The notes under the pieces are model-generated. The model was not told where the DNA came from, made no database searches, and worked only from the letters and a program-made list of their open reading frames with translations. A stretch of DNA of 60,679 nt from a virus (taxonomy: Duplodnaviria > Caudoviricetes): positions 1-60,679 of the IMG/VR virus record IMGVR_UViG_3300044724_003533. One strand, written 5' to 3'. Each line of letters starts with the position of its first letter. The stretch's first letter is position 1. Shown here one piece after another: positions 1-60,679 of the stretch. A program made the position numbers and the translations under genes.

Positions 1-3000
1 CCTTGTACAGCATCAGCTATTTCAGACTCACTTACATTAATTTTAAGACCATCACGTCTTTCAAGTAAGTAATCAGAATTCATAAGAGTTAAGAAGTCAC
101 CCCAAAATTGTTTTTGGTTAGCAAAAGCTTTACCCGCGTTTAATATATTATTATCACCCCAATTTATAAAGTTTACCGCAGATATAGTCTGTAATACTGC
201 AGATCTTGTATTTAAGAACATTATAGCACCAACAGAATTGTTTAACCAGTCTAATATTTGATTAGAAACTCTATCGCCACCTAATGGTCTATTACTACCA
301 CTTTTCATTGCTCTTAATGAGTCTTTCAATGCCTCAACATACTTAGCACCAAAAGCAGCTTCAAGTTTATTCATATTCTTTTCAGAGAATATAATGTCTA
401 CATTTTCTTGCCACTCTTGTAGGTATTCTGCTCTGTTAACTTTATTAATACCCGATATAACGTCTGTAGTAATATTACCCGCTGTCCAGTCTTTATCTGG
501 CTTTGGATATGGTTTACCTTTCTGTATGTTAACAAGTTGATCAGCAAAAGCCTGTAGCTCTGGATCAGCTTTAATAAAGTCTGTTAATCTTTTTTGATCA
601 CGCTTAGAAAGGCCTGGAACTTCTACTCCTTGACTATCCCATATATATGTTCTAATAGCATGCTGGTATGAATATTTAGAAATACCAGTTTCTTTTTCTA
701 AGGTTTTTGGTACACCTTTAAATTGTTTCTTTAAAGCTTTGTAATCTCTACCAGCTGCAACCTTAGCTTGTGATATAGCCATTTCAGCTCTATTGTAAGG
801 GTCAATTATATTTTCTTTATAAAAAGCCATTTGAGCATCACCAACCTTACCTTTACCTAAAGTCTTATAAAGTAAACCTAAAAAGTCTTCAGCTGATGGT
901 GTTGTAAAGAAAGTAAATTTACCTTTACTTGAACCAACTGTTTTAGCTTTAGCTGCAGAAAATTGCTTGTAAGATTCAATACCTGTTTTAGCTTCAATAA
1001 TATCGTTAAATACTTTGTCAAATGTTATTCGTTTACTAGCCTTAGCTTGTTGCACTTTTGATTTAACATCTACTTGACTAAGTACATCTTTAACAGCTTC
1101 TACATTTTTAATAGCATCATCAGCAAAGTAAAAGTCGTTATAACCTTCAGCAGCTTTACTAGCTATCCATCTACCTTTTGCAGCAGCAGTTCCGTCGCCA
1201 AGACCTGTTATATTTTGTAAAGGTATATCAATACCATTAGCTTTCATAAACTCTTGTATAGGTTTAGCAGCATCAGCAGGTCTTGCTGTTAATATAAATA
1301 TATCTTCAGTACCTCTTGCTTTAGCTATTTTTTGAGCAACACTGAATAATGGTCCTTTTTGACCTTCAATTACTTTACTAAACTCTCTAAAATCAAACTG
1401 TGCGCCTTGACTTTCTAAAATATCATATTGAGTTGCAAAGTTACTCGCATCAACTTTACCAACTTTATTAGCATTTATACCAGCATAAACTTTTTGTAAA
1501 AAGTCATTAGGTAATGGTTTGCCATATTCTATAGTTTCTGTATTAATCTCATATAAGCGATCACCAAAGTCTTCTCTATATTTTTTTAAGCTTTCTTGAA
1601 CATTTTCGTAAGTTTTCTTCACTACAAAATCAGGTAGTGATCTTTCAGTTCTAGCTCTATTTCTTTCAATAGCTGTTTCAAGAGGTGTCATAGCTACAAC
1701 CATGTGTACTTCATAACCAGCATCTTCTAGAGCTTTTATTTTCTTAGTAGTAGCATTGTAAGAAGCGCCTGTACCATCTATTACCATACCATTACCTGCA
1801 GCAGCGTATTTATCAAACTTAGCTACAGCGGCTTTTCTAGCGGCAGCGCCAAGCTTTGATCTTGTAGATCTTTGCTCTGCTGTATAATCAGATTCTTTAG
1901 CTGGTAATCCAGCTTCTTCTTTCATAGCCTCTAAAGCTATATCTTGATTAACTACTTTATAACCACGTCTACCAAGTTGTAATCCTTTACCAACATTTGT
2001 TTTTCCAGCGCCGGGACCGCCAACCATAAATATAGCTTTTAAGTTTGTTGTGCCTTCACTGAATCCACCTTCTACGTTTGGTACAGTATATAATACTTGA
2101 CTTTTAGATCTAGCCAATGTGTCATCAAAATCAAATACTCTAATTTTTTTAACTGGAGCATCAGGACGTCTAGCTTGATTTAAAGCATCGTCTAAATTAC
2201 CAAGATCGCTTATTATTTCCTGATTTGTAGCTCTTTTGCTAGATTTAACTGAATTAGGCTGTATATTATTATTAGCTTTTTTAAGTTCTGCGTAAGCTTT
2301 ATAGTTGTCTAATATATTTTTAACTAATAAACCTTCAGCACTTAGTTTTCCTCTACTTATTTTACCTAGTTTTTGAATTTGAGAGTTACTTAAATTTTCA
2401 GCTATAAACTCAGCCATATTTAAGCCAGTAAAATCTTTTCCACTACTTAACTTAAAAGTTCCTATTGGTATTTGATTAACAGCATCTTTACCTAAAAATG
2501 TTAAAGGATCAACAAAATCTCTAACAGAAGCTCCACTAGCATCTTTTTGAACTCTCATTCGTTCAGATATAACAGCTTGCTGAAGTTGATCTACTAATTT
2601 TCTTGTTTTTTGTCTAAACTGAGATTCGTTTATTTTTCCATTTACAAAATCATTAGCTAAAGTTAAAAACTCTTTATTAGCATTAAAAAGCTCTAAAAGA
2701 TGCTCATTATGCATTAATTTGTTTTGATTCTTAGTATCTCCTTTTTCAGGCTTCATATTAAAGCTAGTCATAGGAACCATACCTTTAAAAATTCCAGTAG
2801 CTCTATTAACTTGAGACTCTAGTAAATCAGCTACAGAACCTAAAGTTTTTTTATTTTTATTATTTTTTATAATATTTATAAGAGAAGAGTAGCCAGCGTT
2901 TAGTAACTCTCTATTAGCTTTTATAGTATCATTTATATTAGATCCTTGTGCTGTTAAAAGTTTTTCAACTTCTATTTTAGCCTGCTCTGGTGTGATACCA

Positions 3001-6000
3001 TCTCTCAATACTATTTCTTCTACCTTTCTTCTAAATCCACCCCAATTTCTAGGAGCAAAAACACTTTCAACAAGTGGAATATTAGAACCAGTTCCAATTA
3101 GAACATCTTCACCAAAAGCTGTTTTCAACAAATTTTCATATCCCTTTTTACCACCTGTCATTTCTTTATAAGTCAGCGGTCTTCCCCCTATAGTAGATCT
3201 TGTGTCTCCAAAACCTACGGTATCTATTATTGCTTGTTGCGCTGATTTTGGAAGTTGACTAAAAGTTTTGCCTTTAGGTATAGAATTTTTAATAAATTCT
3301 TTATATGTTGTAGATAATTCTAAAGCATTTTCTACGGAAGATATGTTTTTGGCACCACCACTTTTTAAGCCTAACTTATTTCTAAGTTGCTTATATTTGG
3401 AAATATTATCATTAATATTAACTAAAACATCTTCTGGATTAACACCAAGCTCATTTGCAATTTTTTCTATAGCAACAACTTCTTGAGCTGCCTGAGTATC
3501 TGAGAGCGTTTGATCAGTTATTCTTTTACTAAACTTAGCGCCAGCTTGTATTCTTTTACTTTGCTCTGGAACTAAAGTTTCTAATGCTCGGTTTTTAGTA
3601 TGAAAATCCCAAGCAGTTTTTAAGTTCTGCTGAAGATCTCCTCTGGATATATCTTTTACAGGTTTGTTAAATTCTATAGGTTGACCTTTTTGGTTGCCAT
3701 TCTGTACAGTGAGAGTAATGTTTTTGCCTTGCATAATATCTCTATACTGCTTAGCCGTACCAACTTTTACACCTTTATCATTGTACATTATTTTACCTAG
3801 CTTAGTTTGCTTTATGCCTGTAGCTTTACCAAAGTCACTAATAGTTTTAGGTAGTCTATTATAATCAGACAAAGAGTTTTCTATTAAAAACCTTTGTAAA
3901 TTCCTAAGACCTTCTCTGTCTCGTGGATAAAAGTTTTGAGCTTTTTTAGTTAAACCGTCAACCGTTTTTATTCCAAACATGTCAGCGTAAAGTTGAGCTA
4001 CAGATTTAGGTATTGGAAACTTAGGCGATCCTAAGTCTTTAAAACCTTTTACATCTCTACCTTTGTAAGCTTCAGTTATTGTTTGAGTTATTTTATTTTC
4101 AATAACATTTTTTGTAACTTTTTGTTTTCTAGTCCTAGCTTCTTCTTCTGTTATTTTTTCTTCAGCTAAATCTTTATTTATTTCATTTATAGCTTCAGTT
4201 TCTTCAACTTTTATTGTATCTAAAAAATCAGTAGTTAATAAATCCTTGTTAAAGCTAGTTGTTTCAGTTGGTTTTTTAGCTAAATCATCGGTTTCTATAG
4301 CTGTTTCGGCTGTTTCTTCACCAATTATTTGTTTTGTAGTATCATCTTGTCTTTTTTCAAGTTTAGCTTTTTCACCTTCTTCGAACAGTTTTGTTCTAGC
4401 TGTAACTTTAGCCCACGCTGTATCGGCGAATATTTTTTCACCAAAAGCTTCAGGGCCAACGGCACTTCCATCTTTTCTCTTTGCTTCAGGGTTAAAATTG
4501 TATATTCTAAATAGCACGTCGTCAAGCATTTTATCGCTTTCTTGTTTAGTACCTCTAGATCTAATATAGTTGTTTATAGGTCCTCCAGGTTTTAACGCAT
4601 CGGCTATAACTTTTCCTCCTCTTTCGCTTTGTGCCCAAGCGTCGAACTCCTGTTTTGTTTTTATATTTTTAGGCAGTAAATTATCTATAGACTCTAAAAC
4701 TGTTTCTTGTTTTCTTTTGCTTTCTTTTGATACAACACCTAAATCAACTTCATCAAGCTCGACTTCTTTTATCTGCCCAGTTTCTTCGTCTATTTCTTGT
4801 TTAACTCTACCTATTTTTCTAGCAGCTTCAATACCTGGGTCTGCTATATCTACTTTAGCGCCCTTAGTAGCTACTCTAGCTATAGCTTTACCGCCTCTTT
4901 GAGTTTGTATTGTTCTATTGTAATCTCTTAAAAAGTTTAACACATCTTCACCGTCTTTGAACTTTACTTTAATACCAAAAACATTTTGAAGAGTTCTTCT
5001 TATTAAATCACCTATCCTGGTTTTAGCTGTTTCATTAAACTCTATATCACCATCTATTAAACCCTCGCTTACCATCATCATTATTTCTTCCATCATAACA
5101 GCAGTAGGAGTGCCTTGCGAAGCATATGTAGCTAATCTTCTTTTTATTTTATTGCTTTTTATAGTAACGTTTTCATTTTCAAACATCTCGTCAACTAAAG
5201 CATTACCCATTTTTTTAGCCGCATCAGGATCTTGATCTATTGTTTCTGAAAGAACAAAATGACCACCTTCGTGAACACCTGTTGTAACTATATTGTCTTC
5301 AGTGTTAACTTGATTATCTATTATAAGTACTTTGTTACCTTCTGACGTAACAACCATATCTCCGTAGTTATCAGACTGCATTATTTCTGCGCCCTGCTCT
5401 AACAGCTCTTGTCTATAAGCGTTAGCTTCAGCTGTAGTATCAAAAGGCACCATATCAACTTTGCCTTTTGCTTTTCTAATTTTATTTAAAAAACTTTCTA
5501 CGCCAGCTTGCAGCTTGTCTCTTTGAGTTTCAGCCGAAGTTTTAATGTAAGCATCTATTTCTAGATCTATATTTTCTATTTGATCATCAATTTCTTGGTG
5601 AAAATTTGGCGCTATATTTTTTTTCTCATTTTGTTTATCTTGCTTTTGCTGCATTAGCCTAGCAACAGGTAAAACTAAATTTTGGTCTAACCATTTAGGT
5701 ATTCTAGAAGTATTATTAAATATAGCTTTAGCATTAAAAACAAGCTCATCTGCCTCTGCTTGTGTTGCAAAACCAGACTCAACTAATCTATTTAACTGCT
5801 GTTGTGCTTTTTCCATATTGTTAGCTATATAGCTATAATTAGCTATCATAGCGTTAGCCTTAGGTTTAAAGCTCGGCAACTTCATTTGACTAAGTAAACC
5901 ACCTGTAGCAAATGAAAGTATTGAAGTTGTTTTGGCTTCCTGGTAACTATAAGTATCTTGTAAAAAGTTTGTTTTAGCTTTTTTATTTAATATAGGATTT

Positions 6001-8282
6001 ATCCATAAAAATTCTCCAGCCTGCTGAACATTTTCCTGTATTGTTTCTTTAGTGCCTTCTTCAACAAAATTATATCCTTTAGATTTTAAGTTGTTGCTTA
6101 TGTTTAACAATCTTTGCTTGAAGTCTAAAGCGAATGTTTTTGGTTTATTTGATTTTCTAGCTTTTAATATAGATTTTCTTAATTGACTAACCAATGACTC
6201 TTGACCTTCTTTTCCTAACCAGTTTGTACGTGGACTTATAGGTCCAGTAGCCGCATACCATATACCAGTTAACTGTGAACCATCGTAAGCTAAAGCAGCC
6301 GCCTCTTCATCGTTAAATCCAGCTAATTTAGCTTCTTTCAATGTATTGTTATATCCTATAGCCGCTCCATACGAGCCTTGAAAAAGCATGGCATCAAATG
6401 TTGATTTTTTAACAGGTATTCTAATTCTAGACGCTGCTTTTCCACCTATAGCTTCCGCTAGTTGTAATGTTTGTTTATATTTTTTTACACTAGTAAATCC
6501 ATTTAAGGTAGCTAATGTTCTTACTTTAGCCGCTTTAGTTGCAAAAGAAACGCCTTTTTGACCAATAACTTGAGTTAAAACATTACCAAAAGTGTTTCCA
6601 CCTACTGTTAGATAACCTCTTAAAGAGTTATGTTCTTTAACAATACCTTCTTTTTCTATTTTTTCATCTAAAGACTTTAAGCTAAAAGGATCATTTATTT
6701 CGCTTACACTATAACCAGCTGAAACATTATATATAACACCTGACACTTGATCTTTAGCATATTCTACTCCATCAATTTTTATTGTTTTACCAGAGAAAGA
6801 AGTGTAATAAGATGAATCTTTAGCTAATTGAGTTTCAGCTTCACTATTTCTTAATCGCTGAACAAAGGTATCAGCTCCACCTAGTTCTAATGCAAAAGTA
6901 GATAAATCATACCAGCCGGTTAAAAAACCGTTTTTGGCCTCTACTATTAAAGAACCAGCGTTTGCCGCTGCTGCGTACCAATCACCTCTTTCATCTAATT
7001 CTTTAGCGTAATTTATTTTTTTCTGTAAATATTCTCTGTCTTTAGATGAAGAAATAGTAAACTGACTTCCTATATAGTCTTTAAAAGCGTTAGAGTCTAT
7101 AGAAGTGTAGTAAACGTCTGATTCATCTGGAACACTTAAAGCATTAATTAAATCTACTCTTGCGTCACCAAAAGTTGATGTTTTAAATTTACCAGGATCT
7201 TTTTTTATACTATATAATTTATTTTTTTGGTTTAATCTAGCATCTTGCTCGCTTTTATAAAGATTTAAATATCTTCTTAAATCTCTTTCTTTTGCTAACG
7301 ATCCATCTTGTAATCCTTCTGAGTCATCATATACACCGCTGTTTAGTTTTTCATTAAACTCTTCTGCAAAACCATTTCTATTTAAAAAACCTTCAAAGTC
7401 TATAGGATTTAAATTTGTTTGAGCTATAGCATCAGCTCCACCGTAATTATTTTCAATAAAAGAAGTTGAATTGTCCTTATTAAAATATAAATTAGGAAAA
7501 TCTAAGTCTAAATCGTTTTCTTCTATATAGCCATCTATATAAGACTCTATAGTTCCAATACCTTGCTTTTTTTCTTCTTCAAACTCTTCTTTTAAATCAC
7601 TCCAGAAGTTATCAGGTATTTCTTTTTTGGGTTTATCAAAGCCTAAAACATCGGCAGGTCTTCCAATAGGTTGAACTATTTGGTCTTCGGTTTTTAGATC
7701 TGTTTGCTTGGAAACTTCTATTTTTGGCGCTTCTAAAGAAAACTTAGAGTCAATATCACCTTGTTCAATTAAATAACTATTAGGTGCTGAATTTCCAGAA
7801 GCTCTGTTATAATAACTTTCATTTATAGTTTCATCAGGCGCTAAATTTCTTTGTATGTAAAAATCAGTTCTATCTTTAGAGCCTATTGGAAGTTGCTTCA
7901 ATATAGCTTTAGTTTTTACACCTCCAACATCATTGTCAAAGTCTGTTTGAGCTTTAAAACGAAGAGCTCTTTTATTTATAAGATCTAAATATCTTTCAGA
8001 AGTAGCCTCTTCGTCAACTATTGGCGTGAACTGAAATTGTCCATTTCCAGACTCTAAATTCTCGGACGCATCCGGTGTTTTGGGTGGTACAGTTGCATCC
8101 GTTGTTTCTGCAACACCCTCTATCTTTACTTCTTCTTTAGGTTTTAAATCTTCTTTTAAAACACTAGGCTGTTCAGAAACGCCATAATTGTTTTTCTTTT
8201 TCCACTCTTGAGTTTTAGCAATAACTTCTTCTCCAGATAAACCTTGTTCAAATAAAGAATTAACGTATTCTACTAGTTGCAT
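1..8282 (-). CDS. Giant (>2760 aa) virion/ejection-type polyvalent protein, runs off the window edge; contains zincin-like, HAD phosphatase and P-loop kinase domains
   Basis: ATG at 8282 (MQLVEYVNSLFEQGLSGEEV...). The same frame is open wherever I translated it, down to position 3 (...RRDGLKINVSESEIADAVQ). No stop in the window, so it is absent from the ORF track. Motifs: HEGGH 5259-5273, FDFDDTL 2115-2135, GGPGAGKT 1998-2021, ILTARP, YFADD. Confidence 0.85.
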   Translation of the reverse strand, partial: MQLVEYVNSLFEQGLSGEEVIAKTQEWKKKNNYGVSEQPSVLKEDLKPKEEVKIEGVAETTDATVPPKTPDASENLESGNGQFQFTPIVDEEATSERYLDLINKRALRFKAQTDFDNDVGGVKTKAILKQLPIGSKDRTDFYIQRNLAPDETINESYYNRASGNSAPNSYLIEQGDIDSKFSLEAPKIEVSKQTDLKTEDQIVQPIGRPADVLGFDKPKKEIPDNFWSDLKEEFEEEKKQGIGTIESYIDGYIEENDLDLDFPNLYFNKDNSTSFIENNYGGADAIAQTNLNPIDFEGFLNRNGFAEEFNEKLNSGVYDDSEGLQDGSLAKERDLRRYLNLYKSEQDARLNQKNKLYSIKKDPGKFKTSTFGDARVDLINALSVPDESDVYYTSIDSNAFKDYIGSQFTISSSKDREYLQKKINYAKELDERGDWYAAAANAGSLIVEAKNGFLTGWYDLSTFALELGGADTFVQRLRNSEAETQLAKDSSYYTSFSGKTIKIDGVEYAKDQVSGVIYNVSAGYSVSEINDPFSLKSLDEKIEKEGIVKEHNSLRGYLTVGGNTFGNVLTQVIGQKGVSFATKAAKVRTLATLNGFTSVKKYKQTLQLAEAIGGKAASRIRIPVKKSTFDAMLFQGSYGAAIGYNNTLKEAKLAGFNDEEAAALAYDGSQLTGIWYAATGPISPRTNWLGKEGQESLVSQLRKSILKARKSNKPKTFALDFKQRLLNISNNLKSKGYNFVEEGTKETIQENVQQAGEFLWINPILNKKAKTNFLQDTYSYQEAKTTSILSFATGGLLSQMKLPSFKPKANAMIANYSYIANNMEKAQQQLNRLVESGFATQAEADELVFNAKAIFNNTSRIPKWLDQNLVLPVARLMQQKQDKQNEKKNIAPNFHQEIDDQIENIDLEIDAYIKTSAETQRDKLQAGVESFLNKIRKAKGKVDMVPFDTTAEANAYRQELLEQGAEIMQSDNYGDMVVTSEGNKVLIIDNQVNTEDNIVTTGVHEGGHFVLSETIDQDPDAAKKMGNALVDEMFENENVTIKSNKIKRRLATYASQGTPTAVMMEEIMMMVSEGLIDGDIEFNETAKTRIGDLIRRTLQNVFGIKVKFKDGEDVLNFLRDYNRTIQTQRGGKAIARVATKGAKVDIADPGIEAARKIGRVKQEIDEETGQIKEVELDEVDLGVVSKESKRKQETVLESIDNLLPKNIKTKQEFDAWAQSERGGKVIADALKPGGPINNYIRSRGTKQESDKMLDDVLFRIYNFNPEAKRKDGSAVGPEAFGEKIFADTAWAKVTARTKLFEEGEKAKLEKRQDDTTKQIIGEETAETAIETDDLAKKPTETTSFNKDLLTTDFLDTIKVEETEAINEINKDLAEEKITEEEARTRKQKVTKNVIENKITQTITEAYKGRDVKGFKDLGSPKFPIPKSVAQLYADMFGIKTVDGLTKKAQNFYPRDREGLRNLQRFLIENSLSDYNRLPKTISDFGKATGIKQTKLGKIMYNDKGVKVGTAKQYRDIMQGKNITLTVQNGNQKGQPIEFNKPVKDISRGDLQQNLKTAWDFHTKNRALETLVPEQSKRIQAGAKFSKRITDQTLSDTQAAQEVVAIEKIANELGVNPEDVLVNINDNISKYKQLRNKLGLKSGGAKNISSVENALELSTTYKEFIKNSIPKGKTFSQLPKSAQQAIIDTVGFGDTRSTIGGRPLTYKEMTGGKKGYENLLKTAFGEDVLIGTGSNIPLVESVFAPRNWGGFRRKVEEIVLRDGITPEQAKIEVEKLLTAQGSNINDTIKANRELLNAGYSSLINIIKNNKNKKTLGSVADLLESQVNRATGIFKGMVPMTSFNMKPEKGDTKNQNKLMHNEHLLELFNANKEFLTLANDFVNGKINESQFRQKTRKLVDQLQQAVISERMRVQKDASGASVRDFVDPLTFLGKDAVNQIPIGTFKLSSGKDFTGLNMAEFIAENLSNSQIQKLGKISRGKLSAEGLLVKNILDNYKAYAELKKANNNIQPNSVKSSKRATNQEIISDLGNLDDALNQARRPDAPVKKIRVFDFDDTLARSKSQVLYTVPNVEGGFSEGTTNLKAIFMVGGPGAGKTNVGKGLQLGRRGYKVVNQDIALEAMKEEAGLPAKESDYTAEQRSTRSKLGAAARKAAVAKFDKYAAAGNGMVIDGTGASYNATTKKIKALEDAGYEVHMVVAMTPLETAIERNRARTERSLPDFVVKKTYENVQESLKKYREDFGDRLYEINTETIEYGKPLPNDFLQKVYAGINANKVGKVDASNFATQYDILESQGAQFDFREFSKVIEGQKGPLFSVAQKIAKARGTEDIFILTARPADAAKPIQEFMKANGIDIPLQNITGLGDGTAAAKGRWIASKAAEGYNDFYFADDAIKNVEAVKDVLSQVDVKSKVQQAKASKRITFDKVFNDIIEAKTGIESYKQFSAAKAKTVGSSKGKFTFFTTPSAEDFLGLLYKTLGKGKVGDAQMAFYKENIIDPYNRAEMAISQAKVAAGRDYKALKKQFKGVPKTLEKETGISKYSYQHAIRTYIWDSQGVEVPGLSKRDQKRLTDFIKADPELQAFADQLVNIQKGKPYPKPDKDWTAGNITTDVISGINKVNRAEYLQEWQENVDIIFSEKNMNKLEAAFGAKYVEALKDSLRAMKSGSNRPLGGDRVSNQILDWLNNSVGAIMFLNTRSAVLQTISAVNFINWGDNNILNAGKAFANQKQFWGDFLTLMNSDYLLERRDGLKINVSESEIADAVQ

Positions 8283-8292
8283 TTAATTAAAT

Positions 8293-9339
8293 TTATAGGT
8301 TATTAGCTTCGATGAATGCTTGTGCTTTAGCCATTTTAGCTTCTTTAATATTAAAAACAGCAGCGTCTTGAGGGTTTGTAGGAGCTTGATTTTGCGTAAA
8401 TTGCTTCAAGTAGTTATTCATAAAGTAATCTTTGTATTTTTCAGTAAACAAATCTTTTTTATCTTGCATAAGTGGTAAATCTTCTGAATAAGACCAATAT
8501 TTACCTTCAGATAAATAAACATTCCAAGCCGCTATAGTTTGCTGTTCTGAACTCATTATACCTGATATTTCAGATTTTATAAATGGTTCTGCTTTTGTTT
8601 GTATTTTCTGTAAATCGTATTGTAACACGTTTCTACCCATGCCATCACCTACTTCTATAACTTCATAAATAGGTTTACCGTCTTTATCTTTTAATATAAA
8701 CTCTTCTACTATTTTAGCCGTTGCTTTAAGTTCATTGTTTTCGTTTATATCTTCAGGTAAAAACACACCGATTTCAGATAAAAGTTTCATCATACCTTTT
8801 GTTATATCTGGTGTCGATGCAACTATGGAAGTTCCTGACTCTAATAAAGCTGTTATTGAATTGCTGTTTAATAACAAGGGTTGTTCAAAAGCTGGTCCTT
8901 CAAAAACCAAGTCTTGGCCGCCGTCATGCAATAAATACATTGTCACGTTATAACCATCTGTCATGGAAAAACCTGGCTTGCTAGATAATATGCAAAAAAC
9001 CACAGTGTATTCGTAGTTATTGTTAGGATCAAAGTTGTATTCTTCAACAGTACTAACCTCTGATAAAACTGTACTTATAAAGTCAATAGACTTTTGTGGC
9101 GCTTCTTCTAGTTGTTTTATTCTAGCTATTTCTAGTAAGCAATTATCACTAGCGCAGTCATTATTTTCAACAGCTATCTTTAATGCTGCATATTCTTTAG
9201 ATGTATTAGCGTAAGCTCTTTCTAGTATTCTAAAATTATAATTAGGGTTAGAAGACAAATAATCAGCGTTGTGACCCATAGCATTACTATCGATCATTTG
9301 CTTTATTGTTAAGTTGTTTATTAGGTTGTTATTATCCAT
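8293..9339 (-). CDS. Hypothetical protein, probable internal virion protein
   Basis: 348-aa ORF tightly packed between the ejection-like genes. Confidence 0.55.
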   Translation of the reverse strand: MDNNNLINNLTIKQMIDSNAMGHNADYLSSNPNYNFRILERAYANTSKEYAALKIAVENNDCASDNCLLEIARIKQLEEAPQKSIDFISTVLSEVSTVEEYNFDPNNNYEYTVVFCILSSKPGFSMTDGYNVTMYLLHDGGQDLVFEGPAFEQPLLLNSNSITALLESGTSIVASTPDITKGMMKLLSEIGVFLPEDINENNELKATAKIVEEFILKDKDGKPIYEVIEVGDGMGRNVLQYDLQKIQTKAEPFIKSEISGIMSSEQQTIAAWNVYLSEGKYWSYSEDLPLMQDKKDLFTEKYKDYFMNNYLKQFTQNQAPTNPQDAAVFNIKEAKMAKAQAFIEANNL

Positions 9340-9349
9340 CTTTTTTTGT

Positions 9350-10003
9350 TTATATACCTATACCTCCAAGTATGTCAGTTACACCGCCTATAGCGCCTGT
9401 AATTGCCCCTACTTCATCAGCTTTAGCTTGTTGCTCAACAGCAACAGCAGCGTCTAATAATGCCGCAGTTCTATCAAGTTGTTGTTGCTCCCTTCTTTCT
9501 GTTTGACCAAAAACAAATTGCTTTCCAGCCGCACCAGCTTCTTGCATTCTTATTTCTTCAGCTCTTCTAGCTTGTTGCATTTGTTGTTCACCTTGAGCTT
9601 TTAACATACTATTTGCGGCTTCCTGTTGTTCGATACTAGCAGAGACATTTTTCTTGCTTCTCAATGCCGCTTGAGCAAGAGCCGTAGCTCCACCAGCACT
9701 GGCACCGGTAGCTCTAAGCGTATCTAGAGTGTTAGCTAAAGATATATCAGCTTCTTCAGCTTGCATTTCAGCTGCTTGAGTTGCTACGCCTAAACTAGCA
9801 AAAGGATTACTTATGCTAGAGCTTAAATTTGTAAAACCTGCATACGGATTAATTATCTCTTGTCTATTATCTTCTAAAGACTTAAGTTTTTGTTGTAAAG
9901 CTCTTTTTTGAGCTGCTGCTGCTTTAGCCGCTTTTTTAGCTGCCGAAGCGCCTATTATACCGCTAGCTACATTGCCAGCTACACCTAATACTGCTCCCCA
10001 CAT
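9350..10003 (-). CDS. Probable internal virion/DNA ejection (pilot-like) protein
   Basis: Gly/Ala-rich hydrophobic termini flank an Ala/Gln-rich coiled coil; lies after the tail genes, as in podoviruses. Confidence 0.6.
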   Translation of the reverse strand: MWGAVLGVAGNVASGIIGASAAKKAAKAAAAQKRALQQKLKSLEDNRQEIINPYAGFTNLSSSISNPFASLGVATQAAEMQAEEADISLANTLDTLRATGASAGGATALAQAALRSKKNVSASIEQQEAANSMLKAQGEQQMQQARRAEEIRMQEAGAAGKQFVFGQTERREQQQLDRTAALLDAAVAVEQQAKADEVGAITGAIGGVTDILGGIGI

Positions 10004-10015
10004 TTTATATATTTT

Positions 10016-11869
10016 TTAATATCCATTGTTTATTGTAAAATTACTTTCTACAGAGAACAATTGTTTTTCACCACCAGGATCTGTTGTTGTGTCTGTAGAG
10101 AAAGTTGCTAAAGCGTAAAAGCCTTTTATACCACTCATTGAACTACCCCAAATAACTTCGCTATCATTAGCAGAGCTATTATTTATTAGGTTAGCTACAT
10201 ATTTGTTTTCTTTTCTTTCAAAACCAGCATGATGAACTGGAAACTGTGGATTACCTGTTCCAAATACAGTTTCGTAATCAGATCTATTAGTTACACTAGT
10301 AAAGTTTATTGTTGTATTTTCTGTAAAATTACAACTATTATTAACTGTTAAAATTCCTAAACCATTAAAGTAAATGAAGTCTCCGGCGTTTATTTCTACA
10401 TCTGTATTAAATACCAGTTCTCCAGTTGAATTATTAAAAGAAACAACAGAGGTTCCTGATGGTATTCCATTTCCAGAAACTAAAGTACCAGCCGGTATAA
10501 TACTACTTGTCGACGTAACTGTTACCGTATCATTTACCGATTGACTTATCGCTTGAGCCTCAACAAGAACATATGAAGAGACTGTAGTGTCAGCAACAAC
10601 GCCAGTACCAGAAACCTCAGAATTTAAAACAGGATTTACGCTGGCATTTATTAAAACTAAAGTACCAGTAACTGTTTGTTTAACAGACGCAGATGAAGCA
10701 GCTTCAACAAATTCACCTTCATAATAACTATAAACACCACTAGTACTATCAAAATGAGATCTCCAGTCTATAACTGGTTGAGTGTCGGCTCCTGTTTGAT
10801 CTGAAACAATAGAGTCAACCATCCAACCATTAGCACCTTCATAAGCAACGGTGTTAAATGTTTTAGAATTAGAAGGCGCTGCATTGAAAGAAACTGTAAC
10901 TTTACTTTGATTATCTGTTCCGTAGAAATTACCTCTATTTGTATTAGAGTAATGCTCCCATATACCATCAGAGTTTGTGGTGTAAAACTTATTGTTTATG
11001 CTAAATATCTGACTAGGTCTAAACGTAAAGAAACTAACCCAACCTTTGGCACTTTCGTCAAAAGACAATGTATTATATCCTAGTTTAGCACCTGTATTAG
11101 CCACTTGAGTAGATGCAACATACTGGCTGTTATACGTGTCATAACCGCCAAGTATTAATCCAGTGCTTGAGTTTGTGTTTATTCTATTAACTTCATCTCT
11201 AAAGTAATCTTTCATACCGTAAGATGATATTTCATCTATACCGCTGCTTGAAAGTCTTAATATACAGTTATTGTTAGTATCTGAAAAATACTTAGCATAG
11301 CCATATACAGCAAAGCTTTCAGGGTTTTTACTTATGCCATACTCGCCAGAATAAGGAACTATTTGACCTATAACAAGATTAGTAGATGTTACAGATCCTC
11401 CACCTTCAGCATTGTATATAGCATCTTTATCTATAAGAGCTCTTGATACTTTATTTTCTTGGAATATAACTAAGTTTGTATCTTCAGCAAATAATCTTTG
11501 TATAGAAGCATTAGCTGGATCTGCTGTTTTAGTTATATCTTCACCAACAGAAAACACGTTTGTTTGATTAATACCAGTTCTAGAATTAAATATACCAGAG
11601 TATATTAAAGAGCTAGATCTAAAAGAAGCTTTATTGTTATCTTCTACTATATATGCTTTAACTCCAAAATCAACAGTTGTATTGTTGTAACCACCTCGTA
11701 TTCTAGATTCTTCTATAGCCCAGTTTTTATCATCAGAAGAAGAAACTCTTTCATAACCACCTATATCTTCGGGTATACCAAAAGAACCATTCCATATTGG
11801 TTCGTCTTGATTATTTGTCTTTTTAAGAATAAAAGTGTTAAAGTATTTTACTTCTACTACTGCTCCCAT
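10016..11869 (-). CDS. Tail stabilisation / tubular-protein-B-like structural protein (C-terminal-type part)
   Basis: GEYGISKNPESF, YFSD, GGYD, KGWVSFFTF and KENKY motifs of crAss-like/Flavobacterium-phage stabilisation proteins. Confidence 0.65.
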   Translation of the reverse strand: MGAVVEVKYFNTFILKKTNNQDEPIWNGSFGIPEDIGGYERVSSSDDKNWAIEESRIRGGYNNTTVDFGVKAYIVEDNNKASFRSSSLIYSGIFNSRTGINQTNVFSVGEDITKTADPANASIQRLFAEDTNLVIFQENKVSRALIDKDAIYNAEGGGSVTSTNLVIGQIVPYSGEYGISKNPESFAVYGYAKYFSDTNNNCILRLSSSGIDEISSYGMKDYFRDEVNRINTNSSTGLILGGYDTYNSQYVASTQVANTGAKLGYNTLSFDESAKGWVSFFTFRPSQIFSINNKFYTTNSDGIWEHYSNTNRGNFYGTDNQSKVTVSFNAAPSNSKTFNTVAYEGANGWMVDSIVSDQTGADTQPVIDWRSHFDSTSGVYSYYEGEFVEAASSASVKQTVTGTLVLINASVNPVLNSEVSGTGVVADTTVSSYVLVEAQAISQSVNDTVTVTSTSSIIPAGTLVSGNGIPSGTSVVSFNNSTGELVFNTDVEINAGDFIYFNGLGILTVNNSCNFTENTTINFTSVTNRSDYETVFGTGNPQFPVHHAGFERKENKYVANLINNSSANDSEVIWGSSMSGIKGFYALATFSTDTTTDPGGEKQLFSVESNFTINNGY

Positions 11870-11875
11870 GCTTTA

Positions 11876-11904
11876 ATTATCACTTATTTTAATTTTAAAT
11901 TACA
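11876..11904 (-). promoter_or_regulatory. Class II promoter-like motif
   Basis: TGTAA-N15-AGTGATAAT on the minus strand, ending 7 nt before the ATG at 11869. Confidence 0.6.
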
Positions 11905-11905
11905 A

Positions 11906-14900
11906 CTACGTTATGGTAAATAAATAGTTTGATGTTGAAGGAACCAACGGTACATTTGTACCAGTTCCAGCAGTTAATGTCCAAGTATAAGCGAAAGAAC
12001 TTCCTCCATACACCAAACAACCTCCAATTATTGTTTGATTTGTAGCAATAACATTTTTTAAAGTAGCTATGTCTACAAATTTAGCTGTCCAACCTTCTGT
12101 AGCCATGTTTCCGGTTCCAGTACCTCCTGTTGGATTTATTATAATATTGCTACTACCATTGCTAGATACTAAATTTTGCCAACTTGAAAATTCGCCACCT
12201 TGATTTCCACTTAGCCAAGCATACCACCCATTAACATTTGTACCACCTATTAAGCCACCATTAGGATCACAAACTCTAACAAATATAAATTTTCCTTCAT
12301 AAGAAACTCCTGTAGATGTATTTCCTGAACAGTTCCTATAATAACCTTCTAAAGTCCACTCTTGTAAATCACATATAACTAAACCAGTATTTACTATAGC
12401 TTGACATTGTACTGAGTCTCCTGGATCAGATACTTCATATGTTATAGTGTAAACATCTGAAGGCATATTTGCATCTTGATAACCAGTGTTAACTAAGTCT
12501 ATTTTTGCCGCTGAATTGAATGAAGCAGCGCCTGGGTTTTCTAAAGCAAAATAACCTGGACTCAATGTTTCTTCCCCGGGTGTTCCAGCGCCTCTAACTT
12601 CACTTATTTTAGTAAAAGTTAAATCCTTATGTCTTTGGCTATTGCCAAGCAAATCTGATGATCTCCAACCAGCGCCATTAACAGCTTTTAATTCACCAAT
12701 ATACCTAACGTTTGTTCCGCCGGGATAAAATGGAGCTAAAGGACAATCGTCCCAAAGTTCTGAAGAGTTAGCCGTATTTAATATTTGACCCTCTCCAACT
12801 GTTACAGCCGCAGAAACCTCTAGTTGACCTGGTGTTCCAGTTTGTAAAGTAGCAGAGGAGTTACTGGTAAACGCCGGCACTGTTATGTTGTTATTAACAG
12901 TTACAGTTGTTTGACCAACAACAGGCGTGTCTGCTTGTTTAGAAACGATATATGTTCCAGAAGGAACACTTCCAAAAGTGTTTGATGTAGATCTATATAG
13001 TATGTTATCTATATCTATAATTAAAGCCGCCCAATCGTATACTACAAAAGTGTTACTGTTAGAAACAGCATTTACAACTCCAAAAGATTGTAGTGGATCT
13101 CCTGGTGATGTAAAAGCAGTTCCAGTGGTTTGTAGTCCAGCTGGTAAAGGATAAGAAATATCTAATGTTGTAACATCCCAACCCGTACCTATATCTTCAC
13201 TACCTGTATATACTTTTATATCTGTTACAGAAGTTTGATCTTTTAAAACCTTTACATCTGAGGTGTTTCCAGTTGATGTTGGTATGTGTGGTTGTGTGTT
13301 GCCTAGACTTAAGTTTTGAGTTATGGCTATGGGTAGTCCATTCACAGTAGCTGAAAAAGTCAACGTAAAGTTTCTAGCTCCTTCGTCAGTTCCGTAATAT
13401 ATTTCAGCTACAAAACCACTCGCAGTTTTAAGCATATATTCATAACTACCAGGTGATGTTTCTTCAAAAGAAAATACAGGATTAGCAAATCCAAGCGCGG
13501 TGTATTCTGTTTGAACATTTATTCCATTATCATCAATAACACTATCTAAAGCTAAAGGTACATCAATATCTCCAGATGGTATAGCTGCTCCGAAGTTATC
13601 AACTAAATAAATAGGTGCTTGCAAACAGTTTTCACCAGATCTTAAACTTTCGTTGAAAGGATTATCATTCCAGTTTGAAAGACCGGCAGCACCGCTACCA
13701 CCTTCATTTTCATTTATTATAACATCGTTTATGTCTTGTATAAATCCAGTTGTTGATGTTTCCCAAAATATATCTAGTAAGCTTTTAACTGGTTCTGTTT
13801 CATAAACAGCTAAGTATTGTATACCTGGTGTTTCAGCGCTATATACATTTATTGAGTCTCCAAGAGTAACTGGCACAGCTGTAGAAACAACTAAACTATC
13901 TGCTTCGTTAAAATCTAGAAGTTGACCACCTGTTACTTGAACCACATTATTAACTTCAATTTCTAACGGAGGACTCGCTATAGATCCTGAAACGTTTAAA
14001 ACAACAGTTCCCTCAGGAACACCTGTTGTTGTTTCAACTATTAAACCTGGTACTATAGGGTCAGGGTCTACACTTAAAGACGAAAGTTCAAAAGTAGTTC
14101 CTGTAAAACCAGTTCCACCAACAGTACCTTGTCTTACGAAGCCACCCGCGGTAAAACCAGATCCAGCAACAACTAAGTCATCTGGAAACCCTGGTCCAAC
14201 AACTTCGTCTCCAATTTCTATGTCAGCTGATTGTCCAGAAACAGAAGTTAATTGAAGCGTGTCAGTAGTAGCTGTAACAGCTATAATACCACTAACCGCG
14301 GTAAAGTTTACATCAGCAACTTGCCCTATTTGTTTAGCCGTATTTATTCTAGCTATATAAGGATTAGATTCTACAGAGTAGAATTGAGGAAAATAATTTG
14401 GAGCTGGAGGATCTTGAGGGTTATAATCAAAAAGATCTATATTTGTAGCTACAGTTGACGCAAAATCAAAAGTTCTACCTGGATAATACTGTAAATTACT
14501 ATCACCGATGTTGCCTAAAGTTTCTGAAACTTCTACGTTTGAATTTTCAACTCTACCATATAGTTTAACAGAACTTCTAAACTGCTCTTGATCTGGACCA
14601 ACTTCGGTTAAATCTCTAGGTACTTTATTTATGTTATCACTTATTAAAGCTACGTGCGATGTTTTACCAATTTCTAAGCTTGTATTGTTTGGATATGCAG
14701 CCATTATACCAGGCAAATACACATTGTAATACTCTTGCTCGGTTTGCTTGACGACAACTTTAAATGTATACCAACCAAGAGGGTTATAATCACCAGACGT
14801 TGGATCTCCATTGTACACGCCTGGATCACCTGTAGTTGCTATTGTTTCGTTAAACAACATTTTTATAGAATTACCCCTCCATTCATCTGGTTGAACACTA

Positions 14901-17107
14901 GAGTCAATATATGGAGAGTATACGGTAGAACCTATAAATTTATTTTCACCGATTGTTATTAAGTCTTTATTGTCAGATAATATAACTCCTGATTGTCTAC
15001 CATATCTATCAGACAAAATAACTCCAACTTGATAGTTTCTATTTGTTTTTACACTATGGTTTGGATATTCTATAACGCTGCTAGTGTTTTTTGTGTCACC
15101 ACCTGGCTCTATTATTATAACTTGACCTAAATTTATATTAGCTGTTGTAGCATTGTCTATAGTTATTGTACCTGTGTTTCCACCTCCAGCTGTAACACTT
15201 GTTACTAGCGTTCCTTCTGGAATACCTGGACATATAACTATATAACCTATTTGTATAGTTGATCCGCCTTTAGGAGTATAGTTCGTAAAAGTTATTGTTG
15301 TAGAGCCAGAGGGTATAGCATCAGCGTCAACAGTTACTTCGTTTAAGCTAAATTCGCTTTTTTCTGTAACAGCCACATTATAGTTCAAATGATCTGGCGC
15401 TGAGTGTTTGTTTTGAAAGTTACCATATATAACTCTATTTCCAGATACTTCTTGAGCAAAAGCTCGTACTGGTATTTTATCATAAACTCTTATTAAGTCT
15501 TTTTCTGGTAATGTTTTAAAAGGTTTTTTAGACTCGTAGTTGTATAAATAGTAATCTGTTTCACCTATTGTTAAAACAGTATCTTCAGCTATAGTTTGTG
15601 CTGAACTTAATGTTATTGTCCCAGAAGTACTAGGGTTTTCATCTGGATTATCTGGCTCGTAATCATCTACAGTCACAACTGAGCTGCCTAATATACCGAA
15701 GCCTGTTATTCTATCGCCTACGTTTATACCGCCCTGAACATTATCAACAGTAAGAGTTGTTGTGGTTGTAGCTGCCGCTGCTTGACAAGTTGCTGCTGCG
15801 TTGAATATAGTATTAATATCAATAGAATCTACAACTTTAACAGACGGTTCATCTGATTCTTTGTAAAGTATTTCTAGTGATTTTACTTTTAATTTATTTT
15901 GTAATTCGTAGTTATCAAAGGGAAGTGGTATTCTAAGTTCTATGTTGTTTACTTTATTTTCCATAAAAGAAACTATAGAACTTCTAAAAGCTGCGTCTTG
16001 ATCATTTACATCTTGCACATTATCTGCTTCATCTTTTTTAACGTACATGAAATAACCGTCTTGCTTTGGTATAAATGTAGATTGTGTAAATGTAGAAAAC
16101 AAAGAGTACTCGTCGTCATCGAATTTAAATCTATATCCAAATCTAACAAATTTATCTTCTAAATAAGTAGGATCGCCAGCATAATCTTTATTGTAATAGG
16201 GATTTGCGTTAAAAACTATACTTTGAGTTATTTTATCTAATTCAGGCAAAGTACCACCAGTAACTGTTATTTCCCACGCGTTGGTGGAGTCATTGTAAGT
16301 AAAACTATCAACTGTAACGCCTGAGACTTCTACTATAGATGAAGGAATTGATTTTGTTGTATAATAAATTTTTGCACCAGTAGTCCCATATGTGCCAGGC
16401 ACTACTATATCACCTTCTAACGTGCTTAAGTTTACCTGCGTATCACCAGCTGTTACATCGTCTTTTATAATTCCTTTTCCTCCGTTTGGCAAATAAAAGC
16501 TAGATACATCTTTCATTGTTGACTCGTAATCTCCAGATGACAATTCACTTTCGGTAAATAGTTCTATAGCTTTATGAGGATTATATTTTGCTACAGATAT
16601 TTGATCTTCTGTTGTATAATACCTAGTTATTGTGCTAGCTTTTTGTATATTTATTTTTCTTGGCTGATTTCTATTATCTGTCCAAAACAATAAATTTTCC
16701 AATACATTCACGCCGTATATAGGGTGTTTAGTAGAAAAGTTTAAAAAAGCACCTTCAACTAAAGTTGTTAACGTGTTTGTATTTGAGTTGAATGCTATTA
16801 TAAAATGCTTCGCTGATGGATTATAGTAGTTTATATTACCATTGTGGTTAGTATAAAATAAATAAGCAACACCTGTAGAGTCGTCAACAACTTGGCCTAT
16901 ACAACTTAAGTTGCTAGTTCCGGTGTGATCACCTACATCAGCCGATTTTGTATTACCTAATACATTTTCTAAAGATCCAACTTCATCACCTTCAGATTTA
17001 TTAACCTGCACATTGACAGCATCTCTATATTCATTTTTGTCTAATATGCGAGCATCCAAGTCTTTATTCATCTTGGATTTTAAAAACGTATTTTTAGCTT
17101 TAGCCAT
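11906..17107 (-). CDS. Tail stabilisation protein (P22 gp10 / crAss muzzle-like) with inserted beta-rich repeats
   Basis: N-terminal KMNKDLDAR..EYRDAVN, LFWTDNRNQPRKIN, FGYRFKF..EYS and GNRVIYGNF motifs; 1733 aa. Confidence 0.7.
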   Translation of the reverse strand: MAKAKNTFLKSKMNKDLDARILDKNEYRDAVNVQVNKSEGDEVGSLENVLGNTKSADVGDHTGTSNLSCIGQVVDDSTGVAYLFYTNHNGNINYYNPSAKHFIIAFNSNTNTLTTLVEGAFLNFSTKHPIYGVNVLENLLFWTDNRNQPRKINIQKASTITRYYTTEDQISVAKYNPHKAIELFTESELSSGDYESTMKDVSSFYLPNGGKGIIKDDVTAGDTQVNLSTLEGDIVVPGTYGTTGAKIYYTTKSIPSSIVEVSGVTVDSFTYNDSTNAWEITVTGGTLPELDKITQSIVFNANPYYNKDYAGDPTYLEDKFVRFGYRFKFDDDEYSLFSTFTQSTFIPKQDGYFMYVKKDEADNVQDVNDQDAAFRSSIVSFMENKVNNIELRIPLPFDNYELQNKLKVKSLEILYKESDEPSVKVVDSIDINTIFNAAATCQAAAATTTTTLTVDNVQGGINVGDRITGFGILGSSVVTVDDYEPDNPDENPSTSGTITLSSAQTIAEDTVLTIGETDYYLYNYESKKPFKTLPEKDLIRVYDKIPVRAFAQEVSGNRVIYGNFQNKHSAPDHLNYNVAVTEKSEFSLNEVTVDADAIPSGSTTITFTNYTPKGGSTIQIGYIVICPGIPEGTLVTSVTAGGGNTGTITIDNATTANINLGQVIIIEPGGDTKNTSSVIEYPNHSVKTNRNYQVGVILSDRYGRQSGVILSDNKDLITIGENKFIGSTVYSPYIDSSVQPDEWRGNSIKMLFNETIATTGDPGVYNGDPTSGDYNPLGWYTFKVVVKQTEQEYYNVYLPGIMAAYPNNTSLEIGKTSHVALISDNINKVPRDLTEVGPDQEQFRSSVKLYGRVENSNVEVSETLGNIGDSNLQYYPGRTFDFASTVATNIDLFDYNPQDPPAPNYFPQFYSVESNPYIARINTAKQIGQVADVNFTAVSGIIAVTATTDTLQLTSVSGQSADIEIGDEVVGPGFPDDLVVAGSGFTAGGFVRQGTVGGTGFTGTTFELSSLSVDPDPIVPGLIVETTTGVPEGTVVLNVSGSIASPPLEIEVNNVVQVTGGQLLDFNEADSLVVSTAVPVTLGDSINVYSAETPGIQYLAVYETEPVKSLLDIFWETSTTGFIQDINDVIINENEGGSGAAGLSNWNDNPFNESLRSGENCLQAPIYLVDNFGAAIPSGDIDVPLALDSVIDDNGINVQTEYTALGFANPVFSFEETSPGSYEYMLKTASGFVAEIYYGTDEGARNFTLTFSATVNGLPIAITQNLSLGNTQPHIPTSTGNTSDVKVLKDQTSVTDIKVYTGSEDIGTGWDVTTLDISYPLPAGLQTTGTAFTSPGDPLQSFGVVNAVSNSNTFVVYDWAALIIDIDNILYRSTSNTFGSVPSGTYIVSKQADTPVVGQTTVTVNNNITVPAFTSNSSATLQTGTPGQLEVSAAVTVGEGQILNTANSSELWDDCPLAPFYPGGTNVRYIGELKAVNGAGWRSSDLLGNSQRHKDLTFTKISEVRGAGTPGEETLSPGYFALENPGAASFNSAAKIDLVNTGYQDANMPSDVYTITYEVSDPGDSVQCQAIVNTGLVICDLQEWTLEGYYRNCSGNTSTGVSYEGKFIFVRVCDPNGGLIGGTNVNGWYAWLSGNQGGEFSSWQNLVSSNGSSNIIINPTGGTGTGNMATEGWTAKFVDIATLKNVIATNQTIIGGCLVYGGSSFAYTWTLTAGTGTNVPLVPSTSNYLFTIT

Positions 17108-17113
17108 TTAATT

Positions 17114-18340
17114 TTAGTGTTTTATCCATTTAGACTTACCTCTCATAACTTGAACTATTTCAGTTAGTTTTATGTTAGATAATCTAATCTTTGCGTTTCT
17201 AAGTTTAGAGCTTTTATCTCTTCTAAGTCTTTGAACTAGATATTCAGGTTGATTTGCTCTAGTAGATACTATATAATGTAGTATAGAAGCATATAGAGCT
17301 TCTTCTGCAAGCTTAGGTACTTTAGTGTCTTTGTCATAAGCTAAGCCGTCAGATATGTATTCTAATACAATAAGTCTATCAGCTAAGTCGCTTGAAAAAG
17401 ACATTTTACCTTCTCTTTCGTTTATAGTAAAATAACCATTTACATTAGCATATTGAGGGTCTGTTCCGTAAAATTGACCTAAGTTCCAGTTACCGTTATA
17501 ACCATAGGCTTCACTGAAATAAGCCCAATCATCTAAATTCAAGTTGTTGTTTAATAAATCTATATTAAGTTTTTTCCATCGCTCTTCAGTTATAGAAGTT
17601 CCTTCTACGTTTTCACCAAAGTTATCTTGAACAGGAATACCAGTCGCGTCTTGAACCGGCGTGTTGTAAGGCACTATAGTTAAGTTGTTAGTTGGAAACA
17701 AAGGTCTTTTAACACCAGCTGTGTCTATCCAAGAAACGTTTACATAGTTCACGTAGTCTTGAGGAAGCACGATGCTTAGACTAGCTGGCACTGTTAACTC
17801 TTGAGAATGTATGCTTTTTAAAGTATCATAACTAAACTCTTGTAGAGACCTTTTAGCAAAGAATAATACGTCAGATTTTTTAGCTGTTTGAATTATTTTA
17901 CCATCACCAACATAGCCAACCATAAAGTTATCTATAGCATCGTTAAGTGTTATGTATTGATATCCTCCATAGTTGTCTTCAACAGTTTCTCCAAACGCGT
18001 CTTGAGTTCCATAGTTACCACCACTAAGTGTTTTTAATTGAACAACAACAAAAGTGTTTTGAGGTAATAAAACCGGCGTAGCTTGTGTGCCTATGTATAT
18101 TGTATTATTGCTTACTTCATATTCGCTAGTGTACTCTGTAAAACTTCCTGGCAAACCAGTAGAACTAGTGTATAACTTAAAGTTATTTAAAGCGTAATTT
18201 GTTTCTGTATTATCATATGATCCAAAAACTAAGTTTGTGTTAAAATTAGTAACAAATGAGCTTTGTCCAGCCGCGTCTGAAACTAAAAAAGGTTGAGCAC
18301 CTTGATAATACTGTTGATTTGTTTCTGTTACCAAACTCAT
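17114..18340 (-). CDS. Structural tail ring protein
   Basis: LPQDYVNYV and VLEYISDG motifs typical of ring/tubular proteins; gene position. Confidence 0.6.
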   Translation of the reverse strand: MSLVTETNQQYYQGAQPFLVSDAAGQSSFVTNFNTNLVFGSYDNTETNYALNNFKLYTSSTGLPGSFTEYTSEYEVSNNTIYIGTQATPVLLPQNTFVVVQLKTLSGGNYGTQDAFGETVEDNYGGYQYITLNDAIDNFMVGYVGDGKIIQTAKKSDVLFFAKRSLQEFSYDTLKSIHSQELTVPASLSIVLPQDYVNYVNVSWIDTAGVKRPLFPTNNLTIVPYNTPVQDATGIPVQDNFGENVEGTSITEERWKKLNIDLLNNNLNLDDWAYFSEAYGYNGNWNLGQFYGTDPQYANVNGYFTINEREGKMSFSSDLADRLIVLEYISDGLAYDKDTKVPKLAEEALYASILHYIVSTRANQPEYLVQRLRRDKSSKLRNAKIRLSNIKLTEIVQVMRGKSKWIKH

Positions 18341-18344
18341 TTAA

Positions 18345-19124
18345 TTAAGATTTTTCGTTTATTTCAATTTTTTGAGCTTCTTGCTCAGCAGCTTGTATTA
18401 TTGTTGGATCTTTAACTATAATACCGCAATATTTTAATATATTTATTATTATATTATTTTTTTCTGAAATATCAAGTTGAAAGTTTACCGTTGAAGATCC
18501 TGATGTACCAGAAGGACTAAATAAATATTGACCAAGCGCGCCAATAGTAAAACCCCAACTAGGCGGAGTTGGCTTAAACAAACAGTTAACATTTAATGTG
18601 TTCGGACTAGGATTAATCTTAAGCAGCATTTGATTTACTGTGCTTGGAAAAATAGGTGTAGATGTTGTTGTAGTTAAGCACAAAGGATAGTTTTGAGTAG
18701 GTGCTGTTAATTTAGATTTACTTATTTTTAAATAATCTTTTCTACTAGAAAGCTGAACGCTTGAAGTTGTTATAGGATTTCCACCACTATATGTAGCAGA
18801 TATTTCACCTATTTTGTATAATGTTTTTGATCCATTATAAACCCATCCATCATTTGTTTGGTTGTAAGTAAAAGCAACTTCTTGTTCAAATGGATATAGT
18901 TTATATGATATATCTTTAAAAATATCAAAAAACTCTGTATCATTTTGAGAGTTTGTTTGATTTTTTCTGTTTTGTTGATTACCGTCTGGAAAGTAAGACT
19001 GAAATATTTCGTCTTGAACTTGCTCTGCTATACTATTAAACTCAGATGGGGTTATGTATCCTCTTTGCTCTTTGTTTAATATATACAAGACCGTTTGATA
19101 TACTGTGTTTACGCTTACTGCCAT
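18345..19124 (-). CDS. Tail ring / tubular-protein-A-like adaptor
   Basis: LNKEQRGYITPSEFN N-terminal motif and KPTPPSWG. Confidence 0.6.
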   Translation of the reverse strand: MAVSVNTVYQTVLYILNKEQRGYITPSEFNSIAEQVQDEIFQSYFPDGNQQNRKNQTNSQNDTEFFDIFKDISYKLYPFEQEVAFTYNQTNDGWVYNGSKTLYKIGEISATYSGGNPITTSSVQLSSRKDYLKISKSKLTAPTQNYPLCLTTTTSTPIFPSTVNQMLLKINPSPNTLNVNCLFKPTPPSWGFTIGALGQYLFSPSGTSGSSTVNFQLDISEKNNIIINILKYCGIIVKDPTIIQAAEQEAQKIEINEKS

Positions 19125-19142
19125 TTTATATATTTTTATACT

Positions 19143-19164
19143 AAAAAGGCGGCCGAAACCGCCT
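19143..19164 (-). terminator. Intrinsic terminator-like hairpin
   Basis: Minus strand reads AGGCGG-TTTCGG-CCGCCT followed by a T tract, downstream of 19186..20016. Confidence 0.65.
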
Positions 19165-19171
19165 ATGTTAT

Positions 19172-19200
19172 AGTATCACTTGTTTTTATAGTTTTTTATC
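19172..19200 (-). promoter_or_regulatory. Class II promoter-like motif (variant)
   Basis: GATAA-N15-AGTGATACT upstream of 18345..19124. Confidence 0.45.
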
Positions 19201-20016
19201 TATAGATTTATAGATTTCAACACCTTCGTCTGTTTTAAGGAAAGCAGCAAAGGCTGAATAAGGATTTTCATCAAAAGGTACGTTCATTAGTTTTCTACCA
19301 TTTGAACCCCATGTAAATGTTCTCTGATCTTGAGACAGTACTATAACACCTGCTTCAGCAGCTCTAATAGCAATGTTTCTTAACTGAACATTATCGTCAT
19401 TAGCTAGTTGAATAAATAATTGTGGGTTATTTCTAGCAAATAGCATTAGATCTCTTTTTATTTCTTTAGAGCTCATTGAAGAAACTTTAGAACCTAACTC
19501 AACTCTCAGTATAGCTTCACCATGATCTATATCTATATTTCTAGCCGCGTTCATTGCGTCAACTTGAAGATCTAATATATCTAATTGATCTGTAGCTTCT
19601 TCTACGGCGCTAAATTCTTCATATAGTTTACCTCTTAAAGGGTGATATAATGATAGTAGCTTTTGTAAGTTTTGTTTTTCTTTTGGAACTTTTAAGTCTC
19701 CATCTTTAAATGTAATATGACCTAATGTAGCTTCTCCTTTTTGGTCTTCAACTAAAGGTGAGCTTTGATTAGTAGCATATCTAATTTCTTTTTGAACACC
19801 AGATTCTTCGTCAAAATATAATAAAGAATGTTTAGAAGTGTGTCTACTTGGTATTGTTAAAGTTAACGGTGATTTATTACCTTTTAAATAATAAATTCTA
19901 TCTTTAATTTCCCAACTTGGTTTAGTTGGTTTTGGTTGTGTTTTTACTGGTGCTTCTTTCACAACAGTTTCTTGAGGTGCAACCTCAACAGCTTCTGCTT
20001 TAGCTTTTTTAGCCAT
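19186..20016 (-). CDS. Conserved hypothetical protein following the major capsid gene
   Basis: 276-aa ORF with IRYATNQSSP and LSLYHP; position in the head module. Confidence 0.55.
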   Translation of the reverse strand: MAKKAKAEAVEVAPQETVVKEAPVKTQPKPTKPSWEIKDRIYYLKGNKSPLTLTIPSRHTSKHSLLYFDEESGVQKEIRYATNQSSPLVEDQKGEATLGHITFKDGDLKVPKEKQNLQKLLSLYHPLRGKLYEEFSAVEEATDQLDILDLQVDAMNAARNIDIDHGEAILRVELGSKVSSMSSKEIKRDLMLFARNNPQLFIQLANDDNVQLRNIAIRAAEAGVIVLSQDQRTFTWGSNGRKLMNVPFDENPYSAFAAFLKTDEGVEIYKSIDKKL

Positions 20017-20040
20017 AATATAATAAAATTAAATAGTTAT

Positions 20041-20076
20041 AAAAATAATACCCCGCCCGAAGACGGGGATATTATT
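20041..20076 (-). terminator. Intrinsic terminator after the major capsid gene
   Basis: Minus strand AATAATATCCCCGTC-TTCG-GGCGGGGTATTATTTTT: long stem, UUCG loop, U tract. Confidence 0.8.
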
Positions 20077-20091
20077 AAGTTTGAATCGTTA

Positions 20092-21534
20092 TTAGATTCC
20101 TTTGAATAGTACAAAGTTGTTAGCAGCTTGAGTTACTAAACATCTTTCAGATAGGAAGTTGACTTCCATAGCGTCAAGAGTTGAAGTAAATGCACCACCA
20201 GCAGAACCAGTCAACCATGACTTCATACGACGATCATCAGCTTGTGAAGCTCTGTATCGTACGTGTAAGAATGGACGACGAATATTAGTTCCTAAAATTT
20301 GATCGTATACTGTAGAAGTTCCAGCAGGTATTAATACACCTTCGATAGAAGCAATCCCATCAATAGCGCCACGAGTTGAAGCATCGTTTAAGTATTTCCA
20401 ATCAGTTTTGTAGAAATCGTAAGATCCTCTACGGAAACCGCTGAACCCTAAGTTCAATGCCATTTCTTCAGAGTTTTCAAACAATCCATAAGCAGTACCA
20501 CCGTCAGCACCCGAAGATAAGCTAGCGAGCATGTCATCAAAGTCAAGAGCAGTTTGTCTCTTTAAGAATAACATGTTTTCTTCAATAGCTCCTTGAGTGT
20601 CTAGGTTTTTCAAGATATCATCAAAAGCATCAAGACCAGCAGCAGCAGTAAACCCAACGTTTACGTTACCACGACCTTCGATAGCAGCGAATAAACCTTC
20701 AGTACCTTTTCCTTCATTAGCAGTAATACCTGATGTACCTCCAACTTTTTCACCTTCTATCATTGACATTTCTAAGTAATCTTCAAAACGTAATCTTGTT
20801 TCAGATTCAGCTTTTAAGTACCATAGATATCCAGATGTTCCATCTTCAGTTGCAACTTCTACCCATCCAATTTGTGCCATATCAGATCCAGATACTACAT
20901 ACTGGCTTTTAAGGATAATTGGTGAGTTAGAGTATTGTGTAAACTGAGGATCAACACTTACGTACTGAGTTCCAGTGTTTGCGCCACTAGGAGTTGCAGC
21001 ATCAATTTTACCACCTTTTACATATTCAGAACCGTATACAAAAACTTTTAGTCCTGAAGCAGTAAAGCCTGTAAGATCAAGCGAGTTGTAAGGTTTTACA
21101 GTTAAAACACCAGTTCCAATGTTAGAATCTGTAACTAAACACTTAGCTTCAAGTCCAGTAGCTGGATCTAAAACAACAATAGTAGCTCTTGGAGAGATAA
21201 CATTTTGAATAGTTCCACCATTTACTTGAAGATCAATAGTAGTAACAGAAGGAAGAGTACACCCTTCGTAAGAAATATGTAGTCTATTTTGCTCAGACCA
21301 AATAACTTGATCAGATGTCATTGGCATTTCAGCGCCAACCATTCTTAAGAATCCAGATAACGTACGGTTTCCGTAACGCTCTACTTCAGCTTCATATATT
21401 TCTGGTAAATACTGCTGTGCAAAAGTATCAGTGTCGCCAACTGCAGCACCATCGTTAAACTTTAGGTAGTTTGAGTTCAAAAGTTCTTGCTTTTGACTTG
21501 GAATCAAACTTCCAAATTGAGGAGTTAAACTCAT
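20092..21534 (-). CDS. Major capsid protein (HK97 fold)
   Basis: 480 aa; follows portal and scaffold; YGNRTLSGFL, WSEQNRL and C-terminal FLSERCL motifs; followed by a strong terminator. Confidence 0.8.
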   Translation of the reverse strand: MSLTPQFGSLIPSQKQELLNSNYLKFNDGAAVGDTDTFAQQYLPEIYEAEVERYGNRTLSGFLRMVGAEMPMTSDQVIWSEQNRLHISYEGCTLPSVTTIDLQVNGGTIQNVISPRATIVVLDPATGLEAKCLVTDSNIGTGVLTVKPYNSLDLTGFTASGLKVFVYGSEYVKGGKIDAATPSGANTGTQYVSVDPQFTQYSNSPIILKSQYVVSGSDMAQIGWVEVATEDGTSGYLWYLKAESETRLRFEDYLEMSMIEGEKVGGTSGITANEGKGTEGLFAAIEGRGNVNVGFTAAAGLDAFDDILKNLDTQGAIEENMLFLKRQTALDFDDMLASLSSGADGGTAYGLFENSEEMALNLGFSGFRRGSYDFYKTDWKYLNDASTRGAIDGIASIEGVLIPAGTSTVYDQILGTNIRRPFLHVRYRASQADDRRMKSWLTGSAGGAFTSTLDAMEVNFLSERCLVTQAANNFVLFKGI

Positions 21535-21548
21535 AATAAATAATTTTT

Positions 21549-22745
21549 TTAGTTAAATTTTTTAGTTTTTATTTTTAGTTTTGTAGAATCAGCACCGCTA
21601 ATTGCTCTAACTTTAAAGCCATTTAAAAACACGTCACCACTATTAGATGGTCTAGCTTTTGCATCACTTAAATTTTTAGAACTATCAACAACATTTTTAA
21701 CAGCATCAGCTTTGCCTTGCTCGTAAAAATGCGCTGCTATTTTATCTACGTTTTCAGCAGCATACATAGCCTTGTGATAACCTTTATAATCACTAACAGA
21801 TCCGTTTTTATCTAGGAACTTCCCGATTAGATTGTTAATGTTTGATTGTCTATCGGCAACAGACTCTGTGTTTTGAATTTTATACCTATATTTATTTTCA
21901 CCAACGTTAATATCGAAACCTTCGAAATCTTCAGTAAAAAGTTTTTTAGTATTGTTTTTAAACTCTTCGTGCTGTTGCTTAGTAGCTTCTTGCTGCTTAT
22001 TATATCGATTGAAAAAGTCCATAGCTTTTTGAGTGTCAGGATTCACGTTTGATTTCAACTTGATATCAGCGTAATATTTCTCCTTAGTTTCTTCTAAAAA
22101 GTTTTTGGCTTTTGCAACTTCTTCTTTAAATGCAAGTTTTTTCTTGCGTATATCTCTATCTTCGTCTAAATCTTCATCATACTGAAAATCTTCTAATAAC
22201 AAATCAATATCTGAATTATCAAGATATGGTTTTTCTTTTCTATAATACTCTTTTAATAATGTGTTATCATCTACGCTGGAGTAATCAGCGTTAAGTCTTA
22301 CATAATCTTCTACAGATCCACCAGTATCTTCCATGAAGCTAACCAGTTTTTCTATATTTTCAGGTAACTGCTTACCTAGTACTTTTTCATCTCTTACAGC
22401 CTCTTTAAGCTCTTGCTTAACCTCTGAAGCTTCTTCAATTATTTCTATTGCTTCTTCGGCGGTCCGTACTTCTTCAACCACTGCTTCGCTGTTGCCACTG
22501 TCTTTGGGTTTTTCGACAATAACATTGCTATCATTTGTCTCTTGTGCTTGAACGGCATTTTCTTCTTGTTGTTTTGGAATTACTACTTTTTTAACCTCAG
22601 GCTCTAATTCTACTAGAGGTTCTTTTGGATTTACATTTACTTTAATAACCTCCTGCTTAGTTTCTGTTAGTTTTCTTGGCGTTTTCTTTTTTAATTTAAA
22701 ATCACCTTCCTGCTTAACAGGTTCATTTGTTTTTACTTCTGACAT
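21549..22745 (-). CDS. Putative scaffolding protein
   Basis: Highly charged acidic coiled-coil protein between portal and capsid; HFYEQGKADA motif. Confidence 0.6.
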   Translation of the reverse strand: MSEVKTNEPVKQEGDFKLKKKTPRKLTETKQEVIKVNVNPKEPLVELEPEVKKVVIPKQQEENAVQAQETNDSNVIVEKPKDSGNSEAVVEEVRTAEEAIEIIEEASEVKQELKEAVRDEKVLGKQLPENIEKLVSFMEDTGGSVEDYVRLNADYSSVDDNTLLKEYYRKEKPYLDNSDIDLLLEDFQYDEDLDEDRDIRKKKLAFKEEVAKAKNFLEETKEKYYADIKLKSNVNPDTQKAMDFFNRYNKQQEATKQQHEEFKNNTKKLFTEDFEGFDINVGENKYRYKIQNTESVADRQSNINNLIGKFLDKNGSVSDYKGYHKAMYAAENVDKIAAHFYEQGKADAVKNVVDSSKNLSDAKARPSNSGDVFLNGFKVRAISGADSTKLKIKTKKFN

Positions 22746-22777
22746 AATATAATATAATTTAAAAAAATGTTATAGCA

Positions 22778-25165
22778 TTACATAAATGCTCCTAAACCTT
22801 GATCTGGTTCGTTTTCAAAGTCTATTGGTAAGCCATCGTTTTTTCTTTGACTTATCATTTCACTTTGTTGTGTCGCTTGAATTTTTGTTCTTTTATCTTT
22901 GCGATCTTCTATAAATTGCTCTTTATTTTTATCTATTTGAATATCCATTTGTTTTAGCTGCATATCATACTGAAACTGTCTTTCCATTTCAGCTTGCTTT
23001 ATTTGAGCAGCTTGCTGCATTTTCTGCAATTCCATTTCTTGCTTAGCTTTTTCAATATCAACCTTGGTTGACGCTACAGCCTCTTGTTTTTGAACTTCTG
23101 CCATAGCTGTTCTTTCAGCTGTTTGAGCTTGAGCATCTGCTTGAGCTGCAATATTAGCTTGTTGATTAGCTTGATCTTTTTCCATTTTAACCTTACGCTT
23201 AATTTTAAGCATTTGATTAGCTAGTTTAAGATTTTTAATTTGACGTATATCAATAGCGTCTTCAAGATCAATACCACCTGATTGTAAAGCAACTTGTATG
23301 TTTTGCTCTAATTGAGCTTTTTCTTCTTCGTCTGGTTCTAACTCTAAGAAAATACCAAAATCATGTAAATTTAAATCTACAATCTCATCTAGTGATTTTA
23401 TATTGTAATTAGATATAGAGTTTTGCAACGATGCTCTTGTTAATGGAAATCTCAAAGCATCAGCTATTTTAAGAGAAACGTTCTCTGCTAGTTTAAGAGT
23501 TAAATACAAACTAGACTGAACAATATGTCTAGTAGCTACATTAGATGCGTTAGCGGCTAGTTTCTGCAGTCCTACAAGAGTAGATTTATCAGGCGTACTA
23601 CCATCTCTAGCTTCATTAAGCCCGGTCACGTCACGTATCATCTGTAAGTAATATTGATACGTTTGTATTAAACTTTGTATTTTACCGTAACCATTAGAGC
23701 TACTAAGTTCTTGAATAGGTACTTTACCAGCATTCATATCACCGTCTTGTGTTAATGATCTACCAACAATAGAACCAGTTTGAAAATACATATTTAATGC
23801 TTCAGCTGGATTATAGTTTGTGCCATTACCAAGATCAACTTCAGCTAAACCGTCCATATCAAGATAAACACCATCCGGCACCATTCTCGATAATACTTGC
23901 TGTAATTTTAAATGGGTTATTTGTATCATATCAGCAAAACCAATACATTTACTAACAACAGACTCTATTCTACCTTTGTACATTCTAGGCGCACAAATAG
24001 CATAATTCATAGCAACTCTAGTTGTGTCAGCGTAAGGTCTCGACATATTCTCTGCTAACTCCCATTTTAAAAGTGTATCAGTACCTAACACTGAAGCTCC
24101 GTTGTATAAAACTTCTATAGTTCTTGAAACTCTTTCAAACACATCACTTTCTGGTGGATTAAAAGTATCTGGCTTTTCAATAGCCTTCATTAATCCTTGA
24201 TCTGTCTGTTTTATTTTAAACACTTGATTGTGGTATGTCTTATAATCAAAGTATAAAACTTGAACTGTGTTTTCGTCATAATTACCCCAACCGTTTATAT
24301 ACTGTCTATTGCCAGGCATATTTTGAATACGTTCTAGCTCTTTTTCAGATATATTAGGAAATTCTTTTTTAAGCTCTGGTATTGTTATTGACTTTATTTC
24401 ACCTACATAGTATACATCTTCAAAGTTTGGGTCTTCTGTATAAGAATAAACCATATAAGCTGGATCAACGTAATCAACTTTAACGCCTTCAGATATATTA
24501 AAACTAGTTTTAGCCGCAGCAATACCTAATACAGTTAAATCCATATTAAGTCTACGTCTTACTAAGTCATATTTGTTTTGTGCAAAAACAGTAGATATAC
24601 TTTCTTCTTCTGCAATCTCTATAGACTGCTTATAACTTAATTGCATTTTAAGTTCTAACTCTTCTTTGGATTCCGGAACGCTTCCAGGGTCTGATGATTG
24701 GTGAAGATCTATGCCTAGTGTCTGGTTAACACTTTGTATATATTCTTTAGCCACCATGTCTTCATACAGTTTAGCAGCATAATCAGTTCTTTTCTTTACT
24801 GACTGAGGATCTTGAGCATATGCTTTTATGTCATAGCTTTTCTTAGATATACCATTAACTACAATATCTACAAATTTAGATAAAATAGGTACTGGCTTCC
24901 AGTCTAAGTTAAGATAAGACAAATCACCGTTAATAGATAATTCATCTTTATATTTTTGTATTGATTGCTCACCTCGAGCGTAAAGTCTTAAATTATGAAA
25001 GTTATTCCAGTTAGTTAAATATCTATTACCATTAGTTCTACCTTGTCTAAACCACTCATACTCTATAGCTTGAGCAACCTGCTTTCCATATTCAAATGTG
25101 TCTTTTTCTTCGTTACTTACAACTTGACTAGGAAAAGAGCTGTTATTATTAGTATAAACGTTCAT
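22778..25165 (-). CDS. Portal protein
   Basis: 795 aa directly after TerL; PILSKFVDIVVNG, VTGLNEARDG and a Gln-rich C-terminal barrel. Confidence 0.85.
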   Translation of the reverse strand: MNVYTNNNSSFPSQVVSNEEKDTFEYGKQVAQAIEYEWFRQGRTNGNRYLTNWNNFHNLRLYARGEQSIQKYKDELSINGDLSYLNLDWKPVPILSKFVDIVVNGISKKSYDIKAYAQDPQSVKKRTDYAAKLYEDMVAKEYIQSVNQTLGIDLHQSSDPGSVPESKEELELKMQLSYKQSIEIAEEESISTVFAQNKYDLVRRRLNMDLTVLGIAAAKTSFNISEGVKVDYVDPAYMVYSYTEDPNFEDVYYVGEIKSITIPELKKEFPNISEKELERIQNMPGNRQYINGWGNYDENTVQVLYFDYKTYHNQVFKIKQTDQGLMKAIEKPDTFNPPESDVFERVSRTIEVLYNGASVLGTDTLLKWELAENMSRPYADTTRVAMNYAICAPRMYKGRIESVVSKCIGFADMIQITHLKLQQVLSRMVPDGVYLDMDGLAEVDLGNGTNYNPAEALNMYFQTGSIVGRSLTQDGDMNAGKVPIQELSSSNGYGKIQSLIQTYQYYLQMIRDVTGLNEARDGSTPDKSTLVGLQKLAANASNVATRHIVQSSLYLTLKLAENVSLKIADALRFPLTRASLQNSISNYNIKSLDEIVDLNLHDFGIFLELEPDEEEKAQLEQNIQVALQSGGIDLEDAIDIRQIKNLKLANQMLKIKRKVKMEKDQANQQANIAAQADAQAQTAERTAMAEVQKQEAVASTKVDIEKAKQEMELQKMQQAAQIKQAEMERQFQYDMQLKQMDIQIDKNKEQFIEDRKDKRTKIQATQQSEMISQRKNDGLPIDFENEPDQGLGAFM

Positions 25166-27376
25166 TTAACTTATTATTTTTGATGTATAACCTCTGTTAT
25201 CGTATCTTTTGATACCTATATCAACCGGTTCTGTTTTTCTTCTATTTACTGGCGAATACCTATGTTTATTACAAGCCATTAAAGCTAATCCCGAGCTAAT
25301 AGATGCATCGTGAGAAGTTCTATTGTTTATATTAAATTTAGCCCAGTCTTCTAATGTTCTTTGAAAATACATATCACCATAACCTGTTTCTTTTAAACCA
25401 ACAAATGTTTCGATGTATGACTCTATAGCTGCAGCGTGAGCTTGTTTTATATCTTCACTTGAGTTTGGTATTCCACCTATTTCTCTTTCTGTTACTGATA
25501 GCTTATTTCTAGTTCTATCTGGCCTGTTCATTGCAAAACCTCTATAACCTCTTTTTTTAAAGTAATATAAAAGTCTTGGTTTATTATTTTCAGCAAGTAT
25601 TGGCATACCATAAAAAGCGCAAGCCATTAAAACATCTTCAAAGAATATTTCAGCAGTTTGTGGTCTTGCTATATATTCTAAAAAGAAATGGTTTGGTGGT
25701 GCGTCTTCCATTGAAAACTTTGTTAAACCATGTAAAGATCCGTTAGAACCTCTCTTGTCTACAGTTCCTGATATGTCATATGGATCACACCCAAACGCTC
25801 CAATATGCTCGTTTCCAGGATAAAACCTACCGTTTTTAGAATATTTTTTATTTTGCAAGTGTAATGGCGGCACCCAAGATATTAAAAACCTACCGTTTTT
25901 ATTTGGATTAAATATAACCCTTGTGTCTTGCTGACCGTTCTCCCATTGAAAACTACCTTTTGTAACATTTGTAGAGTTACGCATGTCTTCATTAAAATCT
26001 ATTTGCTCGTATATCTTAGTTAGATTAAACAAAGATTGTTTTGTCTCATCTCTAAAAGCATGCTTCTCTGTGCGAGGAAACTGTCTGTAAAATTCATTAA
26101 GACCGTCTTGATCTTGCTTTAATCCTTCTACTTCGTTCTCCCAGTATTCTATTACACCTATTTTTATCTTTTCACCTTGAGGTCCTTCAACCGGTTTATT
26201 TGGTGTGTCGAATACAGGTAACCCATAAGCGTCAATGTATCCTTCGTAGTTCCATTCCATAGGTATGAACAAAGAATATAATCCGCTGCGAGTCTGTCCG
26301 TTGGCGTTTCTTTGAGTAACATCTGAGTCGTCATAAAGTTTTTTAAAGTTTTTACCTCCTTTATCGTGAGCGTTTGATGTACTTCCCATCATGCATCTAC
26401 CAATAATTCTACTACCTAATCTTAAACAAGTTTTTGTAACTCGCCAGTTATTTAATATATTATTAGGTCTCTCCCACTTTCCACTTTCATCGTGTACCAG
26501 TAGCTTTAATTTCTCCCCATCGTACGAGTTGTCCCCTGTGTTCTTCCAGTCGATCGTTGTGTCGAGCCCGTCAAGTTCTTGAAGCTTTTCGTTGGTTTCA
26601 AGCTTACGCCTGGTGTATTTAGTGGCTGGTACTCTATAAGCAAGTTCGGTCTTTGGTCTGTCCATACCGTCCTGGATCGGTTTGAAAAAGAACGGGTAGT
26701 TGACTGATATCGGTACGACTTTATCTGTGAACATTTTCTTAGCATCTGGGCCAGACTTAGACAAGATACCGTACCGTGCATCTGACGTAATTGTCGCCAC
26801 GTTAACGGTTTCTGCCGAAGACATAAACGAAAATCCTGACCGACGGTTTTTAAGATAGCACATTCCGTAAGATCGTGGATCGGCTTTGCAAGCCTCCCAG
26901 AATATAAAGAATAATCTGTTTGATTCCCTAAAGTCTGGTTGCCCAACGTCAATTTTGCTCCACTGCAAGTACATATAATGAGAACCAGTAATGTAAGTAG
27001 CCACGCTCTTATTATAGAACCAAAACCCTTGTTCTCTTTTATTAAATTCACTATCGATGTAATCATACCATTTTTCCTTAAAGTCTACTGGGTATTCCTC
27101 CCAATCGAACACAGACTTTATTTTTTTAAGTTCTTTAGGGTATTCTGTATATTTCCACTTATTACCTTCAAATTTTTTTACATTATTAGCTTTAGGTAAA
27201 GCTATTTTAAGGTTTTGTATTTCGTATATCTCACCTATTTCACCAGTCTTGCTAATGACAACAATATCATAATCTTCATTATAACCATACTCCCACTTTT
27301 TAGCTTTATTCATTTTAGCTATAGTATGTGGTTTTATATAGTCATCTACTACTTTATATAACGTTTGCTCGTACAT
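25166..27376 (-). CDS. terL: Terminase large subunit
   Basis: Walker A variant KNRRSGFS, Walker B LLVHDESGKW, MGST coupling motif, nuclease motifs GCDPYD, AENN and HDASIS. Confidence 0.92.
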   Translation of the reverse strand: MYEQTLYKVVDDYIKPHTIAKMNKAKKWEYGYNEDYDIVVISKTGEIGEIYEIQNLKIALPKANNVKKFEGNKWKYTEYPKELKKIKSVFDWEEYPVDFKEKWYDYIDSEFNKREQGFWFYNKSVATYITGSHYMYLQWSKIDVGQPDFRESNRLFFIFWEACKADPRSYGMCYLKNRRSGFSFMSSAETVNVATITSDARYGILSKSGPDAKKMFTDKVVPISVNYPFFFKPIQDGMDRPKTELAYRVPATKYTRRKLETNEKLQELDGLDTTIDWKNTGDNSYDGEKLKLLVHDESGKWERPNNILNNWRVTKTCLRLGSRIIGRCMMGSTSNAHDKGGKNFKKLYDDSDVTQRNANGQTRSGLYSLFIPMEWNYEGYIDAYGLPVFDTPNKPVEGPQGEKIKIGVIEYWENEVEGLKQDQDGLNEFYRQFPRTEKHAFRDETKQSLFNLTKIYEQIDFNEDMRNSTNVTKGSFQWENGQQDTRVIFNPNKNGRFLISWVPPLHLQNKKYSKNGRFYPGNEHIGAFGCDPYDISGTVDKRGSNGSLHGLTKFSMEDAPPNHFFLEYIARPQTAEIFFEDVLMACAFYGMPILAENNKPRLLYYFKKRGYRGFAMNRPDRTRNKLSVTEREIGGIPNSSEDIKQAHAAAIESYIETFVGLKETGYGDMYFQRTLEDWAKFNINNRTSHDASISSGLALMACNKHRYSPVNRRKTEPVDIGIKRYDNRGYTSKIIS

Positions 27377-27651
27377 TACTTAGACCTCCCTTCAGCAAAA
27401 CCTCTAAAAGTTTTTTCTTTCTTAACTTCTTTAGGTTTATCTTCTAAAAGCTCTTGCTCGTTCTCTATTCTAGTTAATATTTCAAAAGCATCGAATATAG
27501 CGAGTTTTTTTGTAGCTGCAGCATTTTTAAGTCTGTCTGCTGAAATATCATCATCTGAATCTACAATCGGTTCCTTAGCTACTTTAATTAGCTCTTCAAC
27601 CGCTTTGCGCCCAGCTTGGATTATATTCTTCTTCGTTTCCTTGGTATTCAT
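27376..27651 (-). CDS. Putative terminase small subunit
   Basis: Short helical protein translationally coupled upstream of terL. Confidence 0.45.
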   Translation of the reverse strand: MNTKETKKNIIQAGRKAVEELIKVAKEPIVDSDDDISADRLKNAAATKKLAIFDAFEILTRIENEQELLEDKPKEVKKEKTFRGFAEGRSK

Positions 27652-28201
27652 ACTTAATTACAATATCATTAGATTTCATACAATAAAGCCTTTTACCGTC
27701 AACTAAAAACTCCCATTCACCGTCTGGCGTGTAACCTACAAGATCACCTGGGTTAATTCCTAGTGCTTCTAAGGACTTATTACCATATTTTAATACACCA
27801 ATAAGGCTACGCTCTTTATCAAGCGCTATATGGTCATTACTTTTTATAGGTGTTATGAAGCATCTGTCACCTACCGTGTTCCAGCCTTTTTTGTTTTTAT
27901 ATAAATATACTTGCTCTATAGAGCATAAGTGTAAATCATTATTTAAAAAAGATCTACTTTTCTTTTTTCTACCTTTCATGTCGTAGAAAGTTCTAAATAC
28001 ATTTTGATGTATAATAACTTTATCACCTACATTTATGCCTGATTTAAAAGCTAGAGGCAATTGAACAACCTCGGCTAATCTGTTAACAAACTTCCAGTTT
28101 TCAATTTTAGTATTTACTACTAAATCTTTATCGCCAACTTTTATAGTATTGCTGTACTTTTCACCAACAGGCTTTACAATAAAATCATATAAACTATTCA
28201 T
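27596..28201 (-). CDS. Tandem GroES-like (co-chaperonin fold) protein
   Basis: Two GroES-like segments: AEVVQLP..INVGDKVII and GVLKYG..INPGDLVGY...DGKRLYCMKSNDIV. Confidence 0.55.
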   Translation of the reverse strand: MNSLYDFIVKPVGEKYSNTIKVGDKDLVVNTKIENWKFVNRLAEVVQLPLAFKSGINVGDKVIIHQNVFRTFYDMKGRKKKSRSFLNNDLHLCSIEQVYLYKNKKGWNTVGDRCFITPIKSNDHIALDKERSLIGVLKYGNKSLEALGINPGDLVGYTPDGEWEFLVDGKRLYCMKSNDIVIKYEYQGNEEEYNPSWAQSG

Positions 28202-28428
28202 TAGTACTCTAAATCATACTCAACGGATATAGCCATGTTAGAATTAAACTTCTTCCATGGCAACACCTCGTTGTTTTTCTTTATATGAATATTATAAGAA
28301 CCGTCAGCTTCGTCAAACAATATGTACGCTATCTCGTGACCACCGTATACTTGTTGGCCAACAGAATAATGCATAGCTTCATTCTTGTAATCAGATCCAA
28401 TACTTATTTTTCTTATAACTGAACTCAT
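28201..28428 (-). CDS. Conserved hypothetical protein
   Basis: IRKISIGSDYKNEAMHY motif; coupled ORF. Confidence 0.6.
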   Translation of the reverse strand: MSSVIRKISIGSDYKNEAMHYSVGQQVYGGHEIAYILFDEADGSYNIHIKKNNEVLPWKKFNSNMAISVEYDLEY

Positions 28429-28430
28429 CT

Positions 28431-28679
28431 TTATACTACTTCAAGTTTTTCTTCTTCATCTATAATAGTATACTCGCCAGTTTTTAAGTCAATAGATATT
28501 TTACCGTATTCTTTTTCTAGCTCTTGCTTCTGTTTTTCTAAGTCTTCATTAACATCAGCGACTTTGTGTAGTAAAGCATGCTTTTGTGTTTCCAAAGAAC
28601 CTATGTTATTTAAAATAGAAGATAGCTCTTGTTGGTTTTTTACAATTTGTTCTAATTGTTTTTCTGTAATTTTTGCCAT
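28431..28679 (-). CDS. Small coiled-coil (prefoldin-like) hypothetical protein
   Basis: Heptad-rich 82 aa ending YGKISIDLKTGEY. Confidence 0.55.
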   Translation of the reverse strand: MAKITEKQLEQIVKNQQELSSILNNIGSLETQKHALLHKVADVNEDLEKQKQELEKEYGKISIDLKTGEYTIIDEEEKLEVV

Positions 28680-28708
28680 TTGATTTAATTTAATTGATTT
28701 ATTTTAAT

Positions 28709-28737
28709 ATAGTTACACTATTTATTCAGAAATTACT
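28709..28737 (-). promoter_or_regulatory. Class II promoter-like motif
   Basis: AGTAA-N15-TGTAACTAT upstream of the 28679 to terL/portal operon. Confidence 0.55.
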
Positions 28738-29084
28738 TCTTCTTCTGGTGGTTTTGGAACTTCTGAGTTTCTAGGCCAACCAAAAAAAGAATGTGCTGCG
28801 TTATTACCTGGATACACTTCGTTATCTCCAAAATCGATCCAATCTGTGCTCATAATATCATAAGCCCAACCATCATAATATACCGGCGGTGTTATTACTT
28901 CGCCATCAGGCCCGTAAATTCCAGGGATTTTTACAATTTTACCAATATTAACAACACCTCTAGTCCCATTTGTATATGCCATTTGCGTTACACCTTCTTC
29001 AGTAACTTCTTTCCAAACGCCTTTAGCTACTAAAGCTTGTTTACCTTCTTCTTCCGTAAAGAAATTTGTTTTGTAAATGTACAT
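28722..29084 (-). CDS. Fibre-associated hypothetical protein
   Basis: Directly follows the fibre gene; TPPVYYDGWAYD...HSFFG pattern. Confidence 0.55.
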   Translation of the reverse strand: MYIYKTNFFTEEEGKQALVAKGVWKEVTEEGVTQMAYTNGTRGVVNIGKIVKIPGIYGPDGEVITPPVYYDGWAYDIMSTDWIDFGDNEVYPGNNAAHSFFGWPRNSEVPKPPEEEVISE

Positions 29085-29085
29085 T

Positions 29086-31533
29086 TTATATAGTTGTTAA
29101 TTTTTGTAATTCTGTATCACTCAATGCTTCTTTAAATACTGCAACGCATTTAACGTTTCCCCTAAATTGCTGTGTACCCCCACCAACATCAAAACTTAAA
29201 TCATTAAGAGTATTTTCAGAAAAATAATTTGTTATAGTACTACTATCAATTTTAACACCATTTAAGAAAAAAGCATAATCCCCACTTTTATATTTTACTG
29301 CTAATTTATTATATTGTTTAACATCGGTTAAAGATGTTGTAAATGATAAATTTATACTTTGAGTACTGCTATATATAATTGCTCTTAATTGATTACTATT
29401 ACCACCTAACAATAAAGCAACCCTTTCATTACTTGTTCCGTTAGTTATTGTTATATATCTGTTTGGTTCAATTGTATCGTGACTTATAAAACCTTTTATT
29501 TCAGCATACAAAACCCCCTCGGTTGAGTTTATTAAATCACTTGAACCTGCATTGTTGCAGACATCTGCTAAACGAGTAACTGTGCTTCCGTTTGTTGGTA
29601 TGTAGGATGTAGCGTAGCTTCCTTGTTCTACTTGAAATCCAACTATTCTAAAACCTTTATTAGATTGGCCAGAATATTTTAATAAACCTGTAGTTCCTCC
29701 TTCAACATCTGATGTTATTACACTTGATACTCTATAGATATTATTACCCATATTTACATTTGGCAAATTACCTGTTGTTGCTGTTGTACCTCCAACTCTG
29801 AATATAAAATCTCCATTATTAGATGCAGTTCCTAAAACAGGTTCACTTAAATCATCCATTATTACAAAAGCAGATATTGTGTATTCTGTAGAGTTAGCAA
29901 TAGTTCCATTAAAATATCTATATCTTGTTTGACTGTTATCTCCAAATTTTATACAATTAGTAAAACCTAAACTCCAATCAAATGATTCATAAGTTATTCC
30001 AGAAGCAAGATATTCTGAACTTGTAGGTTCGCTATAATTAAGACCATTGCTCCTCTGTGGCTCAAGTAAAAGACTACCCTCTCCGCTATAAGGTACTACT
30101 TCTCCATTCTCATAATCAAAGTTAGTATAATTTATTCTTGGTAAGTCTGTGTCGTCTGTTATTTCTATTACTGATATGTTGTCTATTGTTACATCTGTAA
30201 TACCGCTATCTCTTAAAATAAAAAATGAAGGATTATTTGCTATAAAATCTATGGAATGTGTGCCAAGTGTTGATGGTATAGAATAATCACTTACACCATT
30301 AACATTAATTAATTTTAACCCCCCTTGTGTACTATCAACAATTTCGTAAGAAAGTTTATATTTTTTTGTATTAGTTAAAATGGTTTGTCCTATATATGAA
30401 TTAGACCCACTACTTGAATAAATTCTTGCACCATTGTCTGTAAATTCAGCTTCCCCAAAAAACGTCCAATTCTGCCCTACTTCCTTAACTGATACGTTGT
30501 CTATGTCAAAATCATAATTAGCATAAGCACCATCTCTTTTGATTAGTAATCGTATATTGTCGCTTTTTACATATGTTGTGTATGTTCCAACACCACCGCT
30601 TATATCTACTGAATAAAGACTATTAACTTGTAATTGTATTCTTCCCGCTACATACCGCGTAATATCAAAAGTAACTTTATAAAATTTGCCTACTGTAAAA
30701 ACATTTTGATTTATATAAGCATTACTATTCGTTCCATTATCAACAAAAGAAGCTACACCATTACTTATTGATGCTAAACCTGTTACAGACCAACCTGTAC
30801 TCCCATCACTAAAATCGCCATTAGTAACTTCTTCGCTACCTATTTGTGAGAAATCTCCGTTCTGTACCAAATTCCCACTTAATATCTGTACATCTTCTAT
30901 AAGTCCTTTTTCGTTTACTCTTGTAGCGCTTGAGCCCCTTGTAAAGTCAAAGTCTGCTTCTGTTACTTCTTTTACGCTTACGTTGTCTATTGAAAATATT
31001 GCACCATTTGTAGCCCTAAATAAAAAATTGCCATTTGAAATAGTGTGTGTAAAATTTATAGTAAAAGTTCCATTAGTTGTAATTGCATAATAAGAAATAC
31101 CATTATTATTTATTATTAACGCAGTTCCTATTTCATTATAATCAGATACTGTAAAAGTAACTTTATAGAATTTATTTTGTGTTAATATGTTTTGATACAA
31201 TAAAGATGTTTGACCATCTCCGTCTAAATTACCTTTGCCATCGCTTATAGTGGCATTTAATTTAGTCCAATCACTATCCGTATCAAACCCACCATTAGTA
31301 ACTAACTCACTACCAAAAGTTTTAATAGGTGTTAAACTAGGATACACGCCATTACTGTATCCACAGGGCGCGTTTAAAATACTACAACTATTGCTTAAGC
31401 CATAAGATATTAAGGCGTTATTGGTTGTGACGTTTGCTCCGGCTCTATTTTCTACGAATTCACTTCTTCTATCAATGCTACTTATCATGTCATTGAAAGA
31501 ACTAGAACCGACCTCTCTTGTAGTTAACCCCAT
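29086..31533 (-). CDS. Head-spike/fibre protein with carbohydrate-binding-like modules and a C-terminal LamG/ConA-like domain
   Basis: FTRGSSATRVN, LLLEPQRSN and ATSYIPT..VTRLAD motifs; repeated xLVxNGxF...IDNVSVKEV modules. Confidence 0.7.
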   Translation of the reverse strand: MGLTTREVGSSSFNDMISSIDRRSEFVENRAGANVTTNNALISYGLSNSCSILNAPCGYSNGVYPSLTPIKTFGSELVTNGGFDTDSDWTKLNATISDGKGNLDGDGQTSLLYQNILTQNKFYKVTFTVSDYNEIGTALIINNNGISYYAITTNGTFTINFTHTISNGNFLFRATNGAIFSIDNVSVKEVTEADFDFTRGSSATRVNEKGLIEDVQILSGNLVQNGDFSQIGSEEVTNGDFSDGSTGWSVTGLASISNGVASFVDNGTNSNAYINQNVFTVGKFYKVTFDITRYVAGRIQLQVNSLYSVDISGGVGTYTTYVKSDNIRLLIKRDGAYANYDFDIDNVSVKEVGQNWTFFGEAEFTDNGARIYSSSGSNSYIGQTILTNTKKYKLSYEIVDSTQGGLKLINVNGVSDYSIPSTLGTHSIDFIANNPSFFILRDSGITDVTIDNISVIEITDDTDLPRINYTNFDYENGEVVPYSGEGSLLLEPQRSNGLNYSEPTSSEYLASGITYESFDWSLGFTNCIKFGDNSQTRYRYFNGTIANSTEYTISAFVIMDDLSEPVLGTASNNGDFIFRVGGTTATTGNLPNVNMGNNIYRVSSVITSDVEGGTTGLLKYSGQSNKGFRIVGFQVEQGSYATSYIPTNGSTVTRLADVCNNAGSSDLINSTEGVLYAEIKGFISHDTIEPNRYITITNGTSNERVALLLGGNSNQLRAIIYSSTQSINLSFTTSLTDVKQYNKLAVKYKSGDYAFFLNGVKIDSSTITNYFSENTLNDLSFDVGGGTQQFRGNVKCVAVFKEALSDTELQKLTTI

Positions 31534-31539
31534 TGGCTA

Positions 31540-31797
31540 TTAATAATATGCTACAACGTCTCTAGCTGTTGAGCTAGCTCCTGAAATAATTGCTGAAACT
31601 ATAACTGGTAGAAAACTTCCACTAGGTATGTTTTTAAACACAACTGTATCACCATTGTCATTACCAACTGGTTGAACTTCTAAATCTCCGCTTGTACCTA
31701 TATACAAGGCAGCAGAATCAAGACCACTAACCCCGGCGGCTGCATCTACTGAAACTGCTTTTACTGCATAGTCAGGTTGATTTCCGTATTGTCCCAT
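31540..31797 (-). CDS. Head-spike base-like protein (RcGTA Rcc01079-like)
   Basis: ALYIGTSGDL...VVFKNIPSGSFLPV pattern; adjacent to the spike-fibre gene. Confidence 0.6.
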   Translation of the reverse strand: MGQYGNQPDYAVKAVSVDAAAGVSGLDSAALYIGTSGDLEVQPVGNDNGDTVVFKNIPSGSFLPVIVSAIISGASSTARDVVAYY

Positions 31798-31803
31798 TTT
31801 TTT

Positions 31804-32205
31804 TTATTTATTATTTTTATTTATTGCTTTTGCTTTTTCCCAAGTTCTACCCACAAAGTAGGCTCCATAAACTGTAACAAGAAGAGTTTGGAATATTGGG
31901 ATATACTCTTCTGCTATTTTAAATTCTCCAATATTTCCATCGAAAAACGCACATACAGTAAATATAACTGTTAAGTATATAAGTACTAACGGGCGAATGT
32001 TTTTAGACAAGAAAGAATCAGATTGCATATCTGACTCCCATCTTTTTGTAACCTGCTCTTGAGCTTCTTTGTCAGCTTTCTCAAGAATCTCTGTAATAAG
32101 ACGCTGTGCTTCTAGTTTCTCTTCTTTAGTAGTTGTAAGATTATCTAAAACCTCGCCAACTTCTTTGATAACGTTGCCGGTTAACCATTGCCAAATTTTT
32201 TTCAC
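31804..32205 (-). CDS. Holin (3TM / GTA-type holin family)
   Basis: RWESDMQSDSFLSKNIRP followed by hydrophobic helices and YFVGRTWEK. Confidence 0.75.
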   Translation of the reverse strand: MKKIWQWLTGNVIKEVGEVLDNLTTTKEEKLEAQRLITEILEKADKEAQEQVTKRWESDMQSDSFLSKNIRPLVLIYLTVIFTVCAFFDGNIGEFKIAEEYIPIFQTLLVTVYGAYFVGRTWEKAKAINKNNK

Positions 32206-32217
32206 TTAAATCTAGTG

Positions 32218-32529
32218 TTAATCGTCAAAAAGATTTTCTAGACCAAAGAAAGTTCCTCTTTGGGCTCCTCTAGCTAATCTTGTTTTTCTTTTATTTTCTT
32301 CAGCCGCAGCAACGTCTTTAACTTTTTGTTTAATTTTTTCCGCAGCTGCTTTTTCTACTAGTCTATCAGAATCAGCTTGGTTGCCTCTAGCACTAACTTC
32401 TTGTTTAGGTTTATCAGTAACTTCTTCTTGCGCTTCCTGCATAATAGGATTAACCATGTTGACTGGTATTCCTCTTCCTGTTTTGGGCATATTACCTCTG
32501 CCCGCGTTTCCTTTTTGATAGTAAGCCAT
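32218..32529 (-). CDS. Hypothetical protein
   Basis: ORF in the late operon; low complexity. Confidence 0.55.
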   Translation of the reverse strand: MAYYQKGNAGRGNMPKTGRGIPVNMVNPIMQEAQEEVTDKPKQEVSARGNQADSDRLVEKAAAEKIKQKVKDVAAAEENKRKTRLARGAQRGTFFGLENLFDD

Positions 32530-32552
32530 TTTTTTTATTTTTTGTTTATATA

Positions 32553-33653
32553 TTAATTATTAAAATAACCAGTGTCAATATTAGTGATAGAACCCGGTTT
32601 AGATTTTCCAGTTCTACCACCACCTTTCCATTGGCGAAGTTGAGCTGCTTGCTGCGCTCTTGTTCCTTCAAACTCAGGAGGGGTTGGTCTCTGCCTATTA
32701 TACAAAGTGTCGTGAGATTGTTCAAATCTTTGTTTCATCTCTGGTGTAGCAAAAGTTCTAGAATTAGCAGCTCTTCTTTGTTGATTAGCTATTTCTAATG
32801 CTTTAGCTTTTTCTTGAGCGAGTAAGTTTTTGTCTCCGTGGTTTTTAAATCTTTCTCTAGCCAATGCTATAGCATTTTTATAGTCTTGGTTTATATATCC
32901 AATACCAAAATTTTTACCTAACTTATAGTCATCTATATTAGTTATTCCAATAACAGATGCTGTTTCTGCTGCAAAATTATTTCTATCTCTGTCTATCATT
33001 CCGCTAGATCCACCTTGGTATTGTGTAACTCCAAGACCTTGCTCACCTAGATTAGCTTCTTGTTCACCTCTATTTGCTCCGTATCTAGATCTTTTTATAA
33101 CTTTTCTAGCTACGTTTTCTCCTTCATTTCCACGAATTAATCTTCCAGTACCGCGGATATGGCTTCCAGCAAAATCCATAGCATCTCCAAAATTTGATTC
33201 ATATGCTAAATACTCTGGTCTAGATTCCTCAACAGCATCAGGTACAAAGCTAGTTTCTAATCTATCGCGCTGATCATAGTCTAAAGGAAATTGATCTTCA
33301 AAGCTAGGATCTATGTAGCCTTCTTCAACTAATACGCTTCCAGGAACTCCTGGAAATCTTTTCTTTAAACTTTCTATGTATTGAGATGTATCTTCTGTTC
33401 GTGAACCTCCTGTAGCTCCTGGAATTTCAGCGTCAAAATCTGCTCTTTCAGTTATTCTTGTATCAGTGAAAGTTCCGGGTATGTCATTCTGCACGCCTCT
33501 TCTAGTTGTTACAGATCTATTTATTTCTTCGTAATCAGAAAGTTTTTCTTCTTTATTTTTATCTCTGTCAACAGGGTCTATATTAAATAAAGGCGTACTA
33601 GATCTTTGCTTTAAACCAACAGAAGTTAGCTTATGTTTCATTTTAAAAGCCAT
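32553..33653 (-). CDS. Hypothetical protein (MAFKMK N-terminus), possible internal virion protein
   Basis: 366-aa charged, largely low-complexity ORF. Confidence 0.55.
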   Translation of the reverse strand: MAFKMKHKLTSVGLKQRSSTPLFNIDPVDRDKNKEEKLSDYEEINRSVTTRRGVQNDIPGTFTDTRITERADFDAEIPGATGGSRTEDTSQYIESLKKRFPGVPGSVLVEEGYIDPSFEDQFPLDYDQRDRLETSFVPDAVEESRPEYLAYESNFGDAMDFAGSHIRGTGRLIRGNEGENVARKVIKRSRYGANRGEQEANLGEQGLGVTQYQGGSSGMIDRDRNNFAAETASVIGITNIDDYKLGKNFGIGYINQDYKNAIALARERFKNHGDKNLLAQEKAKALEIANQQRRAANSRTFATPEMKQRFEQSHDTLYNRQRPTPPEFEGTRAQQAAQLRQWKGGGRTGKSKPGSITNIDTGYFNN

Positions 33654-33656
33654 TTT

Positions 33657-33773
33657 TTATTTTTTGTTTTTTATTGGTGTTTCTATCACAGTTATATGAC
33701 ATCCTTGAATTATATTTTGAGGATTGTTAACATCTGGGCTGTTTCTTAAATATCCTTTCTTAGATGTTTTCAT
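33657..33773 (-). CDS. Small ORF, possibly an internally deleted gene
   Basis: MKTSKKGYLRNSPDVNNPQNIIQGCHITVIETPIKNKK; ATG overlaps the upstream stop; not in the ORF track. Confidence 0.5.
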   Translation of the reverse strand: MKTSKKGYLRNSPDVNNPQNIIQGCHITVIETPIKNKK

Positions 33774-34078
33774 TATGATCTTTTATAAGCCTCAGCTTCC
33801 CAAGGCAGGTTTTTAGCACCTTCTTTCATTTGTGCTCTTGAATATTTTTTACCTTTCCAGTAAACGTATTTATCGTCGTAATCTAAATCACCACGTTTCA
33901 TTTGCTCAAGGTGTATTTTTTCGTGTGCAATAACTTTTTCACACTGACTAGGATCTAAGTCTTTGTTTAAGATTATAGTTCCATTATTGTTAGCTTTACC
34001 CATAACGCCGTCTTCCATATTTACACTGTAAATTGGAGTATTATCCATTGAATATGGTGGAGTTATTTTAAATGCCAT
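33773..34078 (-). CDS. Minimal zincin-like metallopeptidase
   Basis: GTIILN...VIAHEKIH (HExxH) and downstream PWEAEAY. Confidence 0.65.
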   Translation of the reverse strand: MAFKITPPYSMDNTPIYSVNMEDGVMGKANNNGTIILNKDLDPSQCEKVIAHEKIHLEQMKRGDLDYDDKYVYWKGKKYSRAQMKEGAKNLPWEAEAYKRS

Positions 34079-34083
34079 AAATA

Positions 34084-34647
34084 TTAACCTAGACCTTTGT
34101 AAAAAAGATTTTGTTCGTTGGATTTTTCAAAATCAGAAAGACCTACATTATTTTGAAACTTATATATTGATTCTTCTTTTTTAGGAGTGTATTTAGAGCT
34201 AAATTCATTTTTTAGAGTACCATCAGATTTAAACATGCTTTTTTTACTTTCTTCTTCCTGTCTTTTTTTCTTTTCAGAGTTAATAGCCATGTCGCTAAAA
34301 GACTTTTGAAGTTTTTGTATATGAGGTAAAATAGAAACATATTTCATACCACCAGCTCCAGAAGCATAAGCACCACCAGAAGCATAAGCACCATTTAAAG
34401 GAGATCCATAATTTATGCTACTATCATATCTTCTACCTTGCTCTTCTAATCTAGGGTCAACATCGTTGTAAGAAATAGTTTTAACCTTATTTGTTTTACC
34501 TAAAATTTTTTGAACTTTTGGTAATTCATAGTCAATACCTCCCATGGACTCTCCAGATTTTCTAGATGATACTCTAGCAGCTCTACGCATTAACCTCTCG
34601 TTGCGTCTTTGCTGTCTTTTCATTTTATTTTGAAATGGAGAACTCAT
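34084..34647 (-). CDS. Hypothetical basic protein
   Basis: Likely start MSSPFQ at 34647, just after the upstream stop, rather than 34701. Confidence 0.55.
   Translation of the reverse strand: MSSPFQNKMKRQQRRNERLMRRAARVSSRKSGESMGGIDYELPKVQKILGKTNKVKTISYNDVDPRLEEQGRRYDSSINYGSPLNGAYASGGAYASGAGGMKYVSILPHIQKLQKSFSDMAINSEKKKRQEEESKKSMFKSDGTLKNEFSSKYTPKKEESIYKFQNNVGLSDFEKSNEQNLFYKGLG
34358..34393. repeat. Exact 18-bp tandem duplication (GAYASG x2)
   Basis: ccagaagcataagcacca at 34358-34375 and 34376-34393. Confidence 0.9.
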
Positions 34648-34648
34648 A

Positions 34649-34849
34649 CTATTTAAATGCTTTAGCTCGTGAAGTAATTGGTGTACCATGACCGCACTCA
34701 AACGGAGCTTTAGATACTTCTAATCCATTTTTACCTGAACTAGAACCTTTACCCATTGGAAAACCTTCTTTGCTTAATGGACCGTCCCATATAGCATTCT
34801 CACCTATTTGACCTGCTAGGTCAGCTTTTAATTGTTTAATATCTTTCAT
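34649..34849 (-). CDS. Hypothetical protein
   Basis: 66-aa ORF, GENAIWDGPL motif. Confidence 0.55.
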   Translation of the reverse strand: MKDIKQLKADLAGQIGENAIWDGPLSKEGFPMGKGSSSGKNGLEVSKAPFECGHGTPITSRAKAFK

Positions 34850-34855
34850 ATCTTA

Positions 34856-35218
34856 TTATTTTACTTGAAATGTTTTACCTCCTACTTCAAACGTGTCTTT
34901 ACCCGCTTTTTCAGCTGCTATTTTAGCGCCAATAAAAGCGTTGCCTTCTAATGGGCTACCATCCTTGTACATAGCTGGCGCACCAACTGCATTTTGCATC
35001 ATTGGGGTTGTTCCAAAAACACCTTGAGCGTTTGCTTGTGCTTGTGGTGAAAATGGATTTACCAAACTAGAACCAGCCGGTGGTATATTAGTCATTGGTT
35101 GAACCATTTGCTGTTGAGCTAACGGATCTACTATACCAACTTGCTTAGCTGGTGAGTCACTGTAATGTAATGGTCCACACTTGCAAATAGGTGAACCACA
35201 TTTTGAGCATTTTGCCAT
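34856..35218 (-). CDS. Hypothetical protein
   Basis: N-terminal CxxC..CxC; C-terminal GNAFIGA...GKDTFEVGGKTFQVK. Confidence 0.55.
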   Translation of the reverse strand: MAKCSKCGSPICKCGPLHYSDSPAKQVGIVDPLAQQQMVQPMTNIPPAGSSLVNPFSPQAQANAQGVFGTTPMMQNAVGAPAMYKDGSPLEGNAFIGAKIAAEKAGKDTFEVGGKTFQVK

Positions 35219-35220
35219 AA

Positions 35221-35664
35221 TTATCTGTATTTGTCTTTATTGACGTTGTATATTGCTTTTGTTAAAACCTTGTCAGTATATGTATTACCACGTATAATAC
35301 TATTAGCATCTGAGGTTGGTATATCTTCTTTACCTAGCATCATTCTGTAAACGCGTTTTATAAGCTGCTTACATTTAATAGATGTTTTGTATATATGGTA
35401 TTTTTGAGTGGTTCTATTTCTATGTCTCCAAACAACTATCCAACCTTCTTTTAATAATCTATTCCACCGACGGTTGTCCCAACTGTAAGAGTAACTTCCA
35501 TCTTGAAAGTCTTTCTTTCTAAACATGTCTATACAATCTAAGTATATTAATAACTCTAGATCCGCATCGTTTAGATTGTTGTTTCTGCAAGCCCATTTTC
35601 TTATAATGCGATAGTGCTTCATAAGGTTGAGGTCTTTTATATCATCAGCCTCTAGTCTTCTCAT
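35221..35664 (-). CDS. Hypothetical protein, winged-helix-like
   Basis: LNDADLELLIYL...RLLKEGWIVVW pattern resembles a MarR-type winged helix. Confidence 0.45.
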   Translation of the reverse strand: MRRLEADDIKDLNLMKHYRIIRKWACRNNNLNDADLELLIYLDCIDMFRKKDFQDGSYSYSWDNRRWNRLLKEGWIVVWRHRNRTTQKYHIYKTSIKCKQLIKRVYRMMLGKEDIPTSDANSIIRGNTYTDKVLTKAIYNVNKDKYR

Positions 35665-35924
35665 AAAACAACTACAACATCACTGACTTTAATAACGTGA
35701 TATGTTTCTTTTTCAACTTCTATTTTATGTCCAGCGTGTCTATCATAAAGTATAACACTACCTTTTTTTAAAGCATCTATCTCGTCTCCAGATGAAACAA
35801 CTGTAGCTTCCACGTATCTTATATCGTCTCTATGTGTTTCTGCTAAAAGAAGACCACCTTTTGTTTTGGTGGTACCTTCTTTAGCTTTTTTTATAATTAT
35901 ATTTCTACCTATTGCTTTCATCAA
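35661..35924 (-). CDS. groES: Co-chaperonin GroES
   Basis: TKGGLLL mobile loop, ATVVSSG, LKKGSVILY; adjacent to groEL. Confidence 0.85.
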   Translation of the reverse strand: MMKAIGRNIIIKKAKEGTTKTKGGLLLAETHRDDIRYVEATVVSSGDEIDALKKGSVILYDRHAGHKIEVEKETYHVIKVSDVVVVL

Positions 35925-37458
35925 TTCTTAAATTATTAATTACACAATCTGTAGATAATATTGTTGTTGCTACTGAAGCCGCATTTTTAAGAGCGCTTTT
36001 AGTTACCAGTAGTGGATCAATAATCCCTGCTCGTACCATATTTACTTCCTTGCCTGTAACCACGTTTAGCCCTTTGTTTTTAACTTTAGGATAAACAACT
36101 TCAAGACCTGCGTTAGTAAGAATTATTTCGTAAGGCGCTTTAATTGCTTGTAGCAACACTTGTTCACCTTCGCTCTTAGCTTTTATATTAGCAGAAGCGT
36201 TTAACAAGGCTATTCCACCTCCTGGTACTATACCCTCTTTTATAGCGGCTTTTGTAGCGCAGATAGCATCTTCGACTCTATCTGTTTTTTCTTTTAATTC
36301 TATTTCAGAATTAGCACCCACTTTTACTATAGCCACTTTAGCTGATAGTAGCGCTAGTCTTTTTTCAAGCTTGACAAGCTTATTAGGGTTTTTTTCTTTT
36401 AAAAGCTGTTCTTTTAATTCTTTTATAACACTAGCGACTTCTTCTGAAACACCATCCACTTGAAGTATTGTATCCTCGTGAGATGTTATGCTTTTAACGC
36501 ATTGACCTAGATGCTCCGGCTGTATCATATCCATATCATCGCCAAGATCTTCATTTATGATAGTAGCGCCAGTTAACAGAGATAAGTCTTGTAGCATTTG
36601 TTGCTTGCTTATACCGTAAGTTGGAGCGTCAATAACATTGACTTTAATGGCTCCTTTCATGCGGTTCATAGCTAGAGCTGATAAAACACCCTGTTCTAAA
36701 TCGCCTATAATAAGCAAAGGTTTGTTGTTTTTTATTACGTACTCTAGCACAGACTGAATCTGTCTTATTGTATCAACTGGTGATTCTAGTAAAAGCACTA
36801 ACGGCTTATCTAGCTCAGCAGTTTTAGTTGATTGGTTAGTAATGAAATGAGAGTTTTTAAGCCCTTTGTCATACTGAACGCCGTCTACGGTTTCAACGTA
36901 TGTTGTACCATCTGACGATGTTTCCATCATAACTACACCTGTGTTATCGACAGCTCTAAAAGCATCAGCAATTATACCACCTAACTCAGGATCGTTATTT
37001 GTAGAAATGGTTGCGATTTGATCAATCATATCGTCTTTAACCTCTACTGATAATTTTTTTAAATACGCTACAGTTTTTTCTACAGCGGTGTTAATACCGT
37101 CTTTAAGCTCTCTTGAGTTTGTTTTATTAGCAACTTTGTACGCTTCACTTAATATAGCATGCGCTAATACTGTAGCTGTAGTTGTACCGTCACCGGCTTC
37201 TTGCACTGTTTTGCGCGCTGCTTCTTTTAATAACGTAGCACCCATGTTTTCTACTGGATCTCTAAGTATTATAGAATCTGCAACTGTTACACCGTCTTTT
37301 GTTATGATTGGTCTACCAGTGTGATCTTCCAGCATCACACATTTACCGCTAGCACCAAGCGTGGAGCTAACGGCGTTTGTGAGTTTTTCAATTCCTTTAA
37401 ATACGTTAACTCTGGCTTCTTCGCCGAAGTTAAGGTTTTTGACTATTGCGTCTGACAT
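35905..37458 (-). CDS. groEL: Chaperonin GroEL
   Basis: ITKDGVTVA, AGDGTTTAT, GIVPGGG and GIIDP motifs; 517 aa; no GGM tail. Confidence 0.95.
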   Translation of the reverse strand: MSDAIVKNLNFGEEARVNVFKGIEKLTNAVSSTLGASGKCVMLEDHTGRPIITKDGVTVADSIILRDPVENMGATLLKEAARKTVQEAGDGTTTATVLAHAILSEAYKVANKTNSRELKDGINTAVEKTVAYLKKLSVEVKDDMIDQIATISTNNDPELGGIIADAFRAVDNTGVVMMETSSDGTTYVETVDGVQYDKGLKNSHFITNQSTKTAELDKPLVLLLESPVDTIRQIQSVLEYVIKNNKPLLIIGDLEQGVLSALAMNRMKGAIKVNVIDAPTYGISKQQMLQDLSLLTGATIINEDLGDDMDMIQPEHLGQCVKSITSHEDTILQVDGVSEEVASVIKELKEQLLKEKNPNKLVKLEKRLALLSAKVAIVKVGANSEIELKEKTDRVEDAICATKAAIKEGIVPGGGIALLNASANIKAKSEGEQVLLQAIKAPYEIILTNAGLEVVYPKVKNKGLNVVTGKEVNMVRAGIIDPLLVTKSALKNAASVATTILSTDCVINNLRIDESNR

Positions 37459-37488
37459 AATTTAATTTAATTTAATTTTAATATTGGT

Positions 37489-37779
37489 TTACTTAAAGGT
37501 CTTTACTACTTTTGGTCCGTTTAAAAATTCAACTTTCTTTTTGTAGTGTTCAATAGTTTTATCTATTGAAGTTTCAGCGGCTTCCATTGTTTCTCGCCGC
37601 GTAACGTCCTTCCAGGTTTCTTTATCTCGAAGATCTTGGTATTCTGTTTGGTAATAACCGTTTGGTAGTTGAACTATCCTCCAATTTGCTTTATCAGCGA
37701 TGTGCTTCCAAAGTTTCAAACGGTTTTCATCTGGTTGTGATTGACTAGACCACGAATTAGTCGAGTAATAAAATGTCAT
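37489..37779 (-). CDS. Conserved hypothetical protein
   Basis: WRIVQLPNGYYQTE...WKDVTRRET. Confidence 0.55.
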   Translation of the reverse strand: MTFYYSTNSWSSQSQPDENRLKLWKHIADKANWRIVQLPNGYYQTEYQDLRDKETWKDVTRRETMEAAETSIDKTIEHYKKKVEFLNGPKVVKTFK

Positions 37780-37833
37780 TGGTTTTGGTTTTATGTTATT
37801 GTTTGGTTTGCACTTTCCCGTGCCGGGTATATT

Positions 37834-37989
37834 TTATTTTTGGTAAGGAAACATTTTATTTAATGCACCTTTTCTAGCAGCACAACCGCAAGGAGTGTTT
37901 AACCCCTTGCTAACTGTGTCTACTACTTTTTTGATACCAGTAGCTTTAGCAAACTTTTCTATGTCGTCTCCTAAACCTATTGATTTCAT
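37834..37989 (-). CDS. Small hypothetical protein with a CGC motif
   Basis: MKSIGLGDDIEKFAKATGIKKVVDTVSKGLNTPCGCAARKGALNKMFPYQK, 51 aa, below the track cutoff. Confidence 0.7.
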   Translation of the reverse strand: MKSIGLGDDIEKFAKATGIKKVVDTVSKGLNTPCGCAARKGALNKMFPYQK

Positions 37990-37991
37990 AA

Positions 37992-38339
37992 TTATGCGAA
38001 AACGTAATCTACAAAATAAACTGTAGCTTTTGCGTCATCATTTGGAGCTTGAACAGAAGCTTTTACTCCACCTGGATTAGCTGTTAAAGCCTTGTTTACA
38101 GCTTGCTTTAATGGAGCTCCAGCTGCATATACTGGATTTGCTGGGCTAGCAGAATCAGCAACAGTAGAAGCTGTTAAAGTTAACGAAGCTACTCCAGAAG
38201 CTCCAGGAGCAAATGTTACAACTAAAGTTTGAGCTGCTGTTTGTTCCACTTTTCCGATTTGATCAACATTTACTAACAATTCTCCATTTTCAAATTGAGA
38301 AGCGTTTCCAGTAATGTTAAATTTAATAAATTTTGCCAT
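37992..38339 (-). CDS. Small structural / hypothetical protein
   Basis: MAKFIKF...ALTANPGG; has its own promoter-like motif upstream. Confidence 0.55.
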   Translation of the reverse strand: MAKFIKFNITGNASQFENGELLVNVDQIGKVEQTAAQTLVVTFAPGASGVASLTLTASTVADSASPANPVYAAGAPLKQAVNKALTANPGGVKASVQAPNDDAKATVYFVDYVFA

Positions 38340-38419
38340 TTTGTTTTGTTTTTGTTTTTGTTAATGTTAGTGTTAGTGTTTGGCTGGGGTTTGTACAGTC
38401 CCAATCTGTTATACTTTAT

Positions 38420-38448
38420 ATACTCACTTGGTTTCAGTGATTTTTACC
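38420..38448 (-). promoter_or_regulatory. Class II promoter-like motif
   Basis: GGTAA-N15-AGTGAGTAT. Confidence 0.6.
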
Positions 38449-40635
38449 TTATGCTTCTAATGCTTCTATCCTATTTGTAAGCTCTTTTATTGCTTGTACC
38501 AATATAGGCACCAACTTTCCATAACTCATTTCTAGTTTTTCAGGGTTTTCTGCATAAATAAGTCGTAATATATCGTTATCTACTGATTGAACTTCTTGGG
38601 CTATAAACCCAAAATCTTTTTTACCTTTGTTGGCATTCTCTACCTCTACTTGGGTCTCATTGCCTTCTTCGTCAATTTCAATTGCATGTTCTGGTCTTTG
38701 ATTCCAAGTAAATTGTTTTGGCGATAAAGAATTTATAAAGTCTAATCCATATTCAAGATTAGTTATATCTGTTTTATCACGCTCATCAGAAAGTGATGTT
38801 ATAGTTGTTACAGCGCATCTTAATACAGATATAGAGCTATTTCCTAATGTAATTTCATTGTTTGCAGTTGCAGAGCTAGCCTGTGCTTGAAATCCAATAA
38901 CAATATCATTTTGACCTGTTGTTATATTATTTCCAGCTTGGTACCCTAACCCAACATTTTGCCTTCCAATTCCACCTGTAACTGCACTTAAGGCTTGTCC
39001 CCCAACGGCTGTGTTGAAAGCTCCATTTACATTAGTCTGTAGAGCTCTTGAACCTATTGCAACAGTCCATTGGGCGAAGTTGTTTTGCCCTGCTTGATTT
39101 CCAACTAACACCACGTCACTGCCGGCTGTTCCTGCTCCAAGAGCTTCCGAACCAATAACCACAGCTTTATTCATGCTAGTGGTTAATTTTGCCGCGTCTG
39201 TTCCAATTACTGTATTTGAAAAGTTAGTGCTCATTGTTCCAAGCGCGTTTTTTCCAATAGCAATATTATTATTTCCAGAAGTATTAGATTCCTGGGCGTT
39301 GTAGCCAATAGCAATATTCGACTGCGTATTAATTGCCGCTGGCAATGCAGATGCACCTAATGCAACGTTAAAACTACCATTTAAAATTGAGCTTCCAGCT
39401 CCAGAACCAAAAGTAACATTATTATTACCTCCAGTAATTGTATTTAAAGCATTATAACCAACTGCTGTATTATTAGATGCCGATAGAGCCGCTGCCATGG
39501 CGTTTTTACCAAAAGCAGCATTAAATGCACCTATAATAGTACCTTGGTTGCCGGCGTTAGTACCTGCAAAAGCATTTTCATGTTGTTGAAATAAATCAAC
39601 GCCACCTGTTATTCTAATACCTCCTTGAACATGCAAGTTAGTTACTGGCGTTGCTGTGTTAACCCCAAGTCTATTATTGGCTTCATCTATAAATACAGCT
39701 TGTGACTCAATTGTGTTAGCAGCAGACCCAACCCATATTCTACCCGTAGTCAGATTAGGCACGTCGTTTGTTCTAAGTATAGATGATACAACAAACGTTC
39801 CATCATTAGATGTACTTACTCTGCCAACTTTACCCATATTCTGAATAAGGTTGCTTCCTGTTGGTTTTGTTAAAGTAAGCGCAGCTCCAGCTTTACTTCC
39901 AGGTTTTACGTATATAATGTCGTTAGCTAAAGGTGTTTGTCCATCTATTGGCGAAGTGATTAAATTTCTTAATTTACCCGTAACAACCACAGAGCCTTCT
40001 TCGTTTATTCCTAAATCTTGTTTTAATAATCCTAAAGCCGGCATTTTTGCTGGGATTGATGCGTCGGCTAGCTGCACCTCTAGTCTGCCAGACGCACCTA
40101 CGGATCCAGATATATAAACAGGGTCGCCTTTTATAAGTGCGGATCCCTGCAGGTTTTTAACAGGTACTTCTACAACTTCTGCAGCTGTAGCTATGTTGTC
40201 AACCCATTCAACGCCAGTTCCGGTAGAACTTAATACTTGACCTGCTGTTCCTGTTCCACCGCCTGCTGTTATAGTGCTAGAAAAAGTAGCGTCTTCAGTA
40301 ACTGTTAAACCTGAATTAGTTTCAATACTACCTGTAACGCTTAGGTCATCTGACACAAATAGATTTGTATTAACGTTTATTGCTTGCCCTAATGAAGCTT
40401 GTGTGATAATAGAATCACCTATTTTTTGACCATCAGGCGTGAACATGGCAATAGTATTTAAAGTACCGCTACCTGTTATACCACTAGTTGATGTAACTAC
40501 GTAGTTAGCTAAGTTGTCTATTGTTAAACTTTTCGTCCGATTTTTATTAGGTGCTGGTTGCTCTGAATCGGTGATAACTAAAAAGTCTCCACCTGCAGGT
40601 GTTGTTTTTTCTGGGTAACTGTATATAATTGCCAT
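38449..40635 (-). CDS. Tail fibre/spike with YadA-head-like repeats and a C-terminal intramolecular chaperone (peptidase S74)
   Basis: NTAVGYNAL/NIAIG repeats; LSDERDKTDI, GFIAQEV and YGKLVPILVQAIKEL. Confidence 0.85.
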   Translation of the reverse strand: MAIIYSYPEKTTPAGGDFLVITDSEQPAPNKNRTKSLTIDNLANYVVTSTSGITGSGTLNTIAMFTPDGQKIGDSIITQASLGQAINVNTNLFVSDDLSVTGSIETNSGLTVTEDATFSSTITAGGGTGTAGQVLSSTGTGVEWVDNIATAAEVVEVPVKNLQGSALIKGDPVYISGSVGASGRLEVQLADASIPAKMPALGLLKQDLGINEEGSVVVTGKLRNLITSPIDGQTPLANDIIYVKPGSKAGAALTLTKPTGSNLIQNMGKVGRVSTSNDGTFVVSSILRTNDVPNLTTGRIWVGSAANTIESQAVFIDEANNRLGVNTATPVTNLHVQGGIRITGGVDLFQQHENAFAGTNAGNQGTIIGAFNAAFGKNAMAAALSASNNTAVGYNALNTITGGNNNVTFGSGAGSSILNGSFNVALGASALPAAINTQSNIAIGYNAQESNTSGNNNIAIGKNALGTMSTNFSNTVIGTDAAKLTTSMNKAVVIGSEALGAGTAGSDVVLVGNQAGQNNFAQWTVAIGSRALQTNVNGAFNTAVGGQALSAVTGGIGRQNVGLGYQAGNNITTGQNDIVIGFQAQASSATANNEITLGNSSISVLRCAVTTITSLSDERDKTDITNLEYGLDFINSLSPKQFTWNQRPEHAIEIDEEGNETQVEVENANKGKKDFGFIAQEVQSVDNDILRLIYAENPEKLEMSYGKLVPILVQAIKELTNRIEALEA

Positions 40636-41084
40636 TATGAATAAATTCTAAGTTCTACAAAACCTACGTCCACGTCATCTACTGGATTTGCAGTACCAGA
40701 ATCAACGTTAATAATATCATATCGATTACTAATATAACCTTTTATAGTTAAAACCGATGGAATACCGATGTTTCCACCTGTAACTTGCACCCATACTTTG
40801 CTTGTATCTATATCGGAGCTTGACACTAAGTAAAATACACCAGCGGAGTTTCTTGTAAACGTAAAAGTAAGACCAGTATCGTTGTTAAGCTCTGTTACAA
40901 CTGGATTATTAGTACCTTGTTGCGCAAAACTAAATACATAATCTTTATATCCTTTCTGTACTAGATTTGATACACTACTAACTGTAGCTGTTTTAGTAGG
41001 ATTACCTTCAACCGATGTGTCTACTAGTAGTAATAAATCACTATTACTAGGTGTTACTGTTGGGTATGAGTTAATTATTGCCAT
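40635..41084 (-). CDS. Short fibre-like structural protein
   Basis: Shares the N-terminal MAIIxSYP..TP...D.L...D.S module with 38449..40635. Confidence 0.6.
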   Translation of the reverse strand: MAIINSYPTVTPSNSDLLLLVDTSVEGNPTKTATVSSVSNLVQKGYKDYVFSFAQQGTNNPVVTELNNDTGLTFTFTRNSAGVFYLVSSSDIDTSKVWVQVTGGNIGIPSVLTIKGYISNRYDIINVDSGTANPVDDVDVGFVELRIYS

Positions 41085-41085
41085 G

Positions 41086-41343
41086 TTATTTTAATGTTGC
41101 TCTATTTGTTGTTGGATCGTATGTATAATCACTAGCCACGCGCCCAGATTCTTTCGATGCTCTGTCAATTGCACGTTCTTCAGCGGTCATTGCGTTACGT
41201 TTGCGGCCTTTTGCTGTTAATTCGCCAGACGGCGTAAGATCACCGCGTTTTTTAAGTAATGATATAGCGAAACTCTTGCTACGAACTTGTGCTGCAAGGC
41301 GATCAACTAGGCTATTACGCCCCATATGTTTCTGTGTCTCCAT
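41086..41343 (-). CDS. Hypothetical protein
   Basis: First gene of the late arm; LTAKGRKRNAMTAEERA. Confidence 0.55.
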   Translation of the reverse strand: METQKHMGRNSLVDRLAAQVRSKSFAISLLKKRGDLTPSGELTAKGRKRNAMTAEERAIDRASKESGRVASDYTYDPTTNRATLK

Positions 41344-41367
41344 ATATCTAGTGTTCTATAGTCTTAT

Positions 41368-41396
41368 ATACTCACATATAAAGCGAAAAACTTACA
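41368..41396 (-). promoter_or_regulatory. Class II promoter-like motif at the head of the late arm
   Basis: TGTAA-N15-TGTGAGTAT. Confidence 0.6.
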
Positions 41397-41400
41397 AATA

Positions 41401-41445
41401 GTGACAATAGCCCCTTACTTATATATCTTATAAGGCTTATGTCAC
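41401..41445. repeat. 45-bp inverted-repeat site, copy 1
   Basis: GTGACAATAGCC-N21-GGCTTATGTCAC. Confidence 0.85.
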
Positions 41446-41614
41446 ACTTTTTTTAAAAATTGTTACTAATAGAGGGTTATGGGGTTGCCACTCCCTCTCG
41501 TATACACAATATTTTAACAAAATCAACATAAAAAAACAGCCCCCGGCATCATTTTATTGAATTTTTCATAAACATTTAGCTTTTTTTCTGAATAATTTAC
41601 AATGCATTTACGTT

Positions 41615-41646
41615 TTACAAACAAAATAGTTTTATATTTGGATAAT
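41615..41646 (+). promoter_or_regulatory. Class I (early) promoter-like motif
   Basis: TTACAAACAAAATAGTTTTATATTTGGATAAT. Confidence 0.7.
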
Positions 41647-41700
41647 ATAAATGTAAATAAAAACTAATAATAATAAATAAAATAAATAATACTAAATAAA

Positions 41701-41732
41701 TTACAAACAAAATCTAATATCAATTGGATAAT
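41701..41732 (+). promoter_or_regulatory. Class I (early) promoter-like motif
   Basis: TTACAAACAAAATCTAATATCAATTGGATAAT. Confidence 0.7.
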
Positions 41733-41769
41733 ATAATAAACTAATAATAATAATATAAATATAATAACT

Positions 41770-41997
41770 ATGCAAAATTTAAAATCAAAAAGATTTGTTG
41801 TACGCAAATCACTAATCGGAAAAAATCAAATCATTGAAGTAACTTTCAAAAATGGTAAGTCATTCACTTACAATCATGATAAAGTCTATGAAATTATGAA
41901 AGATAAATTGTTATCAATGAATTGCTTTGAAAAGTACAAATCATACACTTCTTCAACAAGTGTGCCTGTAATACTACGTGACAAAGAAGTCATATAG
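41770..41997 (+). CDS. Early hypothetical protein
   Basis: First gene after the tandem class I motifs. Confidence 0.7.
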   Translation: MQNLKSKRFVVRKSLIGKNQIIEVTFKNGKSFTYNHDKVYEIMKDKLLSMNCFEKYKSYTSSTSVPVILRDKEVI

Positions 41998-42007
41998 TAT
42001 TACTATT

Positions 42008-42052
42008 CGGCTGGAATAGATTCGTAAGTGGGTTCGAAACCCGCTCAGCCGA
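42008..42052 (+). ncRNA. Minimal tRNA-like RNA (acceptor stem and T arm only)
   Basis: CGGCTGG/TCAGCCG 7-bp stem, 13-nt linker, GTGGG-TTCGAAA-CCCGC T arm, discriminator A. Confidence 0.6.
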
Positions 42053-42061
42053 GCTATACAT

Positions 42062-42145
42062 TTACCTCAACAGGTGACTGTCCGAACCTTCAGGCAACGG
42101 GAAAACTGGGCAGAATAAATACATGAGGTGATGGCACTTGTCATC
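42062..42145 (+). ncRNA. Putative structured RNA
   Basis: TTACCTCA/TGAGGTGA outer stem enclosing CTGTCC/GGGCAG; GC-rich island within AT-rich intergenic DNA. Confidence 0.4.
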
Positions 42146-42155
42146 AATAAAAACT

Positions 42156-42200
42156 GTGACAATAGCCTGTTACTATTTAACCTTAATAGGCTAATGTCAT
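42156..42200. repeat. 45-bp inverted-repeat site, copy 2
   Basis: GTGACAATAGCC-N21-GGCTAATGTCAT. Confidence 0.85.
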
Positions 42201-42307
42201 ACTTTTAAATAAATGAGAGAAAGAGTTGTGTAGAAAGAGAGTTCGCGCTATACTTCTACTATAAAATAAACTAATAAATAATATCACACCTATAAACAAA
42301 ACTTATT

Positions 42308-42406
42308 ATGAGAAGATTTACTCACAAACTATTAATAAAACTTATTGACTATAAAGAAAACTTATATGAATTTCTTGGTCCTTCACCATCAGAAACTAAA
42401 TGGTAA
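42308..42406 (+). CDS. Small early protein (32 aa)
   Basis: MRRFTHKLLIKLIDYKENLYEFLGPSPSETKW; A-rich leader. Confidence 0.4.
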   Translation: MRRFTHKLLIKLIDYKENLYEFLGPSPSETKW

Positions 42407-42438
42407 TTACAAACAAATTACAATACACTTTGGATAAT
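42407..42438 (+). promoter_or_regulatory. Class I promoter-like motif
   Basis: TTACAAACAAATTACAATACACTTTGGATAAT. Confidence 0.7.
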
Positions 42439-42446
42439 AATAATAT

Positions 42447-42584
42447 ATGAAACGAATAAAATACATATCGCTCTTACACCAATGGCTTCAGTCAAATCAA
42501 GAAGTCTATATTCAGCAATTATTGCCTGAGTGTATACTCACTGAACTATACTATTACGAGCGAGTACAACAAGAAATAATATAA
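42447..42584 (+). CDS. Small early protein (45 aa)
   Basis: MKRIKYISLLHQW..., directly after a class I motif. Confidence 0.5.
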   Translation: MKRIKYISLLHQWLQSNQEVYIQQLLPECILTELYYYERVQQEII

Positions 42585-42586
42585 CT

Positions 42587-42853
42587 ATGCAATACAGAAA
42601 TATACCTTATGAATATGATGAGTGGACTGCGTATGGTGGTAAGAAATGCAAAGCATACACTTGTAAATACTTTAACTTTTATCCTTATCATAAAATATCT
42701 TTTTCTACAAATACTGAAGCAGAAATGAAAGATGAAATTGATAACTTGATAGACAACAGAGTACAATACGAGTACAGGCGCAAACTAGCTAATAAAGCGG
42801 CAGCGTCATACTATGCAAGCAAATCACGCTTTGATAATTATACAGGCGATTAA
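42587..42853 (+). CDS. Early hypothetical protein
   Basis: 88 aa ending DNYTGD; AACT-ATG start context. Confidence 0.65.
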   Translation: MQYRNIPYEYDEWTAYGGKKCKAYTCKYFNFYPYHKISFSTNTEAEMKDEIDNLIDNRVQYEYRRKLANKAAASYYASKSRFDNYTGD

Positions 42854-42883
42854 AATAATATTAACTAATTAAAACTAAATACT

Positions 42884-43015
42884 ATGCAATTTATACTAAA
42901 CTTAGAAAATGGTAAGCAGATAGATATGTCTAGCTATATCATGAAGCAAATGAAAGGCGAGATGACTCGCGAACAAGTACAAGATAAAATTAACGAATTT
43001 AAAAATCAGAATTAA
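42884..43015 (+). CDS. Small early protein (43 aa)
   Basis: MQFILNLENGKQIDMS... Confidence 0.55.
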   Translation: MQFILNLENGKQIDMSSYIMKQMKGEMTREQVQDKINEFKNQN

Positions 43016-43017
43016 CT

Positions 43018-43137
43018 ATGGCTACAAAATCATACACATTACTAAAAATCAGTTGGCGAATGTTTGACAAACACTACAACGATCTAACTCAAGAACAAAA
43101 AGATAAAGTATTAGAAAGATATTATGACTACTACTAA
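43018..43137 (+). CDS. Small early protein (39 aa)
   Basis: MATKSYTLLKISWRMFDKHYNDLTQEQKDKV... Confidence 0.55.
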   Translation: MATKSYTLLKISWRMFDKHYNDLTQEQKDKVLERYYDYY

Positions 43138-43543
43138 AACACTTTATATAGATATGGACGGCGTACTCGTCGACTTGCAATCTAACTTAGACAAGCAAGG
43201 TTGGCATCAGAATGTCTTCAAAGATCCGCCTCCAATTGATGGTGCTGTTGAAGCGTTCAATGAATTATGCTTCGATGAAGACTACGATGTCTATATTCTA
43301 TCGACTGCTCCGTGGAATATACCAAATTCTTGGACACAGAAACGCTTATGGGTTAGTAAATACTTAGGTGAAAAAGCTCATAAACGCTTAATTCTTTGTA
43401 ATCACAAGAATTTATTGCGCGGTGATATACTTATCGATGACAGAACTGCGAACGGTGCAGGTGAATTTGATGGTGAACTAATACAATTCGGTACAGAAAA
43501 GTTTCCAAATTGGGAACAAACACTTAAATACTTATTAAAATGA
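43124..43543 (+). CDS. 5'(3')-deoxyribonucleotidase (NT5C-type HAD)
   Basis: YIDMDGVLVD, ILSTAPW, K..W and LIDDR motifs. Confidence 0.85.
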   Translation: MTTTKTLYIDMDGVLVDLQSNLDKQGWHQNVFKDPPPIDGAVEAFNELCFDEDYDVYILSTAPWNIPNSWTQKRLWVSKYLGEKAHKRLILCNHKNLLRGDILIDDRTANGAGEFDGELIQFGTEKFPNWEQTLKYLLK

Positions 43544-43668
43544 AAAGAAAAAAACGTAAATTTTCACATCATAAACTATTACAAGTACAAATTAAAATGC
43601 TTGAACAAGAGTATTACGATCGCTTAAACGCTGAAATACCACAATGGCAACAAGCGTTTTACAAATAA
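43540..43668 (+). CDS. Small early protein (42 aa)
   Basis: MKRKKRKFSHHKLLQ..., coupled to the nucleotidase stop. Confidence 0.5.
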   Translation: MKRKKRKFSHHKLLQVQIKMLEQEYYDRLNAEIPQWQQAFYK

Positions 43669-43690
43669 AATATAATTATCTTTGGATAAT
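43659..43690 (+). promoter_or_regulatory. Class I promoter-like motif
   Basis: TTACAAATAAAATATAATTATCTTTGGATAAT. Confidence 0.7.
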
Positions 43691-43719
43691 ATATACGTAA
43701 ACAAATTAAATAAATAACT

Positions 43720-45087
43720 ATGCAAAAAATTAAATTCTTCAAAAACAAAAATGGCCAACCTTGCGCCTTAACAGACAAAAAAGGCTACAAAGGCTACACA
43801 ATAAGCAATATTCCTCAACGCTTCGGTTTTATCTACGACGAAGATAAAGATCAAGATGGCTTTGCTGAGTGGTTTAACTACAAAGGTATTACTTACATAT
43901 GGGAGTAACGACTATGAAAGAGCTATGCGCTTACTCTTTACAACAAAAAGAATTACGTGCTGCGGAGCATAGACGCAAGCACGCCCACGACGGTATGTGC
44001 AGTGGACTTACTCAATCTGAGTATAATCGCATGACGGTGCGACAAAAATCTACGTTTTCAAAGGCTAGAAAGTTCACGCACAATCGTATGTGGCGAGAAA
44101 CACACAAGAAATTTGACACTAAACAATTAAATATTATAGTAAAATCATGACAGAATACGGTAGAAAATTACTAGAACAAGAAAACGAGTTTGTAAAAGGC
44201 TTACTTGTTGAGTATGGAATCAGAGAGGTTACTACACCTCGGCAAGCTAAAAATGGTACTCGTGAGTTTGAGTTTCCTGTGCCTTGCTATTCAAAAGAAA
44301 GACTTAAGTGGTTTAAGCGTAAGAAATATGACTTAAAAGACTTACCTCGACTTCGCATTGCTTCATTTAAATCAGGTTATGTACGTAAGCAAAATGGTGC
44401 ATGTAGAGCGTATCAAATAAATCCTGTTTATATGCAGAATTATCAATGTGTATGGCAGAGAGACAATGGTCAATTGTATACATCAAACGGCGTAAATCAC
44501 GCGCGAGCACTTATACATTCACCAATTGTAAGACTAAACTATATACTACAATTTTATCTAAGAAATTATGCGAACAATTAAACTAACAGAAAACGACTGC
44601 ACTTTTGTGCACTATGTACTACGTATGTATGCTAACCAAACACCTGGGTTAGATCAAGAAGACAAAGATGAAATAATGGAAGTCGCGGTTAAATTTAAAT
44701 AATATGAGTAAAGAAATTAAAAACCCATGGGATTTAGCGTGGTCTAAATGGTGGGTACAACAGAATTATAAAAAGTGTGAAGTCGATGATATGACACTAA
44801 GTGAAATATATGAATTATTAGAACAAGATTAAATGAGTAAAATGTCAGAAATAGATCTTATAGCGCAAGGCGTTTCAGATCACTGTATGGAAATAATGTA
44901 TGACACTGTTGAGTGGCAATTAGGTGACATACCTTTAAATGGCGATGACTATAATGCTATACACGCTTACACTATGCAAAAAGCAATAGAAAATATGTTT
45001 TACCATGTTTTTGAACGTGAAACTTATGAGTCAAAAATAAAAATTACAAACAAAATACGATCGCTATTGGATAATATAAACGAATAA
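43720..45087 (+). other. Run of small early hypothetical genes (43720-43908, about 43914-44150, 44147-44581, two ORFs under 60 aa, 44833-45087)
   Basis: Overlapping start/stop coupling on the plus strand; no recognisable families. Confidence 0.6.
45044..45075 (+). promoter_or_regulatory. Class I promoter-like motif
   Basis: TTACAAACAAAATACGATCGCTATTGGATAAT. Confidence 0.7.
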
Positions 45088-45105
45088 TAATTAAAATAAT
45101 AAACT

Positions 45106-45294
45106 ATGTATTGTAGATGTGGTAAAAAAGTACACCCTGTGAGGTTAGAATTAGGTTATAAAACGTGTGTTGATCACTCAACCACCCAAACATACTCGTA
45201 TGTTCCTATTATCGAGCACAAAACAGGTAATACAATACAAATTGTCAGTCAAGAAGTTAGCGCATCTGTGCACAGAGCTTGGCGACGTAAATAG
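45106..45294 (+). CDS. Small zinc-finger protein, DksA/TraR-finger-like
   Basis: CRCG..V...RL.LG...CVDH resembles the CxxCG..I...RL......CxxC finger. Confidence 0.5.
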   Translation: MYCRCGKKVHPVRLELGYKTCVDHSTTQTYSYVPIIEHKTGNTIQIVSQEVSASVHRAWRRK

Positions 45295-45302
45295 CTAGAC
45301 GA

Positions 45303-45387
45303 GTAGCTTAATTAGGTATGATTAAAGGCGGCTAAGTACAGTAACGCACGGCGGAAGCTACGAGCAAACAACTGTGACGCCGGCTCG
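45303..45387 (+). ncRNA. Putative structured RNA
   Basis: GTAGCTT/AAGCTAC stem (45303-45309 with 45355-45361) enclosing hairpins, then a GAGC/GCTC stem. Confidence 0.35.
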
Positions 45388-45407
45388 ATGACTACACATA
45401 TGTGAAT

Positions 45408-45505
45408 AGCTAGCGGGAACTAGGTATGGATGCAACAGGAGTTATTAAATTAACCAGAGTTCATTACTACTGACGAGTATGAGGGTTCGATTCCCTCGCT
45501 AGTTA
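45408..45505 (+). ncRNA. Non-canonical tRNA-like RNA
   Basis: AGCTAGC/GCTAGTT acceptor, GAGGG-TTCGATT-CCCTC T arm, discriminator A; no canonical D or anticodon arm. Confidence 0.6.
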
Positions 45506-45529
45506 CAAAGCGGCAGACCGGTATGCTGC

Positions 45530-45591
45530 TCCCTTACGGGAAACCTGTGCTTCAAAGCATCAAGCCTTTTAGGTTGAAAACAAGTAAGGGA
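45530..45591 (+). ncRNA. Putative multibranch structured RNA
   Basis: Perfect 8-bp TCCCTTAC/GTAAGGGA stem enclosing three short hairpins. Confidence 0.45.
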
Positions 45592-45595
45592 ATAC

Positions 45596-45674
45596 GGGGG
45601 TGATTTGGTGTTGACGTAGTAGAAAGCCTGCAAAGGAACTACTTCGGAAGACAGTTCGAGTCTGTCCACCTCCA
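45596..45674 (+). ncRNA. Mini-tmRNA-like RNA (tRNA-like domain only)
   Basis: GGGGGTG/CACCTCC-A acceptor with G3-U70; stemless D-loop ATTTGGTGTTGAC; short GTAGT/ACTAC helix; GACAG-TTCGAGT-CTGTC T arm. Confidence 0.7.
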
Positions 45675-45694
45675 CTAATTTTAAAAATACAACT

Positions 45695-48158
45695 ATGAAA
45701 TACCTTTATCAACAACTAGATGAGTTGTTAAACACTATTAAGTACTCAGACGACGACAGTTTAGATGATCTATATGATGATTTATACTTCGAAGACATTT
45801 TAGAAACATGTAAAGAAATTGTAGAATATATAAAAGAATAAATTATGCCAAATATGAGTTATTGCCGCTTCGAAAATACGGCAAAAGACATGAGAGACTG
45901 CATCAACGCTATCGAAGATCGTGATGTATATAGCTTTAGCGACTACGAACTACGTGGTTTTAAAGACGTACTTGAATATGCGCAAGAAATTGTTAGCATG
46001 GAACCTGAAATTGAAAAAATAATTGAATACTATGAAGATTAAAGAATTTTTAGACAGCAAAAACAAAATGCTCGATCGAGGTATTGTAGCAACACCTGGA
46101 AACAGAGAGCGGTTAGAGTTGTTTGCTAATGCGAACAATGGAAGCAACGACTTTTTACTAATGCAAATGGCTATTAACTTCGGTTATAAACTAGCCTTAG
46201 AAGATGCAGAGGAGGAGTTGTTATGAAGATTAAAGTAAAAAACATGACAAGCAATAGATCAGGAAGACCTGTTGCTAACCAATTTATTATCTACACAAGC
46301 GAAGGTAAATACTTTCAAAGTTATGATAGCGTTATTGCTTTTAAAGATAATGAAGGCAATGTGACATTAGATGACTATACTTGGGACTACTCGCGTACTA
46401 CAGGTAAATATCGTAATGAATTTTTAGGTGAAGGTATTGTAGATACTAGATCTAAAATAGAATCAGGCAAGTATAAACTAGAAAATTTAAATAAATTATG
46501 AGTCAATATAACGGATGGAGCAACTATGCTACTTGGCGCATAAACTTAGAAATACTCGGAGATATTCAGTTCGATGAGTATGTTTCTGCAGATTATTTAC
46601 AAGAAATAGTATATGATTGCGTTTTTGACAATAAAGACGTAGATGGTTTAGCTAAAGATTATGCTGCTGCTTTTCTTAGGGACGTAAACTATTTTGAGAT
46701 CGCTTGCCACATCAACGAAAAAATAGACATACAAACTAAATACGAACACTAACAGATAATATAATAAAATTAACAATTATGCCAAAACGACTAAATTTAT
46801 GGAAAAGGCTAAAGCCTGAGTACAAACAAGCTATTGAAGAAGAAAACAAAGATTATCCTTATAAAGTAGAGGAAATCAAAGAAGAATTAACATCTAAAGA
46901 TTTTTTTACAGAAGTAAGATATGGCATAGCTTTTCACGTAATGTCACCTAACAAGCTGAACTTTTTTGGTGATGCTTTTAATTCTAGTAAATATGAATAA
47001 AGATATAAAAGAACGAGCACATAACAAAGCATTTAGCAAAATGTTAACACTTGAGCGTGACATTAGTAAGTTAAAGCTAGACATTAGAGCTGGCGGCGAT
47101 GGTCGTATAGGTGTTGATATGCTACAAACATGCTTATCATCAACAGAAAAAGAATTACAAACCTGGCAGTATATTGCCAAATTAATAGAAACAAATGAGT
47201 AAAATAATTACAGAAAAATTAATCGAAGAAAAACTAAAAGAAAAAGGTCTATCAATGTATGAAGGCGACGACAATGCTCTTGAAAAATTGCAAAACTATT
47301 ATGAGTTTGAGTTGACTGACAGTTATAACGGAACTCCAGACTATTCTATATATGCAGAAACTACGGCTGATGGCTATGAAGTATTTATTGCTACAAGTGG
47401 TGATGGTAGAAATATATGTATCAATGAAGATGTATATTACTACGATAGTGATCTAGCTCAAGCTTTATATGACGCTATATTTGATTACAATGAGCTAATA
47501 TACGTAGACGATCTTGGCGCTTATTATGTGCAAGATGCTATTGAACAAGCATGGGAGTCGTTTATTTCAGATATGATAGATGAAGTTGAAAATGAATTAA
47601 TAGAACAAGGATATGTCACAGAAAACGAAACAGAAGTTGCCTAAATGGTTTAACGGTGCGTTGTATTCACAAGGTGAAACAGTAGCAAACCAGTTTACTG
47701 GCGAAGAAATAGAACTTACTAATGTAGAGCTTAGTCTTTATGACTTTATAATGGGTTGTAATGTGGTTTTTGCTAAAGCACCTAACAGAGTTAACGATGA
47801 TATGATTAAAGATTTTGATCGAGCTTTGACTTGGTTTAGAGTTAATAACCCACAAGCCTATATGGTATTACTAGATTAAATGACAGAAAAAGAAATAGAA
47901 AAACTAGCAGAATTAATTACAGATAAATTAATAGCTAAACAAAAAGAGTATGATGAACAGTTTCACATTGACTTACAAGAAACAATGATGAAAGACGGAG
48001 GGTACATACGCCAACTATCTACAGAAGAATTATTACTTGCTGAGATCGGTAGGCTTATGACCCTATTGTCATCATATGAAGACAAAGAGCAGTACGAAAA
48101 AGCTGCTATTATTAAAAATAAAATAGATAAATTAAAAACTAAACTAGAAAATTTATGA
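45695..48158 (+). other. Run of about ten small early hypothetical genes (45845, about 46031, 46223, 46498, 46779, about 46993, 47195, 47613, 47880 and others)
   Basis: Coupled plus-strand ORFs; include MSYCRFENT, FQSY.S.IA..YSRTT.KY and YNGWSNYATW motifs common in phage early proteins of unknown function. Confidence 0.65.
46729..46760 (+). promoter_or_regulatory. Class I promoter-like motif (degenerate)
   Basis: ATACAAACTAAATACGAACACTAACAGATAAT; same spacing as the other copies. Confidence 0.55.
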
Positions 48159-48626
48159 TAAAATAGTTGAACCTTTACGTATATTATCAATAGCAAACAT
48201 TGGCTTGCAGTTAGTGTAATGACAAAGATCTATTAATTCTTGTTCGTTTTTAGCTGAAGACAATGGTATATGATGATCTACGTGAATATTGTAAAAATTC
48301 ATACCTTCTGTAAATTGAGATTCTATATAACTTTTAAACTCAGCGTAAGAACAACCTAATATTTCTTCTGTACTTTGCTTTTTTGTTTTATAAGTTTTAT
48401 TTCTATCTCTTACTAAGGCATTATAAAGTCTAGATCTTAAGTTACGCTTAAGTTTATATAAAGGATCATTAGCACGCTTTTGCTTATCCCAATTACGTCT
48501 ATATTCTAAACGTTCTTCGTGATTAGCTTTAGCCCAAGATTTCATCTTAGCTTTTAATCTTTTTTTATTTTTTAAGTAATACTTTTTTTCGTATTCTTTT
48601 TTACGGAGTTTTTGTTGTTCTGTCAT
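48153..48626 (-). CDS. HNH-type (endonuclease VII-like) putative homing endonuclease
   Basis: Basic N-terminal repeats and HVDHHIPL...HYTNCKPM...N..KG; likely start MTEQQ at 48626; antisense to its neighbours. Confidence 0.75.
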   Translation of the reverse strand: MTEQQKLRKKEYEKKYYLKNKKRLKAKMKSWAKANHEERLEYRRNWDKQKRANDPLYKLKRNLRSRLYNALVRDRNKTYKTKKQSTEEILGCSYAEFKSYIESQFTEGMNFYNIHVDHHIPLSSAKNEQELIDLCHYTNCKPMFAIDNIRKGSTILS

Positions 48627-48632
48627 AATAAT

Positions 48633-48661
48633 ATTATTACATAAAAACACCAATGTTTACA
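48633..48661 (-). promoter_or_regulatory. Class II promoter-like motif
   Basis: TGTAA-N15-TGTAATAAT, ending 7 nt before the HNH ATG. Confidence 0.6.
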
Positions 48662-48665
48662 ACAA

Positions 48666-48697
48666 TTACAAATAAAATACAAACTATTTTGGATAAT
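48666..48697 (+). promoter_or_regulatory. Class I promoter-like motif
   Basis: TTACAAATAAAATACAAACTATTTTGGATAAT upstream of the ligase. Confidence 0.7.
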
Positions 48698-48716
48698 AAA
48701 ATAAAATAAAACAAAT

Positions 48717-49544
48717 ATGATAAAACCCATGTTAGCTTACAAAGTAGACAAAAAACCTGTCGACTGGTCCGAGAAAGTATTTGTGCAACCTAAACTTGAC
48801 GGTGTTCGTTGTATATTTACTAAAGACGGTGCGTTTTCACGTACTGGCAAACAATTTAAAAACGTTGCTCATCTTGAGTATGATTTAACAGACTTTTTCA
48901 GAAAAAATCCAAACACTGTACTAGACGGTGAGTTGTATAATCATGCTCTAAAGCACGATTTTGAAAAAATCATATCATTGGTCAGAAAAACTAAACCGAC
49001 TGAAGACGATCGCCGAGACGCACAACATTTGGTACAATACCACGTATATGATGTAATAGCTGAAAGCTTTACATATGAAGAAAGATTTAACTGGTTAAGA
49101 AATAACTTACCAGTCGCTATAACTATGACTTTGATTGCAAATACAACAGTTAATAGTTATGATGAGGCTAAAATGCTCCACGATGTACACTTAGCTCAAG
49201 GCTATGAAGGCTCTATGCTGCGCACAAATGGCTTTTATGAGCAGAAACGATCTTATAATCTACAAAAGCTTAAAGACTTCAGCGATGATGAAGCTACTAT
49301 TATAGGTTATGAGGCGGGCAAAGGTAAACGCACAGGCACGCTTGGCAAGTTTTATATGCAAGATGACGAAGGAAACCAGTTTGGTTGCCCACCAGGCAAA
49401 GGTTATTCCTACAAGGATTTGGCATTTATGCTTGAAAATATACACGACTATATTGGTCAACGTGCCACGTTTACTTATTTTCAACGAACACAAGCAGGTT
49501 CTTATAGACATCCGTTATTTAAAACACTTAGAAATTATGAATAG
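48717..49544 (+). CDS. lig: ATP-dependent DNA ligase
   Basis: KPMLA, QPKLDGVR (motif I), LDGELY, YHVYD, EGSMLR, KLK, OB fold ending RHP.F. Confidence 0.93.
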   Translation: MIKPMLAYKVDKKPVDWSEKVFVQPKLDGVRCIFTKDGAFSRTGKQFKNVAHLEYDLTDFFRKNPNTVLDGELYNHALKHDFEKIISLVRKTKPTEDDRRDAQHLVQYHVYDVIAESFTYEERFNWLRNNLPVAITMTLIANTTVNSYDEAKMLHDVHLAQGYEGSMLRTNGFYEQKRSYNLQKLKDFSDDEATIIGYEAGKGKRTGTLGKFYMQDDEGNQFGCPPGKGYSYKDLAFMLENIHDYIGQRATFTYFQRTQAGSYRHPLFKTLRNYE

Positions 49545-49731
49545 AGATAAACACATATGGGAAGGTTGGACAGTCGGCGACTTTATTGATGATGTAGAGT
49601 TTGCTTTTGATAGATGCGCTCCATTTCACGACAAACAAAGCCTTAAGCGTTGGGTTGCACAAGAGCAACCTTATTACAAAAAGCATATACCAGAAGTGTA
49701 TAACTATTTCTTACAAAAATCAGGATTATGA
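49537..49731 (+). CDS. Hypothetical protein
   Basis: MNRDKHIWEGWTVGDFI...QPYYKKHIPEV; the real start is internal to track ORF 49309..49731. Confidence 0.6.
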   Translation: MNRDKHIWEGWTVGDFIDDVEFAFDRCAPFHDKQSLKRWVAQEQPYYKKHIPEVYNYFLQKSGL

Positions 49732-49874
49732 ACAACTGGGAGAAGGACGTTTGGAAAACAATACAAAACAAGTTAAAACAAGAACAAAAACATGAGCAAG
49801 CTTATTTGGAAGCTATATCATCAAAATATGATAAGCGAAGAAGTAGTAGGAATATTATTAGATAAACTATACGA

Positions 49875-50369
49875 ATGAACATATTTTACCTACATAGAGA
49901 CCCATACAAAGCTGCAACATACTTTTATGACAAACATAAAGTTAAGATGATCTTAGAATCAGCGCAAATGCTTTGTACAGCTCATCACGTATACGGTAAT
50001 GGCGATAATGTACCTTATAAAAAAGCACATTTAAACCATCCGTCTACGATCTGGGCTAGAACTAGTAAGTCAAATTACTATTGGCTATATGAGCACATGC
50101 TAGGTATCGGCAAAGTATATACTAACCGATATGGTAAGTATCATCTTAGTATTGAAAAATGCAGAGATGCTTTAGCGTTTGCTCCTGTAGGTATGCCTGA
50201 TGTTGGTTTTACAGAACCTCCACAGTGTATGCCAGATGAATATAAAGTTGATGGCGACAGCATATCAGCTTATTGGAATTATTATGAACAAGATAAATTT
50301 AAAGTAGCAAATAAAAATGAGCAAAAAATTATACGACCATCTTATAAAGACAAACTACAATGGACTTAG
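49875..50369 (+). CDS. Pyrimidine-dimer DNA glycosylase (endonuclease V-like family)
   Basis: MNIFYL, KMILESAQMLCTAH, HLNHP..IW and PPQCMPDEYK. Confidence 0.75.
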   Translation: MNIFYLHRDPYKAATYFYDKHKVKMILESAQMLCTAHHVYGNGDNVPYKKAHLNHPSTIWARTSKSNYYWLYEHMLGIGKVYTNRYGKYHLSIEKCRDALAFAPVGMPDVGFTEPPQCMPDEYKVDGDSISAYWNYYEQDKFKVANKNEQKIIRPSYKDKLQWT

Positions 50370-50479
50370 AGATAAAATTAAACAGCAATCGAAAACTAGA
50401 AAACCTAAAAAACCAAATTCATAATAATGAATTTTTAAACAACCATATAATTATATGTACTTTACAACCTTAAGGGACT

Positions 50480-50524
50480 GTGACAACAGCCCCTAATAAT
50501 AAATAAGTAATAGGCTAATGTCAC
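50480..50524. repeat. 45-bp inverted-repeat site, copy 3 (overlaps the ATG of the HTH gene)
   Basis: GTGACAACAGCC-N21-GGCTAATGTCAC; the ATG at 50518 lies in the right arm. Confidence 0.85.
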
Positions 50525-51138
50525 AAAACAGAAACATAAAATGGTTAATAGATAAGCATGTTATATATAGGAAAGACCCTGTTAACGATGTGCCAACTAT
50601 AGAAACCGAGCATTATAAATACTATGAAGATGGTACGCACGAATGTTATCACTTGTTTAACAGCAAGGCTAAGATCACTACGTACAAATCTTTAAAGTGG
50701 CATTTTTATGTTTTGTATTTTCTTAATCAAGACAGACCTGAAGGTTTGTTACCAACTAGTATTTATGAGTTTATAGCTGATAAAGAAAATGGCTTTGTAA
50801 CATTTTTTATTAGTGATAAGAGGCTACAGTCAATGATAGATGATGTGTTTGAAAACGGCGGTCAACCACCAAAGAATAAAAAACGCAAAGTTATATTTAA
50901 AGACTTTAGCGGACTAACACCTGAGCAAAAAATGAGTATTGTAGGTACATTAATCGGTAGATCTAAGCGTGTAGACGATGAAGCAATTTATCAATGCATG
51001 CTTGATCTAAACGATTTTGGCAAGAAAATAACTATTAGCCGAATAGCTGGATTACTTAATTGTTCGGCTAGAACAATACATAGAAATATGCATGAAGATC
51101 TTAAGAAAGAAAAAGATTATTTAAATCAACAATTATGA
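50518..51138 (+). CDS. DNA-binding protein with a C-terminal helix-turn-helix
   Basis: ITISRIAGLLNCSARTIHRNM HTH preceded by a basic linker. Confidence 0.7.
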   Translation: MSQNRNIKWLIDKHVIYRKDPVNDVPTIETEHYKYYEDGTHECYHLFNSKAKITTYKSLKWHFYVLYFLNQDRPEGLLPTSIYEFIADKENGFVTFFISDKRLQSMIDDVFENGGQPPKNKKRKVIFKDFSGLTPEQKMSIVGTLIGRSKRVDDEAIYQCMLDLNDFGKKITISRIAGLLNCSARTIHRNMHEDLKKEKDYLNQQL

Positions 51139-51231
51139 GTAAAGAATTTAACGAATGGATGGCGAGTATAGGTAACATATATTACGCTAATAACGAACTA
51201 ATGTCACAGGCATTTGAAAAACTAGAAAGCA

Positions 51232-51987
51232 ATGAAGAAGTATAATGTACAAAACTATATCAGATACAAAGAGGACTTAAAAAAGTCTATGCCATCTGAA
51301 AAGTTTTATGATTATTACAGCCGAGACGAGCTTATAATTAAGTTTTTACCGTTGGTAGAAAATTTAGCACGTAAGTTCTCAACAACACAACAAGCTTCAG
51401 GCGTGTTAAGTATAAACGACTTGATACAAATAGGATCTGAGGCTTTAATAAAAGCCGTAGACAAACTAGACTGGGAAAAATTAATTGACTCAGAAGACAT
51501 AGAAAAAACGTTAAAGTCGTTCTTTGCAAAACGAATTAAAGGGCACATTAGACGACGTGTAGACATGGCTAGAGGCGGTATACGCATACCAGAGCATAGG
51601 CTTAATGAAATACGTAAAAACCCAAAAGACAAAAAAATGGTTGCTATGTTTTTCAATAGCGTGTTTCTAAGTATTGATGCACAAGTAACCAATGACGATG
51701 AAGAAAATATGATGCATCAAATAGCTGATAAATCAGAGCCATATAACATACAGATACTTAATGTTTATTTAAAAGGTTTAATGAAAAAACATTTAACGCC
51801 TATTGAATACGAAGTGTTAAGATTATCTTACGGTCTAGACTGTGAAAAGCATTCAGCTAATTATATAGCAGGCAAATTAGCTATAAGAGGCACGAGCGCT
51901 CACGTTCGTGTTTCAGAGCTAAAAAAGCAAGCTGTGCAAAAATTAATAGACAACGTCGACCACTCGCAAGTGCTTGATTTTGTGTAA
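51232..51987 (+). CDS. RNA polymerase sigma-70 family factor
   Basis: RDELI...LPLVENLARKF, DLIQIG..ALIKAVDK, IRIP, and region 4 LTPIEYEVLRLSYGL..IA.KL...VSELKKQAVQKL. Confidence 0.88.
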   Translation: MKKYNVQNYIRYKEDLKKSMPSEKFYDYYSRDELIIKFLPLVENLARKFSTTQQASGVLSINDLIQIGSEALIKAVDKLDWEKLIDSEDIEKTLKSFFAKRIKGHIRRRVDMARGGIRIPEHRLNEIRKNPKDKKMVAMFFNSVFLSIDAQVTNDDEENMMHQIADKSEPYNIQILNVYLKGLMKKHLTPIEYEVLRLSYGLDCEKHSANYIAGKLAIRGTSAHVRVSELKKQAVQKLIDNVDHSQVLDFV

Positions 51988-51995
51988 GTTAGATA

Positions 51996-52024
51996 TGTAA
52001 AACAATAAAATTATGTGTAATTAT
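51996..52024 (+). promoter_or_regulatory. Class II promoter-like motif
   Basis: TGTAA-N15-TGTAATTAT, immediately after the sigma gene. Confidence 0.6.
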
Positions 52025-52050
52025 ATTAATATACCAAAACAACAAACCAT

Positions 52051-52599
52051 ATGACCATAAACGAAAAACTGGCTACTGTCCAGACAAAGTTTAAATCGAA
52101 AAAAAGTAGGTTTAACTCATTCGGCAAATATTACTTCAGATCAGCCGAAGACATTCTCGAAGCAACAAAACCCTTTCTATTAGAGTTAGGAGTATCAGTA
52201 ACAATTGATGAGCAACTAGTTGAAGCTCACGGTCTACCTATTATTGCATCTACTGCAACAATAAGTGACGGTAAAGATTCAATAAGTGCTTCAGCTCTTG
52301 TAGGGGTTGATCTAAACCAAAAAGGTATGCAAGTACCTCAACAGTTTGGATCTGCGTCGAGTTATGGAAAGAAGTATGCGTTAGGTAATTTATTCCTAAT
52401 AGACGACACGCAAGACTCAGATGCGGCAAACACTCATGGCAAAGCGCCAAAAGCTAAAACTAAAAGTACCATAACCTCAAAAAAAGATCCAGCATATGAA
52501 AAAGCGGTTCAATACATAATAGCAGGTGGTAAATTAGAGGCTATCAAAAAGAAATACAATCTTTCTGCAGAAGTAGAAGGAATGTTAAATACTCTATAA
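52051..52599 (+). CDS. ERF-family single-strand annealing protein
   Basis: NSFGKYYFRSAEDIL, QQFGSASSYGKKYAL and DDTQDSD. Confidence 0.88.
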   Translation: MTINEKLATVQTKFKSKKSRFNSFGKYYFRSAEDILEATKPFLLELGVSVTIDEQLVEAHGLPIIASTATISDGKDSISASALVGVDLNQKGMQVPQQFGSASSYGKKYALGNLFLIDDTQDSDAANTHGKAPKAKTKSTITSKKDPAYEKAVQYIIAGGKLEAIKKKYNLSAEVEGMLNTL

Positions 52600-53324
52600 T
52601 GAAAGACGTATTAAAAAAGTTAGAAAACGATGAACATTATTATGGTGAATTTGGAAAACAATACCTTAGTAATTCTGATATTTCTACATTACTTACAAAC
52701 CCTTTAGCTTTAGGAAAGCAGCAAGAAACTCGACCTGCTTTTTTAGTTGGTGGTTATTTCCACACAGCTATATTGGAACCTGATAAACTTAAAAAATATA
52801 AGATTATTGATTCTAGTACAAGAAACACTAAAGCATATAAGGAGATGTCTGATGGCGAGTTATGTCTACTACAACACGAAGTTGATCAAATCGAGTTAAT
52901 GACTGAAAAAGTATTAGCAAACGACGTTTGCAAAGATTTGATACGTGGTATAAATGTAGACTATGAAAAGCCAGGTATTACAGAGCTTGAAGGTTTAAAC
53001 TGGAAAGGTAAAGCTGATATTGTTAATCACGACGAAAAGCTTATTATTGATTTAAAGACTACTGCGGATCTTAATAAGTTTAAATGGTCAGCTTCTAAGT
53101 ACAACTACGACAGTCAAGCTTATATTTACAGTAAGTTATTTGGCTATGAATTTGTGTTTATAGTTATTGACAAAACAACTCATCAACTAGGCATATTTGA
53201 CTGCTCGCCTGAGTTTTATGAGCGCGGTAAAGACAAAGTGCAAAGAGCAGCAGAACAGTATAAATTATTTTATCAATCAGAGGACTTTGATCCTCAACAA
53301 TTTTTTATTAACCAGACGTTATAA
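52599..53324 (+). CDS. PD-(D/E)xK exonuclease (RecE/DUF3799-like)
   Basis: LSNS, G..FH.AILEP, KGKAD, IIDLKTT and Y..QAY.Y. Confidence 0.82.
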   Translation: MKDVLKKLENDEHYYGEFGKQYLSNSDISTLLTNPLALGKQQETRPAFLVGGYFHTAILEPDKLKKYKIIDSSTRNTKAYKEMSDGELCLLQHEVDQIELMTEKVLANDVCKDLIRGINVDYEKPGITELEGLNWKGKADIVNHDEKLIIDLKTTADLNKFKWSASKYNYDSQAYIYSKLFGYEFVFIVIDKTTHQLGIFDCSPEFYERGKDKVQRAAEQYKLFYQSEDFDPQQFFINQTL

Positions 53325-53377
53325 ACTTTTTATCCGCCTGATTATTAATAAGTTATAAAATAAATGTTTACAATTAA

Positions 53378-53406
53378 TGTAAGTTTCAGTGTAAACGTGT
53401 AATAAT
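53378..53406 (+). promoter_or_regulatory. Class II promoter-like motif
   Basis: TGTAA-N15-TGTAATAAT. Confidence 0.6.
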
Positions 53407-53420
53407 ATAAATATAACCAA

Positions 53421-53852
53421 ATGGAAATAGATATGAACATAACAAGTTGGTCTGACGAAGAACTAGAATTGTTGTGTAAGCCTGAAAATCATAAGATTAC
53501 TTTTGATGGTTTTGAGTTTTGGTGGTATCATAAAATACACGGAAACAAATGGGATTTGCACAGTATTAAGGGTTTTGAAGACTGGAAAAAACCATACAGC
53601 TACTTACAAACTTGGCTGTATAAGTGGTCAAAAGAATTAACTGAACGTAGAGTCAAGGCAGCTTCATCTTATTTTTATGAAATGAAAAAGAATCTTGAGG
53701 CTACAAAAAAAGTTATGGATATTAGTAATAATCCAAAACTTAAAACAAAAGTTAAAATTAAAATGATCCAAGAACTTTTACCAAATGAATCAATAACTTA
53801 TATAGCTAAAGTGCTTAATTTAAGTAGACAAGCTATTCATAGACATTTATAA
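53421..53852 (+). CDS. HTH DNA-binding protein
   Basis: C-terminal SITYIAKVLNLSRQAIHRHL. Confidence 0.7.
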   Translation: MEIDMNITSWSDEELELLCKPENHKITFDGFEFWWYHKIHGNKWDLHSIKGFEDWKKPYSYLQTWLYKWSKELTERRVKAASSYFYEMKKNLEATKKVMDISNNPKLKTKVKIKMIQELLPNESITYIAKVLNLSRQAIHRHL

Positions 53853-53854
53853 TT

Positions 53855-54130
53855 ATGACAGAAGAATATAAAGAGTATAGAAAGAAATATGAAAAAGCTT
53901 ATAGAGAAGCTAGACAGACTGGTGGTTATTTTGTTTATTACATACCAAGTATTCATTATTGCGGAATATCTAAAGACTTATACGCAAGAGAAAGTTGGCA
54001 TAGAAATAAAAAGAAAATAAACACTGACGGTCTTAGAGTTTTATATCACTCTATGGATAAATCTGAAGCTGCTCATCATGAAGCAATGTTTCAATCTGTA
54101 TTAGGAATAAAAGGACTTAACGTCAAATAA
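53855..54130 (+). CDS. Minimal GIY-YIG-like nuclease
   Basis: VYY.....YCGIS....R...H...E pattern. Confidence 0.55.
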   Translation: MTEEYKEYRKKYEKAYREARQTGGYFVYYIPSIHYCGISKDLYARESWHRNKKKINTDGLRVLYHSMDKSEAAHHEAMFQSVLGIKGLNVK

Positions 54131-54150
54131 TTTAATCAAACATTATAACA

Positions 54151-54336
54151 ATGGCAAGAAGAAAAACCGTAACACCAAGAACCAAAGTATGTACAGTAAC
54201 AGGATTAGAAACTAGTTTAGATAATTTCTACAAAAACCAAAACCATGTTAAAGCTGTAGATAACTTAAGAAGAAATAGTAGCGCTACAAAGTCGCAATTA
54301 CAAAGGATGTTTAACCAATTAAATGCATACGTATAA
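54151..54336 (+). CDS. Hypothetical protein
   Basis: 61-aa ORF coupled to the SSB gene. Confidence 0.55.
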   Translation: MARRKTVTPRTKVCTVTGLETSLDNFYKNQNHVKAVDNLRRNSSATKSQLQRMFNQLNAYV

Positions 54337-54644
54337 TGGCAAGTATTATTAAAGCAAGTATAAACCTTAATAACATTGATAAGTCTAAAATCATTGATGG
54401 TAAAAAAGGTAAATACTTACCTATAACAATTACGCTTAATGATGAACCAGATCAGTTTGGTAATCAAGGCCCTATTGTTGTAGCTCAATCAAAAGAAGAA
54501 CGTGAGTCTAAAGCAGCTAAAACTTATTTAGGCAATGTTCAAGTAGTATGGACTAACGGTGATAATGTAGCCGCAGCTCCAAGACAAGACCAGCCTCAGC
54601 AGGCAGCACCAGTTGCTCAGCCATTTGATGATTTACCGTTTTAA
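54336..54644 (+). CDS. Putative single-stranded DNA-binding protein
   Basis: Bacteroidota-phage-type short protein with an acidic DDLPF tail, in the replication module. Confidence 0.65.
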   Translation: MASIIKASINLNNIDKSKIIDGKKGKYLPITITLNDEPDQFGNQGPIVVAQSKEERESKAAKTYLGNVQVVWTNGDNVAAAPRQDQPQQAAPVAQPFDDLPF

Positions 54645-54730
54645 TGCAGTGTGAAATGTGTGGGCAAGACGTATCGCAGGAGGAATATGACTTCTGCGAT
54701 ATATGCCCCGACTGTAGAGACGGAGATTAA
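54644..54730 (+). CDS. 28-aa Cys-rich microprotein
   Basis: MQCEMCGQDVSQEEYDFCDICPDCRDGD; TAATG-coupled to the SSB stop. Confidence 0.6.
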   Translation: MQCEMCGQDVSQEEYDFCDICPDCRDGD

Positions 54731-54747
54731 CAATTAAATTAAATTAA

Positions 54748-56457
54748 ATGCAGACAACAGAGATCAATGGATTTTTGATTGACGAGTTCAATCAACATAA
54801 GCTTGAAGTAGGCAAGAAGCAGGGCATATGCCCTCTTTGCTCTGCTGATAGAAAACCCAAAAATCAAAAGGCAAAATGCGCGTCTTATGATTGGGAACGG
54901 GGTCTCGGTACTTGTCATAACTGTAATTCAACTTTTCAATTGCATACTTACAAACGTAAGGGCGAAACTGAAAGAGTGTATGAACGACCTAAAGAAAAGG
55001 TTGTAAAACCACCCGACAGTAAAGTTGTTGAATGGTTTAAATCAAGAGGTATATCTCAGTCAACTCTTACCGATCTTCGGGTCGGTGAGGGTACTGAATA
55101 TATGCCACAAACCGGTAAACCCGAGAACACGATAAAGTTCAATTATTTTATGGGTGGTGATTTAATAAACATTAAATACCGCGATGGAAGAAAGAACTTT
55201 AAATTATATAAGGGTGCTGAAAAAATATTTTATAATATTGACAGCATTATAGGTTATGAGTATTGCGTAATAGTTGAAGGCGAAATGGACGTGCTAGCTT
55301 TACACGAAGCTGGTGTTACAAACGCTATATCAGTTCCAAATGGCGCAACGCTTAACACAAACAATCTAGAGTACTTAGACAACTGTATTGATTATTTTGA
55401 CGATAAAGAAAAAATAATATTAGCAGTTGATACTGATGAAGCTGGTCAAGCATTGCAAGCAGAGCTTGTAAGACGACTAGGATCTGAAGTTTGTTATCTA
55501 GCATCGTTTGATGATTGTAAAGACGCTAACGAATATTTAATAAAATATGGAACAGAAAAATTGGTACAGCGTATTACCGGAGCGAGACCGGTACCGCTCG
55601 AGAATGTCACGACATTTAGGGACATTGAAGACGAGGTCACAGACTTTGTTCGTAACGGGTTTAAACCTGGATATCAAATCGGCCTTCAAAATTTTGACGA
55701 CATCTTTTCGACTTATACTGGTCAGTTTATCACTGTTACTGGTATTCCGTCTAGCGGCAAGTCAGATTTTGTCGATCAAATGGTTGTTGGATATAACCAA
55801 AACTATGGCTGGAAAACGGCGTTCGCTAGTCCGGAAAATGTCCCAACTTACCTTCACGCACACAAACTAATGCGTAAGACTTGGCAAGGCATGCCAACTC
55901 AAGCAGATATTGGAGGAGACAAATGGAATCAAATAGCAGATCATTGTAATAGTAATTACTTTCACATTGATATGGAACGTTACACTCTAGAATCAGTACT
56001 TAAAAAAGGCGCTGAACTAGTTAAACGTAAAGGTATTAAATGCCTAGTTATTGATCCGTTTAATAAAGTCAGAGACGTTGACTGTAAGACAGAAGATGTT
56101 AATAGATACACAATGGAGTATCTAACTAAAATCGAAACATTTGCTAAAAAGTTTGATGTACTAGTATTTGTAGTAGCTCACCCAACTAAAATGTATAAAG
56201 ATAAAGATGGAAAAATTGAGGAACCTACGATGTATAATATCAAAGGCGGTGGTGAATGGTATGACGCTAGTTATCATGGCATATTGGTGCATAGGGATTA
56301 TGAAGAAAAAACGGTCAAAGCTAAGGTGCTTAAAGTAAAATTTCAAAACTTAGGACAAAATGGCGAAGAAGCTCATTTTAAATGGGAACCTAAGTCAGGT
56401 TGTTTTATACCTCATGAACCTATTAATATTAGCGCTGAAAAAATGCCCTGGGAGTAA
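54748..56457 (+). CDS. Primase-helicase (T7 gp4/Twinkle-like)
   Basis: Zn finger CPLC..CHNC, TOPRIM EGEMD..DTD..G, Walker A GIPSSGKS, VIDP and VAHP. Confidence 0.92.
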   Translation: MQTTEINGFLIDEFNQHKLEVGKKQGICPLCSADRKPKNQKAKCASYDWERGLGTCHNCNSTFQLHTYKRKGETERVYERPKEKVVKPPDSKVVEWFKSRGISQSTLTDLRVGEGTEYMPQTGKPENTIKFNYFMGGDLINIKYRDGRKNFKLYKGAEKIFYNIDSIIGYEYCVIVEGEMDVLALHEAGVTNAISVPNGATLNTNNLEYLDNCIDYFDDKEKIILAVDTDEAGQALQAELVRRLGSEVCYLASFDDCKDANEYLIKYGTEKLVQRITGARPVPLENVTTFRDIEDEVTDFVRNGFKPGYQIGLQNFDDIFSTYTGQFITVTGIPSSGKSDFVDQMVVGYNQNYGWKTAFASPENVPTYLHAHKLMRKTWQGMPTQADIGGDKWNQIADHCNSNYFHIDMERYTLESVLKKGAELVKRKGIKCLVIDPFNKVRDVDCKTEDVNRYTMEYLTKIETFAKKFDVLVFVVAHPTKMYKDKDGKIEEPTMYNIKGGGEWYDASYHGILVHRDYEEKTVKAKVLKVKFQNLGQNGEEAHFKWEPKSGCFIPHEPINISAEKMPWE

Positions 56458-56702
56458 TGGCTAAAAAAGGTAAAGTAAATATGGGTACTTATACGCCTGA
56501 TGAGCTGGAGTTTAAAGCTTATCGTTGGTGTGTTAACAACAACATATATATTGCCCCTAAAGCATTAACTGAGGCTAGATGGTCTATTGTTATAACTAAC
56601 AATAATAAAACCAACGAAGATCCTAATAGCTATACTAGAGCTGATATATGGATTAAGATTTATGAATACTATAAATATTATTACAACAAATATGAGAAAT
56701 AG
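56457..56702 (+). CDS. Hypothetical protein
   Basis: Coupled ORF. Confidence 0.55.
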   Translation: MAKKGKVNMGTYTPDELEFKAYRWCVNNNIYIAPKALTEARWSIVITNNNKTNEDPNSYTRADIWIKIYEYYKYYYNKYEK

Positions 56703-57333
56703 TTTTGACAATGCAAATGAAGCTTATGAAGAGTTATTAGATGAAGTCGTTATAAACGGTATAGACTTTGATAACACTAAAGCTTTGTTTAACTGTGGGT
56801 TTTATATTAGAGACCCTCAGAACAATCATATAACTAACGAGCAACGTAATTGGAGTTTAGATTATGCCGAGGCTGAATGGCAGTGGTATTTGTCTGGTGA
56901 TCCCAGTATACACAAGCTAGGTGAGTTGTATGGTAAAATACCACCAATATGGAAACGTATGGCTGATGAGCACGGTAATGTTAATTCAAATTACGGTTAT
57001 CAATGGAAGCGTAAAGCTCAAATAGATTATGTGTGTGCTAAGCTTAAAACAAATAAAAAGACTAGACACGCAGCAATATCTATTTATGACGGTAAAGAAT
57101 ACGACAAATACAAGACCGATACGCCGTGCACATATGCAGTTCAGTTTACAATTGTAGATGATCAGCTGTGTATGTCTGTCTATATGCGTTCTAATGACAT
57201 CTGGTACGGTTTCTGTAATGATCAGTATCAGTTTTCATCATTACAAAAAATGATTGCTAGACGTCTTAATTTAGAAATAGGTTGGTATTACCACCACGCA
57301 CACAACATGCACTTATATAACGATAAACTATAA
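56692..57333 (+). CDS. Thymidylate-synthase-family enzyme, probable dCMP hydroxymethylase/methylase
   Basis: NYG, catalytic PCT, MRSNDIWYGFCND and H.Y; short form; Asp at the specificity position. Confidence 0.7.
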   Translation: MRNSFDNANEAYEELLDEVVINGIDFDNTKALFNCGFYIRDPQNNHITNEQRNWSLDYAEAEWQWYLSGDPSIHKLGELYGKIPPIWKRMADEHGNVNSNYGYQWKRKAQIDYVCAKLKTNKKTRHAAISIYDGKEYDKYKTDTPCTYAVQFTIVDDQLCMSVYMRSNDIWYGFCNDQYQFSSLQKMIARRLNLEIGWYYHHAHNMHLYNDKL

Positions 57334-57335
57334 TT

Positions 57336-58127
57336 ATGTATTATTTATACCACATACCAGGTAAAAAGATCGGTGTTACACGTGATCTTAATAGCAGGGT
57401 TACGCAGCAACAAGGTTATGCTGCAGACGAATACGAAGTTCTACTTACTAGCGATGATATTGATTTTATATCAGACAAGGAAATAGAACTTCAACAGTCT
57501 TACGGCTATCGTAAAGACAAAACATTATATAAAAATTTATTTAAATCAAATATGAAAATAAACCCAACAGAGCAAACAAGTACGTTTCCAGTTCCAGTAA
57601 GCAAACTAAAAGGCCATTTAATGGATAACTTAGGTTTAAGCTGGACAACACCACAAGGTTATGAATTTAAAATTACTAAAGAAAATATACCTTGGATAGA
57701 GCATAATGCTAAAACCTCGATGTATAACGACAATCGAAGCTACATTTACAACAAGGCTTTTTATGAAGCCTTTTTTAATCCAAAGCATAACCCAGATAAT
57801 AATCCAAACTGGAATTGGAACTTAAAAGATGATAGATTTGAGCTAATAAGACAATGGGCTCAGGATCGTGGTATATATGCTGAAGGAAATTCACATACGC
57901 AATATGTTAAGCTAATGGAGGAAGCCGGCGAGCTAGCCGCTGCTTTGTTAAATAAACATGATCCAGAAATAATAGATGCTATTGGAGATATGGTTATAGT
58001 ACTAACCAACCTAGCAGCACTAGAAGGTTTACAAATTGAAGGCTGTATTGATTCAGCATACAACGAAATAGCTAATAGAACTGGCGTAATGCACAACGGA
58101 ACATTTGTAAAAACAGGATCATTATGA
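57336..58127 (+). CDS. Fusion protein: GIY-YIG-like N-terminus plus C-terminal MazG-like NTP pyrophosphatase
   Basis: YYLYHIPGKKIGVT....R; C-terminal KLMEEAGEL...DAIGD...AYNEI..R.G....GTFVK. Confidence 0.72.
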   Translation: MYYLYHIPGKKIGVTRDLNSRVTQQQGYAADEYEVLLTSDDIDFISDKEIELQQSYGYRKDKTLYKNLFKSNMKINPTEQTSTFPVPVSKLKGHLMDNLGLSWTTPQGYEFKITKENIPWIEHNAKTSMYNDNRSYIYNKAFYEAFFNPKHNPDNNPNWNWNLKDDRFELIRQWAQDRGIYAEGNSHTQYVKLMEEAGELAAALLNKHDPEIIDAIGDMVIVLTNLAALEGLQIEGCIDSAYNEIANRTGVMHNGTFVKTGSL

Positions 58128-58438
58128 AGATAAACACTAAAGACGAAATAGTACTAGCTGTACTTAAGAAAATGGATCAACGTAGTATTATTGGCCAGCA
58201 AAAATACGGAGCTACAATGATGCAAGAAATAGAAGGTCAAGAAAAAGATCTTAATCGTTTCTTAGTTGACGTGCAAGAAGAGCTTATGGATGCTTTGCTA
58301 TACATTGAAGCCGCCAAGCGTTGTTTGTCAGACGAGATCGAAGAAGCTATGATCAACCGAATTAACGTTGTTGGTCAAAATGGTAATGATGGTTTACACT
58401 ATCACGATATTGAAGTAAATGAACAAGAGACCTTATAA
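58124..58438 (+). CDS. All-alpha NTP-pyrophosphatase-like protein
   Basis: RS..G..KYG.T...QEELMDALLY. Confidence 0.55.
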   Translation: MKINTKDEIVLAVLKKMDQRSIIGQQKYGATMMQEIEGQEKDLNRFLVDVQEELMDALLYIEAAKRCLSDEIEEAMINRINVVGQNGNDGLHYHDIEVNEQETL

Positions 58439-58880
58439 AAAAAGAAGACGCAAAAAAGGTCCAGTGCAGTCGAAGAAGGTGTCATATGATGGCATCAACT
58501 TCGCCTCTGGCCTTGAGCGTTATATGTATATGGCTTTGAAAAAAGCAAAGATCAAAGCTAAATACGAAGGAGAGACTTTTGTTTTACTAGCCGGTTTTCA
58601 TTTTGATAACGAGGTGTATGAAAGGCAAGCCAATGGCAAAGGTGATTATAAAAATAGAGGTTGCAAACGTATACTACCTATTAAGTACACGCCAGATTTC
58701 ATTGGTGAGGATTTTATAATAGAAACAAAAGGTAGAGCTAATGAATCATTTCCAATGCGTTGGAAGTTATTTAAAAGATTAGTTATGAATCAATTTCCTA
58801 ATGTAACATTGTACAAACCACAAAATCAAAAAGAATGCGACGAGACAATAAGCATAATCCTTTCGAAGCGAAAAGGATAG
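58419..58880 (+). CDS. Endonuclease I-like Holliday junction resolvase
   Basis: FASGLE, YE, YTPDF and IETKG (T7 gp3-like). Confidence 0.78.
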   Translation: MNKRPYKKRRRKKGPVQSKKVSYDGINFASGLERYMYMALKKAKIKAKYEGETFVLLAGFHFDNEVYERQANGKGDYKNRGCKRILPIKYTPDFIGEDFIIETKGRANESFPMRWKLFKRLVMNQFPNVTLYKPQNQKECDETISIILSKRKG

Positions 58881-59454
58881 CTAGACAGAAGTATGCCGAG
58901 CGTCAAATTGATAAGTTTGTCAAGTGGAGCTGGGAAATTAGAGGTAAAGTTAAATATAAAGAACTAGTAGAATTACAAGAACAATATGGAATTAGATGTA
59001 GCTAGAATAGAGGAATACGCTAGACAAAAGTATCCTAAGACGTTTAAAGATAAAACAATGACTATAACAGAGAATCAAAGTTTTTATCTTATAAAAACAA
59101 ACAAAGACGAATCACCATTAATACTAAGTAAAAACATATGAAAGAAGAACAAAAAAAAGTTTGGAGTTTATCAATAGGTACATATCCAGGAATATTATTA
59201 GGTATGAGAACATATTACGAAGATGAGCAAACAACGCATGTGTTTTATCTACCATTTATTGACTTAGCATTAGAAGTTTATAAGTAATGAAAGAAGATAA
59301 AGATTCACAACTAGAAGTCATATGTGTGTTTGTAGATGACATACTAGATGATATGTCTAAACTTAAAAGAACGACTAAAAAAGATGATCTATTTGCTTAT
59401 ATAGACTCTTGGAAAACAAACATGAAAACAATTAAAACAATAACAGAGTTATAA
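58835..59454 (+). other. Four small coupled ORFs (58835-59005, 58986-59141, 59138-59287, 59287-59454)
   Basis: Translated by hand, 49-56 aa each, with overlapping starts and stops. Confidence 0.55.
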
Positions 59455-60422
59455 TGGGATTATTCGACGAAAGAATAGCATATAAGCCTTTTGAGTATCC
59501 TGAGTACTATACAGAAGGCTGGTTAAAACAAGCTCAAGCATTTTGGCTGCATACTGAGATCTCAATGCAGAGCGACATTAAAGACTGGAAAGAAAAACTA
59601 AATGACAAAGAGAAGAACTTGGTTGGAAACATACTACTCGGCTTCGCACAAACGGAATGCGCAGTGTCGGATTATTGGACGCAGAAAGTTGTCGGGTGGT
59701 TTCCTAAACACGAAATACAACAGATGGCAATGATGTTTGGCTCGCAAGAGACAGTACATGCAGTTGCATATAGTTATTTAAATGAAACATTAAAATTAGA
59801 AGATTATGAAGCGTTTTTGCACGAACCTGCTACAGCACAGAGATTTGATAATCTGGTTGCTTATGACGGCACAAATTCTATTGGTATTGGTAAGTCACTT
59901 GCCGTATTTTCTGCTTTCGCAGAAGGCGTTAGTTTGTATTCAGCTTTTGCTGTTTTATACAGCTTCCAGTTACGTAATTTACTCAAGGGTATTGGACAGC
60001 AAATGAAATGGTCAGTAAGAGATGAGTCATTGCATAGCAAGATGGGTTGCAAACTATTTCGCGATATGTGCAGTGAAAACAATCAATTACTGAATTTATG
60101 TCGAGAAGATATAATAAAAGCTGCAGAAACCATGATAAAACTTGAAACTAAATATATAGACAAGATGTTTGAAATGGGTGACATAGAAGGCATTAAGTCT
60201 AATGATTTAAAACATTTTATAAAAAAGAGAGCAAATGAAAAACTGGTTGAACTTGGTTACGTTGACTTGGGGAACTATTTCCCGTATGACAAGAATGCAG
60301 CGTCTAATCTTGATTGGTTCTATCATCTTACCGGCGGGGTCACTCATACTGATTTTTTCGCGATTAGGCCGACGGATTACTCGAAAGCTGGCGAAGGGGA
60401 AGACTTCGAAGACATTTGGTAG
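59454..60422 (+). CDS. nrdB: Ribonucleotide reductase class I beta subunit
   Basis: FW...E, ETVHAVAY, EGVSLYSAF, RDESLH and DFFA...TDYSK. Confidence 0.93.
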   Translation: MGLFDERIAYKPFEYPEYYTEGWLKQAQAFWLHTEISMQSDIKDWKEKLNDKEKNLVGNILLGFAQTECAVSDYWTQKVVGWFPKHEIQQMAMMFGSQETVHAVAYSYLNETLKLEDYEAFLHEPATAQRFDNLVAYDGTNSIGIGKSLAVFSAFAEGVSLYSAFAVLYSFQLRNLLKGIGQQMKWSVRDESLHSKMGCKLFRDMCSENNQLLNLCREDIIKAAETMIKLETKYIDKMFEMGDIEGIKSNDLKHFIKKRANEKLVELGYVDLGNYFPYDKNAASNLDWFYHLTGGVTHTDFFAIRPTDYSKAGEGEDFEDIW

Positions 60423-60457
60423 AATAATAACAGAAGAAGAAATATACGAACAATTAT

Positions 60458-60679
60458 ATGAAAAGTCAAAAGAGTAGTAGAGTTGATCTACTAGAGAAAA
60501 AGATACAAGCCTTAATAGGTGTTGTACAACAGCTGTTAGATGAAAACGCTTATTTAAAAGATTTGGCAGTAGGAACATTAGAAACAATTAAACAAATGCC
60601 AGATTATGAAGAAGCCATCGAGAAGCTTAAAGAACAAGTTGCTAAGGAGTCTAGTGAGACAGAAAAGACTGAGTCCTTG
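60458..60679 (+). CDS. Hypothetical coiled-coil protein, partial
   Basis: MKSQKSSRVDLLEKKIQAL..., open to the window end. Confidence 0.55.
   Translation, partial: MKSQKSSRVDLLEKKIQALIGVVQQLLDENAYLKDLAVGTLETIKQMPDYEEAIEKLKEQVAKESSETEKTESL

What the first reader, a model, noticed from the sequence alone, without database searches (positions are those of the whole stretch)
45596..45674. Phage mini-tmRNA: alanylatable tRNA-like domain with no tag reading frame
Seen: 5' GGGGGTG pairs with CACCTCC to give G1-C72, G2-C71, G3-U70 and discriminator A73. Next comes a stemless loop ATTTGGTGTTGAC, a short helix (GTAGT/ACTAC capped by CCT-GCAA-AGG), TTCGGAA and a perfect T arm. Known: G3-U70 with A73 is the AlaRS identity element, and a stemless GGnnTYGAC D-loop is the hallmark of the tmRNA tRNA-like domain, which binds SmpB. 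Normal tmRNA has about 250-300 nt of pseudoknots and tag ORF where this RNA has about 15 nt. Inference: the phage makes a TLD-only RNA. It could titrate host SmpB/EF-Tu and block trans-translation tagging, act on stalled ribosomes without adding a degradation tag, or decoy tRNA/tmRNA-cleaving defence nucleases. CCA is not encoded (ACTA) and would need host addition.
Basis: partly seen in the sequence, partly recalled or inferred. Interest (0 to 1): 0.88.

Follow-up and report, generated by a model that had tools for sequence, protein, structure and literature searches.

The report
Phage tmRNA stripped to its tRNA-like domain
A marine flavobacterial phage encodes an 82-base remnant of the bacterial ribosome-rescue RNA (tmRNA) that keeps only the alanine-accepting tRNA-like part, a kind of RNA reported once before in a mycobacteriophage but apparently recurrent in phages.

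Summary
Window 45596-45677 (+) scores as tmRNA in Rfam (53.1 bits, cut-off 47). The model's 304 internal positions (pseudoknots and tag frame) are replaced by 12 nt. ARAGORN finds no tRNA or tmRNA.

It is not a private deletion. Ten related IMG/VR phage contigs carry the same 81-83-nt RNA with compensatory changes. Another 36 carry, in the same slot, looser relatives that keep G3-U70/A73. By extrapolation there are about 400 instances, with strong covariation.

The kind is already in print. Mycobacteriophage DS6A has a "TLD only" tmRNA, reported to inhibit host tmRNA in E. coli (PMC4131195, PMC11915505). I located it; it has the same build.

The most likely function is a competitor of host tmRNA for SmpB, and probably for AlaRS, EF-Tu and stalled ribosomes, which blocks or replaces tagging. 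Function is inferred, not shown.

Verdict: a real, conserved new member of a known kind. Its breadth and the fast-changing cassette in this phage lineage are the new part. Interest is moderate.

The parts
45596..45602 (+). Acceptor stem, 5' strand (GGGGGTG), including G3 of the G3-U70 pair
   Evidence: Invariant in 11 of 11 family members. Positions 5 and 6 covary with their partners across 91 distinct class members.
45603..45615 (+). D-loop analogue without a stem (ATTTGGTGTTGAC), with the conserved GA, GG and GAC
   Evidence: Aligned to the tmRNA consensus GAucuGGaUUCGAC by Rfam. GG and GAC are invariant in the family.
45615..45622 (+). Helix 2 (tmRNA P2a equivalent), 5' strand
   Evidence: Three of 8 pairs have compensatory changes in the family. 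All 8 have them across the wider class.
45623..45638 (+). A-rich internal loop (AAAG), capping hairpin CCT-GCAA-AGG, and AA on the 3' side. This stands where a normal tmRNA carries PK1, the tag frame and PK2-4.
   Evidence: Rfam puts 12 nt against 304 model positions. The AAAG, CC..GG and AA columns are conserved across 91 distinct sequences although the search pattern did not force them. DS6A has the same motif.
45639..45646 (+). Helix 2, 3' strand (CTACTTCG)
45647..45649 (+). Junction GAA (GGAA here, where the tmRNA consensus has GGAC)
   Evidence: alignment. In the wider class this junction reads G 79/91, A 89/91, C 71/91.
45650..45666 (+). T arm: stem GACAG/CTGTC and loop TTCGAGT
   Evidence: One compensatory pair in the family (C-G to G-C); 4 of 5 pairs covary across the class.
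45667..45674 (+). Acceptor stem, 3' strand (CACCTCC, with U70), and discriminator A73
45675..45677 (+). 3' trailer CTA. CCA is not encoded.
   Evidence: The same trailer (discriminator, C, then TAA) follows 20 of 24 true tRNA genes in related phage loci.
45418..45508 (+). Neighbouring second tRNA-like element: 6-bp acceptor AACTAG/CTAGTT, a variable central hairpin, T arm GAGGG-TTCGATT-CCCTC, then A and CAA. It does not have alanine identity.
   Evidence: Conserved upstream of the mini-tmRNA in all 10 relatives aligned. Found by regex in the window plus 14 loci. No Rfam or ARAGORN call.
45295..45694 (+). 400-nt non-coding gap in the plus-strand early-gene arm. It holds both tRNA-like RNAs. The next ORF starts at 45695, 18 nt after the mini-tmRNA.
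   Evidence: ORF list. No sigma-70-type promoter excess and no intrinsic terminator.

Best explanation
Window 45596-45677 encodes a TLD-only tmRNA, also called CDS-less. It keeps the tRNA-like domain of tmRNA, helix P2a, the A-rich internal loop and the first pairs of P2b. These are capped by a GCAA loop where the pseudoknots and the tag reading frame would be.

Proposed mechanism, inferred:
1. The RNA is cut out of the early plus-strand transcript by the host tRNA-processing enzymes. RNase P cuts at 45596 and a 3' endonuclease cuts after A73.
2. The host adds CCA.
3. AlaRS charges it with alanine through G3-U70 and A73.
4. It binds host SmpB, and as Ala-RNA also EF-Tu. The phage encodes no SmpB of its own.
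5. It therefore competes with host tmRNA for SmpB and for stalled, non-stop ribosomes.
6. Because it has no resume codon and no tag frame, it reduces or abolishes ssrA tagging during infection.

Shown here: its identity, conservation, structure and distribution. Inferred: processing, charging, SmpB binding and the effect on trans-translation. The inference leans on what is reported for the DS6A homologue.
For: Identity:
- Rfam tmRNA 53.1 bits (cut-off 47), full-length model with 304 internal positions missing.
- No tRNA and no tagged tmRNA by ARAGORN.

Not an artefact:
- The identical 82 nt stands in an independent contig (L004).
- DNA runs of 7 other studies hold 0.66-0.94 of the sampled words of the region.

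Conservation in the lineage:
- 10 of 61 ligase-linked related loci hold the canonical form at 98-108 bits. Four pairs change on both sides and 97.1% of cells are paired, against 44-54% in slid controls.
- 36 further loci hold looser forms in the same slot. G3-U70 is kept in 29 of 31 distinct sequences, and all 8 helix-2 pairs covary.

The wider class:
112 have 7/7 acceptor pairs and 6 more are register shifts.
- One acceptor type alone gave 110 stretches.
- Across 91 distinct sequences, 96.6% of cells pair (45-55% slid) and 20 of 23 pairs change on both sides.
- Features the pattern did not force are conserved: the 3' junction GAC, and the inner loop AAAG with its CC/GG hairpin base.

Precedent:
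[quoted passage not shown] - I located the DS6A element at 28478-28560 (43.2 bits). It has the same build.
- Truncated TLD-only tmRNA accepts peptidyl transfer in vitro (PMC3895274, passage).

Context:
- No SmpB, no CCA-adding enzyme and no tyrosine integrase in the 94%-complete record.
- The 3' trailer is the same as in the true tRNA genes of related phages.
- Short RNA-library contigs in 2 studies cover the element: X22, 141 nt at word depth 442; X19. This is a weak hint only.
Against: - SmpB binding, charging and processing are all inferred.
- In closely related phages, including the closest (L002, 97% ligase identity), the slot holds variants. These have lost the GAC...GGAC junction typical of the TLD but keep G3-U70. 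This fits a need for alanylation or for the acceptor/T-arm better than a need for SmpB binding.
- By the sentence quoted from PMC4131195, inhibition in E. coli did not need chargeability. Simple SmpB titration therefore does not explain why G3-U70 is so strictly kept.
- It is unclear why blocking ribosome rescue would help a lytic phage. Related Cellulophaga phages carry a full, tag-encoding tmRNA instead.
- The nearest cultured relatives searched (Flavobacterium phage elemoE, MW202828, Cellulophaga phi19:3) have none, so the RNA is dispensable for that kind of phage.
- The host is unknown, and I could not compare its tmRNA.
- The RNA evidence comes from contigs only. It shows no transcript ends, and DNA carry-over is not excluded.
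Confidence: 0.55

Rival explanations
1. Tag-less ribosome rescue. The charged RNA enters stalled ribosomes with SmpB and EF-Tu and donates one alanine. The peptidyl-RNA is then released by drop-off plus peptidyl-tRNA hydrolase, by an ArfB-type factor, or by further rounds. Ribosomes are freed for phage translation and the truncated proteins escape the degradation tag.
For: - Strict conservation of the alanine identity pair even in degenerate variants (29 of 31), which pure SmpB titration would not need.
- P2a, the internal loop and the base of P2b are conserved. These parts ride on the ribosome with the TLD.
- TLD-only RNA accepts peptidyl transfer in vitro (PMC3895274).
- Mitochondrial CDS-less tmRNAs co-occur with SmpB and are thought to help with incomplete mRNAs (PMC11915505).
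Against: - No release step is known for a peptidyl-TLD with an empty A site.
- The DS6A form is reported as an inhibitor, not a rescuer.
- Nothing here tests it.
Confidence: 0.2
2. Decoy or sponge in a phage-host arms race. The RNA imitates tmRNA or tRNA-Ala to absorb or mislead a host factor other than SmpB. Candidates are a nuclease that cuts tRNA or tmRNA, RNase R, or a sensor of defence systems.
For: - The slot behaves like a fast-changing cassette. The closest relative carries a different 71-nt form, with homology resuming inside the T arm.
- Central domains of 25-120 nt are hypervariable, while the acceptor and T arm are fixed.
- Tandem copies occur in L025 and L054.
- A second tRNA-like RNA with a variable centre lies beside it.
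Against: - No defence system aimed at tmRNA was identified here.
- No conserved partner gene: no protein family is shared by more than 7 of 84 sequence families.
- A decoy for a nuclease would not obviously need G3-U70.
Confidence: 0.12
3. A processing signal only. The tRNA-like fold serves as an RNase P / RNase Z cutting site that separates early messages. The excised RNA has no role of its own.
For: - It lies inside a same-strand gene array 18 nt before the next ORF, without promoter or terminator signals.
- In other phages such RNAs often abut tRNA genes (L098, L114, L147).
Against: Processing needs only an acceptor/T-arm shape. It does not explain the conserved G3-U70/A73, the tmRNA-type D-loop, the GGAC junction or the P2a/P2b motif. 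Ordinary tRNAs would serve as well.
Confidence: 0.06
4. A relic without function: a decayed phage tmRNA, or an attP-type fragment of the host ssrA gene.
For: - Related Cellulophaga phages carry a full 362-nt tmRNA with a similar TLD, so an internal deletion is a plausible origin.
- Maribacter phage Panino carries what looks like a 3' ssrA fragment.
Against: - Both halves of the TLD are present and pair perfectly.
- Compensatory changes are seen in the family and the class.
- No tyrosine integrase is found in the record.
- The same architecture recurs in 84 sequence families.
Confidence: 0.03

Closest known systems
TLD-only (CDS-less) tmRNA of Mycobacterium phage DS6A (Mao et al. 2009, as cited in PMC4131195 and PMC11915505)
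   Same: - Phage-encoded and about 83 nt.
- Acceptor stem with G3-U70 and A73, a D-loop without a stem ending in GAC, and a T arm.
- P2a helix, A-rich internal loop and a short CC..GG-type hairpin in place of the pseudoknots and tag frame.
- CCA not encoded (ACTA).
- Lies in an unannotated intergenic gap.
- Both match my model R1.
   Different: - Host phylum differs: Actinomycetota against (inferred) Flavobacteriaceae.
- No detectable sequence kinship beyond the shared tmRNA core.
- DS6A scores below Rfam's cut-off (43.2 bits), while the window scores above it (53.1).
- DS6A has CA rather than GA after the acceptor stem, so my strict pattern misses it.
- Inhibition of tmRNA was reported for DS6A or a similar molecule only, not for this RNA.
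- I read only citing passages, not Mao et al. itself.
Full-length phage tmRNAs (Cellulophaga phages phi38:1 and Calle; mycobacteriophage Bxz1 group; Melnitz two-piece form)
   Same: - Phage-borne ssrA.
- The TLD of phi38:1 (GGGGGCG..., D-loop ending TTTTGAC, trailer ACTAA) resembles the window's.
- The phage group is related (TerL 35% identity).
   Different: Those have the pseudoknots and the tag frame: 362 nt and 87 bits, or the permuted form with tag ANDNAPYEMALAA in L060. The window's RNA has neither.
CDS-less organellar tmRNAs (jakobid mitochondria; two Mallomonadaceae plastids, about 65 bp)
   Same: Natural tmRNAs reduced to the tRNA-like domain with no tag frame (PMC11915505, passages).
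   Different: They are organellar, co-occur with a dedicated nucleus-encoded SmpB, and are thought to serve their own translation system. The phage RNA must act on the host's system. Rfam's mt-tmRNA model was not reported as the best match here.
Laboratory TLD constructs of tmRNA
   Same: The same parts are retained, and they accept peptidyl transfer with SmpB and EF-Tu (PMC3895274, passage).
   Different: They are engineered. The phage version is natural and keeps a conserved internal loop and the stub of P2b.

Membership tests
tmRNA (Rfam RF00023) | Covariance-model score at or above the curated cut-off | tested here: met
   53.1 bits against 47; E 4.5e-18; model positions 1-374.
tmRNA (Rfam RF00023) | tRNA-like domain: 7-bp acceptor stem with G3-U70, A73, D-loop without a stem, T arm | tested here: met
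   Invariant or covarying in relatives.
tmRNA (Rfam RF00023) | mRNA-like domain with resume codon, tag reading frame and stop | tested here: not met
   Only 12 nt stand against 304 model positions. ARAGORN finds no tmRNA or tag. The apical part is a 10-nt hairpin.
tmRNA (Rfam RF00023) | Pseudoknots PK1-PK4 | tested here: not met
   There is no sequence left to form them.
tmRNA (Rfam RF00023) | Alanylation by AlaRS and binding of SmpB | not testable with these tools
   Only the identity elements can be seen. The phage has no SmpB of its own.
TLD-only / CDS-less tmRNA (DS6A type) | Complete TLD, with helix 2 closed by a short hairpin and no tag frame, total length about 60-90 nt | tested here: met
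   82 nt. Same build as DS6A 28478-28560. R1 matches both.
TLD-only / CDS-less tmRNA (DS6A type) | Conserved as such, not a private deletion | tested here: met
   10 relatives carry the same form. 112 of 120 pattern hits pair fully, and 20 of 23 pairs covary.
TLD-only / CDS-less tmRNA (DS6A type) | Inhibits host trans-translation | not testable with these tools
   Reported for DS6A or a similar molecule only.
Canonical tRNA (RF00005 / ARAGORN) | Cloverleaf with D stem, anticodon arm and anticodon | tested here: not met
   ARAGORN: 0 genes in the window. In Rfam the tmRNA model, not tRNA, is the reported match at this place.
attP fragment of host ssrA | Only the 3' part of the gene, next to an integrase | tested here: not met
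   Both halves are present. No Phage_integrase match in the record. Serine recombinases were not searched.

The most novel reading that the evidence does not exclude
TLD-only tmRNAs are not a DS6A curiosity. They form a widespread and structurally constrained class of phage RNAs.

- By extrapolation there are roughly 400 strict-pattern instances in IMG/VR.
- At least 84 sequence families were fetched, in many genomic contexts.

In this flavobacterial podophage lineage the locus is a fast-evolving cassette.

- Canonical TLD-only RNAs alternate, even between near-identical phages, with degenerate anticodon-less RNAs.
- These variants keep only the alanine identity, the elbow and a helix 2, and carry a hypervariable central domain.
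- A second tRNA-like RNA lies beside them.

That pattern would mean an ongoing phage-host conflict centred on alanyl-tRNA-like molecules. The target could be trans-translation itself or a defence that reads or cuts tmRNA. Alanylation, not merely SmpB binding, would be the selected property.
Probability: 0.35. Interest if true: 0.75.

Novelty: new member of a known kind. Interest (0 to 1): 0.55.

Why it matters
Trans-translation is the main ribosome-rescue and protein-tagging pathway of bacteria, and it is a drug target. A natural RNA that phages use to disarm or re-purpose it would be a compact genetic tool. It would also show that phages manipulate ribosome quality control.

So far the literature I could search treats the DS6A molecule as a single oddity. 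The scans here suggest instead that the design recurs in many unrelated phages, with conserved details: G3-U70, the GGAC junction and the P2a/P2b internal loop. It is also nearly a fixture of one marine flavobacterial phage lineage.

That makes three questions directly testable:
- What do phages gain from touching trans-translation?
- Why is alanylation conserved?
- What drives the rapid turnover of the central domain?

Tried and rejected
- **Folding energy alone** does not single the element out (z = -1.67).
- **DNA similarity to cultured phages** found nothing useful: no match for 501 nt, and only T-arm-sized chance matches for the 82 nt.
- **The ligase protein search against cultured phages** gave only distant hits of 37% or less.
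- **The genome-contig scan** was swamped by the 3' ends of ordinary bacterial tmRNAs, whose acceptor strands do not pair. Only a few true minis were seen by eye (Poribacteria L188/L193/L217, Pirellulales L232, Saccharibacteria L202/L252, and L250, L277). I draw no count from it.
- **ARAGORN 'tmRNA' calls overlapping minis** in L068, L075, L079, L080 and L142 have implausible tags and were rejected. L137 is a true full tmRNA (tag VNNDYALAA), so its pattern hit is a false positive.
- **A partner gene:** clustering 2,969 ORFs within 3 kb of 173 minis gave no family shared by more than 7 of 84 sequence families.
- **Hammerhead idea:** the CTGACGAG in the upstream element was considered and dropped, because there is no GAAA core and no Rfam hit.
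- **A permuted or two-piece tmRNA spanning 45295-45677** was considered and rejected. The downstream element has both acceptor strands of its own, and I saw no tag-like frame when reading the gap by eye.
- **Promoter and terminator scan:** 8 promoter-like sites against 4.6 expected and 0 terminators. This is uninformative, and Bacteroidota promoters are not covered.
- **Parts of the region without RNA-contig cover** say nothing.
- **Maribacter phage Panino's 26-bit hit** looks like a 3' ssrA fragment beside a tRNA-like gene, not a TLD-only RNA.
- **Mao et al. 2009** is not in the library and I saw only citing passages. Supplementary tables of PMC11915505 and PMC9004378, which may list further phage tmRNAs, were not seen.
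- **Claim of 'not in print':** it rests on searches of this library only.

Full report
**What is there.** The window is an IMG/VR virus record of 60,679 bp, estimated 94% complete, with about 34% G+C. It has two diverging gene arms. The minus-strand arm (1-41343) carries structural and packaging genes:
- terminase large subunit;
- tail proteins;
- a GroEL-type chaperonin;
- very large ORFs of more than 2,760 and 1,733 aa.

The plus-strand arm carries small early genes followed by an ATP-dependent DNA ligase, a sigma-like factor and a primase-helicase. The terminase is closest to an uncultured podovirus (64% identity). Next come Flavobacterium, Maribacter, Cellulophaga and Tenacibaculum phages at 31-43%. 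The host is therefore probably a member of the Flavobacteriaceae; this is an inference. The finding lies in a 400-nt gap without ORFs (45295-45694) inside the plus-strand arm.

**The observation.** Rfam's tmRNA model matches 45596-45677 from its first to its last position at 53.1 bits (curated cut-off 47, E 4.5e-18). It skips 304 internal model positions, against which the window has 12 nt. ARAGORN reports no tRNA and no tmRNA anywhere in the window. A degenerate pattern for 'both halves of a tmRNA TLD within 90 nt' matches once in the window and in none of 100 shuffles. Folding energy alone is not remarkable (z = -1.67). One refinement: the central helix has 8 pairs (45615-45622 with 45639-45646, one U-U mismatch), then an AAAG internal loop, the CCT-GCAA-AGG hairpin, and AA.

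**Not an artefact or a private deletion.** Using the ligase 3 kb downstream as an anchor, I fetched 61 related loci from IMG/VR.
- Ten of them hold the same RNA at 81-83 nt. One is identical (L004).
- In this small family four pairs change on both sides, three in helix 2 and one in the T stem. 97.1% of cells pair, against 44-54% when partners are slid.
- DNA runs of seven other studies hold 66-94% of the sampled words of the region.

**A cassette, not one gene.** A covariance model built from the family (R1) found 38 weaker matches (28-46 bits) in 36 further loci, at the same distance upstream of the ligase. These are looser relatives of 71-164 nt.
- Their 5' ends read GGGAGTG or GGGCGTG.
- They have a shorter D-loop that keeps GA and GG, a helix 2 of quite different sequence in each, a central domain of very variable length, a T arm, and the 3' end CAC(T/G)TCC-A-CTA.
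- G3-U70 is kept in 29 of 31 distinct sequences. All eight helix-2 pairs covary, and 96.4% of cells pair against 46-52% slid. That alignment was fitted to the model, which favours it.
- Rfam scores three of the four variants in the five loci tested as tmRNA, below the cut-off (33-42 bits), and none as tRNA. L002's variant gave no Rfam match at E up to 1, and L038's gave only a truncated 19-bit match.
- The closest relative of the window (L002, ligase 97% identical) carries a 71-nt variant in the slot. Its homology to the window stops at 45293 and resumes at 45654, inside the T arm.

Altogether 46 of 61 loci carry such an RNA. Of the 15 without a match, six have too little upstream sequence to judge.

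**Neighbours in the slot.**
- True tRNA genes (Met, Gln, Gly) lie nearby in many of these loci.
- 20 of 24 of those tRNA genes are followed by the same trailer as the mini-tmRNA: discriminator, C, then TAA. The missing CCA is therefore the rule in these phages, not a peculiarity.
- A second tRNA-like element lies about 90 nt upstream (window 45418-45508). It has a 6-bp acceptor stem, a variable central hairpin and a T arm, without alanine identity. It is conserved in all ten relatives and occurs in 14 loci besides the window. Neither Rfam nor ARAGORN names it.

**The wider class.**
- 112 have seven of seven acceptor pairs, including at the two positions the pattern left free. Those positions show eight different complementary dinucleotide combinations.
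- Six more are shifted by one base, and R1 finds them one base upstream. L137 is the 3' end of a true tmRNA. L126 has six of seven acceptor pairs, and ARAGORN calls that exact span tRNA-Leu, so it may be a true tRNA rather than a mini.
- Restricting the pattern to the window's acceptor type gave 110 stretches without reaching the limit. 33 of them were among the first 120. If the first 120 are a fair sample, the pattern has roughly 400 matches in 2.9 million viral contigs. This is an extrapolation.
- It is also an undercount of the kind, because DS6A itself does not fit the pattern.
- From the two scans I kept 173 loci with 135 distinct sequences in 84 families (85% identity).
- Aligned to R1, 91 distinct sequences pair in 96.6% of cells (45-55% slid), and 20 of 23 pairs change on both sides. 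Again the alignment is model-fitted, and the pattern fixed five acceptor pairs.
- Columns the pattern did not fix are nevertheless conserved: the 3' junction G-A-C (79, 89 and 71 of 91), the inner loop A-A-A-G, the CC/GG base of the capping hairpin, and A-A on the 3' side.
- Comparison with Rfam's consensus (GAC-helix-GAa-cacccc) suggests what these are. They appear to be P2a, the P2a/P2b internal loop and the first pairs of P2b of an ordinary tmRNA, capped by a loop. That equivalence is my inference.
- Contexts differ widely: beside tRNA genes, between terminase and portal, next to helicases. No protein family accompanies more than 7 of the 84 families.

**What is already known.**
- Hudson, Lau and Williams (PMC4131195; passages read) list 'Mycobacterium phage DS6A (TLD only)'. 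[quoted passage not shown]
- The 2025 tmRNA database paper (PMC11915505; passages read) describes CDS-less tmRNAs in mitochondria and in two plastids. [quoted passage not shown]
- I found the DS6A element at 28478-28560, unannotated between gp33 and gp34. It has the same parts, down to the A-rich loop, a CCGC..GCGG hairpin and an ACTA end.
- Full-length phage tmRNAs also exist in the neighbourhood of this lineage. Cellulophaga phages phi38:1 and Calle_2 have a 362-nt tmRNA (87 bits) whose TLD resembles the window's and also ends ACTAA. A distant ligase relative, L060, has a permuted tmRNA with tag ANDNAPYEMALAA.
- Six full-text searches found no systematic account of TLD-only tmRNAs in phages. 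The library lacks most subscription journals, and I could not see supplements.

**How it most likely works.**
- *Shown:* a conserved, structurally constrained, tmRNA-derived RNA gene without a coding part, in a lytic-type phage. The phage has no SmpB, no CCA-adding enzyme and no tyrosine integrase.
- *Inferred:* host tRNA enzymes excise it, the host adds CCA, and AlaRS charges it. It binds SmpB and EF-Tu and competes with host tmRNA at stalled ribosomes, so that tagging is reduced.
- *In its favour:* the DS6A precedent and in-vitro work with TLD constructs.
- *Against a pure SmpB sponge:* the strict retention of G3-U70, and variants in sister phages that have lost the GAC/GGAC junction but not the alanine identity.

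For that reason I keep tag-less rescue and an arms-race decoy as live rivals.

**Expression.** There is only a weak hint. Short contigs from RNA libraries of two studies cover the element (X22: 141 nt at word depth 442; X19). They come from relatives, show no transcript ends, and do not exclude DNA carry-over.

**Verdict.** The kind is already known, so this is a new member of it. What appears new is its breadth among phages, its conserved inner motif, and the rapidly changing cassette of alanine-identity tRNA-like RNAs in this flavobacterial phage lineage.

Noticed in passing
window 45418-45508: A second, unnamed tRNA-like element about 90 nt upstream of the mini-tmRNA. It has a 6-bp acceptor stem (AACTAG/CTAGTT), GG in a D-loop-like stretch, a central stem whose loop varies from a few to about 45 nt, a T arm, then A and CAA. 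It has no alanine identity. It occurs in the window plus 14 related loci, twice in L011.
   Followed up: partly
window 45293-45410: The rest of the non-coding gap looks mosaic. A hairpin AGCTA-GACGAG-TAGCT followed by TAATTAGGT recurs in relatives. By eye, 45340-45375 resembles the central domain of the L062 variant RNA. RNA-library contigs of relatives skip 45331-45380.
   Followed up: no
L025:6977-7158; L054:5394-5812; L019:7933-7982: Tandem or paired copies of the alanine-identity tRNA-like RNAs in single phages. L019 also has a 50-nt acceptor/T-arm 'minihelix' without alanine identity.
   Followed up: no
L060:17235-17560: A distant ligase relative (41% identity) carries a permuted two-piece tmRNA (tmRNA_permuted, 95 bits) with a credible tag ending ...YEMALAA. 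ARAGORN's tag call for it is wrong.
   Followed up: partly
L392 (Cellulophaga phage phi38:1, 26803-27164) and L393 (Calle_2, 42950-43311): Full-length 362-nt tmRNAs in cultured flavobacterial podophages. The TLD is similar to the window's mini, and CCA is likewise not encoded. They are a possible ancestor form of the mini.
   Followed up: partly
L394:1455-1592 (Maribacter phage Panino): A tRNA-like gene is directly followed by what looks like the 3' end of an ssrA gene (26 bits). This is attP-like and fits the integrase reported for this phage.
   Followed up: no
L188, L193, L217, L232, L202, L252, L250, L277 (bacterial genome contigs): A few apparently true TLD-only RNAs lie in bacterial MAG contigs (Poribacteria, Pirellulales, Saccharibacteria and others). 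The L232 sequence is close to a GC-rich viral family (L063, L065, L085, L110, L158). I did not check whether these lie in prophages.
   Followed up: no
window 3-8282 and 11906-17107 (minus strand); 35905-37458: Two giant ORFs (more than 2,760 aa, open at the window end, and 1,733 aa) and a phage GroEL-type chaperonin. A sigma-like factor lies at 51232-51987.
   Followed up: no
L068, L075, L079, L080, L142: ARAGORN calls long 'tmRNAs' with implausible tags that end on TLD-only RNAs. Automatic annotation may therefore mislabel such minis as full tmRNAs.
   Followed up: yes
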